Source: Sphingomonadales bacterium (GTDB taxonomy: Bacteria; Pseudomonadota; Alphaproteobacteria; Sphingomonadales; G965227345). From it: a stretch of 64,000 bases of DNA. A program made the translations under genes and the position numbers. A model generated the notes under the pieces. The model did no database searches and was not told the DNA's origin. It saw nothing but the letters and a program-made list of their open reading frames with translations. Location of the stretch: positions 1,141,351 to 1,205,350 of the forward strand of contig OZ245755.1 in NCBI GenBank assembly GCA_965227345.1, read 5' to 3'. Each line of letters opens with the position of its first letter. Position 1 is the stretch's first letter. This document shows, piece after piece, positions 1 through 64,000 of the stretch.

Positions 1-227
1 GCAAATTCTCATGGATTATTTCAGAATCCGCCCTGTTTGAGCATAACTTTCAGGTTTTCACAGGTACAGACAGCACAACATTTGATACAACGGCGTCGAT
101 CAAGATGAAAATCAATGGCAGTCTCTCGGGCCGCCTGTCTTACAATGTGCGTTACAATTCCGATGTGCCCGTTGCCACCAGGAAAACCGACACAGTGACA
201 CGCGCCGGGCTGGTGTATGACTTCTAA
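1..227 (+). CDS. 3' end of an outer-membrane beta-barrel protein (DUF481/YdiY-like), cut by the window edge
   Basis: The frame is open from the window edge (codons from nt 3) to TAA at 225-227. The translation ends ...RKTDTVTRAGLVYDF, with the terminal aromatic residue typical of OM beta-barrels. It is absent from the ORF track because no start codon lies in the window. Confidence 0.4.
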   Translation, partial: KFSWIISESALFEHNFQVFTGTDSTTFDTTASIKMKINGSLSGRLSYNVRYNSDVPVATRKTDTVTRAGLVYDF

Positions 228-276
228 TCAGGTTAAGCTCTCTTCAGAATAGAGGGTTGACCACAGGAGAGACCAG

Positions 277-534
277 ATGCCGCAACTGTCTGTGATGAAA
301 ATTATTAAATTCATCCTGGTCTGTTTTCTCGTCGGTTTTATCCTGACAATGCTGGGCATCAGTCCGACCGATTTCTGGCAAAGCACTGTCAATCTGGTGA
401 AAAGCGCTTTCGAGAACGCTTCCTCATTGCTCCAGTGGGGCCTGATATACATTCTGGTCGGCGCGGCGGTTGTTGTGCCGATCTATATTATTATTCTGAT
501 CCAGCGGTATTTCAGCCGGAAGTCTACGAAATAA
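277..534 (+). CDS. small hypothetical membrane protein (85 aa)
   Basis: ATG-initiated ORF with two hydrophobic helices (FILVCFLVGFILTMLGI and LIYILVGAAVVVPIYIIILI). No family recognised. Confidence 0.45.
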   Translation: MPQLSVMKIIKFILVCFLVGFILTMLGISPTDFWQSTVNLVKSAFENASSLLQWGLIYILVGAAVVVPIYIIILIQRYFSRKSTK

Positions 535-576
535 AATCTGCTCTTGCTGAACCAATCACATTAATGAGTTCTGACC

Positions 577-771
577 CTAGACGTTGTCGCGCCTGATCGC
601 GTCTATTTTCTTGTCTGTATTATACTGGCTCAGGGAATAAACCGCCCATATGGCCGCGGGCACCCAACCGATTAGCGTGATCTGCAAAATCAGGCAGATA
701 ATACCGGCAATGGGCCTGCCAATGGTAAAAAACAGGACAAACGGCAGCAGCAACGCGATAAGCAATCTCAT
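577..771 (-). CDS. YqaE/Pmp3-like small membrane protein (64 aa)
   Basis: Track ORF 577-825 trimmed to the internal ATG at 771, which has a GAAGGG SD-like sequence upstream. It has two TM helices, and LILQITLIGWVPAAIWAVY resembles the UPF0057/Pmp3 signature. Confidence 0.45.
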   Translation of the reverse strand: MRLLIALLLPFVLFFTIGRPIAGIICLILQITLIGWVPAAIWAVYSLSQYNTDKKIDAIRRDNV

Positions 772-840
772 GGCACAACACCCTTCATGTTTAATTTTCA
801 CCAAGGCTAATATGTTTTTCCGCAAACGGCTATCGGAAAT

Positions 841-1260
841 TTAGTCGCCGGACATATGTAGCGCAATCAGGCGGCGCTGGCGGGCCACCCTGTGTTCAAA
901 GACATAAATACCCTGCCAGGTGCCCAGTACCATGGCCCCGCCCGCCACCGGAACTGACAGGTGGGTCTGGGTCAGCGACGCCCTTATATGCGCTGGCATG
1001 TCGTCCGGCCCTTCTGCCGTGTGACGATATAACCTGTTATCCTCAGGCACCAGCTTTCGGTAAAACGCCTGCAAATCATGCAAGACATCCGGATCTGCAT
1101 TCTCCTGAATGGTCAGGGAAGCGGAGGTATGGCGGATAAAAAGCGTCACCAGTCCATCGGAAATTTTCTGTCCCGCTATCCATTTCCGCACATCCCCGGT
1201 TATCTCGTAAAGCCCCGGCCCTAAGGTCGTACATATAACTTCACCAATGCGCTGGCTCAT
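841..1260 (-). CDS. yjbQ: YjbQ/UPF0047 family protein (secondary thiamine-phosphate synthase-like)
   Basis: 139 aa. Family motifs present: LVTLFIRHTSASLTIQENADPDV, DDMPAHIRASL and GTWQGIYVFEHR. It starts 5 nt after the stop of the upstream hydratase gene. Confidence 0.85.
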   Translation of the reverse strand: MSQRIGEVICTTLGPGLYEITGDVRKWIAGQKISDGLVTLFIRHTSASLTIQENADPDVLHDLQAFYRKLVPEDNRLYRHTAEGPDDMPAHIRASLTQTHLSVPVAGGAMVLGTWQGIYVFEHRVARQRRLIALHMSGD

Positions 1261-1265
1261 CCCGC

Positions 1266-2084
1266 TTAATCCAGCATATCATCAAATTCGACAGTTGACC
1301 TCGTCAGGGCCGCCTTTGCCCCTTTCATCAGGTCCTGCTGGCTCATCTGGCCAGCGTTCCACGTCGCGTTATAATCAAGCCCGTCTTCCACCTGACGGCG
1401 CAAGGCCTGGCTCAAAACCTGTTTGCTGCCGCTGACAGCCAATGGCGATTTTGACGCTATTTCTGCGGCCACAGACATGACCTTCTCCAGCATGGCGGCC
1501 TGGCTTTCAGAGACGCTGTTGACAAACCCGGCCTGCCGGGCTTCAGCAACGGCCAGCTTGCGGCCGGTGTATGCCAGTTCCCGCATCAAGCCTTGTGGAA
1601 TTTGCAACGGCATCCGCTGAAGTGTTCCCACGTCTGCGACCATGCCGATATTTACTTCCTGAATACGAAAAAAGGCATCTTCTGTGCAATATCGCATGTC
1701 GCAGGCAGACACCAGATCAACACCTGCTCCCAGACACCCCCCCTGTATCGCCGCCAATACAGGCACACGGCAATCGGCTATGGCTGAAAAGCTGCGCTGC
1801 AGCAATATGATCTGACGCCGCAATTTATCGGCCAGCCGGGCTGTGTCATCCGTCCCCGAAGGTACGAGTTTCGCCAGATAATCCAGATCGATACCGGAGG
1901 TGAAATATCGTCCTGTTGAAGAGATGACAGCGACCCTGACTGCGGGATTGTTATTGAAGCCCTCAAATATCTCGCGACATTCACGCCACGCCGCTTCTCC
2001 AAGCGCATTCATTCTGTCGGGCTGGTTCAGTTGAACATGAGCCACCCCGTCGCTCACCGTAACATCGAAAGCTTCAAACGACAT
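1266..2084 (-). CDS. enoyl-CoA hydratase/isomerase (crotonase family)
   Basis: Crotonase motifs VAVISSTGRYFTSGIDL and AAIQGGCLGAGVDLVSACDMRY. Start moved from 2114 to ATG 2084, which has a GGAGA SD 6 nt upstream. Confidence 0.85.
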   Translation of the reverse strand: MSFEAFDVTVSDGVAHVQLNQPDRMNALGEAAWRECREIFEGFNNNPAVRVAVISSTGRYFTSGIDLDYLAKLVPSGTDDTARLADKLRRQIILLQRSFSAIADCRVPVLAAIQGGCLGAGVDLVSACDMRYCTEDAFFRIQEVNIGMVADVGTLQRMPLQIPQGLMRELAYTGRKLAVAEARQAGFVNSVSESQAAMLEKVMSVAAEIASKSPLAVSGSKQVLSQALRRQVEDGLDYNATWNAGQMSQQDLMKGAKAALTRSTVEFDDMLD

Positions 2085-2161
2085 ATCATTCTCCTGACAG
2101 GTATATACTGCCAAGGGTATGTCGCCCTGCCGCCCGAGACAAGCTCTTAAAACAGGTAATG

Positions 2162-3283
2162 CTAGATGAACCTTGCGGGTGACATCGCCTCTTCATCGAT
2201 ATTGAAACGGGCAAAATCATCCGGCAGCTTGCCTTGGCCGATCAGCGACGCCGTGGCGCGTGCAAGTGCGGGCGAAATACAAATACCATACCCCCCCTGT
2301 CCGGCCAGCCAGAAAAACCCCGGTGCCTTGGGATCGAACCCCAACACCGGCGACTTGTCCGCAACAAAAGAGCGCAAACCTGCCCATTTATGATCAATAC
2401 GCCGCACATTCACATCTGCAGCCGTCATCACCTTGTCAACGGCAATGGCCACATCCAGTTCTTCCGGCTGCACGTCACACGGCTCGACCGGTGTCTCATC
2501 TGCAGGAGAGACCAGAATTTTGCCCGCATCCGGTTTAAAGTAAAACTCTTCATCAATATCAATCACGGCAGGCCATTTTTCCATATCAACGCCAGCCGGC
2601 GGATCAATCAAGGCGGCTGTCCGGCGTTTGGCCACCAGCCCAATATCCACAGCGCCCGCCATTTTGCCAAGCTCTCCTGCCCAGGCACCGCCCGCATTGA
2701 CAATTGTCTTTGCCGTATAGTCACCCTTGCTGGTCTTAACGGTCCAAAGGTCCCCGTCGTGCACCAGACCCGTTATCCCGGCTTCTGTGAGTAATGTCCC
2801 GCCGCGCGCCTTAAACCCGCGCAAGAAGCCCTCCTGTATGCCATGAACATCCATATCCATCGCATCTTCTTCCCATACGGCACCAGCGGCATAGCCCTCG
2901 CGGAGTATCGGCACTTTTGCCCGGGCAAATGCGCCGTCTTTCATCACAACATTGTCTGCCAGCTTGCGCGTGGACTCATATTGTGCCTGCAGCGACTCTT
3001 GCTGGTCTTCACGTCCAATAAACATGACGCCACGCGGGGTCAGCAATTCATGATCGCTAAACCCATCGGGCGGAGAGGTAAAGAAACTGCGCCCGGCTGA
3101 AGACAGACCCCGGATGGTCTCGTTACCATAGGTTTCGGTATACAAGGCTGCCGAACGTCCCGTGGCATGATAGCCGGGATGCGCTTCCCGCTCCAAAAGC
3201 AACACCTTATGCTCCACGGCCAATTCATAGGCCGCAGAACTTCCGGCCATCCCCGCCCCAATCACAATAATATCCGCATCCAT
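2162..3283 (-). CDS. FAD-dependent oxidoreductase (DAO family)
   Basis: N-terminal dinucleotide fold DIIVIGAGMAGSSAAYEL...LLLERE and a length typical of the DAO family. Start moved from GTG 3301 to ATG 3283, which has a GAGGAGA SD 9 nt upstream. Confidence 0.8.
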   Translation of the reverse strand: MDADIIVIGAGMAGSSAAYELAVEHKVLLLEREAHPGYHATGRSAALYTETYGNETIRGLSSAGRSFFTSPPDGFSDHELLTPRGVMFIGREDQQESLQAQYESTRKLADNVVMKDGAFARAKVPILREGYAAGAVWEEDAMDMDVHGIQEGFLRGFKARGGTLLTEAGITGLVHDGDLWTVKTSKGDYTAKTIVNAGGAWAGELGKMAGAVDIGLVAKRRTAALIDPPAGVDMEKWPAVIDIDEEFYFKPDAGKILVSPADETPVEPCDVQPEELDVAIAVDKVMTAADVNVRRIDHKWAGLRSFVADKSPVLGFDPKAPGFFWLAGQGGYGICISPALARATASLIGQGKLPDDFARFNIDEEAMSPARFI

Positions 3284-3310
3284 GCTGGAATGTCTCCTCA
3301 CAACCTTGTT

Positions 3311-4450
3311 TTAACCCTGGTTCATCAGCCCGCGGGTGATGATCAACTTCTGGATATCCGACGTACCCTCATAAATCTGGCACACCCGAACATCACGATA
3401 AATTTTTTCTACCGGATAATCAGACAGATAGCCATAGCCGCCCAGTGTCTGAATGGCCGCAGAACAAACTTCCTCGGCAACTTCCGATGCGACCAGTTTG
3501 GCCATACAGGCCTGCATCAGACATTCTTCGCCAGCGTCACGCATGGCAGCCGCATTCAGCACCATCAATCGCGCACCTTCCAGCCTGGCCGCCATGTCAG
3601 CCAGACGGAAACCCACGGCCTGATGTTCAATAATTGCCTTGCCAAAGCTGGTACGCTCCTTGGCGTAGGCAACGGCATAATCCAGTGCGGCACGTGCCAT
3701 ACCGACACTTTGCGCTGCAATGCCAATACGCCCGGTCTCCAGATTGGAAAGGGCCACCTTGTAGCCCTCGCCTTCCGCACCCAACAGACAATCAGCCGGG
3801 ATTTCCATATCTTCAAACGCGATCGCACAGGTATCAGACGCCTTCTGGCCCAGCTTTTTCTCAACACCGGTTACCTTGTATCCCGGTGTATCCGTTGGCA
3901 CGACAAAAGCCGAAATGCCTTTTTTTCCGGCCGCCGGGTCTGTAATGGCAAAAATCAGCGCCACCCCGCCAATTTTACCCGATGTAATAAACTGCTTGGC
4001 ACCATTCAGCACATACCCGCTACTGGTGCGCACCGCTTTCGCCTTCAGCATCCCCGCATCGGACCCTGCCTGTGGCTCGGTCAGACAGAAAGCACCAATC
4101 ATCTCGCCGCGGGCAAGCGGCTTCAGAAAGCGCTCTTTCTGATCATCATTTCCGGCTTTCAGCAAGGCAGCACAAACCGGTGCATTATTCACACTCATCA
4201 CGGTTGAAACCGCCCCGTCTCCTCCGGCAATCTCCATGAGGGCCAGCGCATAGGACACATAATCTACTGCCGCACCGCCCCATTTCTCCGGCACCGTCAT
4301 ACCCATCAGGCCAAGCGCGCCCATCTCGTGCAACACGTCCATGGGAATAGCTTCGTCCTTTTCCCACCGGGCCGCATTGGGGGCAAGTTTATCAGCCGCA
4401 AATGACTGTGCCATATCGCGGATCATCCGTTGTTCTTCAGACAGGATCAT
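3311..4450 (-). CDS. acyl-CoA dehydrogenase (short/branched-chain type, 379 aa)
   Basis: ACAD motifs FCLTEPQAGSDA, QTLGGYGY and IYEGTSDIQ. The size matches butyryl-, isobutyryl- or 2-methylbutyryl-CoA dehydrogenases. Confidence 0.9.
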   Translation of the reverse strand: MILSEEQRMIRDMAQSFAADKLAPNAARWEKDEAIPMDVLHEMGALGLMGMTVPEKWGGAAVDYVSYALALMEIAGGDGAVSTVMSVNNAPVCAALLKAGNDDQKERFLKPLARGEMIGAFCLTEPQAGSDAGMLKAKAVRTSSGYVLNGAKQFITSGKIGGVALIFAITDPAAGKKGISAFVVPTDTPGYKVTGVEKKLGQKASDTCAIAFEDMEIPADCLLGAEGEGYKVALSNLETGRIGIAAQSVGMARAALDYAVAYAKERTSFGKAIIEHQAVGFRLADMAARLEGARLMVLNAAAMRDAGEECLMQACMAKLVASEVAEEVCSAAIQTLGGYGYLSDYPVEKIYRDVRVCQIYEGTSDIQKLIITRGLMNQG

Positions 4451-4458
4451 GATGCTTC

Positions 4459-5646
4459 CTATTCCACAAGTTCCAGCGCCATGGCCGTTGCCTCACCGCC
4501 GCCAATGCAAAGGCTGGCAACACCGCGCTTCAGGTCATATTGCCGCATGGCAGCCAGAAGCGTTACGATAACACGGGCACCCGACGCCCCGATTGGATGG
4601 CCAAGTGCACAGGCACCGCCGTGCACATTTACCTTGTCATGGGGAATATCCAGATCACGCATGGCCGCCATGGTCACAACCGCAAAGGCCTCGTTGATTT
4701 CGAACAAATCCACATCAGCCAGGGACCAGCCCGTCCGGTCCATCAGCTTCGTGATGGCTCCGATGGGGGCTGTGGAAAACCAGGCCGGTTCCTGCGCATG
4801 TGTCGCATGTCCGTGTATAACTGCAATCGGTGCAAGACCGCGTTTTTCTGCCTCTGACCGCCGCATCATGACAAGAGCGGCCGCACCGTCCGAGATCGAG
4901 CTTGAATTGGCCGCCGTAACTGTGCCGTCCTTGGCAAAAGCAGGCTTAAGCTGCGGAATTTTTTCGGGTCGCGCCTTCCCCGGCTGTTCATCAATCTCGA
5001 CCAGCTTGTCGCCACCCCGGCCCGATATTGTCACCGGCGTAATTTCCGATTTGAACAACCCGTCATTGATCGCCTTGTTGGCGCGGCTCAGGGAGGTTAT
5101 GGCAAACTCGTCCTGCGCTTCCCGGGTAAACTGGTAATGTTGCGCTGTCTGCTCGGCAAAGGTGCCCATCAGGCGGCCCGGTTCATAAGCATCCTCAAGG
5201 CCGTCAAGGAACATGTGATCCTTCACTTCACTGTGGCCCAGCCGGGCACCGGCACGCATTTTGGGCAGAAGATAAGGGGCATTCGTCATGCTTTCCATGC
5301 CACCGGCAATCATCATCCGGTTAATACCAGCAGCCAGCGAGTCGTGCGCCAGCATGGCAGCCTTCATCCCGGACCCGCACATTTTATTGATGGTCGTACA
5401 CCCCGCAGCGTCAGGAATACCTGCCCCGCGAGATGCCTGACGGGCCGGGGCCTGCCCCTGACCCGCCGGCAATACACAGCCCATCAGCACTTCTTCAATA
5501 TCCGATTTTGTAACACCGGCCCGGGAGACGGCCGCCTCAATGGCTGCCGAACCCAGCCGGGCAGCCGGGATACTGGCAAAATCCCCCTGAAACCCGCCCA
5601 TGGGGGTGCGTGCCATACCAACAATCACAATCGGATCTTCAAGCAT
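4459..5646 (-). CDS. acetyl-CoA C-acetyltransferase (thiolase II)
   Basis: Thiolase motifs: active-site Cys context INKMCGSGMKA, NVHGGACALGHPIGASGAR, and C-terminal CIGGGEATAMALE. Confidence 0.9.
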   Translation of the reverse strand: MLEDPIVIVGMARTPMGGFQGDFASIPAARLGSAAIEAAVSRAGVTKSDIEEVLMGCVLPAGQGQAPARQASRGAGIPDAAGCTTINKMCGSGMKAAMLAHDSLAAGINRMMIAGGMESMTNAPYLLPKMRAGARLGHSEVKDHMFLDGLEDAYEPGRLMGTFAEQTAQHYQFTREAQDEFAITSLSRANKAINDGLFKSEITPVTISGRGGDKLVEIDEQPGKARPEKIPQLKPAFAKDGTVTAANSSSISDGAAALVMMRRSEAEKRGLAPIAVIHGHATHAQEPAWFSTAPIGAITKLMDRTGWSLADVDLFEINEAFAVVTMAAMRDLDIPHDKVNVHGGACALGHPIGASGARVIVTLLAAMRQYDLKRGVASLCIGGGEATAMALELVE

Positions 5647-5661
5647 ATGTACAATCTCCTG

Positions 5662-6759
5662 TTAAATGGCCTTGCGGGCAGGTTCCTCCAGCGGGTTCTT
5701 TGATCGGAGACCCGGTCTACCCTTCTCAATTTCCTCGCGCGCCATACTATCCGCAACAAGATTTGTTGCCAGCCCTTTTTTCTGTGCCACCTGAAAAATA
5801 TCCGCAACGGTATCTGCAATACGCTCGATCCGGGCATTAATCCTCGTGACATCATAGTCCCCGGTCACTTCACCCGCCACATTGATGATCCCCCCTGCAT
5901 TAATCACATAGTCAGGAGCAAACAGAATATTACGGGCCAGCAATTCGCGGCCATGTCCCGGGGTTGCCAACTGATTATTGGCCCCGCCGGCAATGACGGA
6001 CGCTTTCAGTTCAGGAATCGTATTGTCATTGATCACACCGCCCAGCGCACAGGGCGCGAACACGTCCACATCCATGCCATGGATCTGATCAACCGGCACT
6101 ACTTCCGCACCAAAGTCACGTACGGCGCGGGCCAGATTATCCGGTGAAATATCGGCAACAAAAAGCGTCGCCCCCGCCTGGTGTAACTCACTGCACAGGT
6201 GATAACCCACATTTCCAACACCCTGCACAGCCACGCGCAAGCCGACGAGGTCGGCCCGGCCAAGCCGGTGTTTCACGGCAGCTTTCAGACCGACGAAAAC
6301 GCCGTGCGCCGTGAAGGGCGATGGATCTCCGCTTGCACTATCCCCTAGTGACAAGCCCGCGACATGGGACGTTTCCTGTGCCACAATTTCCATATCCGCC
6401 ACAGAAACACCAACATCCTCAGCCGTAACATAATTGCCATTCAGTCCTTCTATAAACCTGCCGAAAGCACGCAGAAGTTCGGGCGTTTTGTCCCGTTTCG
6501 GGTCGGCGATGATCACCGACTTGCCGCCCCCCAGCGGAAGCCCCGCCATGGCGTTCTTGTAGCTCATTCCCCGGGACAGGCGCAGCACATCGTGCAAGGC
6601 TTCGTCATCGGAAAAATAGGGCCACATGCGGCACCCGCCGGCAGCAGGCCCAAGATTGGTGTTATGGATCGCGATGATAGCGCGCAAACCGGATTGTGAA
6701 TCATTGCAAAAGACGACCTGTTCATGATCGTCGAATGAAGCGGCATCGAATACCGTCAT
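5662..6759 (-). CDS. leucine (branched-chain amino acid) dehydrogenase, Glu/Leu/Phe/Val dehydrogenase family
   Basis: Catalytic-Lys motif GLPLGGGKSVI and the NAD fold VAVQGVGNVGYHL. At 365 aa it matches LeuDH/ValDH rather than GDH. Confidence 0.85.
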   Translation of the reverse strand: MTVFDAASFDDHEQVVFCNDSQSGLRAIIAIHNTNLGPAAGGCRMWPYFSDDEALHDVLRLSRGMSYKNAMAGLPLGGGKSVIIADPKRDKTPELLRAFGRFIEGLNGNYVTAEDVGVSVADMEIVAQETSHVAGLSLGDSASGDPSPFTAHGVFVGLKAAVKHRLGRADLVGLRVAVQGVGNVGYHLCSELHQAGATLFVADISPDNLARAVRDFGAEVVPVDQIHGMDVDVFAPCALGGVINDNTIPELKASVIAGGANNQLATPGHGRELLARNILFAPDYVINAGGIINVAGEVTGDYDVTRINARIERIADTVADIFQVAQKKGLATNLVADSMAREEIEKGRPGLRSKNPLEEPARKAI

Positions 6760-6800
6760 TTTAATACCTCACTGGAAAAATGAAAATCGTTCTCTCTGCC

Positions 6801-9800
6801 TTACGCGGCGCGAAGAGCCGGGTCGCCATTCTGAAAACGCTTTAAAAGTTCTGCCTTGCGGGCAGCCATTTTTCTGGCATTTTCTTCCTTGATGGGCCCA
6901 TACCCTCGCAATTCGTCAGGCAATGCAGCAATTTCACAGGCGAGGCTATGGTTGGCTGGGGTCAACCCTGCCAACAGGCCCTCCATCATTTGCTCATAAT
7001 CCGCAATCTGCTGACGTTCCATACGACGTTCAGCGGAATAACCGAAGATATCAAACGGCGTGCCACGCAATTTTTTAAATTTTTGCAAGACTTTCATTGC
7101 CGTCAGCATCCAGGGTCCAAATTCGCGTTTCATCGGCCGCCCGGTCCGCGGGTCCGGTTTGGACATGATCGGCGGGGCGAGGTTCAATGACACCTTATAA
7201 TCCCCTTCAAACTGGGCTTCCAGCTTTTTTCTGAAATCATCTGAAGCAAACAGCCGGGCCACTTCATATTCGTCCTTGTATGCCAGTAATTTGAAATACC
7301 AACGCGAGGCCGCCTCTGTCAGGTCCGTCTTGCCCGGCACTTTTTCCGCCTCAACTGATTTCACCTGATTGACAAGCTCAAGATATTTCCCGGCATATGC
7401 CGCATCCTGATACCCGGTCAGGAATTTAACTCGCTTGTCGATCACATCATCCAGGGTTTGAGAGATTTCTTCTGTCTCAAATGCCGTCAAAACAGGTTTA
7501 ACAGCCTCGGCCACCTTGTCCGGGGCATAAACGGCGAGACGCCCATAGGCAAATGTTTTCAGATTGGCCTTCACGGCCACGCCGTTCAATTCAATGGCCC
7601 GCTCAATCGCATCTGCACTGACCGGGATCAAGCCCTTCTGGAACGCAACGCCCAGCATAAATACGTTGGTCGCGATTGAATCGCCCAGTAACGCCGTCGC
7701 AAGTTCACTGCCTTCGAAATAATGAATGGCGTCCGCTCCAAGGTTTTGCTTCAGGACCTGACGCAACCCTGCATCCTTAAAATCAATATTCTTGTCGCGC
7801 ACAAAGTCCGCCACCGGTGTCATGTGACTGTTCACCACAGCGACGGTCCGGTCAGCGTTCAACAGATTGACGACCTCTTTGCTGGCCGCTACGACCAGAT
7901 CACAGGCAAGAAGCGCATCGGCACTTCCCGTGACAATACGCGGCGTGCGAAGTTCGGCAATATCAGGGCCAATACGAATATGGCTCAAGACAGCCCCGCC
8001 CTTTTGGGCAAGCCCGGCCATATCCATAACTGTCGCGGCCTTGTTCTCAAGATGAGCGGCCATGCCAATCAGGGCCCCAATGGTCAGCACACCCGTCCCG
8101 CCAATGCCGGTTACAATGATGTTAAAAGGTTGTTTTAATTCAGGAAGCACGGGCAATGGAATATTTTCAATTTCGGCTTCCAGTCCGCCACTCGCCTTTG
8201 ATTTCCGGGGCGTGGCACCATAAACAGTAACAAACGACGGACAGAATCCCTTGATACAGGAATAGTCCTTGTTACACGTAGACTGGTTGATCACCCGCTT
8301 GCGACCAAACTCGGTCTCCAGCGGCTCAACCGAGACACAGTTGGACTGGACCGAACAATCGCCGCAGCCTTCACAAACGGCGTCGTTGATAAAAATCCGC
8401 TTGTCCGGATCGGGGAATTTGCCCCGTTTGCGACGACGGCGTTTTTCCGCTGCACAGGTCTGATCGAATATCAACGCGGTGCACCCTGGTGTGTCACGCA
8501 GTTCCAGCTGCACCCGGTCCAGCTCGTCCCGATCCAGAATGGGGATGCCCTCGGGGATGCCTTCGCGGGTCGGATACCTGCCCATATCCTCGGTGAGGAT
8601 CACAATCTTTTTGACCCCTTCGGCTTCAAGCTGCCGGGCGAGCATTGGCACCGTTAATGTGCCATCGACATGCTGTCCACCAGTCATTGCCACAGCATCG
8701 TTATACAGCAGTTTATAGGTCACATTGACACCAGCCGAGACCGAAGCCCGGATAGCCAGAATGCCCGAATGAAAGTAGGTGCCATCCCCCAGATTGACAT
8801 ACATATGCTGCCGCTCGGTAAAAGGCGCCATCCCAATCCACGGGGTGCCTTCGCCCCCCATCTGGGTAAATGTCTCCGTATCACGGTCCATCCACATCGA
8901 CATAATATGGCACCCTATACCGGCCATCGCCTTGCTGCCTTCCGGCACCTTTGTCGATGTATTATGCGGACATCCCGAACAGAAATAAGGCTTACGCACC
9001 GAAGGCGGCATAAAGCCCGCGATTTTCTCCTCACGCTCCGTATAAAACGCCAGTCGTTCCTTGATGCGGTCGTTCTTGTAGAAACGTGCAATACGGGTCG
9101 CGATCACATGCGCGATCTGTCCCACCGACAGGTCATTTTCCGGCGGCAACAACCATTTCCCGGTCTCGTCATGCTTACCTACGACGAGCGGGCGAACATC
9201 AGCACGCCAGTTAAAAAGCTGCTGCTTGAACTGGTTCTCGATCAGTTCCCGTTTTTCCTCAACAACCAGAACCTCTTCCAGCCCTTCGGCAAAATGGCGC
9301 GCTCCTTCAGGTTCCAGCGGCCATGGCATGGCCACCTTATAGAGGCGCATGCCAATTTCTGCCGCTATTTCCCTGGTAATGCCCAATTCGCGCAGCGCCT
9401 GCCGCACATCCTCGTATGACTTGCCCGACGTAATAATGCCAAAGCGTGGCTCGGGGCTGTCATAAATGATCCGGTCCAGCTTGTTCTTGCGACAAAAAGC
9501 CAGGGCGGCAAAAAGCTTGTACCGCTGCAACCGCCAGTCCAGCTCGTGCCATTCATCATTCAGGCGAATATGTACACCGCCCGGGGGCATTTCAAACTCT
9601 TCATCCGTCGGGATCAAAATCTGCCGCTTCTCACCTTCCAGAGAAACCGTCGCAGAAGCCTCAACCGTCTCGGCAATCACCTTGAAAGCAGTCCAGCACC
9701 CTGAATAACGCGACATGGCAATGCCCATCAGGCCATATTCGACGAATTCGTGGATACTTGCCGGATACAACATCGGCATCATGGTTGAATAAAAACTGTG

Positions 9801-10280
9801 ATCGCTCTGATGCGGCAATGTGGATGATTTTGCCGCATGATCGTCACCGGCCAGCGCCAGCACCCCGCCATGTGGCGAGGTACCGGCCGCATTGGCGTGG
9901 CGGAATGTATCCCCTGTACGGTCTACACCCGGCCCCTTGCCATACCAGACGCCGAAAACGCCGTCATATTTGGCACCTTCATACAGATTGACCTGCTGGC
10001 TGCCCCACACTGCCGTCGCGGCCAGTTCCTCGTTCACACCCGGTACAAATTTGACATTGTGATCATCCAGCGTGGCCCCCGCCTGCAGCAGGGCCTGATC
10101 ATATCCGCCCAGCGGTGAGCCACGATAGCCGGAAATGAAGCCTGCCGTGTTTAACCCGGCCGCCCTGTCACGCTGAATCTGGATCAGCGGTAACCTGACC
10201 AGTGCCTGTGTACCAGTCATATAGGCCCTGCCTTCCGACAGACCATATTTATCATCAAGGGTCACGTTCGCCAGCTTCAT
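6801..10280 (-). CDS. indolepyruvate ferredoxin oxidoreductase-family protein (fused alpha/beta 2-oxoacid:ferredoxin oxidoreductase, 1159 aa)
   Basis: N-terminus MTGTQALVRLPLIQ...GFISGYRGSPLGG, TPP-domain GDGTYFHSG, a ferredoxin-like cluster motif CEGCGDCSVQSNC, and a C-terminal IorB-like domain. Confidence 0.85.
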   Translation of the reverse strand: MKLANVTLDDKYGLSEGRAYMTGTQALVRLPLIQIQRDRAAGLNTAGFISGYRGSPLGGYDQALLQAGATLDDHNVKFVPGVNEELAATAVWGSQQVNLYEGAKYDGVFGVWYGKGPGVDRTGDTFRHANAAGTSPHGGVLALAGDDHAAKSSTLPHQSDHSFYSTMMPMLYPASIHEFVEYGLMGIAMSRYSGCWTAFKVIAETVEASATVSLEGEKRQILIPTDEEFEMPPGGVHIRLNDEWHELDWRLQRYKLFAALAFCRKNKLDRIIYDSPEPRFGIITSGKSYEDVRQALRELGITREIAAEIGMRLYKVAMPWPLEPEGARHFAEGLEEVLVVEEKRELIENQFKQQLFNWRADVRPLVVGKHDETGKWLLPPENDLSVGQIAHVIATRIARFYKNDRIKERLAFYTEREEKIAGFMPPSVRKPYFCSGCPHNTSTKVPEGSKAMAGIGCHIMSMWMDRDTETFTQMGGEGTPWIGMAPFTERQHMYVNLGDGTYFHSGILAIRASVSAGVNVTYKLLYNDAVAMTGGQHVDGTLTVPMLARQLEAEGVKKIVILTEDMGRYPTREGIPEGIPILDRDELDRVQLELRDTPGCTALIFDQTCAAEKRRRRKRGKFPDPDKRIFINDAVCEGCGDCSVQSNCVSVEPLETEFGRKRVINQSTCNKDYSCIKGFCPSFVTVYGATPRKSKASGGLEAEIENIPLPVLPELKQPFNIIVTGIGGTGVLTIGALIGMAAHLENKAATVMDMAGLAQKGGAVLSHIRIGPDIAELRTPRIVTGSADALLACDLVVAASKEVVNLLNADRTVAVVNSHMTPVADFVRDKNIDFKDAGLRQVLKQNLGADAIHYFEGSELATALLGDSIATNVFMLGVAFQKGLIPVSADAIERAIELNGVAVKANLKTFAYGRLAVYAPDKVAEAVKPVLTAFETEEISQTLDDVIDKRVKFLTGYQDAAYAGKYLELVNQVKSVEAEKVPGKTDLTEAASRWYFKLLAYKDEYEVARLFASDDFRKKLEAQFEGDYKVSLNLAPPIMSKPDPRTGRPMKREFGPWMLTAMKVLQKFKKLRGTPFDIFGYSAERRMERQQIADYEQMMEGLLAGLTPANHSLACEIAALPDELRGYGPIKEENARKMAARKAELLKRFQNGDPALRAA

Positions 10281-10451
10281 TCCTTATTCTCCTGATGCGC
10301 AGTGACTATCCGCCGCACTGCAACGGAATTTCTGCCCATGAATCAATGAAGTAACATTATCTCAAAATCATCGGGAAATTTCCTTTCTATTCCCATTCAA
10401 CAACGATACAATAAGAAACAAAATTCGAAATAATTGATAAATTGAGCAACA

Positions 10452-10961
10452 ATGATGCTTGAAAAACTTGATGCAGTCGACAGACGTATCCTCAGAACGC
10501 TTCAGGAAGATGCCAGCCTTGCCAACACAGACCTGGCCGAAAAAGTGGGTCTTTCCGCTGCACCCTGCTGGCGCAGGGTTAAAAGGCTTGAGGAAATGGG
10601 CATCATCTCCCGCAGGGTTGCCATCCTGAACCCCGACCTGCTGGGGCTGGAAATTATTGTTTTCGCCAGCGTCAAACTGACCATGCATGAACGCAACGCG
10701 CTGTCTGATTTCGAGGATGCCATTCGCGATTTTGATCAGGTCACGGAATGTTATACTGTCAGCGGCGGCACCGATTTCCTGTTACGCGTTGTGACCACCG
10801 ACATGCGATCCTATGAAAAATTCCTGCGCGAGAATATCCTGCAAATTCCGGGCGTCGCCGAGGTTCATTCCCGTTTTGCCGTAACACAGGTCAAATACAC
10901 CACCGCCCTGCCACTTGATCCGGTTGTCGCAAGGCCGCCAAACAAGCCGGTCCGGCGCTAG
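10452..10961 (+). CDS. Lrp/AsnC family transcriptional regulator
   Basis: [47 protein letters not shown] is the AsnC-type HTH, followed by a RAM domain. The gene is divergent from the oxidoreductase operon across an AT-rich 171-nt spacer. Confidence 0.9.
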   Translation: MMLEKLDAVDRRILRTLQEDASLANTDLAEKVGLSAAPCWRRVKRLEEMGIISRRVAILNPDLLGLEIIVFASVKLTMHERNALSDFEDAIRDFDQVTECYTVSGGTDFLLRVVTTDMRSYEKFLRENILQIPGVAEVHSRFAVTQVKYTTALPLDPVVARPPNKPVRR

Positions 10962-11041
10962 ATTTGCCCGCATGGCACATTTCTTGAGACTATACGGTAA
11001 TACTGATAGAATATATCGCTCCGGGTCAAAAAAGTAATCAC

Positions 11042-11917
11042 ATGACGGCCAACGTAAAATTGCCGACCGCAAACACCACCCCCATGGAAGCCGGATCAGA
11101 CGCCTGGCTGAAAGGCTTGACCGCGGTTTCATCAGCTATCGGCACCGGGGATTTCCAGCAGACGCTGTTTGGATTTCTGAACCAGATCCTGCCCGTTGAT
11201 CATTGTGCCGTCTTTACATTTGATGAAAAGGCCGGGGCTGGTCATTTGTTCACCACCAGCCGTATGGGCGAAGATGCCGCCACGGCATTGGCTCAGGATT
11301 ATGTTGGGGGATATTTTGCCCGGGACCCCAACTTTCCCCGCATTCGCGACCTGAAAAATTCAACCGACACCGGAGCAATTCCGGTCCGCACGAGCTTTAC
11401 CGAAGATTACGACAAGGGGTATCAGGATCGCTTTTTTGATCAGACCGACCTGATCGACAAGGCCTCGACCATCGCGTCAGCTGAACATGGCAGCGTATAT
11501 TGTAATTTTTATCGTATGGAACCGTCCGGGCGCTATTCTTCCGAAGACTGGCATAGGCTTGAACGCATTCTGCCGCTGATGACCAGCCTGATCGCCAACC
11601 ACTACCGGCTGTTAAAAGCCCTAAAAAGACCGGTCGGCAAAAGCGACCAACAAAGTCAAACCGATCATGCCACGCCCCAAACACTGGTCCATTCCATCAT
11701 TGGTATGGCCATTCCGCCCTTTGATCGGCTGACCGACCGCGAACGGGATGTTTGCGCCCGTATTCTGCTCGGCTTCACGTCCGAGGCGATTGCGCTGGAT
11801 CTGGGCATTGCCGCCTCCAGTGTGGCAACCTATCGCAAACGCGCCTACAGCAAGCTGGGAATTGTCTCCCAGAATGAATTGTTCGGCATGTGCCTCGCCG
11901 CTGTTGAGCGGACGTAA
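11042..11917 (+). CDS. LuxR/GerE-type transcriptional regulator with uncharacterised N-terminal domain
   Basis: C-terminal HTH LTDRERDVCARILLGFTSEAIALDLGIAASSVATYRKRAYSKLG. No receiver-domain or autoinducer-domain motifs recognised. Confidence 0.75.
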   Translation: MTANVKLPTANTTPMEAGSDAWLKGLTAVSSAIGTGDFQQTLFGFLNQILPVDHCAVFTFDEKAGAGHLFTTSRMGEDAATALAQDYVGGYFARDPNFPRIRDLKNSTDTGAIPVRTSFTEDYDKGYQDRFFDQTDLIDKASTIASAEHGSVYCNFYRMEPSGRYSSEDWHRLERILPLMTSLIANHYRLLKALKRPVGKSDQQSQTDHATPQTLVHSIIGMAIPPFDRLTDRERDVCARILLGFTSEAIALDLGIAASSVATYRKRAYSKLGIVSQNELFGMCLAAVERT

Positions 11918-11919
11918 GA

Positions 11920-11950
11920 CTGTCCCCCCCGGGGAGGACAGAAAATTTTC
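11920..11950 (+). terminator. possible intrinsic terminator after the LuxR-type gene
   Basis: A CTGTCC(11920-25)...GGACAG(11936-41) stem with a GC-rich interior, followed by AAAATTTT. The U-run is short. Confidence 0.3.
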
Positions 11951-12009
11951 CGCTGTTATACTATACTGCAGCTAATTTAAACCATTCAGCATCAAGGAAT
12001 ATCTGTCCC

Positions 12010-12966
12010 ATGGCCAAGAAATTTGCTTCACAAGCCGATCTCGAAGAAAAACAGGTCAGTTTCACCAAACTGGCAGACAATGCTTATGCCTACACCGCCG
12101 AGGGCGACCCGAACACGGGCGTGATCATTGGCGATGATGGCGTGATGGTGCTGGATACACAGGCCACACCCACCATGGCGCAGGATGTAATCGCCAAAAT
12201 TCGCACCGTGACTGACAAGCCGATCAAATATGTTGTCCTGACCCATTATCACGCCGTTCGCGTGCTGGGAGCCAGCGGCTACGCGCCAAAGGAAATTATT
12301 TCCAGTCAGGATACCTATGACCTGATCGTGGAACGCGGTGCACAGGATTATAAATCAGAAGCCGAGCGTTTCCCTCGCCTGTTCAACGACATTAAAAGCG
12401 TACCCGGCCTGACCTGGCCAACCATGACATTCAAGGGCGAGATGACCATCCACATGGGCAAGACCGAGGTTCGGCTCATGCAGCTGGGTCGCGGCCATAC
12501 CAAGGGCGATACAGTGGCCTGGATGCCAAAGGAAAAGGTCTTGTTCAGCGGTGATCTGGTTGAATATGGCGCCACCCCCTACACAGGCGACGCCTATCTG
12601 AACGACTGGCCGGCAACCCTTGATAATATTGAAAAGCTGGCGCCTGAAAAACTGGTGCCCGGGCGCGGCGACGCACTGACCACTAAAGAAACGGTTCGGG
12701 ATGCGCTGGTCGGCACGCGTGATTTCATTCGCAAAATGTACGGCTCTGTTGAACAGGGCGTGAAAGCAGGCAAGTCTCTGGATCAGATCTACAAGGAAAC
12801 CTACCAGACATTGTCACCGGATTTTGGCCATTGGGTGATTTTCGATCACTGCCTGCCCTTTGATGTGACCCGCGCTTTTGACGAGGCCAGTGGTATTCGC
12901 GATCCTCGTATATGGACCGCAGAGCGTGACAAGGAAATGTGGGAAACACTGGAAAAAGCCGAGTAA
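12010..12966 (+). CDS. MBL-fold metallo-hydrolase family protein
   Basis: Beta-lactamase-fold layout with VVLTHYHAVRV (a degenerate HxHxDH), GRGHTKGDTVAWMP and FSGDLVEYG. Confidence 0.7.
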   Translation: MAKKFASQADLEEKQVSFTKLADNAYAYTAEGDPNTGVIIGDDGVMVLDTQATPTMAQDVIAKIRTVTDKPIKYVVLTHYHAVRVLGASGYAPKEIISSQDTYDLIVERGAQDYKSEAERFPRLFNDIKSVPGLTWPTMTFKGEMTIHMGKTEVRLMQLGRGHTKGDTVAWMPKEKVLFSGDLVEYGATPYTGDAYLNDWPATLDNIEKLAPEKLVPGRGDALTTKETVRDALVGTRDFIRKMYGSVEQGVKAGKSLDQIYKETYQTLSPDFGHWVIFDHCLPFDVTRAFDEASGIRDPRIWTAERDKEMWETLEKAE

Positions 12967-12994
12967 CCCCACACCGTTCAAGCAGGAGCGTCTG

Positions 12995-14785
12995 ATGAGT
13001 GACCCGCTTCAAAGCCCGGCGGAAACAGGTGAACCGGCGATAACAGGTGAACCGGCGGTAACAGGTGAAATTGACACCGCGCCACGCGAAAGCCGGGTGA
13101 CCTTTACCTATCGTCGCCCGGAAGAGCTGGATTCCGGCACCCGCACGCACAAGCCGGTTGTGATTGTGGGGGCTGGCCCCGTGGGCCTGACTGCGGCGAT
13201 TGATTTATCCCGGCGGGGCATAGACTATATTCTGCTGGATGATGATGACACCGTCAGCGTGGGGTCACGCGCCATCTGCTACGCAAAACGGACCCTTGAA
13301 ATATGGGACCGGCTGAATTGCGGCGAAGTAATGCTCGACAAGGGCATTACATGGAACATTGGCCGGGTCTATTTTGGTGACGATACAGACCCGGTCTACA
13401 GCTTTGATCTGCTGCCGGAAGAAGGGCACAAGTTCCCGGCCTTTATCAACCTTCAGCAATATTATTCTGAAGAGTTTCTGGCAACCGCGCTGGAACGCGA
13501 CCATCAGGCCGATATGCGGTTCAAAAGCAAGGTTGTGGGCGTAGATCCACGTGATGATTGTGTGACGCTGACCGTTGAGACCCCCGACGGAAATTACAAG
13601 CTTGATGCTGAATATGTCATAGCCGCCGATGGCTTCCGCAGCCCGATACGCCAGATGATGGGGCTGGATTTTGAAGGCGAGGTTTTCAAGGACCATTTCC
13701 TTATTGCCGATATCAAGATGAAGCAGTCGTTCCCTACCGAACGACGGTTCTGGTTTGACCCGCCCTTCAATCGGGGAGAATCGGCCCTGATCCACAAGCA
13801 ACCTGATGATGTCTGGAGGCTGGATTTCCAGCTGGGCTGGAACATTAACCGGGAAGAAGAAGTAAAGCCTGAAAATGTCACCCCGCGGATCAGGGCCATG
13901 CTGGGGGATGATGTTGACTTTACCTATGAATGGCTCAGTATTTATACCTTTCAATGTCGTCAGCTCAGCCGGTTTGTCCACGGACGGGTAATCTTTGCCG
14001 GCGATTCAGCACATCTGGTATCGCCCTTTGGTGCACGCGGCGCCAACAGCGGGGTTCAGGACGCCGATAATCTTGGCTGGAAACTGGAACTGGTGCTGAA
14101 AGGGCAGGCCCCTGAAGCATTACTGGAAAGCTATAATGAAGAGCGGGTCTTAGCGGCACGGGAAAACATCCTGAATTCTACCCGCAGCACAGATTTCCTC
14201 ACACCCAAAAGCGATGTCAGCCGCTCTTTCCGTGACGCGGTCCTCTCTCTGTCAAAAACCTGTGATTTTGCCCGGAAATTCGTCAACAGCGGACGCCTTT
14301 CTGTGCCTTGTCGCCTGTCGGGTTCATCCCTGAATACAAGTGACGTTGGCACATTCAAGGGCCTTATGACCCCGGGAACAGTCTGCGCGGACGCGCCCTG
14401 CAAAGATGGCGGCACCCCAGCCTGGCTGCTGGAAGAAATGGGACGGCATTCCGGCTTTATACTGCTTTATTTTGCCGGGAACGCCGCACCTTCGCCCGAT
14501 GATCTGGAAATGCTGGAAAAGGCGAAGCAACATACCTTGGCACCCGCTGCTATTATTGTTGCAGACAAAGAACAGATCATACAGGATTTCAACGTTCTGG
14601 AAGATGCAGATGGCCTGATCACCGACAGATATGACGCCACGCCCGGCACCTGCTATCTGATCCGTCCCGATCATCATGTTGCCGCGCGCTGGCGCAAGCT
14701 GGACCCTGTCAGTGTGAACTCCGCACTGGCCACAGCGACCGCAAACCCGGCCGTACAGGAGGCTGCCAATGCCAAAGCATCTTGA
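12995..14785 (+). CDS. FAD-dependent aromatic-ring monooxygenase (PheA/TfdB / MhpA-like)
   Basis: VVIVGAGPVGLTAAIDL, AADGFRSPIRQ and FAGDSAHLVSPFGARGANSGVQDADNLGWKL. Start moved from 12878, which would overlap the MBL gene, to ATG 12995 with an AGGAG SD at 12983-87. Confidence 0.85.
   Translation: MSDPLQSPAETGEPAITGEPAVTGEIDTAPRESRVTFTYRRPEELDSGTRTHKPVVIVGAGPVGLTAAIDLSRRGIDYILLDDDDTVSVGSRAICYAKRTLEIWDRLNCGEVMLDKGITWNIGRVYFGDDTDPVYSFDLLPEEGHKFPAFINLQQYYSEEFLATALERDHQADMRFKSKVVGVDPRDDCVTLTVETPDGNYKLDAEYVIAADGFRSPIRQMMGLDFEGEVFKDHFLIADIKMKQSFPTERRFWFDPPFNRGESALIHKQPDDVWRLDFQLGWNINREEEVKPENVTPRIRAMLGDDVDFTYEWLSIYTFQCRQLSRFVHGRVIFAGDSAHLVSPFGARGANSGVQDADNLGWKLELVLKGQAPEALLESYNEERVLAARENILNSTRSTDFLTPKSDVSRSFRDAVLSLSKTCDFARKFVNSGRLSVPCRLSGSSLNTSDVGTFKGLMTPGTVCADAPCKDGGTPAWLLEEMGRHSGFILLYFAGNAAPSPDDLEMLEKAKQHTLAPAAIIVADKEQIIQDFNVLEDADGLITDRYDATPGTCYLIRPDHHVAARWRKLDPVSVNSALATATANPAVQEAANAKAS
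13025..13069 (+). repeat. 18-nt in-frame tandem repeat, 2.5 copies (TGEPAI/TGEPAV/TGE)
   Basis: ACAGGTGAACCGGCGATA / ACAGGTGAACCGGCGGTA / ACAGGTGAA, read directly. It lies in the N-terminal extension of the monooxygenase, before the FAD fold. Confidence 0.9.
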
Positions 14786-14966
14786 TACCAGCCCGCGCAT
14801 TGACGATCCGGATGCGTTTTACGATCAGCTGATCCACATGCACCACGGACTAACCGGGACCGAAAGCGCCAAGGTCAATGCCAGGCTTGTCTTGCTTCTG
14901 GCTAACCATATTGGTGATCGCAAGGTCCTTGAAGAAGCACTGGCCCTCGCCCGCGAAGATATTTAG
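14769..14966 (+). CDS. DUF2783-like small protein
   Basis: 65 aa. It overlaps the monooxygenase stop by 17 nt, suggesting translational coupling. The sequence DPDAFYDQLI...ARLVLLLANHIGD resembles the DUF2783 family, which commonly follows such hydroxylases. Confidence 0.6.
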   Translation: MPKHLDTSPRIDDPDAFYDQLIHMHHGLTGTESAKVNARLVLLLANHIGDRKVLEEALALAREDI

Positions 14967-14984
14967 CGGGCACCGCCGACGTCC

Positions 14985-15707
14985 CTAAAAGGGCTCCAGC
15001 GGCTGTGCTTCCACCTCACCGTCAGATGTCGATGGCGGCGGCGCGCTGTTTCCACCATAAGCCGGTGCACTGTTCCCGCCATTATTTGCAGGGTAATTAT
15101 TCTGTCCCGGCGTACTGTTTTTTGATGTGCCTGCCAAAGCTTTCAACAATTGTGTATCATTTGCCAGATCGGTCAACGCTGTCGATATGGTGCTGGTCAC
15201 ACGCTCCCGCTCCTTCGCCTTGCCGCTCAGCGAGAAATCCTTTGCCGTCTTCTCCAGCTGGAACCCTTTGGTCAACGTATGTCCGCCATTTTTGGAAATG
15301 GCCTTCAAATCCGTTGTAATGATGATTTCCTTGGTGAAGAAATTGGGCTGCACCGTATATTTCAATGTGTTGATGACCAGCGTCAGGGTCGGTGTATCGG
15401 GGCCAAGGCCGTTATTCACGACAAAGCCTTTCGCTTTCAGCGCCTCGATCATCTCGTAATATATAATTTCCGTGATATCCTGATCGGACGGAATAGGCAC
15501 CATCTCGCCATCATCTTCGCGAAAACCCAGCGCCTTTTCCGCACGAAGGTCATTCAGATCAAGACGTATCTGCGCCCCGTTACCGATATTCTCTTTTGTC
15601 ACTTCAATTGTCGGCAGCAAAACCCGTTTGCCGTCCGCAGCATGACCAACACCTGAAAGTCCGGCCACCAGAATACCCAGAATCAGCAGACCCGTTATAG
15701 GCTTCAT
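14985..15707 (-). CDS. secreted hypothetical protein with low-complexity C-terminus
   Basis: Sec-type signal peptide MKPITGLLILGILVAGLSGVGHA. The C-terminal segment NNYPANNGGNSAPAYGGNSAPPPS is repetitive. No family recognised. Confidence 0.55.
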   Translation of the reverse strand: MKPITGLLILGILVAGLSGVGHAADGKRVLLPTIEVTKENIGNGAQIRLDLNDLRAEKALGFREDDGEMVPIPSDQDITEIIYYEMIEALKAKGFVVNNGLGPDTPTLTLVINTLKYTVQPNFFTKEIIITTDLKAISKNGGHTLTKGFQLEKTAKDFSLSGKAKERERVTSTISTALTDLANDTQLLKALAGTSKNSTPGQNNYPANNGGNSAPAYGGNSAPPPSTSDGEVEAQPLEPF

Positions 15708-15823
15708 ATTTATTTCCTTATTCCATAATGTTCATCATGACCTGATACCAGATGAAATATATTTTCATGACAAGATGGCAAATATGAGACGACACTCGCC
15801 ATATTGCGCAATCACGCCGGATT

Positions 15824-16681
15824 TCAGGCCATGTTTTTCCAGCCTGTAATCATCTGGCGCACATCACGTGATGTATATCCCTTTTCGCGCAACTGTACCA
15901 ATGTTACCGCCTTGTCACGTTTGGCAAATCTCTTGCCTTCCTTATTCAATACCAGCTTATGGTGATAATATTCAGGTACGTTGTAACCCAGCAATTCCTG
16001 TAGCAGGCGATGAATATCTGTCGCATGGACCAGATCATTGCCCCGGGTCACCAGCGTGATCCCCTGCACATGGTCATCGACCGTTACGCTAAGATGATAA
16101 CTTGCCGGCACATCCTTGCGCGCCAGAATAAGATCCCCCTGCGCTTCGGGGTTGGCAGCAACCTCTCCCAGTTCCCTGTCATTCCACGTCAGGCCTCTGC
16201 CGGCACGTTCAACCGCACGCATCATATTCAGGCGCCAGACATGGGGCGCACCGGCTTCCATCCGGCTTTTGCGCTGGCTGGTCGTTAAATGCCGACAGGT
16301 GCCGGGATAAAGGTAACCGCCGGGACCATGAGGCGCATGAGAACTGCGTTTGATCTCCGCTGCAATATCCTGACGGCTGCAAAAGCACGAATATATCAGA
16401 CCCATCTGGTCCAGCCGATGCAAAGCCGCCTTGTAATCATCAAAATGTTCGGATTGCCGGCGCACATCGCCTTCCCACGCCAGACCAAGCCAGCGCAAAT
16501 CATCAATGATACCCTGTTCAAATTGCGGCCGACACCGGATGGTATCAATATCCTCCATCCTGAGCACGAACTTGCCGCCCGCTTTAATCGCTTCCTCGTA
16601 TGCAAATATCGCGGAATGGGCATGCCCCAGATGCAGGGCGCCAGTAGGACTTGGCGCAAAACGTGTAACGACCTTTGCCAT
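15824..16681 (-). CDS. gluQ: tRNA glutamyl-Q(34) synthetase (GluQRS)
   Basis: Class-I aaRS catalytic domain only (285 aa). RFAPSPTGALHLGHAHSA is the HIGH motif. There is no anticodon-binding domain. Confidence 0.85.
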   Translation of the reverse strand: MAKVVTRFAPSPTGALHLGHAHSAIFAYEEAIKAGGKFVLRMEDIDTIRCRPQFEQGIIDDLRWLGLAWEGDVRRQSEHFDDYKAALHRLDQMGLIYSCFCSRQDIAAEIKRSSHAPHGPGGYLYPGTCRHLTTSQRKSRMEAGAPHVWRLNMMRAVERAGRGLTWNDRELGEVAANPEAQGDLILARKDVPASYHLSVTVDDHVQGITLVTRGNDLVHATDIHRLLQELLGYNVPEYYHHKLVLNKEGKRFAKRDKAVTLVQLREKGYTSRDVRQMITGWKNMA

Positions 16682-16841
16682 GTAATTTATTCTGAACCTT
16701 ATTAATCGTCGAAATAAGCACTTAGCATAAAATAATATGTTGTCATAATTCTACAACACCGTATCTTCTATACAGGCGTTGTTCGAAGCTTGCCATTTAA
16801 GATGTTGGGCTTCCCGTTAACAATGTGAGGAGGCAAGACAA

Positions 16842-17420
16842 GTGGAAGGCGCATTACCAACGCCGGACGGATGTCCCGCTCTGGTCCTGAATGCCGATTA
16901 TCAGCCCCTGAGCTACTTTCCCCTGTCGCTCTGGTCATGGCAGACTGTTGTAAAAGCTGTTTTTCTGGACCGCGTGGATATTGTATCTGAATATGAACGC
17001 TCCATCCGGTCACCCAGCTTCGAACTAAAATTACCCAGTGTTATCGCGCTGAAGAAATATATCAAGCCAGCCACTCACCCGGCCTTTACACGCTTCAATC
17101 TGTTCCTGCGGGATCGTTTTACCTGTCAGTATTGCGGGCAGGCCCATACCAGCCGAAACAATCACGAGCTGACATTCGACCATGTCATCCCCCGTGTGGA
17201 TGGCGGGCGCACGACATGGGAAAATGTAGCCGCAGCCTGTTCCCCCTGCAATTTACGCAAAGGCGGCAGAACACCAGCAGAAGCACATATGGAGCTTCAA
17301 AGCCAGCCCTACCGCCCAACCGTTCATCAGTTGCAGGCTAACGGACGCTTCTTTCCGCCGAATTACATGCACGAAAGCTGGCGGGATTATTTATACTGGG
17401 ACAGTGTTCTGGAGCCCTGA
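16842..17420 (+). CDS. HNH endonuclease-domain protein
   Basis: GTG start. HNH/zinc motif FTCQYCG...LTFDHVIPRVDGGRTTWENVAAACSPCNLRKG, plus the N-terminal LNADYQPL motif of a widespread ~190-aa family. Confidence 0.8.
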   Translation: MEGALPTPDGCPALVLNADYQPLSYFPLSLWSWQTVVKAVFLDRVDIVSEYERSIRSPSFELKLPSVIALKKYIKPATHPAFTRFNLFLRDRFTCQYCGQAHTSRNNHELTFDHVIPRVDGGRTTWENVAAACSPCNLRKGGRTPAEAHMELQSQPYRPTVHQLQANGRFFPPNYMHESWRDYLYWDSVLEP

Positions 17421-17441
17421 TCTTGTGTTCAGCTGGTCCTG

Positions 17442-18047
17442 TTATTTATCGTTGTTTTCAAATGTCAGGTAAAAACTGACGGGCACAGCGCTCGCTATAT
17501 TCGGTAATTGCGCAAGTTCTCTCAGCTTTTGAATACCGGCCGTCAGGGCGAAATCATCTGCATTCACCATGATCAGTTCATCTGGAATCACCATAACGCG
17601 ATCTGCCGCCAGCCGGATCACTTTCAGCGCCACGTCCATTTTCCGGCTTTGGCCATGCAGGTCCAAAGTCATTTCAACGTCGGCAGAGGCCACCTCACCA
17701 ATGGCGAGCGCCGAAAATTCGTCAAGATCAAGTTGTGCATGAACCGTCGCAACAGGAAACTTTACCACCTCAAACAAATAAGCCTTCATCCGCTCGTTAC
17801 GGATATCAATCCAGGTTTCAAAATCTTTAAGATCAATTGAAAGCGCCATCTCGCCGCTTTTGCTGATACTTCCGACGAGCGCGCCAAAATGATGAACTTC
17901 ACCAATGTCGTCTGCCTTGATAGACGCAAAACTGAGACGCGAACTTTCGTTATTCAACGCCCACTCGGCATGAGCGGATGTCATCCCCGCAGCAACAATC
18001 ATGAAACAGGATAATACCATGGTTGCAATCGTGCAGTTTTTCGTCAT
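17442..18047 (-). CDS. YceI-family periplasmic protein
   Basis: Signal peptide followed by a YceI-like lipocalin domain: SRLSFASIK..., VVKFPVATV, LTLDLHGQSR. Confidence 0.75.
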   Translation of the reverse strand: MTKNCTIATMVLSCFMIVAAGMTSAHAEWALNNESSRLSFASIKADDIGEVHHFGALVGSISKSGEMALSIDLKDFETWIDIRNERMKAYLFEVVKFPVATVHAQLDLDEFSALAIGEVASADVEMTLDLHGQSRKMDVALKVIRLAADRVMVIPDELIMVNADDFALTAGIQKLRELAQLPNIASAVPVSFYLTFENNDK

Positions 18048-18076
18048 AACGCTCTCCAGATTATCAGATGATTCTA

Positions 18077-19045
18077 TTATGGTGATCTTTCAAGACAGGT
18101 TGCAAGGGAATTTCCCAAATCCTTCATCAGACGAAAATAGGCGTCCTTGCCAGCAGGTACAGACGCCCCGATCGGGTCCAGTTCCCAGGCTATTGCTTGC
18201 GTATCATTTATTAAGGTTTGCACCAAAACAGGGCTAAATTGTGGCTCGGTAAACACGCATTTAATATCGTGATCCCTGATTGTCTCACGCAACTGGCGCA
18301 CCAGTCGCACGCCGGGTGCCACATCCGCACTCCCCGCGACCGCGCCGATGGCTCTAAGGCCGTAATGGGCCTCAAAATACTGAAAGGCATCGTGATATAC
18401 AATAAATGGCTGATGACGAAGCGGGGCCAGTTTCACTCGCATTGTCTCGTCCATCATGTTCAGGCGTTCAATCGTCTTCTGCCCGTTTTCGGCATAAACA
18501 GCCGCATGGCGTGGGTCAAGAGCGCTGATTTCCCGAACCATGATCGCCACAATACCCCGTGCGATATCGGGATCCAGCCAGATATGGGAATCGGTGCTGC
18601 ACGACTTGCGATCAACCACGCCCTCAATCTTTTGGCTTTTCCAGATTCCCGTAGGGCGCTGCCTTAAGGGTATCAGGGCTGGATCTTCAATAAGGGCGAC
18701 CGCTTTGCGATCCCGCCCCGATGCCAGAACTTCCAGGGGCTTGATCAGGGCACGCTCACCACATTCTCCAATCCAGAAGACAAGGCGGGCACGGGCCAGC
18801 AAGCCGGCATCTGAAGGCCGCATGGTAAACTGGTGCGGCGATGTACCGGGACTTAACAGCAGTACTGGCGTGCCCACGCCATCCATAACATTCATGGCGA
18901 GGGAATGAACCGGTAAAATACTGGTGACCACCAGTGGCACACCGGTTTCATCTGCGCGTTCCCCGGCAGTGGCCCGCGAAACCATCACCGCACTTGCCAG
19001 AAGTACACAAAGAAAACCGGTCGATATTCGGATACTCCGAAACAT
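18077..19045 (-). CDS. znuA: metal (probably zinc) ABC-transporter substrate-binding protein, ZnuA/TroA family
   Basis: Signal peptide; SILPVHSL, DSHIWLDP and FIVYHDAFQYF are typical of cluster A-I SBPs. It has no His-rich loop. No znuB or znuC gene is adjacent. Confidence 0.75.
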   Translation of the reverse strand: MFRSIRISTGFLCVLLASAVMVSRATAGERADETGVPLVVTSILPVHSLAMNVMDGVGTPVLLLSPGTSPHQFTMRPSDAGLLARARLVFWIGECGERALIKPLEVLASGRDRKAVALIEDPALIPLRQRPTGIWKSQKIEGVVDRKSCSTDSHIWLDPDIARGIVAIMVREISALDPRHAAVYAENGQKTIERLNMMDETMRVKLAPLRHQPFIVYHDAFQYFEAHYGLRAIGAVAGSADVAPGVRLVRQLRETIRDHDIKCVFTEPQFSPVLVQTLINDTQAIAWELDPIGASVPAGKDAYFRLMKDLGNSLATCLERSP

Positions 19046-19073
19046 ACGCTTTAACTTTCACAAAACCCTCTCT

Positions 19074-19096
19074 CGTTTGTTATATTATAACATTTC
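19074..19096. promoter_or_regulatory. Zur-box-like palindrome in the znuA promoter
   Basis: The sequence is CGTTTGTTATA-T-TATAACATTTC, with a perfect core palindrome TGTTATATTATAACA at 19078-19092. The right half equals the proteobacterial Zur half-site TATAACATTTC as I recall it. It lies 29-51 nt upstream of the znuA ATG and overlaps a TATAAC -10-like hexamer on the minus strand. Confidence 0.55.
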
Positions 19097-19140
19097 TTTA
19101 TCCTGCAACAGGAAACTTGTCATAGTAGACGTTAGAACAC

Positions 19141-19170
19141 AAAAAAGGCCGGACATTTTGCCCGGCCTTT
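19141..19170 (-). terminator. intrinsic terminator of the fadBA operon
   Basis: GGCCGG(19147-52) pairs with CCGGCC(19162-67) around a 9-nt loop. On the minus strand it is followed by a T6 run (A6 at 19141-46). It lies 28 nt after the fadB stop. Confidence 0.65.
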
Positions 19171-19197
19171 TATTTGTTCGCCACGTCACCCTGTCGA

Positions 19198-21354
19198 TCA
19201 GGCGGCGTAAAAAGCCTTCCCGGACTCTGCCATATCCCGCAACATTTTTGGCGGTGTATAGCGCGGCCCGTATTCCTGGGCCATTCTGTCGCATTCCTGC
19301 ACAAATTCTGCCACGCCAATGGTGTCAATCATTGAAAGGGGGCCACCGGTATAAGGCGCAAAGCCCCATCCGAAAATTGCCCCGACATCAGCATCAGCGG
19401 GCGCGGTGACCACTCCTTCTTCGTAGCACCGCACACATTCTATAGCCTGACGGTAAAGGAAACGCTTCCTGATTTCCTCTACGTCTGGCTGATTGCCATC
19501 TGGCGCAAAATGCTGTCCAATTTCAGGCCATAGATATTTCCGGCCTTCTTCCGGATACACATAAAATCCCTTTCCGGTCTTTTTGCCCAACCGGTCCAGC
19601 TTGCCAACAAACAAGTCCAGCACCTTGTCGCCTGGTGCCGGCTCGTATTTATCTGCCAGACCCTTGCGTGTCGCTTCCTTGATCTTGTACATCAATTCGA
19701 TCGACACTTCGTCCCCAACAGCCAGCGGACCAACCGGCATGCCAGCCATAAGTCCGGCATTCTCAATCAGCGCAGGGTCCACACCTTCTGTCAGCATCGC
19801 CATGCCTTCGGATGGATAGGTACCAAAGCATCGACTGGTGTAGAAACCCCGGCTGTCGTTGACCACAATCGGTGTTTTTCGAATCTGCTGGACATAATCC
19901 AGCGCCAGGGCCAGTGTTTTATCATCCGTTTTTTCGCCCAGAATAATTTCAACAAGCGGCATCTTGTCGACCGGCGAGAAAAAATGGATACCAATGAACT
20001 GGTCCGGCCGCTGCGAGGCCTTTGCCAGACCGGTAATTGGCAGGGTCGACGTATTGGAGGCAAACACGGTCGTTGCCGGAATGACGGCTTCAGTCTTTGC
20101 TGTTACATCCGCCTTTAACTGCATGTCTTCAAACACGGCTTCAATAATCAGGTCGCAATCGGCAAGTTTCGCATAATCATCTGTCGGTGTGATTTTGGAC
20201 AGAATACCATCGGCCTTGTTCTGTTTCATCTTGCCACGTCCGACAGCCTTTGTCAGAAGCTTGACCGAATAGTCCTTGCCTTTTTCCGCACTCGATACGT
20301 CCCGGTCAAGCAGCACAACATCCATGCCAGCCACAGCGGAAACATAGGCAATACCGGCACCCATCATACCGGCACCAAGCACACCCAGTTTTTTGATCTG
20401 GTGTTTCTCAATTCCCTTGGGGCGACGAACAAGCTTGTCGGCTTCACCCTTGTTCACAAAGAGTGTACGGATCATGTTGCCTGCGGTAGGGTCCAGTATC
20501 AGCTGGGTGAAATACTTGCTTTCAACCCGGATTGCTGTATCCATCGGCAGCTGGTGACCTTCATAGACGCACGAAAGAATAGCCTGTGGTGCCGGATAAT
20601 TATCTTTGGTTTCTTTCCGGGTCATGGCAGTTGCCGCCATAAATGTCTGCACGATGGTCGGATTAAATGCTCCCTGGCCACCGGGCACCTTAAATCTTTT
20701 CTCATCCCATGGCTGAACGGCCTTGCCGCCATCGGATATCCACTTCTTTGCCTCTGCAACCAGATCAGCAGCAACAACAACCTTGTGCACAACGCCAAAG
20801 GCCAGCGCTTCCTGTGGCGACATGGTCTTGCCTTGCAACAAATAAGGCAGCGAAGGCTGAACCCCCATCAGACGAGGCAACCGCTGCGTCCCGCCCGCAC
20901 CGGGCAAGAGGCCGATCTTGACCTCAGGCAGGCCAAGCTTGATTTTGGGGTCATCTGCCACAATACGGCCATGGCAGGCCAGAATAAGTTCCAGACCACC
21001 GCCCATCGCCAAACCGTTTACGGCAGCCACAAAAGGTTTGCCGCAGGTTTCCAGCTGGCGCAGGACGCTATTCAGAGCGAACGCTTCGTCAAAGACATCT
21101 TCCACAGGCGCTGTTTCAGCCTTCTTCGTCAATGAAAGCAGCATGGTAAGATCGGCGCCTGCCAGAAAAGCAGACTTGCCGGAGGTAATCACGGCACCCT
21201 TGATTTTTTCATCCGCACTGACTTTTTCAATCAGGTCCTTAAGTTCTTTTATGGCCTGTTCCGTAAATACGTTCATCGAGCGGCCGGGCACGTCGATGGT
21301 CAGCGTCGCGATGCCCTGTTCATCGACATCAAATTTGATGCTTTTATCAGTCAT
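19198..21354 (-). CDS. fadB: fatty-acid oxidation multifunctional protein (enoyl-CoA hydratase + 3-hydroxyacyl-CoA dehydrogenase)
   Basis: 718 aa. N-terminal crotonase domain ([21 protein letters not shown]), then the NAD fold [14 protein letters not shown] and HFFSPV. Confidence 0.9.
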
Positions 21355-21392
21355 TTTCTAATATCCTGTCCTGGAATGTCTATATTATGGCT

Positions 21393-22601
21393 TTATACAC
21401 GCTCGATGATGGTGGCTGTTCCCATACCGCCACCGATGCACAATGTTGTCAGTGCCGTGGATTTCCCGGTGCGTTCCAGCTCGTCCAGAACGGTGCCCAG
21501 TATCATGGCGCCGGTCGCTCCCAGAGGATGGCCCATGGCAATGGCCCCGCCATTGACGTTAATGTCACTGTGATCAATATCAAGCGCCTGCATAAAGCGC
21601 AGCACAACAGCGGCGAAAGCCTCGTTCAGCTCCCACAGATCAATATCCTGCTTGGTCATACCCGCCCGCTTCAGGGCCTTTTCTGCGGAATAAGAGGGGC
21701 CGGTCAGCATGATTGTAGGCTCTGACCCCACATCCGCCAGCGCCACGATGCGCGCCCGCGGTTTGATCCCCAGCCGCTCACCCATTTCCTTCGATCCGAT
21801 CAGAACCGCCGAAGAACCATCCACGATACCACTTGAATTCCCGGCATGATGGACATGGTTGATCCGTTCAACTTCGGGATATTTCAACAGGGCTACCGCA
21901 TCAAAACCATAGGCTTCGCCCTGCTCGGCGAAAGCCGCCTTCAACGACGCCAGCGACTGCATGGTTGAATCCGGGCGCATATGTTCGTCATGATCAAGAA
22001 GGGTCATGCCCAGCTTGTCCTTTATCGGCACGACGGAATTTTTAAAATAGCCCTTGTCCCAGGCATTTTTCGCACGCTTCTGGCTCTCCAGCGCATAAGC
22101 GTCGACATCATCCCGGGAAAAGCCCCATTTTGTGGCGATCAGATCAGCGCCGATACCTTGGGGGGCAAAACCAATTTTCTGGCCCACATCCGGGTCGCAG
22201 AACCAGGCCCCGCCATCGCTGCCCATAGGCACACGTGACATGGCCTCGACCCCGCCACCAACCATGAGATCAGCCTGACCGGCCATAATCTTCGTGGCCG
22301 CCATATTGACAGCCGTCAAACCAGATGCACAAAAGCGATCCACCTGCACTCCGGCCACATCCTGATGCCAGCCAGCATTCAGCGCTCCAATACGGGCAAT
22401 ATCGCTGCCCTGTTCACCGACGGGAGAAACAACCCCCATGATCACATCGTCAACCAGCTGCGTGTCCAGATTATTACGCGCCTCCAGTGCCTGCAGTACC
22501 CTGGAGAGCAAGTTAATCGGCGTCACTTCGTGCAAACTGCCATTTGCCTTGCCGCGCCCGCGCGGGGTGCGGACGTGATCATAAATATAAGCTTCAGCCA
22601 T
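21393..22601 (-). CDS. fadA: acetyl-CoA C-acyltransferase (3-ketoacyl-CoA thiolase)
   Basis: [28 protein letters not shown] and [16 protein letters not shown]. Confidence 0.9.
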
Positions 22602-22651
22602 TTCTCATCCTTCTTTAAAATGTGTTCTGTAAAAACTTGTCAGTCAACAAC

Positions 22652-24442
22652 CTAGAAAGCGCTCTCTTCCAAAGACATCAGAATATCCGCACCGGCCTCA
22701 ACCCTTGCCAGACATGTCGTTGTCTGGGGCATTTCGTAGGCCATAAAGAAGCGCGCAGTCTTCAGTTTTGTTTCATAAAAATCCGGGTCGGACGGGTTAT
22801 TGGCCAGCGCATCCTGTGCTGTCCGTGCCATCTGGCCCCATATCCAGCCCAGTGTTACAAGAGCCATAAGGTTCAGGTAATTATGGGCAGCTGATCCTGC
22901 GTTATCTGGTGCGGTCATGGCATTGTTCATCAGCCACATGGTGGCCTGTTGCAACTGTCCCAGCCCCTTGCCCAGCGGCTTTGTAAATTCCGCCATCGCC
23001 TCGTCGTCCTTGTTCTCGTCGATAAATTTCTGCACTTCCTCAAAATAGGCACGCACCGCACGCCCGCCATTCATCGCCAGCTTGCGCCCGACAAGATCCA
23101 TGGCCTGAACGCCGTTGGTGCCCTCGTAAATCGGCGCGATACGCGCGTCACGCACAAACTGCTCCATACCATATTCCTGAACATACCCGTGCCCGCCAAA
23201 GCATTGCAGGGACAGATTACTGGCTTCAAAGCCCTTGTCTGTCATGTAGGATTTGATGACCGGGGTCAGCAACGCCACAAGATCTTCAGCCTTTTCCCGG
23301 ACTGCGTCATCTTCATGCTTGCCGTAAATATCTATCTGCACGCCCGTCCACAGCGCAAGGGCACGCGCACCTTCGTTAAAGGCTTTCGAGGTCAGCAGCA
23401 TGCGGCGCACGTCAGGGTGCACGATAATCGGGTCCGCAGCGCCATCCGTGTTTTTAGCCCCGGTCAGGGACCTGCCCTGCAACCGGTCACGGGCATATTC
23501 GACAGCGTTCTGGTAAGCCACTTCGGAAACACCCAGCCCCTGCAGCCCGACGCCCAAACGGGCTTCGTTCATCATGGTGAACATGGCACGCATGCCCTTG
23601 TGTTCCTCTCCGATCAGATAGCCTGTTGCGTTATCATAGTTCAGCACACAGGTTGCATTGGAATGGATCCCCATCTTTTCTTCAATGGACCCGCAAGCAA
23701 CACCGTTGCGATCCCCCAGGCTGCCATCGCCCTTGGCCAGAAACTTGGGCACAATAAACAGGCTCACTCCCTTAATGCCTTCCGGCCCGCCAGGAATTTT
23801 TGCCAGCACCAGATGGATAATATTTTCAGTCAGGTCATGCTCACCGGCCGAGATAAATATCTTGGTCCCTGAAATCTTGTACGATCCGTCTGCCTGCAGC
23901 TCTGCCTTTGTCCGCATCAGGCCCAGATCCGTTCCACAATGCGGCTCGGTCAGGTTCATGGTCCCCGACCATTTGCCGCTGATCATATTGGGCAGATAGG
24001 TATTCTTCTGCTCATCTGTGCCATGGGCTTCAATAGCTTCCGTCGCGCCTTTGGTCAGGCCCGGATACATGGCAAAGCCCCAGTTGGCGGCAATCATCAT
24101 TTCCGATATTGCCAGCCCGAGCGCCTGAGGCAGCCCCTGCCCGCCATATTCCGGTGACGCCGTTAGCCCCTGCCAGCCGCCTTCGGCATAAGCGTTATAG
24201 GCTTCCTTGAAGCCTTTGGGCGTTGTCACAACGCCATTCGCCAGCTGACACCCTTCCTGATCACCCGACTGATTGATCGGCTGAAGAATATTTTCTGTCA
24301 GCTTTGCGCCTTCTTCCAGAATAGCGTCAATCAGGTCCGGGCTGGCGTCTTCATACCCGGCCAGATTATTATATTTTTGAAGATCAAGCAGTTCATGCAG
24401 GACAAACTTCAGATCACGGACAGGGGCTTTATAACTGGGCAT
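22652..24442 (-). CDS. long acyl-CoA dehydrogenase (596 aa, with extra C-terminal domain)
   Basis: ACAD core motifs LTEPHCGTDL and IYEGTNGVQAMDL, plus a ~150-aa C-terminal extension typical of FadE-like and DUF1974-type enzymes. Confidence 0.85.
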   Translation of the reverse strand: MPSYKAPVRDLKFVLHELLDLQKYNNLAGYEDASPDLIDAILEEGAKLTENILQPINQSGDQEGCQLANGVVTTPKGFKEAYNAYAEGGWQGLTASPEYGGQGLPQALGLAISEMMIAANWGFAMYPGLTKGATEAIEAHGTDEQKNTYLPNMISGKWSGTMNLTEPHCGTDLGLMRTKAELQADGSYKISGTKIFISAGEHDLTENIIHLVLAKIPGGPEGIKGVSLFIVPKFLAKGDGSLGDRNGVACGSIEEKMGIHSNATCVLNYDNATGYLIGEEHKGMRAMFTMMNEARLGVGLQGLGVSEVAYQNAVEYARDRLQGRSLTGAKNTDGAADPIIVHPDVRRMLLTSKAFNEGARALALWTGVQIDIYGKHEDDAVREKAEDLVALLTPVIKSYMTDKGFEASNLSLQCFGGHGYVQEYGMEQFVRDARIAPIYEGTNGVQAMDLVGRKLAMNGGRAVRAYFEEVQKFIDENKDDEAMAEFTKPLGKGLGQLQQATMWLMNNAMTAPDNAGSAAHNYLNLMALVTLGWIWGQMARTAQDALANNPSDPDFYETKLKTARFFMAYEMPQTTTCLARVEAGADILMSLEESAF

Positions 24443-24507
24443 TTAGACATCCTTTGAATGGAGGGCTATTGATGATGTTCACAACAATCAGATTTTTAAT
24501 TAAAACC

Positions 24508-24987
24508 TTACGCACGCTTTGATCGGTACGGGTCTAATGGTACATTGGCTTCCTGAAGCTTTGCTTCAAGCGTTTGACAAAAAGAGTCGAGTTCTGCGAT
24601 GGTCGCATCCAGGTCCTCGCGCTGCCTGATCAGTTTCTCCTGACGTTCGCGGCATTTTACCAGAGTCTTCTGTCTTTGTTCAACGCGACCATCACCTTTG
24701 TCATAAAGGTCAATGAGTTCGCGGACCTCAGCCAGACTGAAGCCAACACTGCGACCCCGCAATATCCACGCCAGCCGTACCCTGTCCCGGGCAGAGTATA
24801 CCCGATTCTGCCCCTGACGCGAAGGGCTGATCAGGCCGTTATCCTCATAAAACCGGATCGTACGGGGCGTAACTTCAAATTCTGATGCCAGGGCAGAAAT
24901 CGTATATGTTTCTTCAGCCATTTCTCTGAACTTCTTTTGATTCCCGGTTATCATTTCAGCTCGCAGCACAACATCTGTATTCGGCAT
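24508..24987 (-). CDS. MerR-family transcriptional regulator (LiuR-like), first gene of the acyl-CoA dehydrogenase-fadA-fadB operon
   Basis: HTH YTISALASEFEVTPRTIRFYEDNGLISP followed by a coiled-coil dimerisation helix. The true start may be an internal ATG (24954 or 24921). Confidence 0.8.
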   Translation of the reverse strand: MPNTDVVLRAEMITGNQKKFREMAEETYTISALASEFEVTPRTIRFYEDNGLISPSRQGQNRVYSARDRVRLAWILRGRSVGFSLAEVRELIDLYDKGDGRVEQRQKTLVKCRERQEKLIRQREDLDATIAELDSFCQTLEAKLQEANVPLDPYRSKRA

Positions 24988-25025
24988 AATTGATCAATTG
25001 AATATCAAAGCCAACCTCATGGCGC

Positions 25026-25054
25026 ATGATACTTAACGTTTACGTAAACGTCAA
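25026..25054 (-). promoter_or_regulatory. sigma70-like promoter with embedded 16-bp perfect palindrome (candidate MerR operator)
   Basis: The minus strand reads TTGACG(25054-49)-N17-TATCAT(25031-26). The palindrome ACGTTTACGTAAACGT at 25036-25051 overlaps the -35 hexamer and the spacer. Confidence 0.5.
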
Positions 25055-25279
25055 GTGCTTTTGAAGCCAGACCAGCCGTCGGCAAATTTTATACGACAAG
25101 AGAATAAATTAATCCTTTATACCGGATTCCGGGCCTATAATGGTTGAAATAAATAAGCATTTAATCCACACTAAAGATTAACTGACAGGCTTACGCCCCA
25201 TCAAGCGAGCAAACAAAGAATCTCGGCACCCACTTAAATAATCGTAGCGCCCAACAAGAATAAAGTTACACGCAATCCC

Positions 25280-26200
25280 ATGCAGATTTACCTGCCGATA
25301 GCTGAAGTTTCTATCAACATATTCCTGCTTCTGGGTATGGGGGGTGTTGTAGGATTTCTTTCGGGCATGTTTGGCGTTGGCGGGGGATTTCTGATGACTC
25401 CCCTGCTTATTTTTGCCGGAGTTCCGCCTGCTGTCGCAGTGGCGACGCAGGCCAACCAGATTATGGCGGCGTCAGTTTCAGGTGCGCAGGCGCACTGGCG
25501 GCGCGGCACGCTTGACATTCGCATGGGTCTGGTCCTGAGCCTGGGCGGTGCCATTGGTTCCTTTTTCGGGGCCTGGGCATTTAAGCTGCTTACGCAAATC
25601 GGCCAGATTGATCTGACAATCTCCCTTTCCTACGTGGGTTTTCTGGGATTAATTGGCAGCCTGATGATGGCAGAAAGCCTGCGAACGCTGATCAGACGCT
25701 GGAGAGGTTTACCCATTGTGATAAAACGGCGTCACCGGACCTGGATTGATGCCCTGCCCTTCAAGATACGTTTTCGAACATCCAAACTTTATATCAGCGC
25801 CCTTTTACCCCTGGTCATCGGTGGCCTTGTCGGTGTGTTATCGGCGATTATGGGGGTCGGTGGTGGCTTTGTCATGGTGCCTGCCATGATCTACCTGCTG
25901 GGCATGCCAACGAACGTTGTGATTGGTACGTCCCTGATGCAGATAACCATTGTAACCGCCCTGATTACCTTCTTGCATGCCGTCAACACACAAACCATCG
26001 ACGTTGTATTGGCGCTCCTGTTGCTGGTGGGGGCTGTTGGCGGCGCACAGATCGGCGCGCGTTTCGGCACAAAACTTCGAGGTGAGACGGTCCGCGCGCT
26101 GCTCGCTTTACTGGTTCTTTCTGTTTGTACAAAAATGGCCATTGACCTGATCATCGAGCCGGAAGATCTGTATTCAATCACATTCACGGACAGATCATGA
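25280..26200 (+). CDS. TauE/SafE-family anion exporter
   Basis: Polytopic membrane protein with the duplicated motif MFGVGGGFLMTP / IMGVGGGFVMVP. Confidence 0.8.
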   Translation: MQIYLPIAEVSINIFLLLGMGGVVGFLSGMFGVGGGFLMTPLLIFAGVPPAVAVATQANQIMAASVSGAQAHWRRGTLDIRMGLVLSLGGAIGSFFGAWAFKLLTQIGQIDLTISLSYVGFLGLIGSLMMAESLRTLIRRWRGLPIVIKRRHRTWIDALPFKIRFRTSKLYISALLPLVIGGLVGVLSAIMGVGGGFVMVPAMIYLLGMPTNVVIGTSLMQITIVTALITFLHAVNTQTIDVVLALLLLVGAVGGAQIGARFGTKLRGETVRALLALLVLSVCTKMAIDLIIEPEDLYSITFTDRS

Positions 26201-27009
26201 AGCGGTCGCCTGAAATATTCTCTGTTCGCCATGCGCTGGCACTTGCGATGTCATTCATATGGATAACATTCTTCAATCCCGCACGGGCTGACGAGGTTGT
26301 CGCCGATTTGTCAGAACATTTGATCGAGATCCGGTCCAACTTTACGGGGACCAGTCTTTTGCTGTTCGGCGCCATTAATTGGTCCAAGGTTGAATATAAA
26401 CGACCAAAAACCGGTGCGGATCCCGCCTTTGACGTGATTGTGACAGTGTCCGGTCCCGCTGGTGATTTCGTCGTCCGCAAAAAAGAAAGAATAGCCGGGA
26501 TCTGGATCAATCGCCAGTCAGCCGCGACATCTGACAGCCCTACATTCTATGCAATCATGTCCACCCGTCCCGTCGCAGATGTGCTGACACCTGATGTTCT
26601 TGAAAAGCAGGTATTCCGGCTCAACCAGATCCCGTTCAACTGGAAGGAGGAAATGTCTGCAGAAAAGACGGCCGCCTATAAGGATTCGCTGCTGCGCAAT
26701 ATGCAGGAACAAGCACTTTATGCTGAACGCTACAACACCATCAAAATCCTGGGAGATACCCTGTTTCAGACACGGGTATATTTTCCGGTTACCGTTCCCG
26801 TAGGCACATATCGTGCAGATATATATCTCGTCCGCGACGGGCGTATTCTGGCATCTCAGGTTGCGCCGCTGAATATCGGCAAGGAGGGACTGGAGCGCAC
26901 CATCTGGGACTTTGCCCACAACAGCCCGGCGATCTACGGCCTGACCGCCATACTGATCGCCCTTGCCGCCGGACTTATTGCGGGTGAAGTGTCCAGGCGG
27001 ATCGGCTAG
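26197..27009 (+). CDS. TIGR02186-like membrane-anchored protein
   Basis: ATGA overlap with the tauE stop. It has a signal peptide and one C-terminal TM helix (IYGLTAILIALAAGLIAG). The pairing with TauE is a pattern recalled from alphaproteobacterial genomes. Confidence 0.5.
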   Translation: MKRSPEIFSVRHALALAMSFIWITFFNPARADEVVADLSEHLIEIRSNFTGTSLLLFGAINWSKVEYKRPKTGADPAFDVIVTVSGPAGDFVVRKKERIAGIWINRQSAATSDSPTFYAIMSTRPVADVLTPDVLEKQVFRLNQIPFNWKEEMSAEKTAAYKDSLLRNMQEQALYAERYNTIKILGDTLFQTRVYFPVTVPVGTYRADIYLVRDGRILASQVAPLNIGKEGLERTIWDFAHNSPAIYGLTAILIALAAGLIAGEVSRRIG

Positions 27010-27147
27010 GCAATGCCCTACTTCACCCCGGCTTCACATAAATATGACTGTTTTCCCGTTCGTTAAGGCTTGCCAGCCTGATGACATCTGTGGAACAAAC
27101 AGCGCGAAAGATTACAAGCAGCCGCTATATCAGGAAAGAGTTCCAGC

Positions 27148-27885
27148 ATGGAAGCGCACTCCATATCATTAATTGCGGCGTTGGCCGGTGGCATCCTCAG
27201 CTTTGTCTCCCCCTGTGTCCTGCCTTTGGTGCCTGCCTATCTCTCGTTCCTGACCGGTGCCAGCTTTGATGAGTTGCGCGAAAGAGGCAAGGTTGGCCAG
27301 ATCAAGCCGCCCTTTTGGCCAGCACTGGCCTTTGTTCTGGGCTTTTCGACGGTCTTTGTTTCTCTGGGCGCGGGGGCGTCGAGCCTCAGCCGGTTTTTAC
27401 TGGGTCATCAGGAAATATTTTCAAAAATCGCCGGGGTAGCCATTGTTATTCTGGGCCTGCATTTTATGGGATTGTTCAGGATTGGCTTTCTCAACAGGGA
27501 AGCCAGATTCCATATACCGTTCAAACCAAAAGGCTGGTTTGGGGCCTATCTGATCGGATTGGCTTTCGCCTTTGGCTGGACCCCTTGTATTGGTCCTATT
27601 CTGGCCGCTATTCTGACCGTCGCCGCAACGCAAGACCACCTGCTGGATGGCATCATTCTGCTGGCTACTTATTCCGCCGGGCTGGGCATTCCGTTTTTGC
27701 TTGCCGCCCTTTGTGTAAATGCCTTTATGAGGGTCATCCAACGGTTCAAGTCCAATATGCGATTGATTGAAATCGCTATAGGGCTCCTGCTCGTGGCCAC
27801 AGGTGTTGCCATTTACACCACGGCACTTCAAAGTCTGGGAAATATATTGCTGGACTGGTTCCCCTGGCTTCAGAACATCGGCTAA
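27148..27885 (+). CDS. ccdA: cytochrome c biogenesis thiol:disulfide transporter CcdA (DsbD_2 family)
   Basis: Six TM helices with the two conserved Cys motifs FVSPCVLPLVPAYL and GWTPCIGPILAAIL. Confidence 0.8.
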   Translation: MEAHSISLIAALAGGILSFVSPCVLPLVPAYLSFLTGASFDELRERGKVGQIKPPFWPALAFVLGFSTVFVSLGAGASSLSRFLLGHQEIFSKIAGVAIVILGLHFMGLFRIGFLNREARFHIPFKPKGWFGAYLIGLAFAFGWTPCIGPILAAILTVAATQDHLLDGIILLATYSAGLGIPFLLAALCVNAFMRVIQRFKSNMRLIEIAIGLLLVATGVAIYTTALQSLGNILLDWFPWLQNIG

Positions 27886-28005
27886 CGATGCCAGCCTCCC
27901 GCCAATGGACGGAAACAGTCAAAAAAGTGCCTCGGCTAGCGTCCTGTGGCATGACCGAGGCAGTAGGGCAGATGCAGTGACCCTATCACATGACAATAAA
28001 TGTTT

Positions 28006-28275
28006 CTAGTGCACCGCGACCCGGCGCGGCTCTTCTTCATCAAACTCGAAATAGACGTTCATGGCGCTGCGAATTTCTTCCCAAAGTTCATACCCCTCGT
28101 CGTCGCCCAGCACACGCATGCGATCAAGCGCTGAATCAGCAAAAATCAGGGCCGTATCACCGTGACTGCGCAGCAAGTTGCGCGCGACCATATCGAAAAT
28201 CGGGCCGGGATCGAAGTCATCATATTCCATCAGGGCTCTTAACGCAGTGATGGCCTCTATGGCTGGGTCGGTCAT
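28006..28275 (-). CDS. small acidic hypothetical protein (89 aa)
   Basis: ORF with ordinary composition. No family recognised and no strong SD seen. Confidence 0.4.
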   Translation of the reverse strand: MTDPAIEAITALRALMEYDDFDPGPIFDMVARNLLRSHGDTALIFADSALDRMRVLGDDEGYELWEEIRSAMNVYFEFDEEEPRRVAVH

Positions 28276-28438
28276 GCTCCACCTCTTGGGATAATATATA
28301 TTCCCTGTTCCCTAAGCAATAAGCCTGCCAGTCTTGGAATTTAAATTAACCTGTTGATTTATATTGTTTTTATTTTCAGAACACCGGGCTATCGACCGGC
28401 AAATCATGCCGCAGCATGCCCGCAGGGGCAAACACTGC

Positions 28439-29104
28439 CTAGTTCACCCTTAACAGATCAACCAGTTCGCCGACACCACTGCCCCGCGGCACGGTAACCA
28501 GTGGCAAGTCGGGCAGGAAGCGCCGAATGGTCTCGGCCGTTTCATCAATCGGTACCGGACTGGTTTCTGATTCCGTCACAACAATGGCCGCAATCACCAG
28601 CCCGTGGCGACGCATGGCCCGGGCCGTGGCAAGCGTATGACTGATGGTGCCCAGATAGGAACCGACCACCAGCAGGGATGGCAAGCCCAACGCGCCAATC
28701 CAGTCCGCCACAACATGCTTCTCATCCAAAGGCACAAAAGCCCCGCCCACACCCTCTATCAGCAACAGATCCTCGGGTCCCTGAGCACATTCCCGACAGA
28801 ATTGCAAAAGACCGGGATAATCCACCGACGTTTCTTCACGTCTTGCGGCCATATCCGGCGAAAGCGCCTGCTTGTAGCGCCAAGGTGAAATGCTGTCGAT
28901 CTGCGCCTGATCAAACGGTCTGCCTAGCGCCTGAATGATATTCGCTGTGTCGCTGGTCGCGGCCGAGCCTTCATCAAATCCGCTGATCAGGGGCTTGATA
29001 GCCCGCACCTTGCGCCCCCTTGTCAACGCCTCGCGTATCACGGCTGCAGTGATATAGGTCTTGCCAATATCTGTACCCGTAGAGGTTACAAAATAGCCTC
29101 GCAT
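28439..29104 (-). CDS. bioD: dethiobiotin synthase
   Basis: N-terminal P-loop FVTSTGTDIGKTY; 221 aa; starts 3 nt after the bioF stop. Confidence 0.85.
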   Translation of the reverse strand: MRGYFVTSTGTDIGKTYITAAVIREALTRGRKVRAIKPLISGFDEGSAATSDTANIIQALGRPFDQAQIDSISPWRYKQALSPDMAARREETSVDYPGLLQFCRECAQGPEDLLLIEGVGGAFVPLDEKHVVADWIGALGLPSLLVVGSYLGTISHTLATARAMRRHGLVIAAIVVTESETSPVPIDETAETIRRFLPDLPLVTVPRGSGVGELVDLLRVN

Positions 29105-29107
29105 TCT

Positions 29108-30271
29108 CTATCCCCCTAACGGTCTTATACCAAGTTTGCGCATGGCATCTGCAAGCCTGACAACATCTTCATCGCGGTGATTGGCCGTAAAAGTCGTCCG
29201 TAACCGCGCCGTGCCGTCTGGTACAGTCGGGGGGCGGATGGCCGAAATCAGAAACCCCTGATCCCGCAGTTTTAGCGACATCTGCATGGCCTTGTTTGCG
29301 TCGCCGACGATAATCGGCACGATGCAGGTCACGGGTTCCGGCAGATTCATTTCACGACAGAACAACCGGGCCTTTTCCACCGGCCTTTGTCGCAATGCCG
29401 GATCGCTTTCAATAATCGCAAGCGCGGCAATGCTGGCGGCAATCACAGCAGGCGGCAGACCGGTTGTGAATATCAGGCTGCGCGCCCTGTTGCGCATAAA
29501 ATCAATTACTTTTTTTGACGCACACAAATAGCCGCCGTAGCTGCCCACAGCCTTTGACAAGGTGCCCATCTGCAGGGGCACACGGGCTTTTTGGCCGTTG
29601 GTAAAGCTGCTGCCACGGCCATCGCCCAGAATACCGATACCATGAGCGTCATCCGTCATCAGCCAGGCGTCATACTTTTCGGCCAGTGGCACCAGTTCAT
29701 CCAGCGGTGCCAGATCACCATCCATGCTGAACACGCCGTCGGTCAACACCATGGCGCGGGGGTGGTTTCCACGATGATCCCGCAACAATGTTTCCAGATG
29801 CGCCATATCATTGTGGCGAAAAACATGACAGCTGCCATGTGATAACCGGGCACCTGCAAAAATGCAGGCATGTGCCAGCTCATCGACAAAAACAACATCC
29901 TGTTCGCTGATCAGGGCGGGGATGATGCCAATATTCGCCATATAGCCGCTACCAAAGACAAGCGCGTCCTCAGCACCCTTCAATTTGGCGAGACGACTTT
30001 CCAGCTCGCTGTAGAGCGGATGACTGCCTGTCACAAGACGCGAAGCACCGGCACCGGCACCATAGCGATCAATGGCCGCCTGTGCGCCTGCCTTCACATC
30101 GGGATGCTGGCTCAGGTTCAGGTAATCATTGCAGCAAAAGGAAATCAGATGCGCATCGCCACGATCCGCCGACCCGTCTTCATGGCGGTCGGTCGTCACA
30201 ATTTCGCGGTACAGACCTTCGTCTGTCAGCTTATCCAGCTTTGCCGTGACAAATTTTTCCAGTGAGTCCAT
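29108..30271 (-). CDS. bioF: 8-amino-7-oxononanoate synthase
   Basis: Alpha-oxoamine synthase family: CCNDYLNLSQHP, DDAHGIG, and the PLP-Lys context GTLSKAVGSYGG. Confidence 0.85.
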   Translation of the reverse strand: MDSLEKFVTAKLDKLTDEGLYREIVTTDRHEDGSADRGDAHLISFCCNDYLNLSQHPDVKAGAQAAIDRYGAGAGASRLVTGSHPLYSELESRLAKLKGAEDALVFGSGYMANIGIIPALISEQDVVFVDELAHACIFAGARLSHGSCHVFRHNDMAHLETLLRDHRGNHPRAMVLTDGVFSMDGDLAPLDELVPLAEKYDAWLMTDDAHGIGILGDGRGSSFTNGQKARVPLQMGTLSKAVGSYGGYLCASKKVIDFMRNRARSLIFTTGLPPAVIAASIAALAIIESDPALRQRPVEKARLFCREMNLPEPVTCIVPIIVGDANKAMQMSLKLRDQGFLISAIRPPTVPDGTARLRTTFTANHRDEDVVRLADAMRKLGIRPLGG

Positions 30272-30383
30272 GAAATATTAAGTCTCTCGGGCCTATAAAC
30301 CCGCTGGTTGGAAACGGGCTGCATATTGGCAGGATCAGCAGTTCTGTCAACGACGCTTTTTGAAAAAGCAGTCCGCTTTTCGC

Positions 30384-30421
30384 CTTGACTTGGCAATTGC
30401 GGTCAGAGACTGTGCGGTCAA
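30384..30421 (+). promoter_or_regulatory. copy A of a duplicated promoter/operator-like element (CTTGACT-N15-GAGACTGTGCGGNCAA)
   Basis: CTTGACT at 30384-90, then 15 nt, then GAGACTGTGCGG at 30406-17, then TCAA. It ends 25 nt before the TTG start of the AsnB-like gene. It can be read as -35 CTTGAC, a 16-nt spacer and -10 GAGACT. Confidence 0.45.
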
Positions 30422-30446
30422 GCCACCGGGATCAGGAGAAAAAACA

Positions 30447-32171
30447 TTGGGCGCCTTTGCCATCATCCGCGGTAAAAAAAACCGGCAGCGGGATACGTTG
30501 GAAGAGAAAATCGCGTCATCCCTGCACAAGCAGGGATTTGCCGCGCCTGACCTTATCGATCATCCCCATGCGCTGGTGTTATTGTGCCCCAAAATGGTCT
30601 CGAGCGAGACGAACCTTGTGCGCCTTGATAATGGTGATTTTGCCTTTTACACCGGCACCCTGATATATAGGCATTTGACCGGCATGCCAGCCCTGAACGA
30701 GATTTTGGCCCTGCCGGGCAGCACATTGCCCGAGCGCGCCGACCTTGCCGGTTGCTTTACCCTTGTGGTCGCAAAAGGCAAAACAATCCATATTATGGTG
30801 GATCCGCTTGGCACATACAGGCTTTACCATCATGAAAATGACAAGGTCTGGTCAAGTTCATTTCTGGCTGTTGCCGCCACAGTAGACAAGCCCCGGATCA
30901 ATGACCATGAAGTCTATGAATATGTTTTTGACGGTGCGACCTATGGCACAAAAACCGTCCTGCAACAGGTCAGCATGCTTGCCCCCGATACCGCGGTCAG
31001 CCTGAACCGGGCCCTGACCAGAAAAACATTGCCATCCCTTTCCTCGCCATCCATGCCCGCAGACCGGGCCGGCATGACAAGCCATCATGTCGACCTGCTG
31101 CGCGACCTGTTCGGACGTACCGTCAAGGCGTTTGGTGGCAAGATAGATATGGCGCTGACCGCCGGATATGACAGCCGGCTGATGCTGGCACTATGCAGGG
31201 ACGCAGGCATAACACCGCGTCTTCATGTATACGGACCGCCGGATGACACTGATGTGAAGGTCGCACTTGCCATTGGCAAGGCAGAAGGTCTTGACGTTAA
31301 ACATGTCGACAAATCTATCAAAAAGCCCCTTGAAGCAGAAAGCTTCGCCGACATTGTGAAAGCCCAGTTTTATGCGTTTGACGGCTGCCCGCCAGACGGC
31401 GTATTGGGCAACGGTGCCGATCTGGCGACCCGGAGGGAGCGCTGCGAAGACAATTATCTGTCGCTGAACGGCGGCTGCGGCGAAATCTATCGGAACTTTT
31501 TTTACCTGCCTGATCGATCCTTCAGTGTGCGGGAAATTTTGTGGTCATTCTGGAGCCAGTTTGACCCCAAAAGCTGCAGAGACGGATTTGACGAAGATCA
31601 GTATATCTGCACACTTGCCCAAAAGGCCCTGACGGACCTGAATGGACATCACCAAACGCTGACACGGGCAGAGGTTGAATATCTGTATCCGGTTTTCCGT
31701 GGGCGCTACTGGACGGCACGCAATACGTGCGTCAATCTGCGCTTTGGCGACGCCGCAACGCCGTTCCTGGACGCCTCGCTGGTCAGGCCTGCGGCCGATA
31801 TTCCGATGCCAATCAAATATGCCGGTGCCTTTGAGGCCGCCCTTGTAGAGGCCATCAGCCCGGCACTTGCGGCCCATCCTTCAGATTATGGGCACAGCTT
31901 TGCCGACCCCCCCAATCTGAAACACAGATTCTCGGAATGTGCGACGCGCATTCGCCCCGCATTTCTCCGCAGGCTAACCTTTCGGTTGCGGAACCGGTAC
32001 CGCCCGGCACCCCTGCCCGAATATCTGACAGCCAAATTCACAGACAGGCTGTTTCCCGACGGCATCCGGTATATGGATCGGTATTTTCATCGGGATCAAA
32101 TTCACGACGCCGGACAGATGAATCGCATTCTGACACTCGAATATCTGTTCCAGACGGTTAAAGCAGAGTAG
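30447..32171 (+). CDS. asparagine-synthetase-family protein lacking the N-terminal catalytic Cys (paralog A)
   Basis: Start set to TTG 30447 (AGGAG SD 8 nt upstream) because paralog B starts at the equivalent TTG-GAFAIIR. AsnB-order motifs: GCFTLVV, DPLGTYRLYH, VWSSSFLA, PP-loop position LTAGYDSR, and C-terminal PFLDASLVRPAADIP. Confidence 0.7.
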   Translation: MGAFAIIRGKKNRQRDTLEEKIASSLHKQGFAAPDLIDHPHALVLLCPKMVSSETNLVRLDNGDFAFYTGTLIYRHLTGMPALNEILALPGSTLPERADLAGCFTLVVAKGKTIHIMVDPLGTYRLYHHENDKVWSSSFLAVAATVDKPRINDHEVYEYVFDGATYGTKTVLQQVSMLAPDTAVSLNRALTRKTLPSLSSPSMPADRAGMTSHHVDLLRDLFGRTVKAFGGKIDMALTAGYDSRLMLALCRDAGITPRLHVYGPPDDTDVKVALAIGKAEGLDVKHVDKSIKKPLEAESFADIVKAQFYAFDGCPPDGVLGNGADLATRRERCEDNYLSLNGGCGEIYRNFFYLPDRSFSVREILWSFWSQFDPKSCRDGFDEDQYICTLAQKALTDLNGHHQTLTRAEVEYLYPVFRGRYWTARNTCVNLRFGDAATPFLDASLVRPAADIPMPIKYAGAFEAALVEAISPALAAHPSDYGHSFADPPNLKHRFSECATRIRPAFLRRLTFRLRNRYRPAPLPEYLTAKFTDRLFPDGIRYMDRYFHRDQIHDAGQMNRILTLEYLFQTVKAE

Positions 32172-32188
32172 TATAAACGCCATTTCAA

Positions 32189-32226
32189 CTTGACTCAGGG
32201 CGCTGTCTCGGAGACTGTGCGGCCAA
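32189..32226 (+). promoter_or_regulatory. copy B of the duplicated promoter/operator-like element
   Basis: CTTGACT at 32189-95, then 15 nt, then GAGACTGTGCGG at 32211-22, then CCAA. It begins 18 nt after the paralog-A stop and ends 32 nt before the bioB ATG. Confidence 0.45.
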
Positions 32227-32258
32227 ATACAAGTCAACAGGATGGAGACTTTGGATAG

Positions 32259-33272
32259 ATGACTGTCGCCCAGACGATACCCGCAAACGGAACCCCCGTT
32301 GATACACCTGCAGATCTGGCAAACGATGGCCTGCGCCATGACTGGACGAGACCGGAAATTGAAGCACTGTTTGATCTGCCCTTCAATGATCTGATGTTTC
32401 AGGCCCAAAGTCTGCATCGCCAGAATTTCGACGCCAACAAGGTGCAGCTGAGCCAGCTGATCTCTATCAAGACCGGCGGCTGCCCGGAAGACTGCAAATA
32501 TTGTCCGCAATCTTCGCATTTTGAAACATCTGTTGATGCTGCCAAGCTGATGGAAGTTGACACCGTACTGGCCGACGCGGCCAAGGCGCAAGCCGCCGGG
32601 GCCAGTCGTTATTGTATGGGGGCCGCCTGGCGGTCGCCCAAGGATCGGGACATGGAAAAAGTCTGCGCCATGATCGAAGGCGTCAAGGCCATGGGCATGG
32701 AAACATGTGTAACGCTGGGCATGCTGAATGATTCCCAGGCGAAGCGGCTAAAGCAATCCGGGCTTGATTATTACAATCACAACATCGACACGTCGGAAGA
32801 GTTTTACGGCGAGATCATCACCACCCGTTGTTATGAAGATCGACTGGAAACCCTGTCTCATGTGCGTGACGCGGGCATTAATGTCTGCTGTGGCGGCATT
32901 GTCGGTATGGGCGAAGGACGCGGCGACCGTGCCGGTATGCTTGAAACACTGGCCAATATGCCCAAGCATCCCGAAAGCGTGCCCATTAATCTGCTGGTAC
33001 AGGTAGAAGGCACACCGATGTTCGGACAGGACGCGCTAGATCCGTTTGAATTCGTCCGCACCATTGCTGTCGCCCGCATCATGATGCCGCATAGCTTTGT
33101 TCGCCTGTCCGCCGGACGGGAACATATGAGCGACGAATTGCAGGCGCTCACCTTCCTTGCCGGTGCCAATTCGATTTTTTACGGCGAACAATTGCTGACC
33201 ACGCCCAACCCTGCCGAAAACAGCGACATCGCCCTGTTTGACCGCCTTGGGATTGCGCCGCTCAAGCTATAG
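32259..33272 (+). CDS. bioB: biotin synthase
   Basis: Radical-SAM motif [22 protein letters not shown], and GGIVGMGE. Confidence 0.95.
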
Positions 33273-33281
33273 GCGTTATTT

Positions 33282-34571
33282 ATGGCCGACGACATCAAGC
33301 AGGTCCCTGACTGGTACACAGACGGCTACCAACATATTTGGCTGCCCTATACCCAAATGCAGACAGCTCCCGATGCCCTGCCCGTGGCCTCTACCGAGGG
33401 CGTTCGCATCCAACTGACCGACGGCCAGGAACTGATTGATGGCATTGCCAGCTGGTGGACCGCCTGCCACGGCTATAATCATCCCCATATCCGGAAAGCC
33501 ATGATGTCACAGATCGACACCATGTCCCATGTTATGCTGGGCGGGCTGGTGCATGAACCGGCTGTAAGGCTTGCCAAACGGTTGGCCGACATTCTCCCGG
33601 GTGACCTGAACCATGTATTCTTTTCCGAATCCGGGTCTGTGTCAGTCGAAATCGCCATGAAAATGGCAGTACAATACTGGCTGAACAAGGGCGAGCATGG
33701 CCATACACGCTTTGTCAGTTTCCGGTCCGGCTATCACGGTGACACATCCGCCGCCATGTCGGTCTGTGATCCGGAAGACGGCATGCACAAACATTTTGCC
33801 GGCTATCTGACAGAGCAATTCATTGTCGATTTTCCCCGCACGCCTGGCGCGCTGGATATTTTTGACAATTTACTAAAAGACAAGCGGGGCGAGATTGCGG
33901 CCGTCATGGTCGAACCTCTGGTGCAGGGGGCGGGGGGGATGAAAATGCATCATCCGCACGAACTGGCCGCCATGGCTGAAATTTGCAAGCGCCATGACGT
34001 GTTGCTGATTGCCGACGAAATTTTTACGGGCTTCGGGCGCACCGGCAGCATGTTCGCGTGTGAACAGGCGGGCATTGTGCCGGATATCATGTGTCTGGGC
34101 AAAGCGCTAACCGGCGGAGTTGCCCCGATGGCAGCAACCGTTGCCACTGACCGGGTTTACGATGCATTTCTGTCTGACGACCCCTCCAGGGCCTTTATGC
34201 ACGGGCCCACCTTCATGGCCAACCCCCTGACATGTGCGGCTGCAAATGCCTCACTTGACCTGTTTGAAAATGAACCGCGACTGGAGCAGGTCAGACGGAT
34301 CGAGGGCCATTTAAGCCAGTCGATGGAACAATTCCGCGACCTGCCGGGCGTTCTGGATGTGCGGGTGAAAGGTGCCGTCGGGGCCATTGAGCTTGACCGG
34401 ATTGTGGACGCAACCTGGATGAAAGATCGTTTTCGTGAAGAAGGCGTCTGGATCAGACCCGTTGGGAACACTATATATCTGACACCATCATTTACGATTG
34501 AATCTGCTGATCTGGCCAGACTGACCAATGCTATCGGCACTATATTGCAGGAAAGACCATGGATCAGATAA
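33282..34571 (+). CDS. bioA: adenosylmethionine-8-amino-7-oxononanoate aminotransferase
   Basis: Class-III aminotransferase: SWWTACHGYNHP, LIADEIFTGFGRTG, and the PLP-Lys context CLGKALTGG. Confidence 0.9.
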   Translation: MADDIKQVPDWYTDGYQHIWLPYTQMQTAPDALPVASTEGVRIQLTDGQELIDGIASWWTACHGYNHPHIRKAMMSQIDTMSHVMLGGLVHEPAVRLAKRLADILPGDLNHVFFSESGSVSVEIAMKMAVQYWLNKGEHGHTRFVSFRSGYHGDTSAAMSVCDPEDGMHKHFAGYLTEQFIVDFPRTPGALDIFDNLLKDKRGEIAAVMVEPLVQGAGGMKMHHPHELAAMAEICKRHDVLLIADEIFTGFGRTGSMFACEQAGIVPDIMCLGKALTGGVAPMAATVATDRVYDAFLSDDPSRAFMHGPTFMANPLTCAAANASLDLFENEPRLEQVRRIEGHLSQSMEQFRDLPGVLDVRVKGAVGAIELDRIVDATWMKDRFREEGVWIRPVGNTIYLTPSFTIESADLARLTNAIGTILQERPWIR

Positions 34572-36355
34572 CCAACCCTTATACAGCCCGTCTTGAGAAC
34601 CTGCGCAGTGAAATGACCCGTCTGGGATTGTCCGGATATGTCGTTGCCCATACGGACGAGCACCGCAGCGAATATACCCCCGATTATGCCCAGCGGCTGG
34701 CCTGGCTGACCGGCTTTACCGGCTCTGCCGGGCAAGCCGTAGTGCTTGCCGACAAAGCCGCCATGTTTGTTGACGGGCGCTATACACTCCAGGTTCAGGC
34801 ACAGGTTGATGCGGCGAACTACACCTTTCTGCATCTGACCGAAAACCCGCCGCAGGAATGGATCGTTGAAAATGCCCGTGCAGGCGACCGTATTGGCTTT
34901 GACCCCTGGCTTCATACAATCAACTGGGTGAATGATCTGCGGGAAGGTCTTGCGACCAGGGGGGCCGAGCTGGTCGTCGTCGACACCAACCCCGTTGATG
35001 TTATCTGGCACGATCAACCCTCCCCTTCCACACGTCCGGCCATACCGCATGATATTCAATTTGCAGGCAAAAGTTCAGCCGACAAGCGCCAGGAGATTGC
35101 CGAAAACATAAAAAAGGCCGGGGCTGATGCCGCTGTATTTACGGCGCTTGATTCCATTGCCTGGCTATTCAACATTCGCGGCACTGACGTTGACCACACG
35201 CCTCTGGTGATCTCTTTTGCCATTCTGCACGCTGACGCTTCTGCCGATCTGTTTATCGATCCGAAGAAAATCACAGATGAGGTGCGAAGCCATCTGGGTG
35301 ATCAGGTTCGCCTGCACCCCAAATCTGATTTCATGACCGGATTGAATGCCCTTGGCCCAACCAAAAAAACCGTGCTTGTAGACCCCGTCAGTGCCTCGGC
35401 TGCCGTATTCAACATTCTTGAAAGCGCAGGCGTCATCATCAAGCGCCAGACGGACCTGTGCCAGTTGCCAAAAGCTGTAAAGAACGCCACAGAGGTCGAA
35501 GGCACGCGGGCAGCCCATCTGCGTGATGGCGCGGCATTAACACGGTTTCTGGCCTTTATGGCCGAACACGGGCCTAAAGGCACGCTTGATGAAGTCGCCG
35601 CGTCAGATCAGCTGGAAACTTTCCGTCGGGAAACCAACCAGTTAAAAGACCTGAGCTTTGACAGCATTTCAGGAGCAGGGCCCAATGGTGCCATTGTCCA
35701 TTATCGCGCCATGCCGGAGAGCGCCCGCAAGATTGAAAGCGGCATACTTTATTTAATCGACAGTGGCGGCCAGTATCTGGACGGGACAACCGATGTCACC
35801 CGCACCATCGCCATTGGCACCCCCGGCGCCGAAGAAAAAGACCGGTTCACAAGGGTATTGAAAGGACATATCGCCATTGCCACCGCCCGGTTCCCCAAGG
35901 GAACATCGGGCGCACAGCTTGATGCACTGGCGCGCATGCCACTGTGGCAGGCCGGCCTGAACTACGATCATGGCACAGGCCACGGTGTTGGCAGCTATCT
36001 GGGCGTTCACGAGGGCCCGCAAGGCATTGCCAAATCATATACGACAACACCGCTGCAACCCGGCATGATCGTCTCTAACGAACCCGGCTACTACAAGACG
36101 GGCCATTACGGCATCCGGATTGAAAATCTTGTTGTTGTTCAGGAAGCCGACAAGAGCAAGGGCGAGATCCCCGTTTTCGCGTTTGAAACATTGACGCTTG
36201 CACCTATAGACACAAATCTGATTGATCGGTCCCTGCTAACCGACGACGAAGCCGACTGGCTGAACACTTATCACGCCCGTGTAGCAGAGGTTATCACCCC
36301 GCTTGTCGATGCGAAAACAGCTGCATGGCTGGCACAGGCAACGAAGCCCGTTTAG
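34559..36355 (+). CDS. pepP: Xaa-Pro aminopeptidase (aminopeptidase P, M24B)
   Basis: Pita-bread metal ligands in DSGGQYLDGTTDVTRT, HGTGHGVG, SNEPGYY and IRIENL. The ATG overlaps the bioA stop by 13 nt. Confidence 0.85.
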   Translation: MDQITNPYTARLENLRSEMTRLGLSGYVVAHTDEHRSEYTPDYAQRLAWLTGFTGSAGQAVVLADKAAMFVDGRYTLQVQAQVDAANYTFLHLTENPPQEWIVENARAGDRIGFDPWLHTINWVNDLREGLATRGAELVVVDTNPVDVIWHDQPSPSTRPAIPHDIQFAGKSSADKRQEIAENIKKAGADAAVFTALDSIAWLFNIRGTDVDHTPLVISFAILHADASADLFIDPKKITDEVRSHLGDQVRLHPKSDFMTGLNALGPTKKTVLVDPVSASAAVFNILESAGVIIKRQTDLCQLPKAVKNATEVEGTRAAHLRDGAALTRFLAFMAEHGPKGTLDEVAASDQLETFRRETNQLKDLSFDSISGAGPNGAIVHYRAMPESARKIESGILYLIDSGGQYLDGTTDVTRTIAIGTPGAEEKDRFTRVLKGHIAIATARFPKGTSGAQLDALARMPLWQAGLNYDHGTGHGVGSYLGVHEGPQGIAKSYTTTPLQPGMIVSNEPGYYKTGHYGIRIENLVVVQEADKSKGEIPVFAFETLTLAPIDTNLIDRSLLTDDEADWLNTYHARVAEVITPLVDAKTAAWLAQATKPV

Positions 36356-36424
36356 CCGTTTGTCACACTTTCCAGACCCGCCCGTCTTGGTATTCGTACA
36401 GAATATGAAGCGCGGGAGGAAAGT

Positions 36425-38176
36425 TTGGGCGCATTTGCCATTATTCGCTATCCAAAAGGGGTGCGCCGCAATCTTGCCGAACAAAAAGTCAGGGCGTCAT
36501 TTGCCCGGCAGGGATTTCCCGCGCTGCGGTCCATTACCCGTGAACATCTGCTGATCTTGCATTGCCCCAAGATATTGGGCGGGGCAACTCAGGTTATTCA
36601 CAGGGAAGACGGCAGCTTTGCGCTTTATACAGGCACATTGTTTTACAAAAACCTGACAGGCCGCAAGGCGCTTGAGGCGTTGCTCCTGCTGGACCCGCCC
36701 AAATATCCCCCGCCGGGCGATCTGAGCGGATGCTTTGCCCTGATCATAAGCACGCCCGCCTACGGGTTGCGGCTGATGCGCGACCCGATGGACATCTACA
36801 AGATTTACAAGGATCAGCAGGGCCGGGTCTGGAGCAGCTCTTTCCTCGCCCTTCTGGAAAGTATCAGCAACCCCTCTGTCAACCATCAGTCCGCCTGTGA
36901 ATATGTGTTCACCGGTGCGGTCTTTGGCACAGATACGCTGATCGAACAGATATCAACGACAGAGGCTCTGACCCTGTATCAAATTGGCACCAATGTCACC
37001 CCCTGCACCCGTCACAAGCTGATGATATTTCCACCGCCGCCACGCCCGCTGCAGGATGTCGTCTCTGAGAACCTGAGATTATTACGCCGCCGGATCAGCA
37101 TGATCAGGGACACCTGTCAGAACGACATCGATATCGAGCTCATGCCGGGGCCGGATACGCGACTGCTGCTCGCGCTGATGCTGGAGGACGACGCCATACC
37201 GCGCCTGCATTACAAGTCGCCTTTCGAGCCAACCCATCCGACACACCAGTTGAATACCCTTCTTCATGCGGCGGGCGATCGCGCCTGTGCCATCAGCGAC
37301 GACGATATCATAACAGGTCCCGGCAGCCCCACGGGTGAAGACCTGGCTTTGGATCTGGAAAAGACATTCCAGCGCCACGACGGCTGCCCCACAAGTGGTA
37401 TCATGGAGTTGGCAACGGGCACCCGTGAACCTGACCTGCGGTTTAAAAACAATTTTCTAAGCCTGACAGCCGATGGCGGGGGTATCTACCGGAAAATGAT
37501 GGACCTGTCCTCCGGCCCGGCGAAGCTGAAAAATGTGCTGGCCCATTTTCAGCGCAATGTCGACCCCGCCGCCTGTACCCACCGGTTCTCGGAACAGAAA
37601 TACATTCAAAATCTGGAACAGAAGGTTGCCAGAATTTTCCCCCGGGCAAGCCACCTGCACCCGGCCCAGACGGAATATCTTTATGCCGGCTTTCACGGAC
37701 GGCACTGGATTGGCCATAATGTCAGTCTGGACCAGCGTTTCGGCAATGCCTTGCCGCTGTATCTGGATGAAACACTTGTCCGGTCCGCGCTGAAAATCCC
37801 GATTGAGATGAAGAAAGACGGGCGGATTCAGCTTGAAATGATCCGGGCCGTGGAACGCGAATTTCCCGAGATAGAGCTGCCAGCACACCATATACCTCCG
37901 GCCCCGGACCGCTCGTTCAGCCAGCGCCTGAAGGCCTGGCTATCGCGCGCAACACCGCTGGTGGCCCGGCGATTATCCGCCCGGGTTCACAATCGGCTGT
38001 CGCCACCGGATCTTCCGGCTCACCTTTCTGCCGACAACTGGAACAGGGCCCTGCCCGAAGGCACGCCCCATATTGATCATTTGTTTCACAAGGATAAATT
38101 GTGTGATCCGGCGCAACTTGATCGGGCCCTGACCCTTGAATATCTTTGCCAGTCCCGGCGTGATATCCGGTTTTAA
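36425..38176 (+). CDS. asparagine-synthetase-family protein lacking the N-terminal catalytic Cys (paralog B, more degenerate PP-loop)
   Basis: TTG start with GGAGG 5 nt upstream. GAFAIIR, GCFALII, DPMDIYKIYK, VWSSSFLA, PP-loop position LMPGPDTR, and LYLDETLVRSALKIP. 39 of the first 86 aligned residues are identical to paralog A by hand alignment. Confidence 0.7.
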   Translation: MGAFAIIRYPKGVRRNLAEQKVRASFARQGFPALRSITREHLLILHCPKILGGATQVIHREDGSFALYTGTLFYKNLTGRKALEALLLLDPPKYPPPGDLSGCFALIISTPAYGLRLMRDPMDIYKIYKDQQGRVWSSSFLALLESISNPSVNHQSACEYVFTGAVFGTDTLIEQISTTEALTLYQIGTNVTPCTRHKLMIFPPPPRPLQDVVSENLRLLRRRISMIRDTCQNDIDIELMPGPDTRLLLALMLEDDAIPRLHYKSPFEPTHPTHQLNTLLHAAGDRACAISDDDIITGPGSPTGEDLALDLEKTFQRHDGCPTSGIMELATGTREPDLRFKNNFLSLTADGGGIYRKMMDLSSGPAKLKNVLAHFQRNVDPAACTHRFSEQKYIQNLEQKVARIFPRASHLHPAQTEYLYAGFHGRHWIGHNVSLDQRFGNALPLYLDETLVRSALKIPIEMKKDGRIQLEMIRAVEREFPEIELPAHHIPPAPDRSFSQRLKAWLSRATPLVARRLSARVHNRLSPPDLPAHLSADNWNRALPEGTPHIDHLFHKDKLCDPAQLDRALTLEYLCQSRRDIRF

Positions 38177-38315
38177 TGAAAGCGGGCAGACATCGCCCCC
38201 GGCATATCAATGACCCGGATCATCACTTTGTTCCCAACTGCTGCCTGATGGGGATAGCCAACACCGGTACGATCTGCTAATCAGACATCACCTGCACATA
38301 CATGCCTGCAGAAAT

Positions 38316-38392
38316 GCGCCCGTAGCTCAGCAGGATAGAGCACCAGATTCCTAATCTGGGGGTCACAGGTTCGAATCCTGTCGGGCGCACCA
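38316..38392 (+). tRNA. tRNA-Arg (anticodon CCT), CCA encoded
   Basis: Cloverleaf read by hand: GCGCCCG/TA/GCTC-AGCAGGATA-GAGC/A/CCAGA-TTCCTAA-TCTGG/GGGTC/ACAGG-TTCGAAT-CCTGT/CGGGCGC/A/CCA. Confidence 0.9.
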
Positions 38393-38753
38393 ATAATATC
38401 AATAGGTTATACAGAACTCTCTGTCCGCCGAAGCCTCCGAATTAACATACAGGGTAACACTGGGGTAACAAAGAGCAATCAAAGTTCCCGTTACAAGGGT
38501 AACGGCGCTCTGTCCACCGTGCATATTAAACAGAACGGCTATTCCTGTCGAAATACCAATGACGATCCAGCTACGAACAAGCGCTCAAACATTTGATACG
38601 TAGACTAAAATAGGGAAACTTGGCTTGAGGCCCTGCCTGCGAGGATGGAGAGGTCAGCGCCTTTTCCGCTAGACAAACATAAATTTAGTTCGTAGTGCTA
38701 AAATATGGGATCAGGGAAACTGGCCCTATTTATTCAGTATTTTGGTAAATGTC

Positions 38754-39827
38754 ATGAGTCACAAAGGCCCCATAAGTACAGAAAGCTCGCCAAGTCTAAA
38801 ACCTGCTCTTGGTATTACTGGTGATTTAAGGTGGGTTGAGCAAACTTTTCCTTCTGCGCCCCACCTAACGGCAGCCGATTCAGAAAAATTACGCACCGGA
38901 CATCCCTATGGGCCTGCCTTCCATTCCCGCCAAGAGGTCGTCCAGGGACACGGAACAGGATATCGTGACTACGCGAGCTTTTCAAATGACCTCAGGGTTC
39001 TTTTTTGCGACTTTGAATACGATCAGGAAGCTCGGGGAAAGGTTGACGGCCTGGACATGCTGAAATTCCATTTCAAGATTTCAGGCAAAAATCTCATCCG
39101 CTTTGAAGGGCAGCAAGAATTTGTCCTGTCGTCCGGGAAAAGCGTCGTAGCACTACACCCCCAAGGCATGGTCAAAGATGACTGGTATGCAGCAAAAGCG
39201 CACGAAACATCACTGACGCTTTGCTGTAGCCCTGCCCAAATGATCCGCTCGCTTCACCTTGAGCCAACAGATTTGCCTTCAGTACTGGCGCGTTATATAG
39301 AAGACGGAATCCCCGATTTCTTTTGTCAAACACTACCACTGACGACAAGGATGACGAGGGTCATTGAGGAGATGCTCAACCCGCCATATGGACGTCATTT
39401 GCGTCACATTCACTCTGAGGCGCGTTCACTAGACCTCGTTTGCATGATGCTCGACTTGTTGAATAATGACAATGTGCCGCGCAGTCCTTTGTTCAGGCTT
39501 CGAAATAGTGACATCGAAGCTTTGCATGCAGTGAAGGAATATTTACGTAATGAGTATGCTGATCCGCCCAGAATTCCTTTACTAGGACGTCAATTTGGTC
39601 TTAATAGAACAAAATTGACTGAAGGCTTTAAGAATCTCTTTGGCGAAACTGTTTTTGAATATATCCAGCGCCTGCGCATGGAGCGTGCTCGTATTCTTCT
39701 GACAGAGTCGGATTGGTCCATTTCCAGAATTGCAGAGACTGTAGGCTACGAACGGCAAAGCAGTTTTTCATCTGCTTTTCGAACCAAATATGGTCGCACG
39801 CCGATGGACATTCGCCGGAAGACCTAA
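38754..39827 (+). CDS. AraC-family transcriptional regulator (cassette 1)
   Basis: C-terminal double HTH (LGRQFGLNRTKLTEGFKNLFGETVFEYIQRLRMERARILL...ISRIAETVGYERQSSFSSAFRTKYGRTP). ATG 38754 preferred over TTG 38742. Confidence 0.85.
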   Translation: MSHKGPISTESSPSLKPALGITGDLRWVEQTFPSAPHLTAADSEKLRTGHPYGPAFHSRQEVVQGHGTGYRDYASFSNDLRVLFCDFEYDQEARGKVDGLDMLKFHFKISGKNLIRFEGQQEFVLSSGKSVVALHPQGMVKDDWYAAKAHETSLTLCCSPAQMIRSLHLEPTDLPSVLARYIEDGIPDFFCQTLPLTTRMTRVIEEMLNPPYGRHLRHIHSEARSLDLVCMMLDLLNNDNVPRSPLFRLRNSDIEALHAVKEYLRNEYADPPRIPLLGRQFGLNRTKLTEGFKNLFGETVFEYIQRLRMERARILLTESDWSISRIAETVGYERQSSFSSAFRTKYGRTPMDIRRKT

Positions 39828-39954
39828 CCTCAGCGCCTGTTGGTATTACAATTCTGTTAAATTCGAAAAAAATCCTGTTAGTCGCAAAAGTCCCCTTCCC
39901 CATTGTTTGCTATGGTCCTGCCATTGACAAAAATATCAACTGGAGGGAATTTAA

Positions 39955-42126
39955 ATGCGCTGTAACGGAAAATCCAAAGCAATAAAGGCTCATCTTCTTT
40001 CTGCAACAATACTTGGTTTGGGCTTTACGACGTCCCTGCCCAACGCCACATGGGCCGCATCAGATTTTGTAGCCGAAGAAATTACGATAACAGCACGCCT
40101 CAGGGAAGAATCTCTTCAAGATGTCCCTGTTGCCGTCTCGGCTTTTTCAGGCCTCCAACTCGAAAAACAAAATATAGGGGACGCACGAGATCTCATCGGA
40201 CGGGTTCCGGGCCTCTTTTTCAGTCAGAACCAATCATTTGGTCCTTCCAAGACCGAAACTTACATTGTTATGCGAGGTGTCGGAGCCACGTCAGCGATTG
40301 AACCGGCAGTTGCTGTGTTTCTGGATGGCGTCTACATGCCGAAAATGATGTTTGATCTGGATTTTCTGGACCTTCAGCGGATGGAGGTCCTTCGCGGGCC
40401 TCAAGGCGCATTATTCGGCCGGAACACACAAGGAGGCGCACTCAACCTTGTCACACGCAAGCCAGACGACGAGCTGCTGGCCAGAACGGCAATAGAAGTT
40501 GATGATTTTAATACGCTGAAAATAAAGGGCTCGGTTTCTGGTCCCCTCAAGGAAGGCAAACTTTTTGTCGGCATGTCAGGCCAGTTCGAACGAACAGACG
40601 GTTATATTGATAATGCCACCCTTGGGATCAATCAGGATGATGCCGAGAGAGCCGCATTTCGCACGACCTTGAGGGCCTTGCCCAGCGATGCACTGGAAGT
40701 CATTCTGGTCGGTGGCTTTGGCAAAACCTGGGGAGGACAGCTGGGGGCTGGTGTACCAGAAGGCTCAAATGACTATGTTGTTTTTGACAATGATGTACGG
40801 GATATAAAAGATGACATTTACAATGCATCCCTGACCGTTAACTGGGATCTTGAGTTTGCCACACTGACCTCTATTACAGGCGGCGTTAAAACAAACATCG
40901 AAGCCTACTGGGATTGGGATGGCGGCGCTGACGCGAGCGGCAATTTTCAGCTTCAGAAAATCAAACAATCCCAGGTTTCGGAAGAATTGCGGCTAGCCTC
41001 AAACCCTGTTAACGAAAAATTTGACTGGTTAGCCGGGGCATATATTTTCAGATCTGTATATGACCAAGACAGGGATTTTGGCCTCGTTGACGGTACCGGC
41101 TCAACCTTCCCACCCTTATTTAATGCGAACAATGTTGTGGATGAACAGGCCCGCTTCGTCAATAAAGGGATCGCGCTTTTCGGTCAGGCAACCTACCGCC
41201 CCATGCAGCAGCTCGACCTTACCGTGGGGGCACGATATTCCCGCGAGAAAGTCAACTCGCGCCAATATGGTGAAGTAACGGTAATTGGGCTTGGTTCGAG
41301 CGAGGTTTTTGATGTGAGAGCAGATGATACTTACTCTCGTCTGTCACCCATGGCGTCTGTCGCTTACCGATGGTCTGATGACTTCATGACATATGCCACC
41401 GTCGCAGAAGGCTTCAAATCCGGAGGGTTCCAGAAATACCCTGCTAGCGAACTGGCCGCAGGCATACCTTTTGACAATGAAATTTCGCTTAATTACGAGC
41501 TCGGATTCAAGAGCAACTTCCTGGAAAACCGTGTCACCCTCAATGCCGCCGCATACATTATCAAGGTCAAAAAACAGCAGCTTGGCACGATTCGTGAAAT
41601 CAATAACATTCCGGTAGAATCGATCGCGAACGTTGGCAAGTCCACGAACAAGGGTTTTGAAGTCGAAGCTGTGGTGCGGCCTGCAACCGGCCTGACCATG
41701 AGTGGAGCGCTATCCTATGTCGATGCTCAATTTGATGAATTTCTGAATGAAAGTACGGGACGCGACCGGGCAGGAGAACGCATTCCCTATGTTCCTAAAT
41801 GGACTGGGTCTGCCCTGATCGAATACCGTCATGCAGTCGGTGAAAGTGCCAATCTGACGTGGGGAATTGAATACCGGTACGTCGGCGCCCACCTGGCAGG
41901 AAATGGAACTGCACCTTTTGATCCCTTCTTCGATATAAAGTCTTATGATGTTTTTGACGCCAATGTTCGACTGGAAATGGAAAAGTGGGAATTTGTGCTA
42001 TTTGCCGACAATCTCTTCGACGAATTTAACGTGATGAAAAAATGGGAAGCACCTTTTCAGGCCCAGGTCTTCGATACCCCAACAGCACCAAGGCGCGTTG
42101 GGTTAAGGGTTATCTATAACTGGTAG
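39955..42126 (+). CDS. TonB-dependent receptor (cassette 1)
   Basis: Signal peptide; plug domain EEITITARLREESLQDVPVAVSAF...RVPGL...MRGV; 22-strand-sized barrel; C-terminus RVGLRVIYNW. Confidence 0.9.
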   Translation: MRCNGKSKAIKAHLLSATILGLGFTTSLPNATWAASDFVAEEITITARLREESLQDVPVAVSAFSGLQLEKQNIGDARDLIGRVPGLFFSQNQSFGPSKTETYIVMRGVGATSAIEPAVAVFLDGVYMPKMMFDLDFLDLQRMEVLRGPQGALFGRNTQGGALNLVTRKPDDELLARTAIEVDDFNTLKIKGSVSGPLKEGKLFVGMSGQFERTDGYIDNATLGINQDDAERAAFRTTLRALPSDALEVILVGGFGKTWGGQLGAGVPEGSNDYVVFDNDVRDIKDDIYNASLTVNWDLEFATLTSITGGVKTNIEAYWDWDGGADASGNFQLQKIKQSQVSEELRLASNPVNEKFDWLAGAYIFRSVYDQDRDFGLVDGTGSTFPPLFNANNVVDEQARFVNKGIALFGQATYRPMQQLDLTVGARYSREKVNSRQYGEVTVIGLGSSEVFDVRADDTYSRLSPMASVAYRWSDDFMTYATVAEGFKSGGFQKYPASELAAGIPFDNEISLNYELGFKSNFLENRVTLNAAAYIIKVKKQQLGTIREINNIPVESIANVGKSTNKGFEVEAVVRPATGLTMSGALSYVDAQFDEFLNESTGRDRAGERIPYVPKWTGSALIEYRHAVGESANLTWGIEYRYVGAHLAGNGTAPFDPFFDIKSYDVFDANVRLEMEKWEFVLFADNLFDEFNVMKKWEAPFQAQVFDTPTAPRRVGLRVIYNW

Positions 42127-42133
42127 TTTCGAT

Positions 42134-42168
42134 CGCCATGATGCGGCACAGCTTTCCGCATCATGGCG
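42134..42168 (+). terminator. perfect 13-bp stem-loop between the receptor and GMC genes (attenuator, terminator or RNA-stability element)
   Basis: CGCCATGATGCGG(42134-46), loop CACAGCTTT, CCGCATCATGGCG(42156-68). No U-run follows. Confidence 0.3.
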
Positions 42169-42216
42169 GACTTCTCTGATCCATATCATTATAGCGAAAA
42201 GTGAAAGAAAAACATT

Positions 42217-43806
42217 ATGTGGGATTACATTATAGTAGGTGCCGGTTCAGCAGGCTGCGTACTCGCATACCGACTGACTGAAAACCCTCACAATAAAGTG
42301 CTCTTGCTTGAAGCAGGTGGATCTGACGCCTCCCCTCTTGTTCGAATTCCGGCCGGTGAACCCTTGGCTATCAACAATCCAAAATTCGACTGGCGCTTTA
42401 TGAGTGAACCGGACCCGACCCTACACAACAGGGTAGACCTGTGGCCTCGAGGGAAAGTTATCGGTGGATCAAGTTCAATCAATGGCATGATTTATATCCG
42501 TGGTCAGAGCCAAGACTATGACCACTGGGCTCAACTGGGTAATCGCGGCTGGTCTTATGAAGATGTCTTGCCTTACTTTCGCCGCAGCGAGACCAACGAC
42601 CGCGGAGAAGACAAATATCGCGGTAACAATGGACCGCTTAAAGTGAGTTCAACTCACTCACTCCACAAGTTAGCCAACACCTTTATCGAAGGTGGGCAAG
42701 AAGTCGGCATCCCGTATAACCCGGATGTAAATGGCGAAACGCAAGAAGGCATAGGCCCCCTTCAAGGCACCATCCATCGCGGTCGCAGGAACAACACCGG
42801 CCAGGCATATCTAAAGGCAGCAAGAAAACGACCAAACCTGACCGTTGTGACACAAGCTCACACCACTAAAATCCTGCTGGAAGCTAAGAAAGCCGTTGGC
42901 GTGATATATTTGCGCAAGGGTAAAGAAATAGAGGCCCGGGCAGGACACGAGGTTATCCTCGCGGCCGGGGCCTTAATGTCACCGGTCCTTCTTATGCAGT
43001 CGGGGATTGGCCCAGCAGAGCATCTAAAAACACACGGTATAGATGTTATTGCAGATATGCCCGGCGTCGGGAGAAACCTTCAGGAACACCCCGTGGTGTG
43101 GGTTTCCGGATATGTAAATATCAGCACATACAACACTGAATTAACCCCGTTAAAATGGCCGCTCCATGGCCTGAACTGGCTATTATTCGGTCGAGGGCCT
43201 GCAAGTACCCAGATTGCCCATGCAGTAGCGTTTATCAAAACCCGCCCGGAAGTTGCAAGTGCCGATGTTCAAATACACTTTGTCCCAACCGGTTATAAGC
43301 TGGAACCGGAGGGGCTGAAACTTCTTGACCGCCCGGCAGTCGTACACGCCGTTAATATTTCCCGTCCGCAAAGTCGAAGCACACTATTGCTACGATCAGC
43401 CGATCCGTTGGCGGCACCAATAATCAAATCACGGCTGCTGGACACGCCTGAAGACATGGCCGGCATGATTGCCGGATGTCGTGTCGCCCGCAGTATCTTC
43501 GATACAGACGCCTATGCTCCATATTATGAAGGACCCTGTGCTCCTGAAAAACATGTCCACTCTGACGAGGAGTATGAAGATTATATTCGGGCCTCCGCAG
43601 GCCCTGCCTATCACCCGGTAGGGACATGCAAAATGGGGCAAGATCCTATGGCGGTTGTCGATGATCGCCTGCGTGTTCATGGCATTAGCAATCTTCGTGT
43701 CGTTGACGCGTCAATTATGCCCACGCTTGTTAGCGGGAATACCAACGCACCGGCAATCATGATCGGTGAGAAGGGTTCGGATATGATTCTTCAGGATCAG
43801 AAATAG
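42217..43806 (+). CDS. GMC-family FAD oxidoreductase (choline/alcohol dehydrogenase-like; cassette 1)
   Basis: DYIIVGAGSAGCVLAYRL...LLLEAGG, the GMC signature GGSSSINGMIYIRG, and C-terminal HPVGTCKMG...VVDASIMP. Confidence 0.9.
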   Translation: MWDYIIVGAGSAGCVLAYRLTENPHNKVLLLEAGGSDASPLVRIPAGEPLAINNPKFDWRFMSEPDPTLHNRVDLWPRGKVIGGSSSINGMIYIRGQSQDYDHWAQLGNRGWSYEDVLPYFRRSETNDRGEDKYRGNNGPLKVSSTHSLHKLANTFIEGGQEVGIPYNPDVNGETQEGIGPLQGTIHRGRRNNTGQAYLKAARKRPNLTVVTQAHTTKILLEAKKAVGVIYLRKGKEIEARAGHEVILAAGALMSPVLLMQSGIGPAEHLKTHGIDVIADMPGVGRNLQEHPVVWVSGYVNISTYNTELTPLKWPLHGLNWLLFGRGPASTQIAHAVAFIKTRPEVASADVQIHFVPTGYKLEPEGLKLLDRPAVVHAVNISRPQSRSTLLLRSADPLAAPIIKSRLLDTPEDMAGMIAGCRVARSIFDTDAYAPYYEGPCAPEKHVHSDEEYEDYIRASAGPAYHPVGTCKMGQDPMAVVDDRLRVHGISNLRVVDASIMPTLVSGNTNAPAIMIGEKGSDMILQDQK

Positions 43807-43838
43807 ACATTAATCCAAAAACATAAGGAAATGTTGAG

Positions 43839-45341
43839 ATGAAATCTCGCAGCCATTGGCTGAAGCGTGCCGAAACACTCGCGCTTCCTGTTCAACCTTT
43901 TATTGACGGCGCTTTTTGCCCGTCCCATGCAACAAATATGTTTGCCAAGTATAATCCGGCAGATGGGAAAAAACTCGCCGATATATCTGAGGGACACAAA
44001 AACGATGTGGACAATGCAGTTGCTGCAGCCCGCACAGCCTTCAATGACGGGCGGTGGGCAGGCCTGCCCGTTCAGAAAAGAAAAACAATATTGTTGGCCC
44101 TGGCCGACCTGGTTGATAAAAACATGGAAGAACTGGCATTGTTCGATGTTCTTGACGTTGGGAAGCCTATTAAAGACGCACTCAATATAGATGTCCCACT
44201 TGCTTCGACAATTATTCGATATTGCGCTGAAAGTGCCGAAAAAATATTCGGAACGCTGTCAACACCGGACAATAACACGCTGGCATTCAGCATGCGTGCC
44301 CCTCGCGGCGTGGTCGGTGCTATAGTTGGCTGGAACTTCCCCCTTGTTCTGGCGGTGCAGAAAATTGCCCCTGCCCTTGCTACTGGAAATTCCATCGTCC
44401 TCAAACCGTCAGAACTTTCTTCATTTTCCGCTCTGCGTCTTGCCCAGCTTGCTACAGAAGCAGGCGTCCCCGAAGGTGTTATCAATGTAATACCGGGCCT
44501 GGGCGCGACTGTTGGGGATGCTCTTGCTCGCCACATGGATGTGGATATGCTTACTTTCACAGGGTCGAGTGCCACAGGTAAACGTCTTCTGCAATCTGCA
44601 GGCACCTCAAACATGAAGCGCTTACTTCTCGAATGCGGCGGAAAGTCGCCTAATATTGTGTTCGCTGATTGCCCGGACCTTGACGCCGTAGCCGATGGCG
44701 TTATTGCTAAAATGTTCTGGAATCAGGGGCAGGTCTGCACAGCAGGAACACGCTTGATTGTCGAGAATACAATAAAACAGGACCTTCTGGCAAAAATCAT
44801 TAAAAAAGCGGGCAAAATTATTGCTGGAGACCCTCTTGATCCGGATACTGGCTTTGGCGCGCTCATTAGCGAAGGACAGATGAACAAAGTCCTGAATTAT
44901 ATAAAGCAAGGTCAGGATCAGGGAGCGTCCCTGCTTCTCGGCGGCAATCGTGTTAACAGGGAAAGCGGGGGCTATTTTGTAGAACCCACTATTTTTGATG
45001 ACGTTCGTCCTGAAATGATCATTGCACAGGAAGAAATTTTCGGCCCGGTTCTTTCCGTCATGCAATTCGATTCCCTTGATGAAGCAGCAAACTTGGCAAA
45101 CTCATCTATTTACGGCCTCTCGGGGTCTGTTTGGACGACCAGTCTGGCCAAGGCCCAACGTATGATACAAAAGCTGCAAGTAGGCGAAATAACTGTAAAT
45201 GCTACTGCCCGGCCTTCGGGAGGCATGCCATTTGCGGCAACCCCTTTGGAAGCACACAAGCAATCCGGAATGGGCGTAGAAAGCGGCATTGAAGGGCTGC
45301 AATCATATACTTGTATGAAATTTGTACAGTTTCATGTTTAA
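43839..45341 (+). CDS. NAD(P)-dependent aldehyde dehydrogenase (PuuC/BetB-like; cassette 1)
   Basis: GWNFPL, VLKPSE, LECGGKSP, GQVCTAGTR (catalytic Cys) and EEIFGPV. Confidence 0.9.
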   Translation: MKSRSHWLKRAETLALPVQPFIDGAFCPSHATNMFAKYNPADGKKLADISEGHKNDVDNAVAAARTAFNDGRWAGLPVQKRKTILLALADLVDKNMEELALFDVLDVGKPIKDALNIDVPLASTIIRYCAESAEKIFGTLSTPDNNTLAFSMRAPRGVVGAIVGWNFPLVLAVQKIAPALATGNSIVLKPSELSSFSALRLAQLATEAGVPEGVINVIPGLGATVGDALARHMDVDMLTFTGSSATGKRLLQSAGTSNMKRLLLECGGKSPNIVFADCPDLDAVADGVIAKMFWNQGQVCTAGTRLIVENTIKQDLLAKIIKKAGKIIAGDPLDPDTGFGALISEGQMNKVLNYIKQGQDQGASLLLGGNRVNRESGGYFVEPTIFDDVRPEMIIAQEEIFGPVLSVMQFDSLDEAANLANSSIYGLSGSVWTTSLAKAQRMIQKLQVGEITVNATARPSGGMPFAATPLEAHKQSGMGVESGIEGLQSYTCMKFVQFHV

Positions 45342-45351
45342 GGTAAATTCC

Positions 45352-46443
45352 ATGTCTGATGTATTGCTAACTGCCTTTTCAAATGATTATTTCGAAGCAA
45401 GAGCCAAATTCCTGGCCTCATGTCAGACGCGGGGCATCGCGGTCGAAACATATTATAACCCTGCCCCCGGCCCTGACGGCAGGGAGCTTTCCACAGATGT
45501 CGCTGTATTTGGTTCCAAACAGGCTTCGAATGTTCTTGTTATCGTTTCCGGCACACATGGTGTCGAAGGGCTTGCCGGCTCGGGATGTCAGGTTTCATGG
45601 ATCCGGTCTACCGCTCTTGATAACCTGCCTGACGATGTGGCCGTCATTATCGTTCATATGATAAACCCTTGGGGAGCAGCCTGGAGACGGCGTCAAACGG
45701 AAGATAATGTGGATTTAAATCGTAATTTTTGCGATTTTTCTTCGCCTTTACCCGACAATCCCCAATACGCAGAGCTACAGGAGACCCTGACGTGCCCGGA
45801 GCATGAAGGCCCGGCCCAAATTGCCGCCAAAACAAAAATAGAAAATTATCGCCAGGAAGCAGGTGAGAAAAATTTCGGCACCGCATTATTTCAGGGACAA
45901 TACATTCACCCGCAAGGCATTGGATTTGGGGGCCAGCAGGCAACATGGTCGAATAAAGTATTAACTGATATTTTTGAGACCTGCACCCTGGGCGCACAGC
46001 GGCTCGCTTTTATAGATCTTCATACTGGCCTTGGCCCCTTTGGTCACGGCATGCTAATCAGTACAGCAAATGATGGCCCGGAATTGAGAGCAGCAAAAGA
46101 CTGGTTCGGACCGGACATTACGGCCATCAAAGATCCCGACATAGACATGCCTTATGACGTTCGCGGAGACATGTGTAGTGCCGTGCGCACCCTTAAAAGT
46201 GGCGCATTTGTTGTAGCACTTGCCCTTGAATATGGCACATTTGAGGTAGATCAGTTCGCAAGGCTACAGATTGAAGACTGCTGGCTTGAAAATCACGGTG
46301 ACTTAGCGTCCGAAACAGGACAGAAAATTCGACGCGAGTTGCAAACATTTTTTTATCCTGCAACGCCGGAATGGTTTGAAATGATCGTCGAGCGTTCAGA
46401 TCAGGTCTTCACTCAGGCCCTGATCGCCCTGACGGAAAAATAG
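45352..46443 (+). CDS. DUF2817 / M14-like zinc hydrolase (succinylglutamate desuccinylase-aspartoacylase-carboxypeptidase superfamily; cassette 1)
   Basis: Zinc motif SGTHGVEG (HxxE), INPWG...NVDLNRNF, and second His in FIDLHTGLGPFG. Start moved to ATG 45352, downstream of the ALDH stop, by alignment with paralog 48076-49167. Confidence 0.65.
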   Translation: MSDVLLTAFSNDYFEARAKFLASCQTRGIAVETYYNPAPGPDGRELSTDVAVFGSKQASNVLVIVSGTHGVEGLAGSGCQVSWIRSTALDNLPDDVAVIIVHMINPWGAAWRRRQTEDNVDLNRNFCDFSSPLPDNPQYAELQETLTCPEHEGPAQIAAKTKIENYRQEAGEKNFGTALFQGQYIHPQGIGFGGQQATWSNKVLTDIFETCTLGAQRLAFIDLHTGLGPFGHGMLISTANDGPELRAAKDWFGPDITAIKDPDIDMPYDVRGDMCSAVRTLKSGAFVVALALEYGTFEVDQFARLQIEDCWLENHGDLASETGQKIRRELQTFFYPATPEWFEMIVERSDQVFTQALIALTEK

Positions 46444-46549
46444 ACTTTCACTCTGAATAGAATTGGTGAAGCAGAACCAATAGATTTTTGCTTTTGGTCC
46501 ATAATTAGCTATTAATCCGGGATACCTTGTTTTCAATTCGGATATACCT

Positions 46550-47716
46550 GTGACTGATCAGACTATTATAAAGCCCGCACAAACCATCCACTGTGCCAGA
46601 TATCTGTTTGATATCCCGTCGGATATCCACTATTTCAACTGTGCCTATATGACGCCGCTGCTTAAAACGGCCTATCGTGCGGGTGTTGATGGTCTGGGGC
46701 AAAAACTCAGCCCGTGGAAAATTCAGCAGGAAGACTTTTTCGCCCCGTCTGAAGAAGCTCGCCGTCTTTTTGCCCGCCTCGTTGGTGCCACGGCAGATGA
46801 CATTGCCATTATCCCCTCTGCCAGTTATGGCATTGGCATTGCCGCCCATAACATCAACTTGAAGTCCGGGGACGAAATCCTTGTGCTGGAAGGCCAGTTT
46901 CCGTCAAATATTTACCCGTGGCGGGATGCTGCCGCGCGAACGGGCGCCCGCATCATAACCGTCAATACGCCGTCTGATAGCAACTGGACCGCGGCACTCG
47001 TCTCGGCCATCACCCCCCGTACCAAAGTTATCGCTATTCCGCATTGCCACTGGGTAGATGGCAATCTGATTGATCTGGTCACGGTCAGGACATTATGCGA
47101 CAAGAGCGCCGCGGCCCTTGTGGTGGACGGCACCCAATCCGTGGGGGCCTGTCCCTTTGATGTACAGACCATCAGACCGGACTTTCTGATCTGCGCGGCC
47201 TACAAGTGGCTTCTTGGCCCTTATAGTCTGGGGTTCATGTATGCAGACCAACGATGGCATGACGGGCGACCGCTGGAACACAACTGGATTACACGCCAGG
47301 ATGCCGAAAACATGAGCAGGCTGATGGATTATACAGATGCCCGCCAACCGGGGGCCCGGCGATTTGACATGGGCGAACGATCCAATTTTGCCCTGTTGCC
47401 TGTCGTGATTGCCGCCCTGAATCAGCTTCTTGAATGGGGCGTGCCCAACATTGCCAAAACGCTGGGCGATATAAATGACAGCATATTCGGTCAGCTGGAA
47501 TGGGCGGGCAAGCCAGCAATGCGCCCCCCTTATCAGGCCCCACATTACCTGACCATCCCCCTGCCCGATTCAAACCCGGATGCCATACTGGCAAACTTTG
47601 CAGAAAATCAGGTTTATGCCAGCGTCAGGGGAAATTCGCTGCGCCTCACCGCACATCTTTATGTCTCTGAAGAAGATATTGAAGCGCTGGTAAACTGCTT
47701 AAGGCTCGGCAAATAA
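46550..47716 (+). CDS. class-V-fold PLP-dependent enzyme (aminotransferase/desulfurase/lyase-like)
   Basis: GTG start; DGTQSVG; PLP-Lys context AAYKWLLGPYSLGFMY; 388 aa. Confidence 0.75.
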   Translation: MTDQTIIKPAQTIHCARYLFDIPSDIHYFNCAYMTPLLKTAYRAGVDGLGQKLSPWKIQQEDFFAPSEEARRLFARLVGATADDIAIIPSASYGIGIAAHNINLKSGDEILVLEGQFPSNIYPWRDAAARTGARIITVNTPSDSNWTAALVSAITPRTKVIAIPHCHWVDGNLIDLVTVRTLCDKSAAALVVDGTQSVGACPFDVQTIRPDFLICAAYKWLLGPYSLGFMYADQRWHDGRPLEHNWITRQDAENMSRLMDYTDARQPGARRFDMGERSNFALLPVVIAALNQLLEWGVPNIAKTLGDINDSIFGQLEWAGKPAMRPPYQAPHYLTIPLPDSNPDAILANFAENQVYASVRGNSLRLTAHLYVSEEDIEALVNCLRLGK

Positions 47717-47906
47717 CAGGGGAAGGAGTGACCTGCCGAAAATCAAAAACCAGGACCGCTTCGGAAACCCGGTGATTCCACGCGAATGGTTCCTTGCGCC
47801 ACTGTTCCTCATTGATGAGGCCGTAGAGAAAATTAAGGACGGTACAATCTCGGATTACATCTACGATTCAAAGGCAGAAATGCTGATTGAGTATAAATAA
47901 TGCTGC

Positions 47907-47944
47907 GTGCAAGCGCCTGTAATTCGATAGCTTGGCACATTTTT
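47907..47944 (+). terminator. intrinsic terminator closing cassette 1
   Basis: GTGCAAGC(47907-14) pairs with GCTTGGCAC(47930-38) with one bulge, and is followed by ATTTTTA. Confidence 0.45.
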
Positions 47945-48075
47945 ACCGAAATAATCAGCCGAATATTACCCTTGCGTTACCCTAAATTTTTCTGATCATG
48001 TGAATTGACATTTATTCAATAAATATCAATGAATTATAAAAACAAGATCAATGTGTCACGTCACATCGAACACAA

Positions 48076-49167
48076 TTATTTTTGCGTGCCAAGGCCGCGT
48101 AGTGCCTGATTGATCACCTGCTCTGCGCGTGTCCAGACAGCTTCCCGCCAATCGGCATTACGGGGGCAGAAAGCTTCAAGCAAGTCTCGTGTAATGGTCT
48201 TGCCCAATGCACTTTTGGGATCGCCATATTGCCAAAGCCAATGATCCCGCCTCAAGCAATTCATTACATGATCAAATGGGTAAGCGCCGAATTCCAGTAC
48301 AACTGAAATTACCTCACCTGTCCCCAGAACACCTGGATAGCCGAAACTTGGATGACCTGACGGGGCATAATAGTCTCCTCTTCCCTCAAGTGCTTCTGCT
48401 ACCGGCGCCTCAATCCAGCCCCCAAACCATTTCTGCGCACGCTCCAGATCCGCGCCTGTATCCATTGAAACCGCCATACCATAGCCATATGGCCCAACGC
48501 CGGAGTGTAAATCGACGATGCAAACCTGCTCCGCATTCTCGGCTTGCTCTGCCAGAACAGAAAGCAGGGTTTTAGATGACCAGGCCAGATCTTGGCCGCC
48601 ATAGAACACGCCATCAGGCTTCTGATACTGACCACTCGCGAACGCTCTCATCAGCGCGTTATTGCCCTTTCGGGCGGCAAAATCAGCCAGTTCTTCCTCC
48701 GCAGCCCGCCACTTTGGCCCCTCTATATCAGGGCAATTAATGGCATCGTGAATTTCAAGATAACTCTCGTTAGCAGGCAGTGGCTTTGAAAAATCCATAA
48801 AATTTCTGCAAAGATCAATATTGTCCTCGTTATTTCTGCGAACGGCAGTAGCGCCCCAGCAGTTTATGCCATGCACCAGCACCACAGCAGTGTCATCAGG
48901 AAGATTCTGTGGCCCTCCATTGACTATCCAGCCAATTTGACAGGCAGAACCAACCAGCGCTTCTGCCCCGTGATGACCGGAGATCAGAACAAGTACATGT
49001 CGCGCGTTTTTGGCGCCAAACCTGACAACATCCGTCGCTATTTCCTCACCATTCGGTCCACCGCGAGGATTAACAAAGGTTTGCACCGGTTGACCAGCAA
49101 AGGCGGCAGCTCCAGAAAACCTTGATCGCGCTTCCATAAAATTCCCGGAGAAATAATATTTGCTCAT
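48076..49167 (-). CDS. DUF2817 / M14-like zinc hydrolase (cassette 2)
   Basis: SGHHGAEA (HxxE), INCWG...NIDLCRNF and IVDLHSGVGPYG. ATG 49167 preferred over TTG 49185 by alignment of FSGNFMEARSRF with FSNDYFEARAKF of the paralog. Confidence 0.65.
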   Translation of the reverse strand: MSKYYFSGNFMEARSRFSGAAAFAGQPVQTFVNPRGGPNGEEIATDVVRFGAKNARHVLVLISGHHGAEALVGSACQIGWIVNGGPQNLPDDTAVVLVHGINCWGATAVRRNNEDNIDLCRNFMDFSKPLPANESYLEIHDAINCPDIEGPKWRAAEEELADFAARKGNNALMRAFASGQYQKPDGVFYGGQDLAWSSKTLLSVLAEQAENAEQVCIVDLHSGVGPYGYGMAVSMDTGADLERAQKWFGGWIEAPVAEALEGRGDYYAPSGHPSFGYPGVLGTGEVISVVLEFGAYPFDHVMNCLRRDHWLWQYGDPKSALGKTITRDLLEAFCPRNADWREAVWTRAEQVINQALRGLGTQK

Positions 49168-49181
49168 TTCAAATCTCGCTT

Positions 49182-50543
49182 TCAATATACATGTAATTTT
49201 TTGTGTCTGCGCGTCTGTTGCTGATGGATACGCCTGGTGATGAGGTCATGACGTTTCCGGTTAATCGGATAGCGCAGCAACATGGACGCTGCGGGCAAAA
49301 GAAGAAATGCCGGGACAACCAACCCTACAAAACCCAGCCCCCAGACACCCCCGGCCATTGGCCTCGTCGGATCAAAGCCAAGAAACTGAATGATCGGCAG
49401 AGAAATCCCCACACTTAAAGCCAAAGATAATTTCAGCGAAAAGTTATAGATGGCCATATATAATCCCACATCCGATGTCCCGCCCTTAAGCGTGGCATAG
49501 TCTGCCGCATCTGCTATCAGGGCGGTCGGCAAGACCCAGATTGGTGATATAGCAACCCCAAGCAATGCAAAAACCAGAACCGCACTTACATAGCTCCCGT
49601 TTGGAACAAGCATCAGCATCGGCAGCGTGGCCGATACCCCAATGGCCGAAAAGGCCAGAATCCTGTGCTTTCCCATTTTGTTGGCTGCCCGTACAATAAG
49701 AGGAACCAGCATAATTCCGACAAAAAATTGCACCAGCACAAGTGACAGGAATGCTCCCTTGGCAAGCCCGGCAAAAAACTCAACAACCATGAGTATTGCC
49801 GCATTATAGATATTGACACCTAACCAGATGAGGAATGTCACCAGGATAAGCAGCAGAAAAGGTTTGTTCTGTCGCAGTGTCTTGAGAGTCACCTTCAAAC
49901 TTGGCACATCTGCACGCTCGGCAACCTGCCCGCGCGGCACTGCGACCACAGCAAAAAGGACCAGAACAGGAAACAAGCCTACAGTAAGCCAGATAAATGT
50001 TTCAAGTATCTGGGCAATTGTCGGGTCTGCGTTACGGAATATTAAAAGCGGAAAGGCCGTTGCCAGTAAAACGCCAAGAAAAGTAGCTCCTTCCCGAAAA
50101 CCAACGATACGGTTACGCTCCCGATAATCCGCCGTTAATTCTGCCCCCCAGGAAAGATACGGTATCTGAACCATTGTCCAGGCGGCGTAGTAAGTAAATA
50201 TTGTAATGGCCAGATACAAGGAACCGGCGCCAGCTGGTGGTGCAAAAAGCGCCCAGGTGCTGACGGCAAGTAGCGGCATACCAATCAAGACCCAGGGCTT
50301 TCGCGCACCCCAACGGCTTGTCGTTCTGTCAGAGACCATCCCCATTACAGGATCAAGAAGGGCATCCCACGCCCGCGCCACGAAAAACGCCAGCCCTATC
50401 GCTCCAAGGCTCATCCCCATTTCGGTCGCATAGAAGGCCGGGACATAAACAACCAGAGCCAGATTAAGTGTGGAAAGCACAATTGCTGGCCCCGCATAAG
50501 TCAGAAGAATCTTCGACGAAAAGCGTCTACCGTCAAACACCAT
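49182..50543 (-). CDS. MFS transporter, glycoside-pentoside-hexuronide (GPH/MelB-like) type
   Basis: 12 TM helices with the GPH signature ARAWDALLDPVMGMVSDRTTSRWGARKPW. Confidence 0.8.
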   Translation of the reverse strand: MVFDGRRFSSKILLTYAGPAIVLSTLNLALVVYVPAFYATEMGMSLGAIGLAFFVARAWDALLDPVMGMVSDRTTSRWGARKPWVLIGMPLLAVSTWALFAPPAGAGSLYLAITIFTYYAAWTMVQIPYLSWGAELTADYRERNRIVGFREGATFLGVLLATAFPLLIFRNADPTIAQILETFIWLTVGLFPVLVLFAVVAVPRGQVAERADVPSLKVTLKTLRQNKPFLLLILVTFLIWLGVNIYNAAILMVVEFFAGLAKGAFLSLVLVQFFVGIMLVPLIVRAANKMGKHRILAFSAIGVSATLPMLMLVPNGSYVSAVLVFALLGVAISPIWVLPTALIADAADYATLKGGTSDVGLYMAIYNFSLKLSLALSVGISLPIIQFLGFDPTRPMAGGVWGLGFVGLVVPAFLLLPAASMLLRYPINRKRHDLITRRIHQQQTRRHKKLHVY

Positions 50544-50638
50544 GGCTCTGCCTGCGTTCTTCTACCAAAACATGCCTTGTAAAACCGCGCGATGCGTCGT
50601 GGTTGCACTCAATTGAACAACCACGACACACCGTTTCG

Positions 50639-52957
50639 TTAGAAGCGCTTTGATGCCACAATCCCAATCTCTCGGGGACGGTTGCGATAAACATAATCGC
50701 CGAAAGTACTGTTATAGCTGCCTGTAACGGCTATCTTGTTGAATACATTGTTGACGAAAAGGCTCGCTGACCAATCGCCTGCCATTTCTTCCGCGCCTAT
50801 CCTGATATTCGCAAGGGCGTATTTACCCGATTCCCGGTTTGCAGGATCACTGACATCCACCAGGCTGTTAAACCTGCCAATATAATTCAGATCGCCCCGA
50901 ACCAGGCCTTCGATAGTCCCCGTCAACGGAAAACGGTATTCAGCAGAAAGACTGGCCGTCACTTTCGGAACACCTGCCAATTGATCGCCCTCCTGACCGA
51001 ACAGGGCAACAGATTCGCCCAGTTGAGCATCAACGTAGCCAATCCCGGCCGTAACCTGAAGGTTTTCCGTTATAAGTGCAGTGATATCTCCCTCAATCCC
51101 ATAGATGCTGGCACTGGCAACATTATCAAAGAAGGTAAACCCGCAATTGAGCTGTTTTCTAAGCTGTATATTGCTCCAGTCAATTTTATAGGCTGCCCCA
51201 TTGATTTGGACGCGCTGGTCCGCAAGTGATTTCTTGGCACCGACTTCATAACTCCAAAGAGAGTCTGAATCATATGCAACAGGGCTGTTCGTGAGCCCCA
51301 GTGCGGCAAGCTCCGGCCCGCATTGAGGTGTGTTCGGGATCGGTTGGTTAAAACCGCCGATGCGATAACCTTTGCTAGCCGTCGCATAAACCGTTGTCTC
51401 ACTATCCGGTTTATACGATAGCGTGATCTTTGGGTTAAATCCGTTTTCTTTGGAACTGCCAACACGGTTGGTTGCCCCAGGTGAGGCAAAGATACTTGCC
51501 GGATTGATTGCCAGATCAAAGTTCTGTTTCACGTCAAAATAGCGACCACCCAGAACCAGTTCAAACTGGTCCGTAATGTCGAAGGTCAATTCACCAAATA
51601 AAGCGAACTGCTCGACATCCTGATCCACATTGGCCTGATAGACATTCGGGTAGGTCCCCGGCACCAGAATAGCCGGAAATTCACCAATAACTGTAGCCCC
51701 AAAATAGTCGTTATATTCTGGCCAAAACCCGTCCTGGATAAAGTTCTTGTTCAGCTTTGAATAATAAGCCCCAAGTACATACTGCAAAGCTCCATCCGAT
51801 TTTGAAGCAATACGCAGTTCCTGATTAAAGTCGTTATACTTGTTCTGGTTCAGCAACTGACTTGATGGATCAACCGGCCCAAAGACCGACTGTGAGAATA
51901 ACGTTGTATCCTGGCGGTCAAGATTATAACGCTTGTAATATGACGTGGAGGACGTAATCGTCGCACCATCCAGATCATAATCAACCACAGCATTGTAAAT
52001 ATCTACATTATCGCGATTGAACGGCTCAACATAGTCAATTGTGTCCAGTTCATTGCCGTACAACACGCCAGCTGTTCCATGCACCCGGTATTCACGGCGC
52101 ATGTATTTTAATTGAACACGCAAGGCCTCACCCAGATATGCCATCAGGTTGGCGCGCACAGACCAGCTATTGTCATCGTTAAAATTATCTTTACCGGGCA
52201 CCTTCCCGTCAGGACCAAACCCCAGTCCGACCAACGGCGCCTTATTGTCAATATAGCCACCATTGTGATGCGCTCCCGCGACCACCCGCAACGCGACTTT
52301 GTCCTTGATGATTGGCATATTAATCATACCGTCACCACTGTATGAAGCACTTCCACCCTTGGTAAGTGATCCACGCCCCCGAACCTTGCCTTCCCACTTC
52401 CCAGCGTCCGGCAAATTGGTAATATAGCGTACAGTGCCGCCCATCGAACCTGCACCGTAGAGCGTCCCTTGCGGCCCCTTCAAAACCTCAATACGCTGCA
52501 AATCAAACAGATTGAGGTCTGGCGATGCGCCATTCTCATTATTGGTACCGCCGGCATTGGTGATGGTCACATCGTCAATATAGACGCCGACCGTTTCCTG
52601 AGGTTCGGATTCCGTTGAACTGGAGACACCCCTGATTTTTATTTTCTTGCGGTTTGCACCCGCGTCAAAAATAGCAAGGCCCGGAATTTTGGCCCCAAAA
52701 TCAGCGAGGCCCTGCGCACCCATCGACGACAGATCTGAACCGGAAAGGGCACCAATTGCAGCAGGGATGTCCTGCATCGACTGCTCACCCCGCTTGGACG
52801 CGGTTACAACAATTTCTTCCAGGCGCATCTCGGCAGCATGCGCCACGCTGGAAAATATAAAAAAACTGGCAAATGGGGCGACAAAACGTATCATGCCACA
52901 GTTATTCCCCCTTCTGTCTGATTGTACCTGTGTACTCTTCCCCGGCATGGACTTCAT
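50639..52957 (-). CDS. TonB-dependent receptor (cassette 2)
   Basis: Signal peptide (possibly from the internal ATG 52894: MIRFVAPFASFFIFSSVAHA); plug EEIVVTASKRGEQSMQDIPAAIGAL...IRGV; C-terminus GIVASKRF. Confidence 0.9.
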   Translation of the reverse strand: MKSMPGKSTQVQSDRRGNNCGMIRFVAPFASFFIFSSVAHAAEMRLEEIVVTASKRGEQSMQDIPAAIGALSGSDLSSMGAQGLADFGAKIPGLAIFDAGANRKKIKIRGVSSSTESEPQETVGVYIDDVTITNAGGTNNENGASPDLNLFDLQRIEVLKGPQGTLYGAGSMGGTVRYITNLPDAGKWEGKVRGRGSLTKGGSASYSGDGMINMPIIKDKVALRVVAGAHHNGGYIDNKAPLVGLGFGPDGKVPGKDNFNDDNSWSVRANLMAYLGEALRVQLKYMRREYRVHGTAGVLYGNELDTIDYVEPFNRDNVDIYNAVVDYDLDGATITSSTSYYKRYNLDRQDTTLFSQSVFGPVDPSSQLLNQNKYNDFNQELRIASKSDGALQYVLGAYYSKLNKNFIQDGFWPEYNDYFGATVIGEFPAILVPGTYPNVYQANVDQDVEQFALFGELTFDITDQFELVLGGRYFDVKQNFDLAINPASIFASPGATNRVGSSKENGFNPKITLSYKPDSETTVYATASKGYRIGGFNQPIPNTPQCGPELAALGLTNSPVAYDSDSLWSYEVGAKKSLADQRVQINGAAYKIDWSNIQLRKQLNCGFTFFDNVASASIYGIEGDITALITENLQVTAGIGYVDAQLGESVALFGQEGDQLAGVPKVTASLSAEYRFPLTGTIEGLVRGDLNYIGRFNSLVDVSDPANRESGKYALANIRIGAEEMAGDWSASLFVNNVFNKIAVTGSYNSTFGDYVYRNRPREIGIVASKRF

Positions 52958-53101
52958 CTCGCGCTCCTTCCATTTATTTTGATTGTGACAAAAAAGCCAA
53001 ATACAAGCTCTCTATCGCTAATACTTTCTAGCATTTAGGTGAAAACCAAAATTATGCAGAAAGCACTCGTTGCTTTGCCAAAGGCCCAGCTTTGGCAAAA
53101 T

Positions 53102-54619
53102 TCACACCAGAAACTCTATCGCCTTCAAGGTTGAATAGGCTTTCAAGCCCTCGAGACCGAATTCAGATCCAAAACCCGACGCCTTGACGGGTTCCGCTCC
53201 CAAAGCAAAACCTGTCCCTTCGCCTCGTGGTGGTGCAGACTGTATTTTGACTTTTCCAGCTCTGACGCTATGGGCCATACGCATGCCTCGCGCCATATCC
53301 CGCGTCCATACAGTTGCGGCCAGGCCAAAGTCTGTATCATTTGCAAGGGCAATTGCTTCCTCTTCTGTCCGAAAGGTTTGAAGAGCCAACACTGGCCCAA
53401 ATATCTCTTCTCGTGCCAGACGACTTCCAGCCCGCACGTTTTCGATAATTGTAGGTTCTATGTAAAAGCCACCGCTTTCCTGTCGGGATGGCTTGCCGCC
53501 GCACAGGATTTTGGCTCCTTCTGAGTCTGCCAAATTTATGTAACCCATAATCCGGTCAAAAAAACGGTCGCCGGCGACAGAACCAAAACGGGTCGCCGGG
53601 TCTAACGGATCGCCGGGTTGATAGTTTTTAAGCTCTGTTTTGAGAGCGGCAACAAGGTCATCCTTCAACCCTTCTTCAACAATCAATTTGCACCGGGAAA
53701 TGCACACCTGACCCTGATTCCAGTATGCATCGTATGCAATCGAGGGGATTGCGGCTGCCAAATCAATACCGTCGTTAAATATAACCTGTGGTGACTTGCC
53801 ACCACATTCGAGATGCACACGCTTGGTGCCGTTCTGTGCTGCCAGCTCCATTATCCTCGATCCCGTCAGGGTCGATCCGGTAAAAGTTATCATATCGATC
53901 AAGGGGTGCTTGCAAATAGCTTCGCCGACATCAGAACCCAATCCCGGAACGATATTCAACACGCCATCAGGAAGTCCCGCTTGCTGCACAATATCGCCAA
54001 GTTTCAAGGCAGAAAGACTGGAAATTTCGGATGGCTTTAATACCAGAGAATTACCGGCCGCCAGGGCTGGCGCGACCTTCAAGGAGGCATTTATCAAAGG
54101 AAAATTCCAGGGCACGATGGCACCAACAACACCAACGGGTTCCCGAATATTAATGCCCAGCACAGTATCATCGCTGGGAATGACACTCCCGTTCACCTTG
54201 TCAAGAGCTTCCCCGTAGAAACGGAAAAAGCCCGCCGCTATGTAAACCTCTTTCTGAGCGTCGGATATAGTCTTCCCCACCTCAAGGCAGTCCAGGAGTG
54301 CAAAATTTTCAACTTCGCGCTCCATCATATCTGCAATGGCAAACATGACCGCCTTTTTGGCCAGCGGGCCACGCCGACGCCATTCGCCCGCGTCAAAACT
54401 TCGCCGTGCCGCCTGACATGCTTTATCCACATCTGCCGCGTTGCAGGATGGTAACGTCGCAAGGATTTGGCCCGTCGCAGGATTAGTAGAAGGGAACAAG
54501 GCATCTGACCCAGACTTATTGTATTTTCCATCAATAAATGGACCCGTTGCCGGGCTAATATTACGCGCCCGGACATGCCAGTCATTGGCCGATAAAGCCT
54601 GTTGAGATGCGATTGTCAT
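53102..54619 (-). CDS. NAD(P)-dependent aldehyde dehydrogenase (cassette 2)
   Basis: PWNFPL, VLKPSE, LECGGKSP, GQVCISRCK and EEIFGPV. Paralog of 43839-45341. Confidence 0.9.
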   Translation of the reverse strand: MTIASQQALSANDWHVRARNISPATGPFIDGKYNKSGSDALFPSTNPATGQILATLPSCNAADVDKACQAARRSFDAGEWRRRGPLAKKAVMFAIADMMEREVENFALLDCLEVGKTISDAQKEVYIAAGFFRFYGEALDKVNGSVIPSDDTVLGINIREPVGVVGAIVPWNFPLINASLKVAPALAAGNSLVLKPSEISSLSALKLGDIVQQAGLPDGVLNIVPGLGSDVGEAICKHPLIDMITFTGSTLTGSRIMELAAQNGTKRVHLECGGKSPQVIFNDGIDLAAAIPSIAYDAYWNQGQVCISRCKLIVEEGLKDDLVAALKTELKNYQPGDPLDPATRFGSVAGDRFFDRIMGYINLADSEGAKILCGGKPSRQESGGFYIEPTIIENVRAGSRLAREEIFGPVLALQTFRTEEEAIALANDTDFGLAATVWTRDMARGMRMAHSVRAGKVKIQSAPPRGEGTGFALGAEPVKASGFGSEFGLEGLKAYSTLKAIEFLV

Positions 54620-54647
54620 ATAATAATTACTCCATAAAACTGTCTTG

Positions 54648-56258
54648 CTATCGCTTATGCAGAATCAGATCTGCCGCGCGTTCCCCTACCATGATTGACG
54701 GCGCATTCGTGTTGGCACTTGGGACAACAGGCATGATAGATGCGTCGGCCACCCGCAACCCGCCAATGCCGCGCACCCGCAAGTCAGGGTCGACAACGGC
54801 CATATCGTCCACACCCATTTTGGCCGTGCCGCAGGGGTGGTACATCAGAAAGGCATTCTGGCGGATAAAGGCTTCCCACTCGGCATCATTTTGAACGTCT
54901 TTGCCAGGGTTGCGCTCACCAGTGTTATACTTCTTGAAGGAAGGTGCCTCGAATATCCTGCGGACCAGCTTTGCGCCTTCAATCATCTGAGCCATGTCAT
55001 CCTGCTCTCCCAGTAATTCATGATGGATTACGGGGCTGTCAGCCGGGTCAGCCGAGCGAAGAGTAATTTTTCCACGGCCCGCAGGGCGGCAGACATTAAC
55101 CGCCACTCCAACGCAATTACGCTTATAGAGAGTCACGCCATCCGGCGTGAAATCATATGCAATCGGTGTGTAGGAAATCTGGATATTCGGCCACTGCAAA
55201 TTCTTGCGGGTTCGTACAAAAGCAACAGCGTGACCAATGGAAGTAGAGGCTGGTCCCTTGCCGGACAATAAAAAATTCAGCCCGTGTCGGGCAATTTTGA
55301 ATATATTGCTGACTTCAGTATTCAGTGTTGGCTGATTTACATGAACAGATAACATAACACCGGGATGTTCCTGCAAATTTTCACCCACACCGGGCAAATC
55401 CAGCGCGACAGGAATACCCATCGAGCGTAAATGATTTGCAGGACCGATGCCGGACAACATCAACAGTTTCGGCGACGCGATGGCACCGGCACAGAGAATC
55501 ACCTCCTGATCCGCGTGAAATACCACAGTCTTGTTGTTCCAAATTGCTTCGACACCTGTTGCCCGGCCCGCATCAATAAGTATTTTCCGCGCAAATACCG
55601 CGGTCCGGATATCAAGATTTGGCCGTTTGCGCGCAGGTTTCAGATAGGCTTCCGCCGTAGAATGACGCCACCCTTTTTTCTGAGTGGCCTGGGATTTACC
55701 TATGCCTTCCTGATGTTCGCCATTGACATCAGCGTTGTAAGGAATACCCGCCTCTACCCCGGCCTTGATGAAATCCTGGGTCATTTCATCTGTGCTTTTC
55801 ACCCGTGCATTTGAAACGCACAAGGGGCCTGCTCCACCACGAAATGTCGAGGCGCCATTTTCATTCGTTTCAGCGCGGTTAAAAAAGGGCAGAACATCGT
55901 CATACGACCAGCCCTTACAGCCCAATTGAGCCCAATGATCATAATCACCCCGATTACCGCGAACATACATCATGCCGTTAATCGAAGAGCCCCCACCCAG
56001 AACCTTGCCTGCAGGCCACATGTCTTCGCGGCCGCCACGGGAAGCGTCAGGCTCTGCCTTATAGGCCCAGTTATACTTCGGGCTCATGATAGCCTTGACT
56101 TCACCTGCCGGGATTTTGATGAATGGCGAGTTTCCCCATCCCCCTGCTTCAAGCAAAAGAACGCGATTGTCGCCATCTTCGCTTAACCGATTTGCCAGAA
56201 CCGCACCTGCGGAGCCCCCTCCGATAATAATATAATCCCAACAGTCTTTCATGCTCAC
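54648..56258 (-). CDS. GMC-family FAD oxidoreductase (cassette 2)
   Basis: DYIIIGGGSAGAVLANRL...LLLEAGG, GGGSSINGMMYVRG and HPCGTAKMG...VADASIMP. 80 of 126 N-terminal residues are identical to 42217-43806 by hand alignment. Confidence 0.9.
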   Translation of the reverse strand: MSMKDCWDYIIIGGGSAGAVLANRLSEDGDNRVLLLEAGGWGNSPFIKIPAGEVKAIMSPKYNWAYKAEPDASRGGREDMWPAGKVLGGGSSINGMMYVRGNRGDYDHWAQLGCKGWSYDDVLPFFNRAETNENGASTFRGGAGPLCVSNARVKSTDEMTQDFIKAGVEAGIPYNADVNGEHQEGIGKSQATQKKGWRHSTAEAYLKPARKRPNLDIRTAVFARKILIDAGRATGVEAIWNNKTVVFHADQEVILCAGAIASPKLLMLSGIGPANHLRSMGIPVALDLPGVGENLQEHPGVMLSVHVNQPTLNTEVSNIFKIARHGLNFLLSGKGPASTSIGHAVAFVRTRKNLQWPNIQISYTPIAYDFTPDGVTLYKRNCVGVAVNVCRPAGRGKITLRSADPADSPVIHHELLGEQDDMAQMIEGAKLVRRIFEAPSFKKYNTGERNPGKDVQNDAEWEAFIRQNAFLMYHPCGTAKMGVDDMAVVDPDLRVRGIGGLRVADASIMPVVPSANTNAPSIMVGERAADLILHKR

Positions 56259-56520
56259 GTCTGTATCTCCTTTGATTGAAGCTTAACGAAATTTGCCATG
56301 CGTTCTTATGAATCAGCCCCGATAAGTTATGATTGCGGCCCAAAAACCTTTTTGTAAGGCACCAAACATGCCCTACAGACTTGACCTTAGCCGACACACG
56401 GATCATTCTTGTATAATATAGGGTCGGCATAGCTATATCCGGTATCCAGCAAATAAGTTCATAGCGACAAGGCAAGAACAACTTGCCCAACATCCGGGCT
56501 CCAAAACAGGAAAGCAGAAG

Positions 56521-57546
56521 GTGGCAACAAATATAAACTCGCTGATCGACACTGCACCAGTGCGCCGGCCACATGCTGAATTGCTCGCCATGGCGGAAAC
56601 GCCAGAACATCCTGCTGACAAGAAGATGGGGGCATTCTCCAAACGAGTAATGATGGATACAACCGAAGGTCAGGGATATCAGGACCTCTGGTATTTCTCG
56701 GATGAGCTTGCTGTATTCATCGCAAACAGATCTTTGACGACCGATACCAGCTATAATTATGTTGGCGAGGGATTGTTAAAACTTCATTTCCGCACAGCTG
56801 GAAGCGCTGACCTGCAATTCCCGGACGAGGACTCGACTCGAATATCCGGCCCTTTTTGCGGCATGATGGTTCATCCTGCAGGCCTGCCTAAACTTGAAAA
56901 CTGCCTGCATTCTCCTCATGATAAATGGGTAACGGTCTTCTGCAAACCTTCCATATTCAGCAATGTTTTTGGGCTCGACACCACTGATCTCCCGCGTCAA
57001 CTGACGGACTTTGCCAAGGGCAATACATCTGATCTGTTTCGTACCAATATACCATTAAGGCCGGAACTGGCAGAAACAGTGCTCAGCTTAACAACACTGG
57101 ACCCAATGAATCCTATGAGCAAGGTTTGGGCGGAAGCCAAAGTCATTGACCTGCTGTGTGGCGCCATGAATGCCATGGAATTGCTGAATGACAAGCAGGT
57201 AGATGGCAACCTGACGGTTCGTGAAATAAAGCAGATTGAAGAAGCCTCCCAAATATTATCCGATCACATCAACAGACAAATTTCTTTGAAAGACCTGGCC
57301 CGGATGGTCGGTCTTAACCGCAACAAACTAAATGCCGGATTTAAGCGGCATTTCGGCGTAACCGTTGGAGATTATCTTCTGAATATTCGAATGCAACGCG
57401 CGAAAGAACTTCTTGAGACACGTGATTTGCAAATTACACAAGTTGCTTTTGAAGTAGGGTTCGAATTCCCGTCAAACTTTTCCACCTCGTTCAAACGGTA
57501 TTATGGTTATTCGCCAAAGCTCGTTCGAAAGATTCAACACTTTTAG
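56521..57546 (+). CDS. AraC-family transcriptional regulator (cassette 2), divergent from the GMC gene
   Basis: GTG start. C-terminal double HTH (LARMVGLNRNKLNAGFKRHFGVTVGDYLLNIRMQRAKELL...ITQVAFEVGFEFPSNFSTSFKRYYGYSP). The N-domain motif LKLHFRTAG matches LKFHFKISG of the cassette-1 regulator. Confidence 0.8.
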   Translation: MATNINSLIDTAPVRRPHAELLAMAETPEHPADKKMGAFSKRVMMDTTEGQGYQDLWYFSDELAVFIANRSLTTDTSYNYVGEGLLKLHFRTAGSADLQFPDEDSTRISGPFCGMMVHPAGLPKLENCLHSPHDKWVTVFCKPSIFSNVFGLDTTDLPRQLTDFAKGNTSDLFRTNIPLRPELAETVLSLTTLDPMNPMSKVWAEAKVIDLLCGAMNAMELLNDKQVDGNLTVREIKQIEEASQILSDHINRQISLKDLARMVGLNRNKLNAGFKRHFGVTVGDYLLNIRMQRAKELLETRDLQITQVAFEVGFEFPSNFSTSFKRYYGYSPKLVRKIQHF

Positions 57547-57856
57547 GTTCGTAGACTAAGTCCTAGAGCGAACCCCGCTCCCCGCAATTGAAATTCAGGT
57601 TTTATAAGGTGGATAAACCGCCGAAATTTTCCTTTTAAAGTGGGCAAGTTGGGACAGAATTGAGCGATTAGACTCCCGAGAACGTGAATCAAATCGAAGT
57701 GCCTCAACCTCTCCTAATTTTGAAGAGGTTTAAATCAATTAACAAGCAAGTCTATATCATTGGTATTTTTTCCATTTTCTCGCCTCCTTTTACCGAATTT
57801 GACGTCATCGTCCGCTTTTTAGTGCAAATCTGCATTTTTTGCGGGTTTAAATCAGC

Positions 57857-57966
57857 AAAAGTTACACTAGTTACTAGATTCCCTATGTTATGCCCGTGGT
57901 CCCTCCCCCCTCTATATGCATATTATAATTAGTTTAGGGGTAAGTAGTGTAACTAGTGTAACTTTT
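57857..57966. repeat. 18-bp perfect inverted repeat flanking a 74-nt AT-rich core; the right arm contains tandem TAGTGTAAC 9-mers
   Basis: AAAAGTTACACTAGTTAC at 57857-74 is the reverse complement of GTAACTAGTGTAACTTTT at 57949-66. TAGTGTAAC occurs at 57945-53 and 57954-62. Confidence 0.85.
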
Positions 57967-58135
57967 TGTTATTTTCTACGCGCACCCAAACGCGCACGCT
58001 TTTACCCTTCAATGTTTTTACTACATTATCATACCCTAAAGAACGCATAGCGGAGCCTGCACGACGTTCGTCTCTATGCTGGATTCTGTCAGGGTAAAAT
58101 GCAAGGCCCCGACGAGAATATCACGTATAAGGTGA

Positions 58136-58723
58136 GACCTGCTGCCCGAACCGTGTGGCAAGACACTGACCAGAATGGCAGGGATCAAGGCTCAGGTCGG
58201 CTACAAACGCCGCCCTGGCAAGTATGGCGGCAGACCGTCAATGGCTGTAGACAATACTCTGGCGCGCCAATTCGATGTCACTGCACCCAACACAGCCTGG
58301 GTCACCGATATCACCTACATCAAGACCTGTGAGGGCTTTGCCTATCTGGCTGTGGTGATTGACCTCTTCTCCCGACGTGTTGTTGGCTGGGCCATGCAAG
58401 GCCGCCAGACCACGGATCTTGTTCTGCAAGCGTTGCTCATGGCCGTCTGGCGGAGAAAGCCAGCGGGAAAAGTCCTGGTGCATTCAGACCAGGGGGCGCA
58501 ATTCACCAGCATCGACTGGGCGTCGTTCATGAAGCAACATCATCTGCAACACAGCATGATCCGACGGGGAAACTGTCATGACAATGCGGTCGCGGAAAAC
58601 TTCTTCAGCCTGCTGAAGCGAGAGCGTATCCGGCGCAGAACATACAGGACCAGAGAGGAGTCAAGATCACATGTGCGGGGAAGACAAGGTTTTCAGGGGG
58701 TGGGAAAATCTCACTCGGATTGA
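58136..58723 (+). pseudogene. IS3-family transposase (OrfB, DDE/rve core) relic, truncated at both ends
   Basis: The frame opens after TGA at 58133. AGIKAQVGYKRRPG...PNTAWVTDITYIKT...LAVVIDLFSRRVVGW...HSDQGAQFTS...RRGNCHDNAVAENFFSLLKRE is typical of IS3 OrfB. The N-terminal HTH part and OrfA are missing. Similarity is lost after ...TYRTREE (~58660). No terminal inverted repeats were identified. Confidence 0.75.
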
Positions 58724-60171
58724 ATGTCTGGTGCCGGTTCCTCCCTGACCCAATACATGAAGACCAGCCCAAGGGTCAGGAGGATGATTATGGAGGCGTA
58801 ACCAACTCTCTGACTATGGAAATAACCCGTAAACAACCCGACCATCAGATGGCCGAGAAATGCCGTTGCTGTCCCGGATAATGCATAAAGACCATAGAAC
58901 TGGTTGATCATTGAAGGTGGCGCAATACGCGCCATCATGGTCCTGCTATTGGTAAAGGCAGCCGTTACGGAAATGGCCAGACACGTGGATATGCAGAGGT
59001 AGGAAATTTCCGGTAGCGAGTTGAAATATGGAAATCCCCATAAAAGGTTGTCCATTGTGGCGGTATAGGGGATAAAAAAGAATATCTGGTCCGGAGATAC
59101 CGAGACTGCCAGAAAAACAGATACGATGGTCGCACCGATGGAAATTTGTATAGACTTCTTTGACCCAAGTCTGTTGTCAAGATAGCCACCGGCTATCCCG
59201 CCAAAAATAGAGAAAGGCGTCAGTATCAGAGCTGCCAGTAAAAGCTGCTGCATTTGCCAGCCGAATACCCCTGCCCCGTAGATCCCGCTATAGGCTACGG
59301 CGGCCACCTTGCCATCATTGTAAAGCATCCGGGCAAATAGATAGAGCATGATATTTTTGAACTTGCGCGCCTGCCGTATGGTATCTTTCAGTTGCCGCAT
59401 TCCTTCCCGGACCGCGCGGGCCATCGGCTTCCCCCGAGAGGTCCTGTCAGGGGTCCAGAGCAGCAGGGGAAGCGTAAAGAACAAAAGCCACACGCCCGCA
59501 AATGGCCCTGTAATCCTACTGTGTTCGTAAAGTGCCGGATTAAGCCCCAATATCGGGTTATCCGGTATGAAGGCCAGATCAAAGATACCGGTTGCAGGCA
59601 AGGCAACAAAGACCAGCATCAGGCTGAGCGTAATCATGGACCCCAGATTATTGCAGGCGATACCATATCCGGATAGAGAACCGATCCGGTTACGGGACAC
59701 AATAGATGGCAGCATGGCGTTATGAAATACTTCAGAAAGCAAAAAACAACCCGCCAGAAGCACTACAACGAACAGGATGGCGCTGACCGGCAGCCCACCG
59801 TCGGCACCCGGCATCGCCCACCAAAGTGAAATGCAACCGGCAGACATCAGCAGTACAATTAAAACAAGCCAGGGTTTTCGGGGGCCTGCTATATCTGAAA
59901 TCGCGCCCAGAAACGGGGCTATCAGTGCCACGATAAGGCCTACAACCGTGTTCGCAAAACTCCACAGTTCCTGGCCTCTTACAGGGTCGCCGATGACTGT
60001 ATTGGCGAAATAGGGTCCAAAAATAAATATGTAAATGAGGCTCAGATAAGGAGAGCGGGCAAACTCGAACAAGGCCCAGGAAAACTGCCCCCTGGCGTCT
60101 GCAACGGTATCACCGGTCACCGAGGTTTCCTGCAAGGGGGCTATGGTTGCCTTGACCATTACACTTTCCAC
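58711..60171 (-). CDS. MFS transporter, UMF1/Atg22-like family
   Basis: 486 aa, ~12 TM helices. The N-terminal FSWALFEFARSPYLSLIYIFIFGPYF...APFLGAISDIAGPRKPW resembles the UMF1 family. Confidence 0.7.
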   Translation of the reverse strand: MESVMVKATIAPLQETSVTGDTVADARGQFSWALFEFARSPYLSLIYIFIFGPYFANTVIGDPVRGQELWSFANTVVGLIVALIAPFLGAISDIAGPRKPWLVLIVLLMSAGCISLWWAMPGADGGLPVSAILFVVVLLAGCFLLSEVFHNAMLPSIVSRNRIGSLSGYGIACNNLGSMITLSLMLVFVALPATGIFDLAFIPDNPILGLNPALYEHSRITGPFAGVWLLFFTLPLLLWTPDRTSRGKPMARAVREGMRQLKDTIRQARKFKNIMLYLFARMLYNDGKVAAVAYSGIYGAGVFGWQMQQLLLAALILTPFSIFGGIAGGYLDNRLGSKKSIQISIGATIVSVFLAVSVSPDQIFFFIPYTATMDNLLWGFPYFNSLPEISYLCISTCLAISVTAAFTNSRTMMARIAPPSMINQFYGLYALSGTATAFLGHLMVGLFTGYFHSQRVGYASIIILLTLGLVFMYWVREEPAPDIQSE

Positions 60172-60227
60172 TTTCGCATATCTGAAAAAATTGAACGGCG
60201 CTTTATAGCCGCGCGGACAAGAGAGAG

Positions 60228-60247
60228 TCTAACATTGACATGTTAGA
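60228..60247. promoter_or_regulatory. operator-like inverted repeat TCTAACAT-TGAC-ATGTTAGA
   Basis: 8-bp arms with a 4-nt spacer, 57 nt upstream of the MFS start (60171). The half-sites are the same as those of the palindrome at 60501-60518. Confidence 0.45.
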
Positions 60248-60500
60248 TATCGCTAAATCAAGTCGAAGTCAAAAATGAATTTTGTATTTTTTCTCTGTTT
60301 GAGCGTTAAAATATATTGGTTCATTTAATGGATTTACGCAACACGCAATTATATTTTTTGTGAGACACATTTTATCCAATTGTTTTTATTATATAATAAT
60401 AAATTAATGACTGAAATTGAAGTTCAGACACAGAAAAGAGAGAATCATAAAATATAAAGTGAGAATTTATCGGCCTGACCCCGATATGAGACATAGACAT

Positions 60501-60518
60501 TATCTAACATGTTAGATA
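60501..60518. promoter_or_regulatory. 18-bp perfect palindrome TATCTAACATGTTAGATA (operator-like)
   Basis: Perfect dyad read directly, 159 nt upstream of the first enolase-superfamily gene, in an AT-rich 505-nt divergent intergenic region. Confidence 0.5.
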
Positions 60519-60676
60519 TAATCCCTGCTATAAGATAAAGAATCAGCTGGGACGATGACTCCGGATATGAGAAAATGCCTGAGGTGCCGCTATGTCAGGC
60601 TATTGCACAAGATACGAACAAACAGCGTTTGGGGGCGTAATAAAACGCAAAGTCCTGCCAGCATCAGGGGGTTAAT

Positions 60677-61846
60677 ATGAAAATTGCAGATGTCAGGGCG
60701 ACACCCTTTCAGGTCACTCGCTCCCGAATAATGGGCAACGCAAATACCCCTGACGGGCAAAGGGAGGATATTCTCTGCGCTGTCGAAATCACCACGGATT
60801 GTAACCTGACGGGCCTGTCGATCGGCACCTGCACCAGCCTGCAAGAGATCGGTTATCTTGCAGAAACCGTGTTGTTGGGCAAGGATCCCCGCGGCGTGGT
60901 GGCCCTTTGGAAAAGACTGACAGACAGCTTTAAAAACTTTGGCGGGACGCCGTTCTCATCGGAATCGGTGGCGCTGCTGGATATGGCCTTGTGGGACCTT
61001 AAAGCCAAAGCCGAGAATACTCCCCTGTGGCGCGCATTGGGCGGCTGCCAGACAGCAGTTTATGCATATGCCAGCGATAATTCCCTCGCCATGTCAAACA
61101 GGGAACTTGCAGCATGGTACACAAAAATGGCGCGGGAATTTGGCGTCAGGGCAGGGAAATTAAAAATCGGCCTCGACGGCAAGGACGATATAGAAAGAAT
61201 AGAGATTGCCCGGGATGCCCTGAAATATAATAGTGATGCCCCCGTTATCATGCTGGATGCCGATGAAATCTGGTCACCAAAACTGGCCGTGCGAAAAATT
61301 ACTGAAATAGAACGCTATTTTGACATCACTTTTGTGGAAGCTCCTTGCAGTCACTGGGATCACCTTGGGCACAAGCGCGTATCTGATGGCATAAGTGCAG
61401 CGGTCTGCAACAGCGAAAGGCTGTCCACGCCGGGGGAATATCTTCCGCATTTTGATACACACTCGCTCGGCGTGATACAATGCGACCTTAATCGATTGGG
61501 CATTACAGGCGCCCTCATCCTGGCCGATACGGCTTTTGGGTATGAGATCCCCGTTACACTGGCGCATACGGCAGGTAATATTCATGCCCATGTGGCCACC
61601 GCGTTGGCCTATTGTATGAACATTGAAATTACAGACGCCTCTCCACCCACAGAAGTGTTCAGCTCTGCAGGTTCCCTTGCCGACGGATATGCACATTGCA
61701 GCAATATGCCGGGAAACGGATTAGAGTTAAATCCGCAAAAGCTTGCAGAGGCGTCCGTGCCTGATCCTGTGCCCGCAGGCATCTGGAAACGCAACGACAT
61801 TTCGGACTTGTATGAAAAGAATCCTGGCCGCATCAAACACCCCTGA
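60677..61846 (+). CDS. enolase-superfamily enzyme, mandelate racemase/muconate lactonizing subgroup (paralog 1)
   Basis: ALLDMALWDLKAKAENTPLWRALGG, KxK motif GKLKIGLD, and acidic ligands in MLDADEIW, FVEAP and CNSERL. Confidence 0.8.
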   Translation: MKIADVRATPFQVTRSRIMGNANTPDGQREDILCAVEITTDCNLTGLSIGTCTSLQEIGYLAETVLLGKDPRGVVALWKRLTDSFKNFGGTPFSSESVALLDMALWDLKAKAENTPLWRALGGCQTAVYAYASDNSLAMSNRELAAWYTKMAREFGVRAGKLKIGLDGKDDIERIEIARDALKYNSDAPVIMLDADEIWSPKLAVRKITEIERYFDITFVEAPCSHWDHLGHKRVSDGISAAVCNSERLSTPGEYLPHFDTHSLGVIQCDLNRLGITGALILADTAFGYEIPVTLAHTAGNIHAHVATALAYCMNIEITDASPPTEVFSSAGSLADGYAHCSNMPGNGLELNPQKLAEASVPDPVPAGIWKRNDISDLYEKNPGRIKHP

Positions 61847-61871
61847 CAGATAAGAAATCGAGGACGAGAGC

Positions 61872-63044
61872 ATGAAAATCACCGGTTATCGCTCTGAAGT
61901 ATATATAGCGAAAATGGATCGGGAGATTGCCGACGCCAATTTGCCCGGTGGCGTGGAAATGCTCCCCGGATCTATCCTTTTTATTGAAACCGATGAGAAT
62001 ATTACCGGCATCTCTCTGGGCTATGGCGCCGGAATTGACAGCCTCTTTCATCTGATCGAAGGCGAAGATCCGCGTGACATCACCGGCCTTTGGAACAGGA
62101 TGAATGATTATCTTCATAAAGTCGGCAATGAAGGGGCAGCCTGTGCTGCCATGAGTGCCATTGATATGGCTCTTTGGGATTTGAAGGCCAGGATTGCGGA
62201 TGAACCACTCTGGCGAACCCTTGGCGCACAGGAAGGACGCGTCAAGGCCTATGCCAGTGGCCTGGACTATAGCCTCAGCGACGATGATCTTTTTAATTTT
62301 TATCGTCGCATGGCGGAACAGGGGATGGACACGGGCAAACTGAAAGTCGGACTGGATATAGACGCTGATATGAGGCGGCTGGCCATTGTAGAAGAAGCCC
62401 TTAGCATCGCCTCCCCCCGGCCCGGACTAATGATAGATTCCAATGAATACTGGTCGCCCAAGCAAGCTGTACGCTACATCAGAAAAATAGAAGAAAAATT
62501 TGATCTGGTCTGGGTAGAAGAACCCGCCCGCAGATGGGATTACCACGGTTTAAATCTGGTCTCCAGCCAGGTAAAGGCCGCCGTTGCAACAGGGGAGAAC
62601 CTGAAGAATTTGTCCGATGTCTATCCGCTGATCGCAAATCAGGCGGTCGATATCCTGAACCTGTCCGGCAATCACTCCGGTATTACCGGCTGTCGTCAAA
62701 TCGCCAATATGGCGCTGGTCCATAATTTGCCGGTCTCGATGATGAACGCCCAGGCCAATTTCATGGCCCATGCGGCGGCTGCATTTCCGAACCATAGCAT
62801 GATGGAAGTCGTTGACCCCGGACGCGAACATTGCCTGAAATTCGACAATTATATTGAAGATGGCTATATCCACCTTTCAGAAGCGCCGGGGCTTGGCATA
62901 GAAGTAGATGAGACCCGCCTTAGGGATCTTCAGGAAAATCCGCCAACCGGCAAGGGGCAGTTCCCGTTTCCGCGCAGGGAGGGAGCCGGGCGTTATCTTG
63001 TCCCGCCCGCAAAAGGAGAAGTCCCCTGGGAGCATGGCCGCTAG
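61872..63044 (+). CDS. enolase-superfamily enzyme, mandelate racemase/muconate lactonizing subgroup (paralog 2)
   Basis: AIDMALWDLKARIADEPLWRTLG, KxK motif GKLKVGLD, and canonical ligand motifs MIDSNEYW, WVEEP and ATGENL. Confidence 0.85.
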   Translation: MKITGYRSEVYIAKMDREIADANLPGGVEMLPGSILFIETDENITGISLGYGAGIDSLFHLIEGEDPRDITGLWNRMNDYLHKVGNEGAACAAMSAIDMALWDLKARIADEPLWRTLGAQEGRVKAYASGLDYSLSDDDLFNFYRRMAEQGMDTGKLKVGLDIDADMRRLAIVEEALSIASPRPGLMIDSNEYWSPKQAVRYIRKIEEKFDLVWVEEPARRWDYHGLNLVSSQVKAAVATGENLKNLSDVYPLIANQAVDILNLSGNHSGITGCRQIANMALVHNLPVSMMNAQANFMAHAAAAFPNHSMMEVVDPGREHCLKFDNYIEDGYIHLSEAPGLGIEVDETRLRDLQENPPTGKGQFPFPRREGAGRYLVPPAKGEVPWEHGR

Positions 63045-63081
63045 GATTTCAGGGCAATCAGGGCCTGATCATTAATCTGGA

Positions 63082-63954
63082 TCAGGTGAACAGCGGGTAT
63101 CCGTTTTCCCCCACCTCGTATATCTGGACAGTACCTGTTTCCACTTCCGTAACGTAAATGGATTGCTGCCCGTCGGGACCAAACACCAGGTTGGTAGGCA
63201 TCATCCCGTCCGTTTTAATCCTGCGCAAAACAGCGCCGTGCCTGTCCAGAACCGTCACATCCCCCTGCCCGAAAACGCAGGCATAAAGGCTCCCGTCAGC
63301 CGCAAACTTCATGCCGTCCGGGCCTTTTAGAATTTGGGGGTCAAAATTTTCAATTACATTGCCCCACAGGGTACGTTCCGCATTTTCCTGCGTGAAATCC
63401 GTATATCGGTAAATATTTCCGGTAAGGGTCTCTGCGATATAAAGCGCGCCATCCGGCCCAAAAGCGATACCGTTTGTAAACAGCAGCCCCCGGTCAATAC
63501 ACTGAACCTGATTGCCTGAAGGATCAATCCTGTAGACACGCCCGTCGAAATCAAGATCCCGATAATGTGGTACAAGCTCGCCATCGGGAGCAATATCCTT
63601 CATAAGAACGCCCGAATCCGTCATATAGATATAACCGTCGGGACCAATTGCAAGATCGTTCAGGAACAAAAATGGCAATCCGTTCCAGTTATCCGCAATC
63701 ACTTCACAATGCCCGGACATGTCCATTTTAACGAGCGCCTGTTGGGCCGTTTCCGCAATCCAGATATTTCCCGTTTTGTCCATCGCAAGGCCGTTGGGTC
63801 TCCCGGTTTTACCGATGGTTCGACGCGAACTTCCATCTGCGGAAATGTGTGTTACACAGCCCCGGGACGGGTCCATTTCCACAAAAAGGAAACTTCCGTC
63901 ATCCAGCAGAACCGGGGCCTCGGGAAAGCCCATGTCCGAAGCGAAAATTTTCAT
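63082..63954 (-). CDS. SMP-30/gluconolactonase/LRE-family lactonase
   Basis: 290 aa six-bladed-propeller repeats (PEAPVLLDDGSFLFV, RPNGLAMD, LNDLAIGPDGYIYMTD, TNGIAFGPDG, GPDGMKFAADG). Confidence 0.85.
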   Translation of the reverse strand: MKIFASDMGFPEAPVLLDDGSFLFVEMDPSRGCVTHISADGSSRRTIGKTGRPNGLAMDKTGNIWIAETAQQALVKMDMSGHCEVIADNWNGLPFLFLNDLAIGPDGYIYMTDSGVLMKDIAPDGELVPHYRDLDFDGRVYRIDPSGNQVQCIDRGLLFTNGIAFGPDGALYIAETLTGNIYRYTDFTQENAERTLWGNVIENFDPQILKGPDGMKFAADGSLYACVFGQGDVTVLDRHGAVLRRIKTDGMMPTNLVFGPDGQQSIYVTEVETGTVQIYEVGENGYPLFT

Positions 63955-64000
63955 GGTCCATCTCTCAAAATCTATTGCACCCTGTATTTTTCAAAAGCTT

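Follow-up and report, generated by a model that had tools for sequence, protein, structure and literature searches.

The bio locus in the window, the whole 64-kb stretch of DNA that was analysed, contains two paralogous genes of the asparagine synthetase B (AsnB) superfamily, referred to here as A and B. We hold with moderate confidence that this pair was added to an old bio locus, that A is active and B is its non-catalytic partner, that both are co-transcribed with the biotin genes by virtue of their position, and that they are not a general pimelate-arm enzyme.

All sequence-level statements of an earlier note on this DNA were reproduced, and its gene layout was recovered with the ORFs at the coordinates it gave. 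On the minus strand are bioD (dethiobiotin synthase, 28439..29104; TIGR00347 at 117.6 bits against a cutoff of 83.3, and PF13500) and bioF (8-amino-7-oxononanoate synthase, 29108..30271; TIGR00858 at 450.9 bits against 426). Downstream of bioD is a small conserved ORF of 89 aa (28006..28275, minus strand) with no Pfam or NCBIfam matches, whose orthologues of 93 to 97 aa also follow bioD in four relatives (contigs L168, L169, L170, and L171). The plus strand carries paralog A (30447..32171), a Cys-less AsnB-superfamily protein of 574 aa, followed by bioB (biotin synthase, 32259..33272; TIGR00433 at 412 bits against 225), bioA (SAM:KAPA aminotransferase, 33282..34571; NF004624 at 600.8 bits and TIGR00508 at 558.7 bits), and a pepP-like gene for an M24 aminopeptidase P-type (Xaa-Pro aminopeptidase-type) protein (34559..36355; Pfam Creatinase_N, Creatinase_N_2, Peptidase_M24, and Peptidase_M24_C), which shares 13 nt with the end of bioA. 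Paralog B, a degenerate 583-aa member of the clade of A, comes next (36425..38176, plus strand), and immediately downstream of it is a tRNA-Arg(CCU) gene (38316..38392, plus strand), before which the G+C content is 0.56 and after which it is 0.48. The NCBIfam scores of bioD, bioF, bioB, and bioA are all at the equivalog level. The gap between A and bioB is 87 nt and that between pepP and B is 69 nt, with no intrinsic terminator predicted in either, and A and B are probably co-transcribed with the biotin genes owing to this position.

The AsnB-like fold that the earlier note had assigned to both paralogs is borne out by structure only. Following the checks it had proposed, Pfam (including PF00733 and PF13537) gave no match to A or B even at E < 10, and NCBIfam gave subthreshold matches for A only; TIGR01536 reached 19.8 bits with A (cutoff 267) and did not match B. 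AF2 models of A (pLDDT 94.1) and B (pLDDT 85.6) have the same two-domain fold, and Foldseek matched them to TsnB9, carbapenam synthetase, beta-lactam synthetase, and AsnB/ASNS with E values from 1e-17 to 1e-9. For A, the values were 1.6e-17 (TsnB9), 2e-13 (CarA), 5.6e-13 (beta-lactam synthetase), and 3.5e-11 (AsnB); for B, CarA and beta-lactam synthetase were both matched at about 2e-11. The matches to 1ct9, 6gq3, and 9b6c (E of 1e-9 to 3e-12) fit a two-domain fold of Ntn plus PP-loop synthetase type. The profile of the family to which A and B belong aligned with canonical XrtA-type AsnB in hhalign (87% probability, E of 4e-6) with the PP-loops in register, and weak sequence-profile matches were to CarA (the best PDB match, E of 0.055), TsnB9, and QueC. 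The family lacks the residue aligned to the acidic residue of AsnB in SG(E/D)G, and its chemistry may therefore differ from that of AsnB, a point against the explanation that we favor.

A and B belong to one clade of this family, whose members are about 575 aa long and which comprises, at E <= 1e-30, 824 representative clusters of 50% identity. It is captured by no Pfam or NCBIfam model, and no paper on it was found in the literature searched. The proteins consist of an N-terminal Ntn-type domain minus its nucleophile (Gly2 for Cys), a C-terminal PP-loop ATP-pyrophosphatase domain (SGGYDS), and a family-specific C-terminal extension. By analogy with the Cys-less beta-lactam and carbapenam synthetases, the most likely reaction of the family is ATP-dependent adenylation of a carboxylate, which is then transferred to an amine from a source other than glutamine. 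Among the best 80 family genome loci, 43 have EPS-type conserved neighbors and 18 are flanked by atp genes and priA, the latter being also the position of the copy in Emcibacter MAGs, where it is unlinked to bio. Neighbors of the homologues include a TIGR03098 ligase, a TIGR03099 decarboxylase, ACP, TIGR03100/03101 hydrolases, a TIGR03097 O-ligase, and a TIGR03108 amidotransferase, and the XrtA/PEP-CTERM cassette neighborhood was found for L001, L002, and L003 and for 15 to 20 of the 80 loci. In such EPS loci the family gene often shares an operon with ACP and two alpha/beta hydrolases. A canonical AsnB-type copy is the immediate neighbor of family members in approximately 21 to 33 of the 80 loci. 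Because the family occurs mainly in XrtA/PEP-CTERM EPS loci, its usual substrate is probably a polysaccharide-decoration intermediate. The closest homologues of A (L004 and L007, at 55% identity) lie outside EPS loci and immediately follow a gene for a malonyl-CoA synthase-type dicarboxylate-CoA ligase (NF005702 at 772 bits, cutoff 558), and the window contains no EPS, exosortase, or XrtA-cassette genes; both observations sit uneasily with the explanation that we favor.

Both paralogs start with TTG behind AGGAG/GGAGG and read MGAFAIIR, as the earlier note had described. The MGAF N terminus is family-wide, which confirms the TTG starts; a longer ORF from 30360 was rejected as paralog A on the same grounds. 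A and B are 34% identical over 585 columns (full length, E = 1e-102), and the count of 39 identical residues among the first 86 was obtained again. Gly2 replaces the nucleophile Cys in both and is nearly invariant (at least 90%) across the family, so that glutaminase activity is excluded, as had been proposed. The PP-loop is SGGYDS in 41 of 49 family sequences; A has TAGYDS, with a unique G-to-A change, whereas in B (MPGPDT) the motif is lost and the family motif NGGGGE has become TADGGG. Of 109 family-conserved residues, A keeps 102 and B 66, in agreement with the earlier view of B as the more degenerate copy. However, both reading frames are intact, and the dN/dS of B, calculated over 580 codons against its 86% identical orthologue on L006, is 0.163, indicating purifying selection. 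In the tree, A and B group together, sharing the clade-specific MGAFAIIR start, with B on a long branch as sister to A plus P0002-4. Judging from these motifs, A is probably catalytically competent, and B is probably non-catalytic yet functional. AsnB-type enzymes are oligomers, and B, degenerate but under purifying selection, is best read as a non-catalytic partner of A. Most likely, then, A is an ATP-dependent amide-forming ligase and B is its partner, with co-expression with the bio genes arising from position.

We additionally compared the locus with those of relatives. Govanella unica (L170) and Emcibacter sp. (L171) have the gene order FadB ... bioD-bioF <> bioB-bioA-pepP, as in the window, and A, B, and pimelate-arm genes are each absent from their bio loci. 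From this gene order, A and B are lineage-specific additions to an older conserved bio locus, of which the pepP-like gene is an ancestral member. Less probably, A was lost in the relatives instead. In two closer contigs (L168 and L169, BioF 75 to 78% identical), which are too short to reach the position of B, bioF and bioB are direct divergent neighbors with no A between them. An orthologue of B (86%) follows pepP in a second organism, the close relative L006, which is the only one to keep the pepP-B arrangement. Synteny with the relatives ends between pepP and tRNA-Arg(CCU), and no tRNA is present in L170 or L171. The locus would thus have gained two family copies in a narrow lineage, with A entering between the divergent bioF and bioB and bringing a second copy of the bioB promoter, and B entering after pepP at the synteny break next to the tRNA-Arg gene.

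The duplicated promoter element that had been claimed ahead of A and bioB is real. The repeat, TTGACT-N15-GAGACTGTGCGGYCAA, is present at 30385..30421 (plus strand, TTGACT-N15-GAGACTGTGCGGTCAA), now ahead of A, and at 32190..32226 (plus strand, TTGACT-N15-GAGACTGTGCGGCCAA), ahead of bioB, where it contains the palindrome GTCTC-G-GAGAC; its local alignment score was 28, compared to a maximum of 24 in 2000 shuffles. The element lies upstream of bioB in four of four relatives (L168 to L171), with two copies in the window, and the one ahead of A is, on this conservation, a second copy of the bioB promoter. A further candidate promoter on the bioF side (30320..30352, minus strand) reads TTGACA, a 17-nt spacer, and AATATG, and this element, GCATATTGGCAGG...CTGTCAA, is kept in the bioF/bioB spacers of L168 and L169 and more weakly in L170. 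Random insertion would not be expected to place two paralogs in a single 8-kb bio locus and to leave A behind a retained bioB promoter copy; this speaks against our best explanation, as there could have been selection for biotin-linked expression.

No BioC-, BioH-, BioZ-, BioW-, or BioI-type domain was detected in the window in a scan of nearly all ORFs of at least 150 aa that were not nested inside a larger assigned gene; to this extent the stated absence of known pimelate-arm genes stands. The absence is, by comparison with the equally pimelate-less Govanella and Emcibacter loci, ancestral to the locus and uninformative about A and B. As recent additions to a conserved locus, the two probably do not provide the missing pimelate step, with a small probability left for a lineage-specific biotin role. 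The earlier note had regarded A and B as a possible pimelate-arm supplier or replacement, or as a possible general biotin-linked step, and had held that a lack of synteny with bio genes in relatives would refute this. That is what we found: no bio gene (bioB/A/F/D) lies within 10 kb of a family member in the best 80 genome loci, no family member occurs at 80 BioB loci from metagenomes, and L170 and L171 have neither A nor B. Of that interpretation, the AsnB fold, the lack of glutaminase, the degeneracy of B, and the duplicated promoter held up; the pimelate-arm or general biotin-linked role was not supported.

A different explanation, unlikely though deserving some weight, is that A and B are pure hitch-hikers whose substrate is unrelated, for example an exopolysaccharide or some other metabolite with an amide that is produced from elsewhere in the genome. 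A local duplication or rearrangement would have placed them here, and no link to biotin expression would have been selected. This explanation differs from our best explanation only in denying co-expression. The EPS or housekeeping context of the family everywhere else fits it, as do the synteny break, the adjacent tRNA gene, and the fall in G+C where B is located, and an operon that had already accreted an unrelated pepP; retention of the duplicated promoter does not, nor does the proximity of paralogs that are only 34% identical.

We consider it doubtful that A, with B as partner and possibly the M24 hydrolase, was recruited in this lineage for an ATP-dependent step feeding or modifying the biotin pathway. 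Such a step could be activation of a dicarboxylate (malonate, glutarate, or pimelate), or masking of a free carboxylate as an amide for extension by fatty acid synthesis and later hydrolysis, a functional analogue of BioC/BioH. Recruitment would account for the operon position with its short gaps and no predicted terminators, A having its own bioB promoter copy, both paralogs being in the locus with B under purifying selection, the B orthologue after pepP in L006, the malonyl-CoA synthase beside the closest A homologues, and the 64 kb devoid of known pimelate-arm genes. However, the association with bio genes is not repeated at the 80 family or 80 BioB loci, the family copy of Emcibacter MAGs is at atp/priA, and pepP belongs to the operon in relatives that have neither paralog there. 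The bio locus of Emcibacter and Govanella is the same and likewise pimelate-less, yet contains neither A nor B, so this gap is not what the pair arose to fill, and thioester formation is not known for AsnB-type enzymes. We think it very improbable that the biotin operon captured the pair, perhaps with the M24 hydrolase, for a new early step in which a short dicarboxylate (malonate, glutarate, or pimelate) is activated or amide-masked with ATP as input to BioF. In that case an AsnB-fold enzyme and a pseudo-enzyme partner would stand in for BioC/BioH, BioZ, or BioW without being orthologous to them. Family members carry the label "asparagine synthase (glutamine-hydrolysing)" in some sources, but ordinary glutamine-dependent asparagine synthetases or decaying pseudogenes are refuted, with practically no probability left to them, by Gly2 in place of Cys1, the HMM scores (TIGR01536 far below cutoff, nothing in Pfam), the intact frames, the dN/dS of B, and the conserved residues of A.

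The locus is a clean case of an active/degenerate paralog pair and a duplicated promoter inserted in a conserved vitamin operon. Within the AsnB superfamily, the family is a branch of considerable size outside Pfam and NCBIfam models, and its recurrent ACP, hydrolase, ligase, and decarboxylase neighbors in exosortase-type polysaccharide loci point to a likely amide-forming tailoring enzyme that merits characterization. The biotin result is mostly negative but useful, as bio loci of the Emcibacter/Govanella type lack a pimelate-arm gene as a whole, and the pimelate source of these bacteria should not be pinned on A and B without genetic evidence.

Among known systems, the pimelate-arm enzymes BioC, BioH (G, K, J, V), BioZ, BioW, BioI, and BioE resemble A and B only in position next to bioF/bioB; they have unrelated folds and families with no homology to A or B, which matched only AsnB-type models and structures and have no conserved bio synteny. 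Titles and abstracts on the pimelate routes (PMC7645780, PMC3494674, and PMC12704756) mention no AsnB-like enzyme. Asparagine synthetase B and the XrtA/PEP-CTERM amidotransferase (TIGR01536 and TIGR03108; PF13537 plus PF00733) have the fold of A and B and an alignable PP-loop, but the family has Gly for Cys1, scores far below the HMM cutoffs, and has NGGGGE in place of SG(E/D)G(S/G)DE. Lasso-peptide and macrolactam cyclases (NF033535 and NF033561) form amides after adenylation; A weakly matches NF033561 (residues 99 to 228, E of 3.8e-5), but at 22.5 bits against a cutoff of 300, and neither a precursor peptide nor a protease partner was seen. The best structural match to A is the hydroxyamidotransferase TsnB9 (PDB 7ylz; E of 1.6e-17, TM of 0.65 at full length), described as an amidotransferase of a natural-product pathway, although identity to A and B is 13 to 14% and no TsnB9-like gene cluster was found here. 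Beta-lactam and carbapenam synthetases are Cys-less AsnB homologues that, like A and B, combine the two-domain AsnB fold, no N-terminal Cys, and a PP-loop synthetase domain. They are 11 to 15% identical to A and B, which are approximately 70 to 80 residues longer with the family-specific C-terminal extension, and no beta-lactam or carbapenem gene cluster is near A and B; the neighbors are bio genes in this locus and, for the family in other genomes, EPS or atp/priA genes. The motifs that A retains are consistent with a reaction of the same kind, in which acyl-adenylation would be followed by amide closure.

The bio genes in the window form a divergent array. bioD (28439-29104) and bioF (29108-30271) lie on the minus strand, and paralog A (30447-32171), bioB (32259-33272), bioA (33282-34571), an M24 aminopeptidase-P-type gene (pepP; 34559-36355, which shares 13 nt with the end of bioA), and paralog B (36425-38176) lie on the plus strand. 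The products of bioD, bioF, bioB, and bioA each reached the NCBIfam equivalog threshold. Both paralogs begin at a TTG codon after AGGAG/GGAGG and read MGAFAIIR. Since the MGAF N-terminus is common to the whole family of uncharacterised proteins of about 575 aa to which A and B belong, these TTG codons are the true starts. A and B share 34% identity across their entire length (E = 1e-102), and 39 of the first 86 residues are identical; both this count and the observation of paralogs around the bio genes, first made by eye, were reproduced.

Predicted structure was decisive in assigning A and B to the AsnB class, which is barely visible to sequence libraries. Neither protein matched Pfam even at E < 10, B had no match in NCBIfam, and for A the only NCBIfam hits fell below threshold, one against a macrolactam cyclase model (3.8e-5) and one against asn_synth_AEB (3.3e-4; 19.8 bits versus a cutoff of 267). 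A phmmer search of PDB sequences with A returned no match, and a profile of 49 family members found CarA, TsnB9, QueC, and ASNS among the same sequences, all marginal. The AlphaFold2 model of A (pLDDT 94.1, pTM 0.93) matched TsnB9 (E 1.6e-17, TM 0.65), carbapenam synthetase (E 2e-13), beta-lactam synthetase (E 5.6e-13), human ASNS (E 3.4e-12), and Escherichia coli AsnB (E 3.5e-11), in each case spanning both domains, and the model of B (pLDDT 85.6) gave an identical list of structural matches. When the family was aligned by hhalign with a bona fide XrtA-type AsnB (TIGR03108, 982 bits), the PP-loops aligned and the family motif NGGGGE fell opposite SGDGGDE. Class II amidotransferases require an N-terminal Cys, and in this family its place is taken by a nearly invariant Gly2, indicating that glutamine hydrolysis is excluded. 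Searching all 1.84 billion representatives with HMMER recovered 824 family clusters at E <= 1e-30. With B as the query, a word-indexed search returned only 5 proteins and a metagenome contig scan returned no relatives. The literature searched held nothing specific on the family in exosortase or biotin contexts.

Judged from its motifs, the PP-loop domain appears essentially intact in A and degenerate in B. The loop reads SGGYDS in 41 of the 49 family members, TAGYDS in A, TGGYDS in the nearest relatives of A, and (M/K)PGPDT in B and its 86% identical orthologue. The second Gly-rich motif, NGGGGE in the family, is NGGCGE in A and TADGGG in B and this orthologue. Across the 109 columns conserved at 90% or more in the family, A retains 102 residues and B retains 66. 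B is under purifying selection, with a dN/dS of 0.163 against its orthologue on contig L006 (580 codons, dS 0.45), compared to 0.078 for the adjacent pepP fragment and 0.119 for bioF against its relative on contig L168. A dN/dS of 0.16 rejects B as a decaying pseudogene. Because B is degenerate yet under purifying selection, it is reasonable to read it as a putative non-catalytic partner of A. In a neighbour-joining tree, B is a long branch, sister to A and its 55% identical homologues (P0002-P0004), and the MGAFAIIR start occurs only in this clade. The pair is unlikely to stem from a recent tandem duplication alone, as A and B are only 34% identical, homologues of A at 55% identity exist outside the window, and relatives with 75 to 78% identical BioF lack A.

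The closest BioF relatives were on two short contigs (L168, 78%; L169, 75%), in Govanella unica (L170, 65%), and in Emcibacter sp. (L171, 61%). Gene order is identical in the window, Govanella, and Emcibacter, running (YceI)-FadB-thiolase-ACAD-MerR-TauE-Alph_Pro_TM-DsbD_TM-small ORF-bioD-bioF, divergent from bioB-bioA-pepP. The syntenic bio locus of Govanella and Emcibacter contains neither A nor B; the bioF-bioB spacing is only ~200 bp, and the genes beyond pepP (a PLP decarboxylase or a LysR regulator) are unrelated. In L168 and L169, bioF is also directly divergent from bioB, and a homologue of A or B was present in 0 of 80 metagenomic loci with close BioB relatives. Outside the window, pepP was linked to B only in L006, which is more closely related (90% for pepP, 86% for B). 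Since the syntenic relatives lack both genes and only L006 has the pepP-B pair, A and B are best read as additions that only a narrow lineage carries. The bio locus was without pimelate-arm genes before A and B arrived. This gap predates their insertion, and the main argument for their role in pimelate supply falls.

The bioB-bioA operon closes with the M24 gene in the window, Govanella (5775-7550), and Emcibacter (5700-7481) alike. In the window and Govanella this gene overlaps the 3' end of bioA, and in Emcibacter a 32-nt gap separates the two. Of the further 80 BioB loci surveyed, 0 had it, and we know of no biotin role on record for this type of peptidase. A small ORF of 89 to 97 aa directly 3' of bioD is kept in all five loci (window 28006-28275, minus strand; L168 2820-3104; L169 2525-2809; L170 11953-12234; L171 11962-12255). 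It carries the conserved motifs DP..YF and GD..G.E.WE and had no match in Pfam or NCBIfam. A MerR-regulated beta-oxidation operon, encoding a 596-aa acyl-CoA dehydrogenase, a thiolase, and a FadB-type bifunctional enzyme, holds the same position in the three genera, four genes from bioD (window 19198-24987, minus strand; L170 15368-21007; L171 15204-20828).

An element of the form TTGACT-N15-GAGACTGTGCGGYCAA stands ahead of A (30385-30421) and again ahead of bioB (32190-32226), and the similarity of the two copies exceeded that in all 2000 shuffles. The bioB-upstream element reads CTTGACTTGATCCCTTGTCTCGAAGACTGTGCCGGACA in L168, with similar sequences in L169, L170, and L171, indicating that it is the native bioB promoter and leader of the lineage. 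The second copy came with A when A was inserted into the conserved bio locus, and may derive from a segmental duplication. A is likely co-expressed with the bio genes from this predicted promoter; a duplicative insertion would equally leave such a copy in its wake. The conserved bioB promoter region, which recurs at 30385-30421 and in the bioF/bioB spacers of L168 and L169, contains a perfect palindrome, GTCTC-G-GAGAC (32203-32216), which could be the operator of a putative biotin regulator, and a promoter-like element on the bioF side (30320-52) is conserved too. The bio intergenic regions had no BioR operator site (TTATMKATAA), an Rfam search of the entire window found tRNA only and no riboswitch, and sigma-70 and terminator scans performed no better than shuffles.

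A tRNA-Arg(CCU) gene (38316-38392, plus strand) lies 140 nt 3' of B. Beyond it, G+C drops from 0.56 to 0.48 (38000-40000), and synteny with Govanella and Emcibacter is lost between pepP and this tRNA gene; the region may be an integrated-island edge or a rearrangement hotspot. A cassette at 39955-46443 (plus strand; TonB-dependent receptor, GMC oxidoreductase, aldehyde dehydrogenase, and DUF2817) has a similar, oppositely oriented counterpart at 48076-56258 (minus strand; GMC oxidoreductase, aldehyde dehydrogenase, TonB-dependent receptor, MFS transporter, and DUF2817), each near an AraC-type regulator (38742-39827 and 56521-57546). A 182-aa IS3-family transposase fragment (58175-58723, plus strand) covers the C-terminal half of the model only. 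The only matches of a 192-aa ORF (16842-17420, plus strand) were nuclease models, over a stretch of ~75 residues and below threshold (Cas9d, 43 bits versus 375; IscB, 39 versus 175).

A survey with one genome per species yielded 359 relatives, and gene context within 10 kb on either side was taken from the best 80 of these. By tblastn, bioB, bioA, bioF, bioD, and pepP were near the family gene in 0 of these 80 loci. Neighbour clustering gave conserved exopolysaccharide (EPS)-type neighbours (GT4, canonical AsnB, Wzy-like ligase, hydrolase, and GNAT) in 43 of the 80. In the EPS loci of Spartinivicinus ruber (L001) and of two MAGs from Alphaproteobacteria (L002 and L003), genes for an ACP and a pair of alpha/beta hydrolases (TIGR03101 and TIGR03100) directly precede the family gene, and an acyl-CoA ligase (TIGR03098, 776 bits), a PLP decarboxylase (TIGR03099, 627 bits), and a Wzy-like ligase (TIGR03097) are nearby; all of these models bear the label "exosortase A system-associated." Family genes in EPS loci also have AsnB-type amidotransferases close by, the copy in L002 being related to TIGR03108 but below its cutoff (265 bits versus 817) and that in L062 a true member (982 bits). 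In Emcibacter/Kordiimonadaceae, the family gene occurs by itself, with the ATP synthase operon (atpHAGDC) on one side and priA on the other, in 18 of the 80 loci (including L026, L031, L035-L037, and L045-L048), a housekeeping neighbourhood that gives no functional clue. Clustering found neither type of neighbour in 19 of the 80. The closest A homologues (53 to 55% identity; L004 and L007) are outside EPS loci, immediately 3' of a malonyl-CoA synthase-type dicarboxylate-CoA ligase (NF005702; 772 and 721 bits versus a cutoff of 558) and beside a phasin gene (L004 1-1515 and L007 1-1356). The family comprises Cys-less AsnB-superfamily enzymes, here in an unusual lineage-specific position.

The earlier note had suggested that A and B may be a new step tied to biotin, perhaps in pimelate activation. 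Much of its description stands: the AsnB-type class agrees with the fold matches, the dead glutaminase with the near invariance of Gly2, the more degenerate state of B with its lost PP-loop and 66 of 109 conserved residues, and the duplicated promoter element with the shuffles. The biotin or pimelate step is not supported, with bio genes at 0/80 family loci and the family at 0/80 BioB loci, and the expected synteny with bio genes was not found in relatives, as the Govanella and Emcibacter loci illustrate. By these surveys the family is not tied to biotin. For A and B themselves we consider a biotin role improbable; in its favour are the placement of both paralogs in one operon-like array, the retention of the promoter copy, and the position of the closest A homologues beside a malonyl-CoA synthase-type ligase and not in EPS loci. 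The titles and abstracts of three papers on pimelate supply describe BioC/BioH and variants, BioZ, BioW, BioI, and, more recently, BioE, and an AsnB-fold enzyme is unmentioned there (PMC7645780, PMC3494674, and PMC12704756), so that such a role would, on that basis, be new if true. In the reading of A and B as a lineage-specific insertion, the pair would be expressed with the bio genes owing to its position, B may be a structural or regulatory partner, and the usual family substrate may be an EPS-tailoring intermediate handled with ACP. A would adenylate a carboxylate and join it in amide linkage to an amine not derived from glutamine, as beta-lactam synthetase and CarA do.

Follow-up and report, generated by a model that had tools for sequence, protein, structure and literature searches.

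Control of Biotin Genes in Known Systems

RpoD promoters of Sinorhizobium meliloti reportedly follow the consensus CTTGAC-N17-CTATAT, and promoters of the rrnB P1 type are said to carry a G+C-rich discriminator that starts with GC and to be under stringent control. The BioR box is reported to have the consensus TTATMKATAA. Operators of BioR, a regulator of the GntR family, are known from the bio operons of Agrobacterium, Brucella and Paracoccus, one example being TTATAGATA (PMC4554459). Escherichia coli has a divergent bioA/bioBFCD control region with a bioO operator bound by BirA (PMC5640590), and Alphaproteobacteria lack a DNA-binding BirA (reviewed in PMC5640590).

The window, by which we mean the whole 64-kb stretch of DNA that was analyzed, comes from an alphaproteobacterial genome of 4.05 Mb and carries biotin genes in which a short element is found twice, upstream of an AsnB-like gene (copy A) and upstream of bioB (copy B). 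It resembles the BioR systems in host class (Alphaproteobacteria) and in target genes (bioB and others), but differs from them in that its bio intergenic regions (30272–30446 and 32172–32258) held no BioR box within two mismatches. The only exact box in the window, at 42110, fell within coding sequence, at the 3′ end of a gene for a TonB-dependent receptor, and was rejected as a candidate; Govanella alone had a one-mismatch box, sited between the two bio promoters and outside the element. The earlier note had seen no resemblance between the repeated 12-mer and the BioR box, and rightly, the 12-mer being G+C-rich and not that palindrome.

As in E. coli, the biotin genes formed two divergent transcription units with one common intergenic region; however, both E. 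coli promoters overlap one palindromic operator of ∼40 bp, whereas no common operator was seen here. No long imperfect palindrome of the BirA/bioO type covered both divergent promoters, which were ∼25–130 nt apart with unconserved DNA between them, and inverted copies of the -35 word occurred in only three of the eight sites aligned. The ∼28 window ORFs scanned included no GntR, BirA or bioY gene. Our preferred reading, to which we assign a probability of about 0.78, is that each copy of the element is a sigma70-type core promoter, and that an ancestral bioB promoter was duplicated along with insertion of the AsnB-like gene.

Gene Map and Repeated Element

The genes of the locus were as follows.

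28439–29104, minus strand: bioD
29108–30271, minus strand: bioF, divergent from the bioB side
30447–32171, plus strand: AsnB-like paralog A, 574 aa, start codon TTG at 30447
32259–33272, plus strand: bioB, putatively served by copy B
33282–34571, plus strand: bioA, putatively served by copy B
34559–36355, plus strand: M24 peptidase gene, putatively served by copy B
36425–38176, plus strand: AsnB-like paralog B; a tRNA was also mapped there

Paralogs A and B were 34% identical and had the same N-terminus, MGAFAIIR. A Shine-Dalgarno sequence, AGGAGA (30434–30439), stood 7 nt before the TTG at 30447, and the database gene call for paralog A in this genome was likewise 574 aa, starting at 30447. 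Together with the shared N-terminus, these data uphold the earlier suggestion that paralog A does not really begin at 30360, although the codon there is TTG and not the ATG that had been named. With the start at 30447, copy A is intergenic. Homologues of paralog A in other genomes had at most 55% identity and were located in polysaccharide or exosortase-like loci with AMP-ligase, acyl carrier protein and hydrolase genes; judged from such contexts, paralog A has no conserved link to biotin.

On the plus strand, CTTGACT was found at 30384–30390 (copy A) and 32189–32195 (copy B), and in either copy the 12-mer GAGACTGTGCGG followed after 15 nt (30406–30417 and 32211–32222), then one variable base (T in copy A, C in copy B) and CAA. 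An identical 12-mer at equal spacing from CTTGACT before the AsnB-like gene and bioB had been claimed, with coordinates that proved exact. The full pattern, CTTGACT-N15-GAGACTGTGCGG, occupied 30384–30417 and 32189–32222 with no third match within the 64-kb window, which also held no further copy of the 12-mer with zero or one mismatch. Copy A preceded the TTG at 30447 by 26 nt, and copy B preceded the bioB ATG by 33 nt; both were intergenic, and each start codon had a Shine-Dalgarno sequence before it. The two spacers were equal at three of 15 positions, two of which (TC, at -17/-16) fell within the conserved block described below.

A gapped 19-base pattern with up to three mismatches matched twice in the window against 0.02 expected, an expectation that was calculated post hoc. 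When all exact 12-mer pairs accompanied, within 40 nt, by an exact 7-mer in register were counted without bias, the real window had four such pairs versus 0.61 per window in Markov simulations; one of the other three pairs was a tandem coding repeat and two looked like chance. Because ∼0.6 in-register pairs per window are expected anyway, the repeat alone is weak evidence and not significant. It rises above chance by its position upstream of two adjacent same-strand genes and by its conservation at the orthologous bioB position.

Conservation in Relatives

An exact scan for CTTGAC-N15–17-GAGACTGTGCGG against 185,579 species genomes, a collection without the source genome, gave 32 single matches versus ∼50 chance matches on a rough hand estimate. 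The sole match adjoining a bio gene, in an alphaproteobacterial MAG (L015), had CTTGACT and N15 exactly and stood 23 nt upstream of bioB-bioA, with a BioB 74% and a BioA 62% identical to those of the window. Five matches in Gemmatimonadaceae represented one conserved sequence, and a match in Parvularculaceae (L027) was unrelated to biotin. Among 80 metagenomic bioB loci with BioB identities of ≤71%, no motif was found within four mismatches, these loci being too remote to be informative.

Closer relatives were found by protein search and their contigs were then compared. The element occurred exactly once, upstream of bioB, in six to seven independent relatives (BioB 74–85% identical), including Govanella unica of the Emcibacterales as well as uncultured relatives. 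Besides L015, these were:

L117 and L118: BioB 85%, element CTTGACTtgaacccctgtctcgGAGACTGTGCCG
L119: BioB 80%, element CTTGACTtgacatcctgtctcgGAGACTGTGCCG
L120 and L121: BioB 80%, element CTTGACTtgactgccggtctcgGAGACTGTGCCC
L122: BioB 76%, element CTTGACTtgggatagcgccttgTGGACTGTGCGC
L123, Govanella unica (Emcibacterales): BioB 78%, element CTTGACTtgaggcaccggctcaGCGACGGTGCGG

In Emcibacter (L127) and in L124–L126, CTTGACA-N17-AAGGGT stood where the element would be: the geometry was unchanged and the A (-11) and T (-7) were kept, in a -10 of otherwise different sequence. The motif was absent from L116 (P0122), where a G+C-rich bioB stood in a different context. The neighborhood in relatives comprised TauE, Alph_Pro_TM, DsbD_TM, a small ORF, bioD and bioF and, divergently, bioB, bioA and M24; the order bioB-bioA-M24 was also seen in L119, L120 and L122–L127, the relatives whose fetched DNA reached that far. 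A single intergenic region was shared by bioF and bioB in all relatives examined but L015, where the contig stops shortly before the motif is reached. None of the relatives examined had an AsnB-like gene in its bio locus.

Conservation at orthologous loci had been put forward in the earlier note as a check on function, and the motif is indeed kept upstream of bioB in relatives (L015, L117–L123), so that the bioB and bioF promoters can be defined by comparison in an alphaproteobacterial group that has been little studied. Conservation also bears on the notion of a functionless chance repeat. The expectation of ∼0.6 in-register pairs of a 12-mer and a 7-mer per window would allow for such a coincidence, but not for an element kept at the same position in six to seven independent genomes with unalignable flanks (intergenic regions outside the conserved blocks could not be aligned at all). 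Orthologous conservation thus reduces chance to a negligible probability.

Proposed Promoter Architecture

The two copies, delimited by their sequence and by the invariant columns of an eight-site alignment, and the divergent promoter facing them, can be divided as follows.

30377–30421, plus strand: putative promoter copy A
30377–30381, plus strand: T-rich TTTTC of copy A, at about -45
30385–30390, plus strand: -35 TTGACT of copy A, followed by a 17-nt spacer
30408–30413, plus strand: -10 GACTGT of copy A
from 30414, plus strand: discriminator GCGGTC(A) of copy A; predicted start A at 30420/30421
32182–32226, plus strand: putative promoter copy B
32182–32186, plus strand: T-rich ATTTC of copy B
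32190–32195, plus strand: -35 TTGACT of copy B, followed by a 17-nt spacer
32213–32218, plus strand: -10 GACTGT of copy B
from 32219, plus strand: discriminator GCGGCC(A) of copy B; predicted start A at 32225/32226
30321–30350, minus strand: putative bioF-bioD promoter, conserved in relatives

Over the eight sites, the invariant bases were TT, CTTGACT, a T twelve bases on, GAC, GTGC and an A five bases on, columns that, given a 17-nt spacer, correspond to promoter positions -35, -17, -12 to -10, -8 to -5 and +1/+2. The -35 hexamer TTGACT, which matches TTGACA at five of six positions in both copies, was invariant over all sites, and its distance to GACkGT was 17 nt in 8/8. The -10 hexamer GACTGT matches TATAAT at two of six positions, with A at -11 and T at -7 invariant. 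A T at -17 and a G at -14 were largely kept across the sites; the zone around these positions is the extended -10 or '-16 region'. The discriminator read GCsG, and the invariant A stood 8 nt after the -10 hexamer. Between the end of the -10 and the start codon there were 27–57 nt, on the gene's strand, in the window and in six further distinct lineages, and the predicted 5′ UTRs would be ∼26 nt (copy A) and ∼33 nt (copy B) long. The spacer of copy B ended in CTGTCTCGGA, as in the closest relatives. Counting against a promoter, GACTGT is a poor match to TATAAT and a consensus promoter scan of 30100–32400 called nothing.

The 12-mer fits a division into two spacer bases (GA), the -10 hexamer GACTGT and four discriminator bases (GCGG). 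Geometry and orthologous conservation support a sigma70-type promoter pointing into the AsnB-like gene and bioB, as had been proposed earlier, but the -10 that went with that proposal, GAGACT with a 16-nt spacer, was 2 nt out of register. At that place L122 has TGGACT and L123 has GCGACG, which would lose the critical A or T, hence the shift of 2 nt; the variants TGGACTGTGCGC (L122) and GCGACGGTGCGG (Govanella unica) break GAGACT and keep GACkGT.

The two copies are like alphaproteobacterial RpoD promoters in their strongly conserved CTTGAC -35, 17-nt spacing, short predicted 5′ UTR and weakly conserved -10 that retains the A (-11) and the T (-7); they are unlike them in that GACTGT is far from the consensus and that -17 to -5 is unusually invariant within the subclade. 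With rrnB P1-type promoters, the bioB and bioF promoters share an invariant G at -6 and C at -5 after the -10, a resemblance of sequence only that does not imply control by ppGpp or DksA.

The putative bioF-bioD promoter consisted of a -35 TTGACA (plus-strand TGTCAA, 30345–30350), a 16-nt spacer with TG at -15/-14 and a -10 CAATAT (plus-strand ATATTG, 30323–30328) followed by GC. This arrangement, TTGACA-N16-CAATAT-GC, was the same in the window, L117, L119 and L120, with TTGACT…CAAGAT-GC in L122 and L123, and its sequence is that of a canonical promoter serving bioF and bioD. Here the conserved block, CTGCCAATATGC, spanned about -16 to -5. The block conserved in the bioB promoters was also somewhat longer than a minimal -10; since the bioF promoter is equally conserved around its -10, an extended -10 block appears to be a promoter property, and not by itself the mark of an operator.

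Promoters of an alternative sigma factor would read GAACTT-N16-TCnGA (ECF/RpoE-like) or CTTGAA-N13–15-CCCCAT (RpoH-like). L117 and L119 do have TGAACTTGACT…TCTCGGA, similar to the AlgU/RpoE consensus, and ECF promoters typically have both of their blocks strongly conserved. The AAC of the ECF -35, however, varied among sites (GAAC, CAAC, CGCC in copy A, CGTC in L015 and L123, ATGC in L122) while CTTGACT was invariant, a CCCCAT-like -10 was missing, and the geometry fits sigma70 exactly, making an alternative sigma factor very improbable. Consensus sequences for sigma54, RpoH, ECF, IscR and LexA, compared by eye, were rejected, none fitting the invariant positions.

A transcribed leader RNA common to both genes, either a riboswitch or an attenuator, could in principle account for the repeat as well, given that CUUGAC…GUCAAG in copy A and UUGACU…AGUCAA in copy B could pair. 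Against it, Rfam matches were absent both in a gathering scan and at E ≤ 1, folding was no better than that of shuffled sequences (z = +0.27 and +0.42), and RNAalifold found zero consensus pairs over the eight sites. Moreover, a hairpin of the palindrome in copy B (see below) would have a loop of 1 nt, and the stretch from the -10 to the start codon was short, as given above, and not conserved. Such a leader is barely conceivable.

Candidate Operator

One further feature was found at the bioB promoter.

32205–32215: candidate operator in copy B, the 11-bp palindrome GTCTCgGAGAC (-20 to -10)

The palindrome was perfect only at the bioB promoter of the window (copy B), L117/118, L119 and L120/121. 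By hand count, L015 kept four of the five arm pairs, L123 three, and copy A and L122 two each; a rough estimate of our own puts the random chance of the palindrome at ∼1%. It may be that the block TCrGAGACTGTGC, above all the palindrome, is additionally the operator of a repressor that occludes the -10 in response to biotin or another signal, which we consider unlikely. An operator of this kind would be compatible with the promoter reading, to which it adds a regulator.

Several observations would suit a repressor. The palindrome is fully preserved at four sites (copy B, L117, L119, L120) whose spacers differ in their first half, and nearly so in L015; it is degenerate in copy A, which putatively drives a non-biotin gene. 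The bio promoters of the window are without a BioR box, and the lack of a DNA-binding BirA in Alphaproteobacteria (PMC5640590) leaves room for another control of biotin genes. On the other hand, L122, L123 and copy A have a degenerate palindrome but intact promoter bases, and the bioF promoter has no similar site, so bioF and bioD would escape control. Neither the rest of the window nor the flanking DNA of any relative held another copy, no regulator gene was conserved beside the bio genes, and the conserved span (-17 to -5) coincides with the RNA polymerase contact zone.

More specifically, the -20 to -5 block (palindrome plus TGTGC) might be the operator of a new repressor of biotin synthesis in an Emcibacterales-like subclade without BioR boxes at its bio genes, a possibility that we hold to be more doubtful still; if true, copy A would have shed the left palindrome arm because the AsnB-like gene does not need the control. 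The 12-mer itself had been suggested as the target of a biotin-responsive regulator. This suggestion found no support, given that the span matches RNA polymerase contacts, the bioF -10 block is equally conserved and no regulator is linked. Overall, there was no evidence for a new biotin regulator, and the palindrome remains one modest candidate operator. Sequence comparison thus points to a functional element of an ordinary sort, a duplicated promoter rather than a new kind of operator.

Origin of the Two Copies

The duplicated-promoter reading draws on what was observed of the sequence, its conservation and geometry, and on relatives that have one copy and lack the AsnB-like gene; from these we infer sigma70 usage, the start sites and the way in which the duplication happened. 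The ancestral state would have been a bioB-bioA-M24 promoter of an Emcibacterales-like alphaproteobacterial subclade, facing the bioF-bioD promoter in an intergenic region common to both. In relatives there is a single promoter with no gene between it and bioB, which suggests that it was in this lineage that paralog A was inserted, between the ancestral promoter and bioB, and that the promoter was duplicated. A promoter of ∼50 bp (-45 to +2) would now stand on both sides of the AsnB-like gene. Copy A would drive the inserted gene and probably read through into bioB, as is likely from the lack of a convincing terminator between paralog A and copy B, while copy B would keep bioB under its own promoter. 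After the duplication, identity would have survived only at bases that RNA polymerase needs, which may be why the two spacers now look unrelated.

The earlier note had argued for a functional site rather than a sequence duplication. Function is borne out, but the contrast between the two was false, as relatives have one copy and no AsnB-like gene. The locus can thus be read as one in which the ancestral bioB promoter probably exists in two copies, one for the AsnB-like gene and one for bioB. It would illustrate neatly how the insertion of a gene can go along with the duplication of a promoter of which only the RNA polymerase contact bases survive. A tandem duplication of the whole block from bioB to paralog B, followed by deletion, was considered and judged unlikely, because paralogs A and B share only 34% identity compared with 55% between paralog A and its homologues elsewhere.

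The GC3 of paralog A (0.61) equaled that of its neighbors (0.59–0.63) and gave no compositional sign of recent foreign origin, suggesting that the insertion was not recent. Each copy also retained a different part of what appears to be the ancestral promoter. Copy B kept the upstream context TTTCAA and the 3′ half of the spacer, CTGTCTCG, which is the same in L117 and L119 and differs by one base in L120. Copy A kept the ancestral position, adjoining the conserved bioF promoter as the element does in relatives, and the extension CTTGACTTGG, as in L015 and L122. Finally, GCGGyCAA was common to copies A and B where relatives have GCCG, GCCC or GCGC, which fits paralogy of the two copies within this genome.

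Palindromes and Repeats at the Predicted Biotin Promoters

AT-rich palindromes were found between the two divergent -35 elements, those of the bioF and bioB-side promoters, in the window and in the bioB loci of three relatives, and comparison of the four revealed no sequence in common.
Window, 30355-30369: GCTTTTTGAAAAAGC
Govanella unica (L123), ~4870-4890: GGTTTTATAGAAAACC, which includes a BioR-like box with one mismatch
L117, ~5915-5930: AGTTCTTTTTGAACT
L015, ~4631-4645, - strand: CTATGGTTATCATAG

In a second symmetry, the -35 word recurred in inverted form (GTCAAG or AGTCAA) just 3' of the -10 in copy A (the predicted promoter before AsnB-like paralog A), in copy B (that before bioB) and in the relative L120, where it formed the triple tandem GTCAAGTCAAGTCAAG.
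Window, 30417-30422: inverted -35 word, copy A
Window, 32232-32237: inverted -35 word, copy B
L120, ~5973-5988: inverted -35 word

This word was present in three of the eight aligned sites, against 0.58 expected (P ~0.02).

An exact BioR-box sequence, TTATCTATAA, occurred at window 42110-42119, within the final codons of a gene for a TonB-dependent receptor (39955-42126), with a GMC oxidoreductase gene downstream; it is most likely a chance occurrence. Among matches to the promoter pattern in other genomes, CTTGACG-N15-GAGACTGTGCGG was common to five Gemmatimonadaceae genomes (L017 and L019-L022), embedded in a longer, clearly homologous stretch. It is a conserved sequence without a biotin connection and, because the five matches represent one homologous sequence, the scan hits are not all independent.

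Gene Content of the Biotin Locus

Two AsnB-like paralogs, with a mutual identity of 34%, flanked the bioBA-M24 operon in this genome only; the loci of their homologues elsewhere contained AMP-ligase, acyl carrier protein, hydrolase and Wzy_C/polysaccharide genes.
30447-32171: AsnB-like paralog
36425-38176: AsnB-like paralog
34559-36355: M24 gene (aminopeptidase P/creatinase-like), downstream of bioA
28006-28275, - strand: small conserved ORF directly 3' of bioD, on bioD's strand

Neither paralog had any Pfam match, and NCBIfam matches, to asparagine synthase and macrolactam cyclase, were weak only. Both proteins begin with MGAF and thus lack the Cys2 nucleophile of AsnB.

The M24 gene also followed bioA in L119, L120 and L122-L127, the relatives whose fetched DNA extended that far. 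It overlapped or directly abutted bioA in the window and in L119-L123, and was separated from it by ~75-125 nt in L124-L127. Its linkage to the biotin genes is conserved.

The small ORF was consistently the immediate downstream neighbour of bioD, in the same orientation, in the window and in five relatives.
L117, 3537-3851: counterpart
L119, 3482-3766: counterpart
L120, 3446-3862: counterpart
L122, 2646-2909: counterpart
L123, 2573-2854: counterpart

The products were 87-138 aa in length and 33-58% identical, with an invariant C-terminal His, and the sole match was a sub-threshold one to DUF6961.

None of bioC, bioH, bioZ, bioW, bioY or birA adjoined bioFD/bioBA (28439-38176 and the other ORFs scanned), and the window held no evident route to the pimeloyl precursor for this organism.

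Other Features of the Window

Other parts of the window may retain remnants of mobile elements, judging from an integrase-core fragment and an HNH ORF.
58175-58723: integrase-core (rve) ORF fragment
16842-17420: HNH endonuclease ORF

An 18-nt tandem repeat, AACAGGTGAACCGGCGrT, was present in ~3 copies (~13020-13075), close to the 5' end of a FAD_binding_3 monooxygenase-like ORF (12878-14785).
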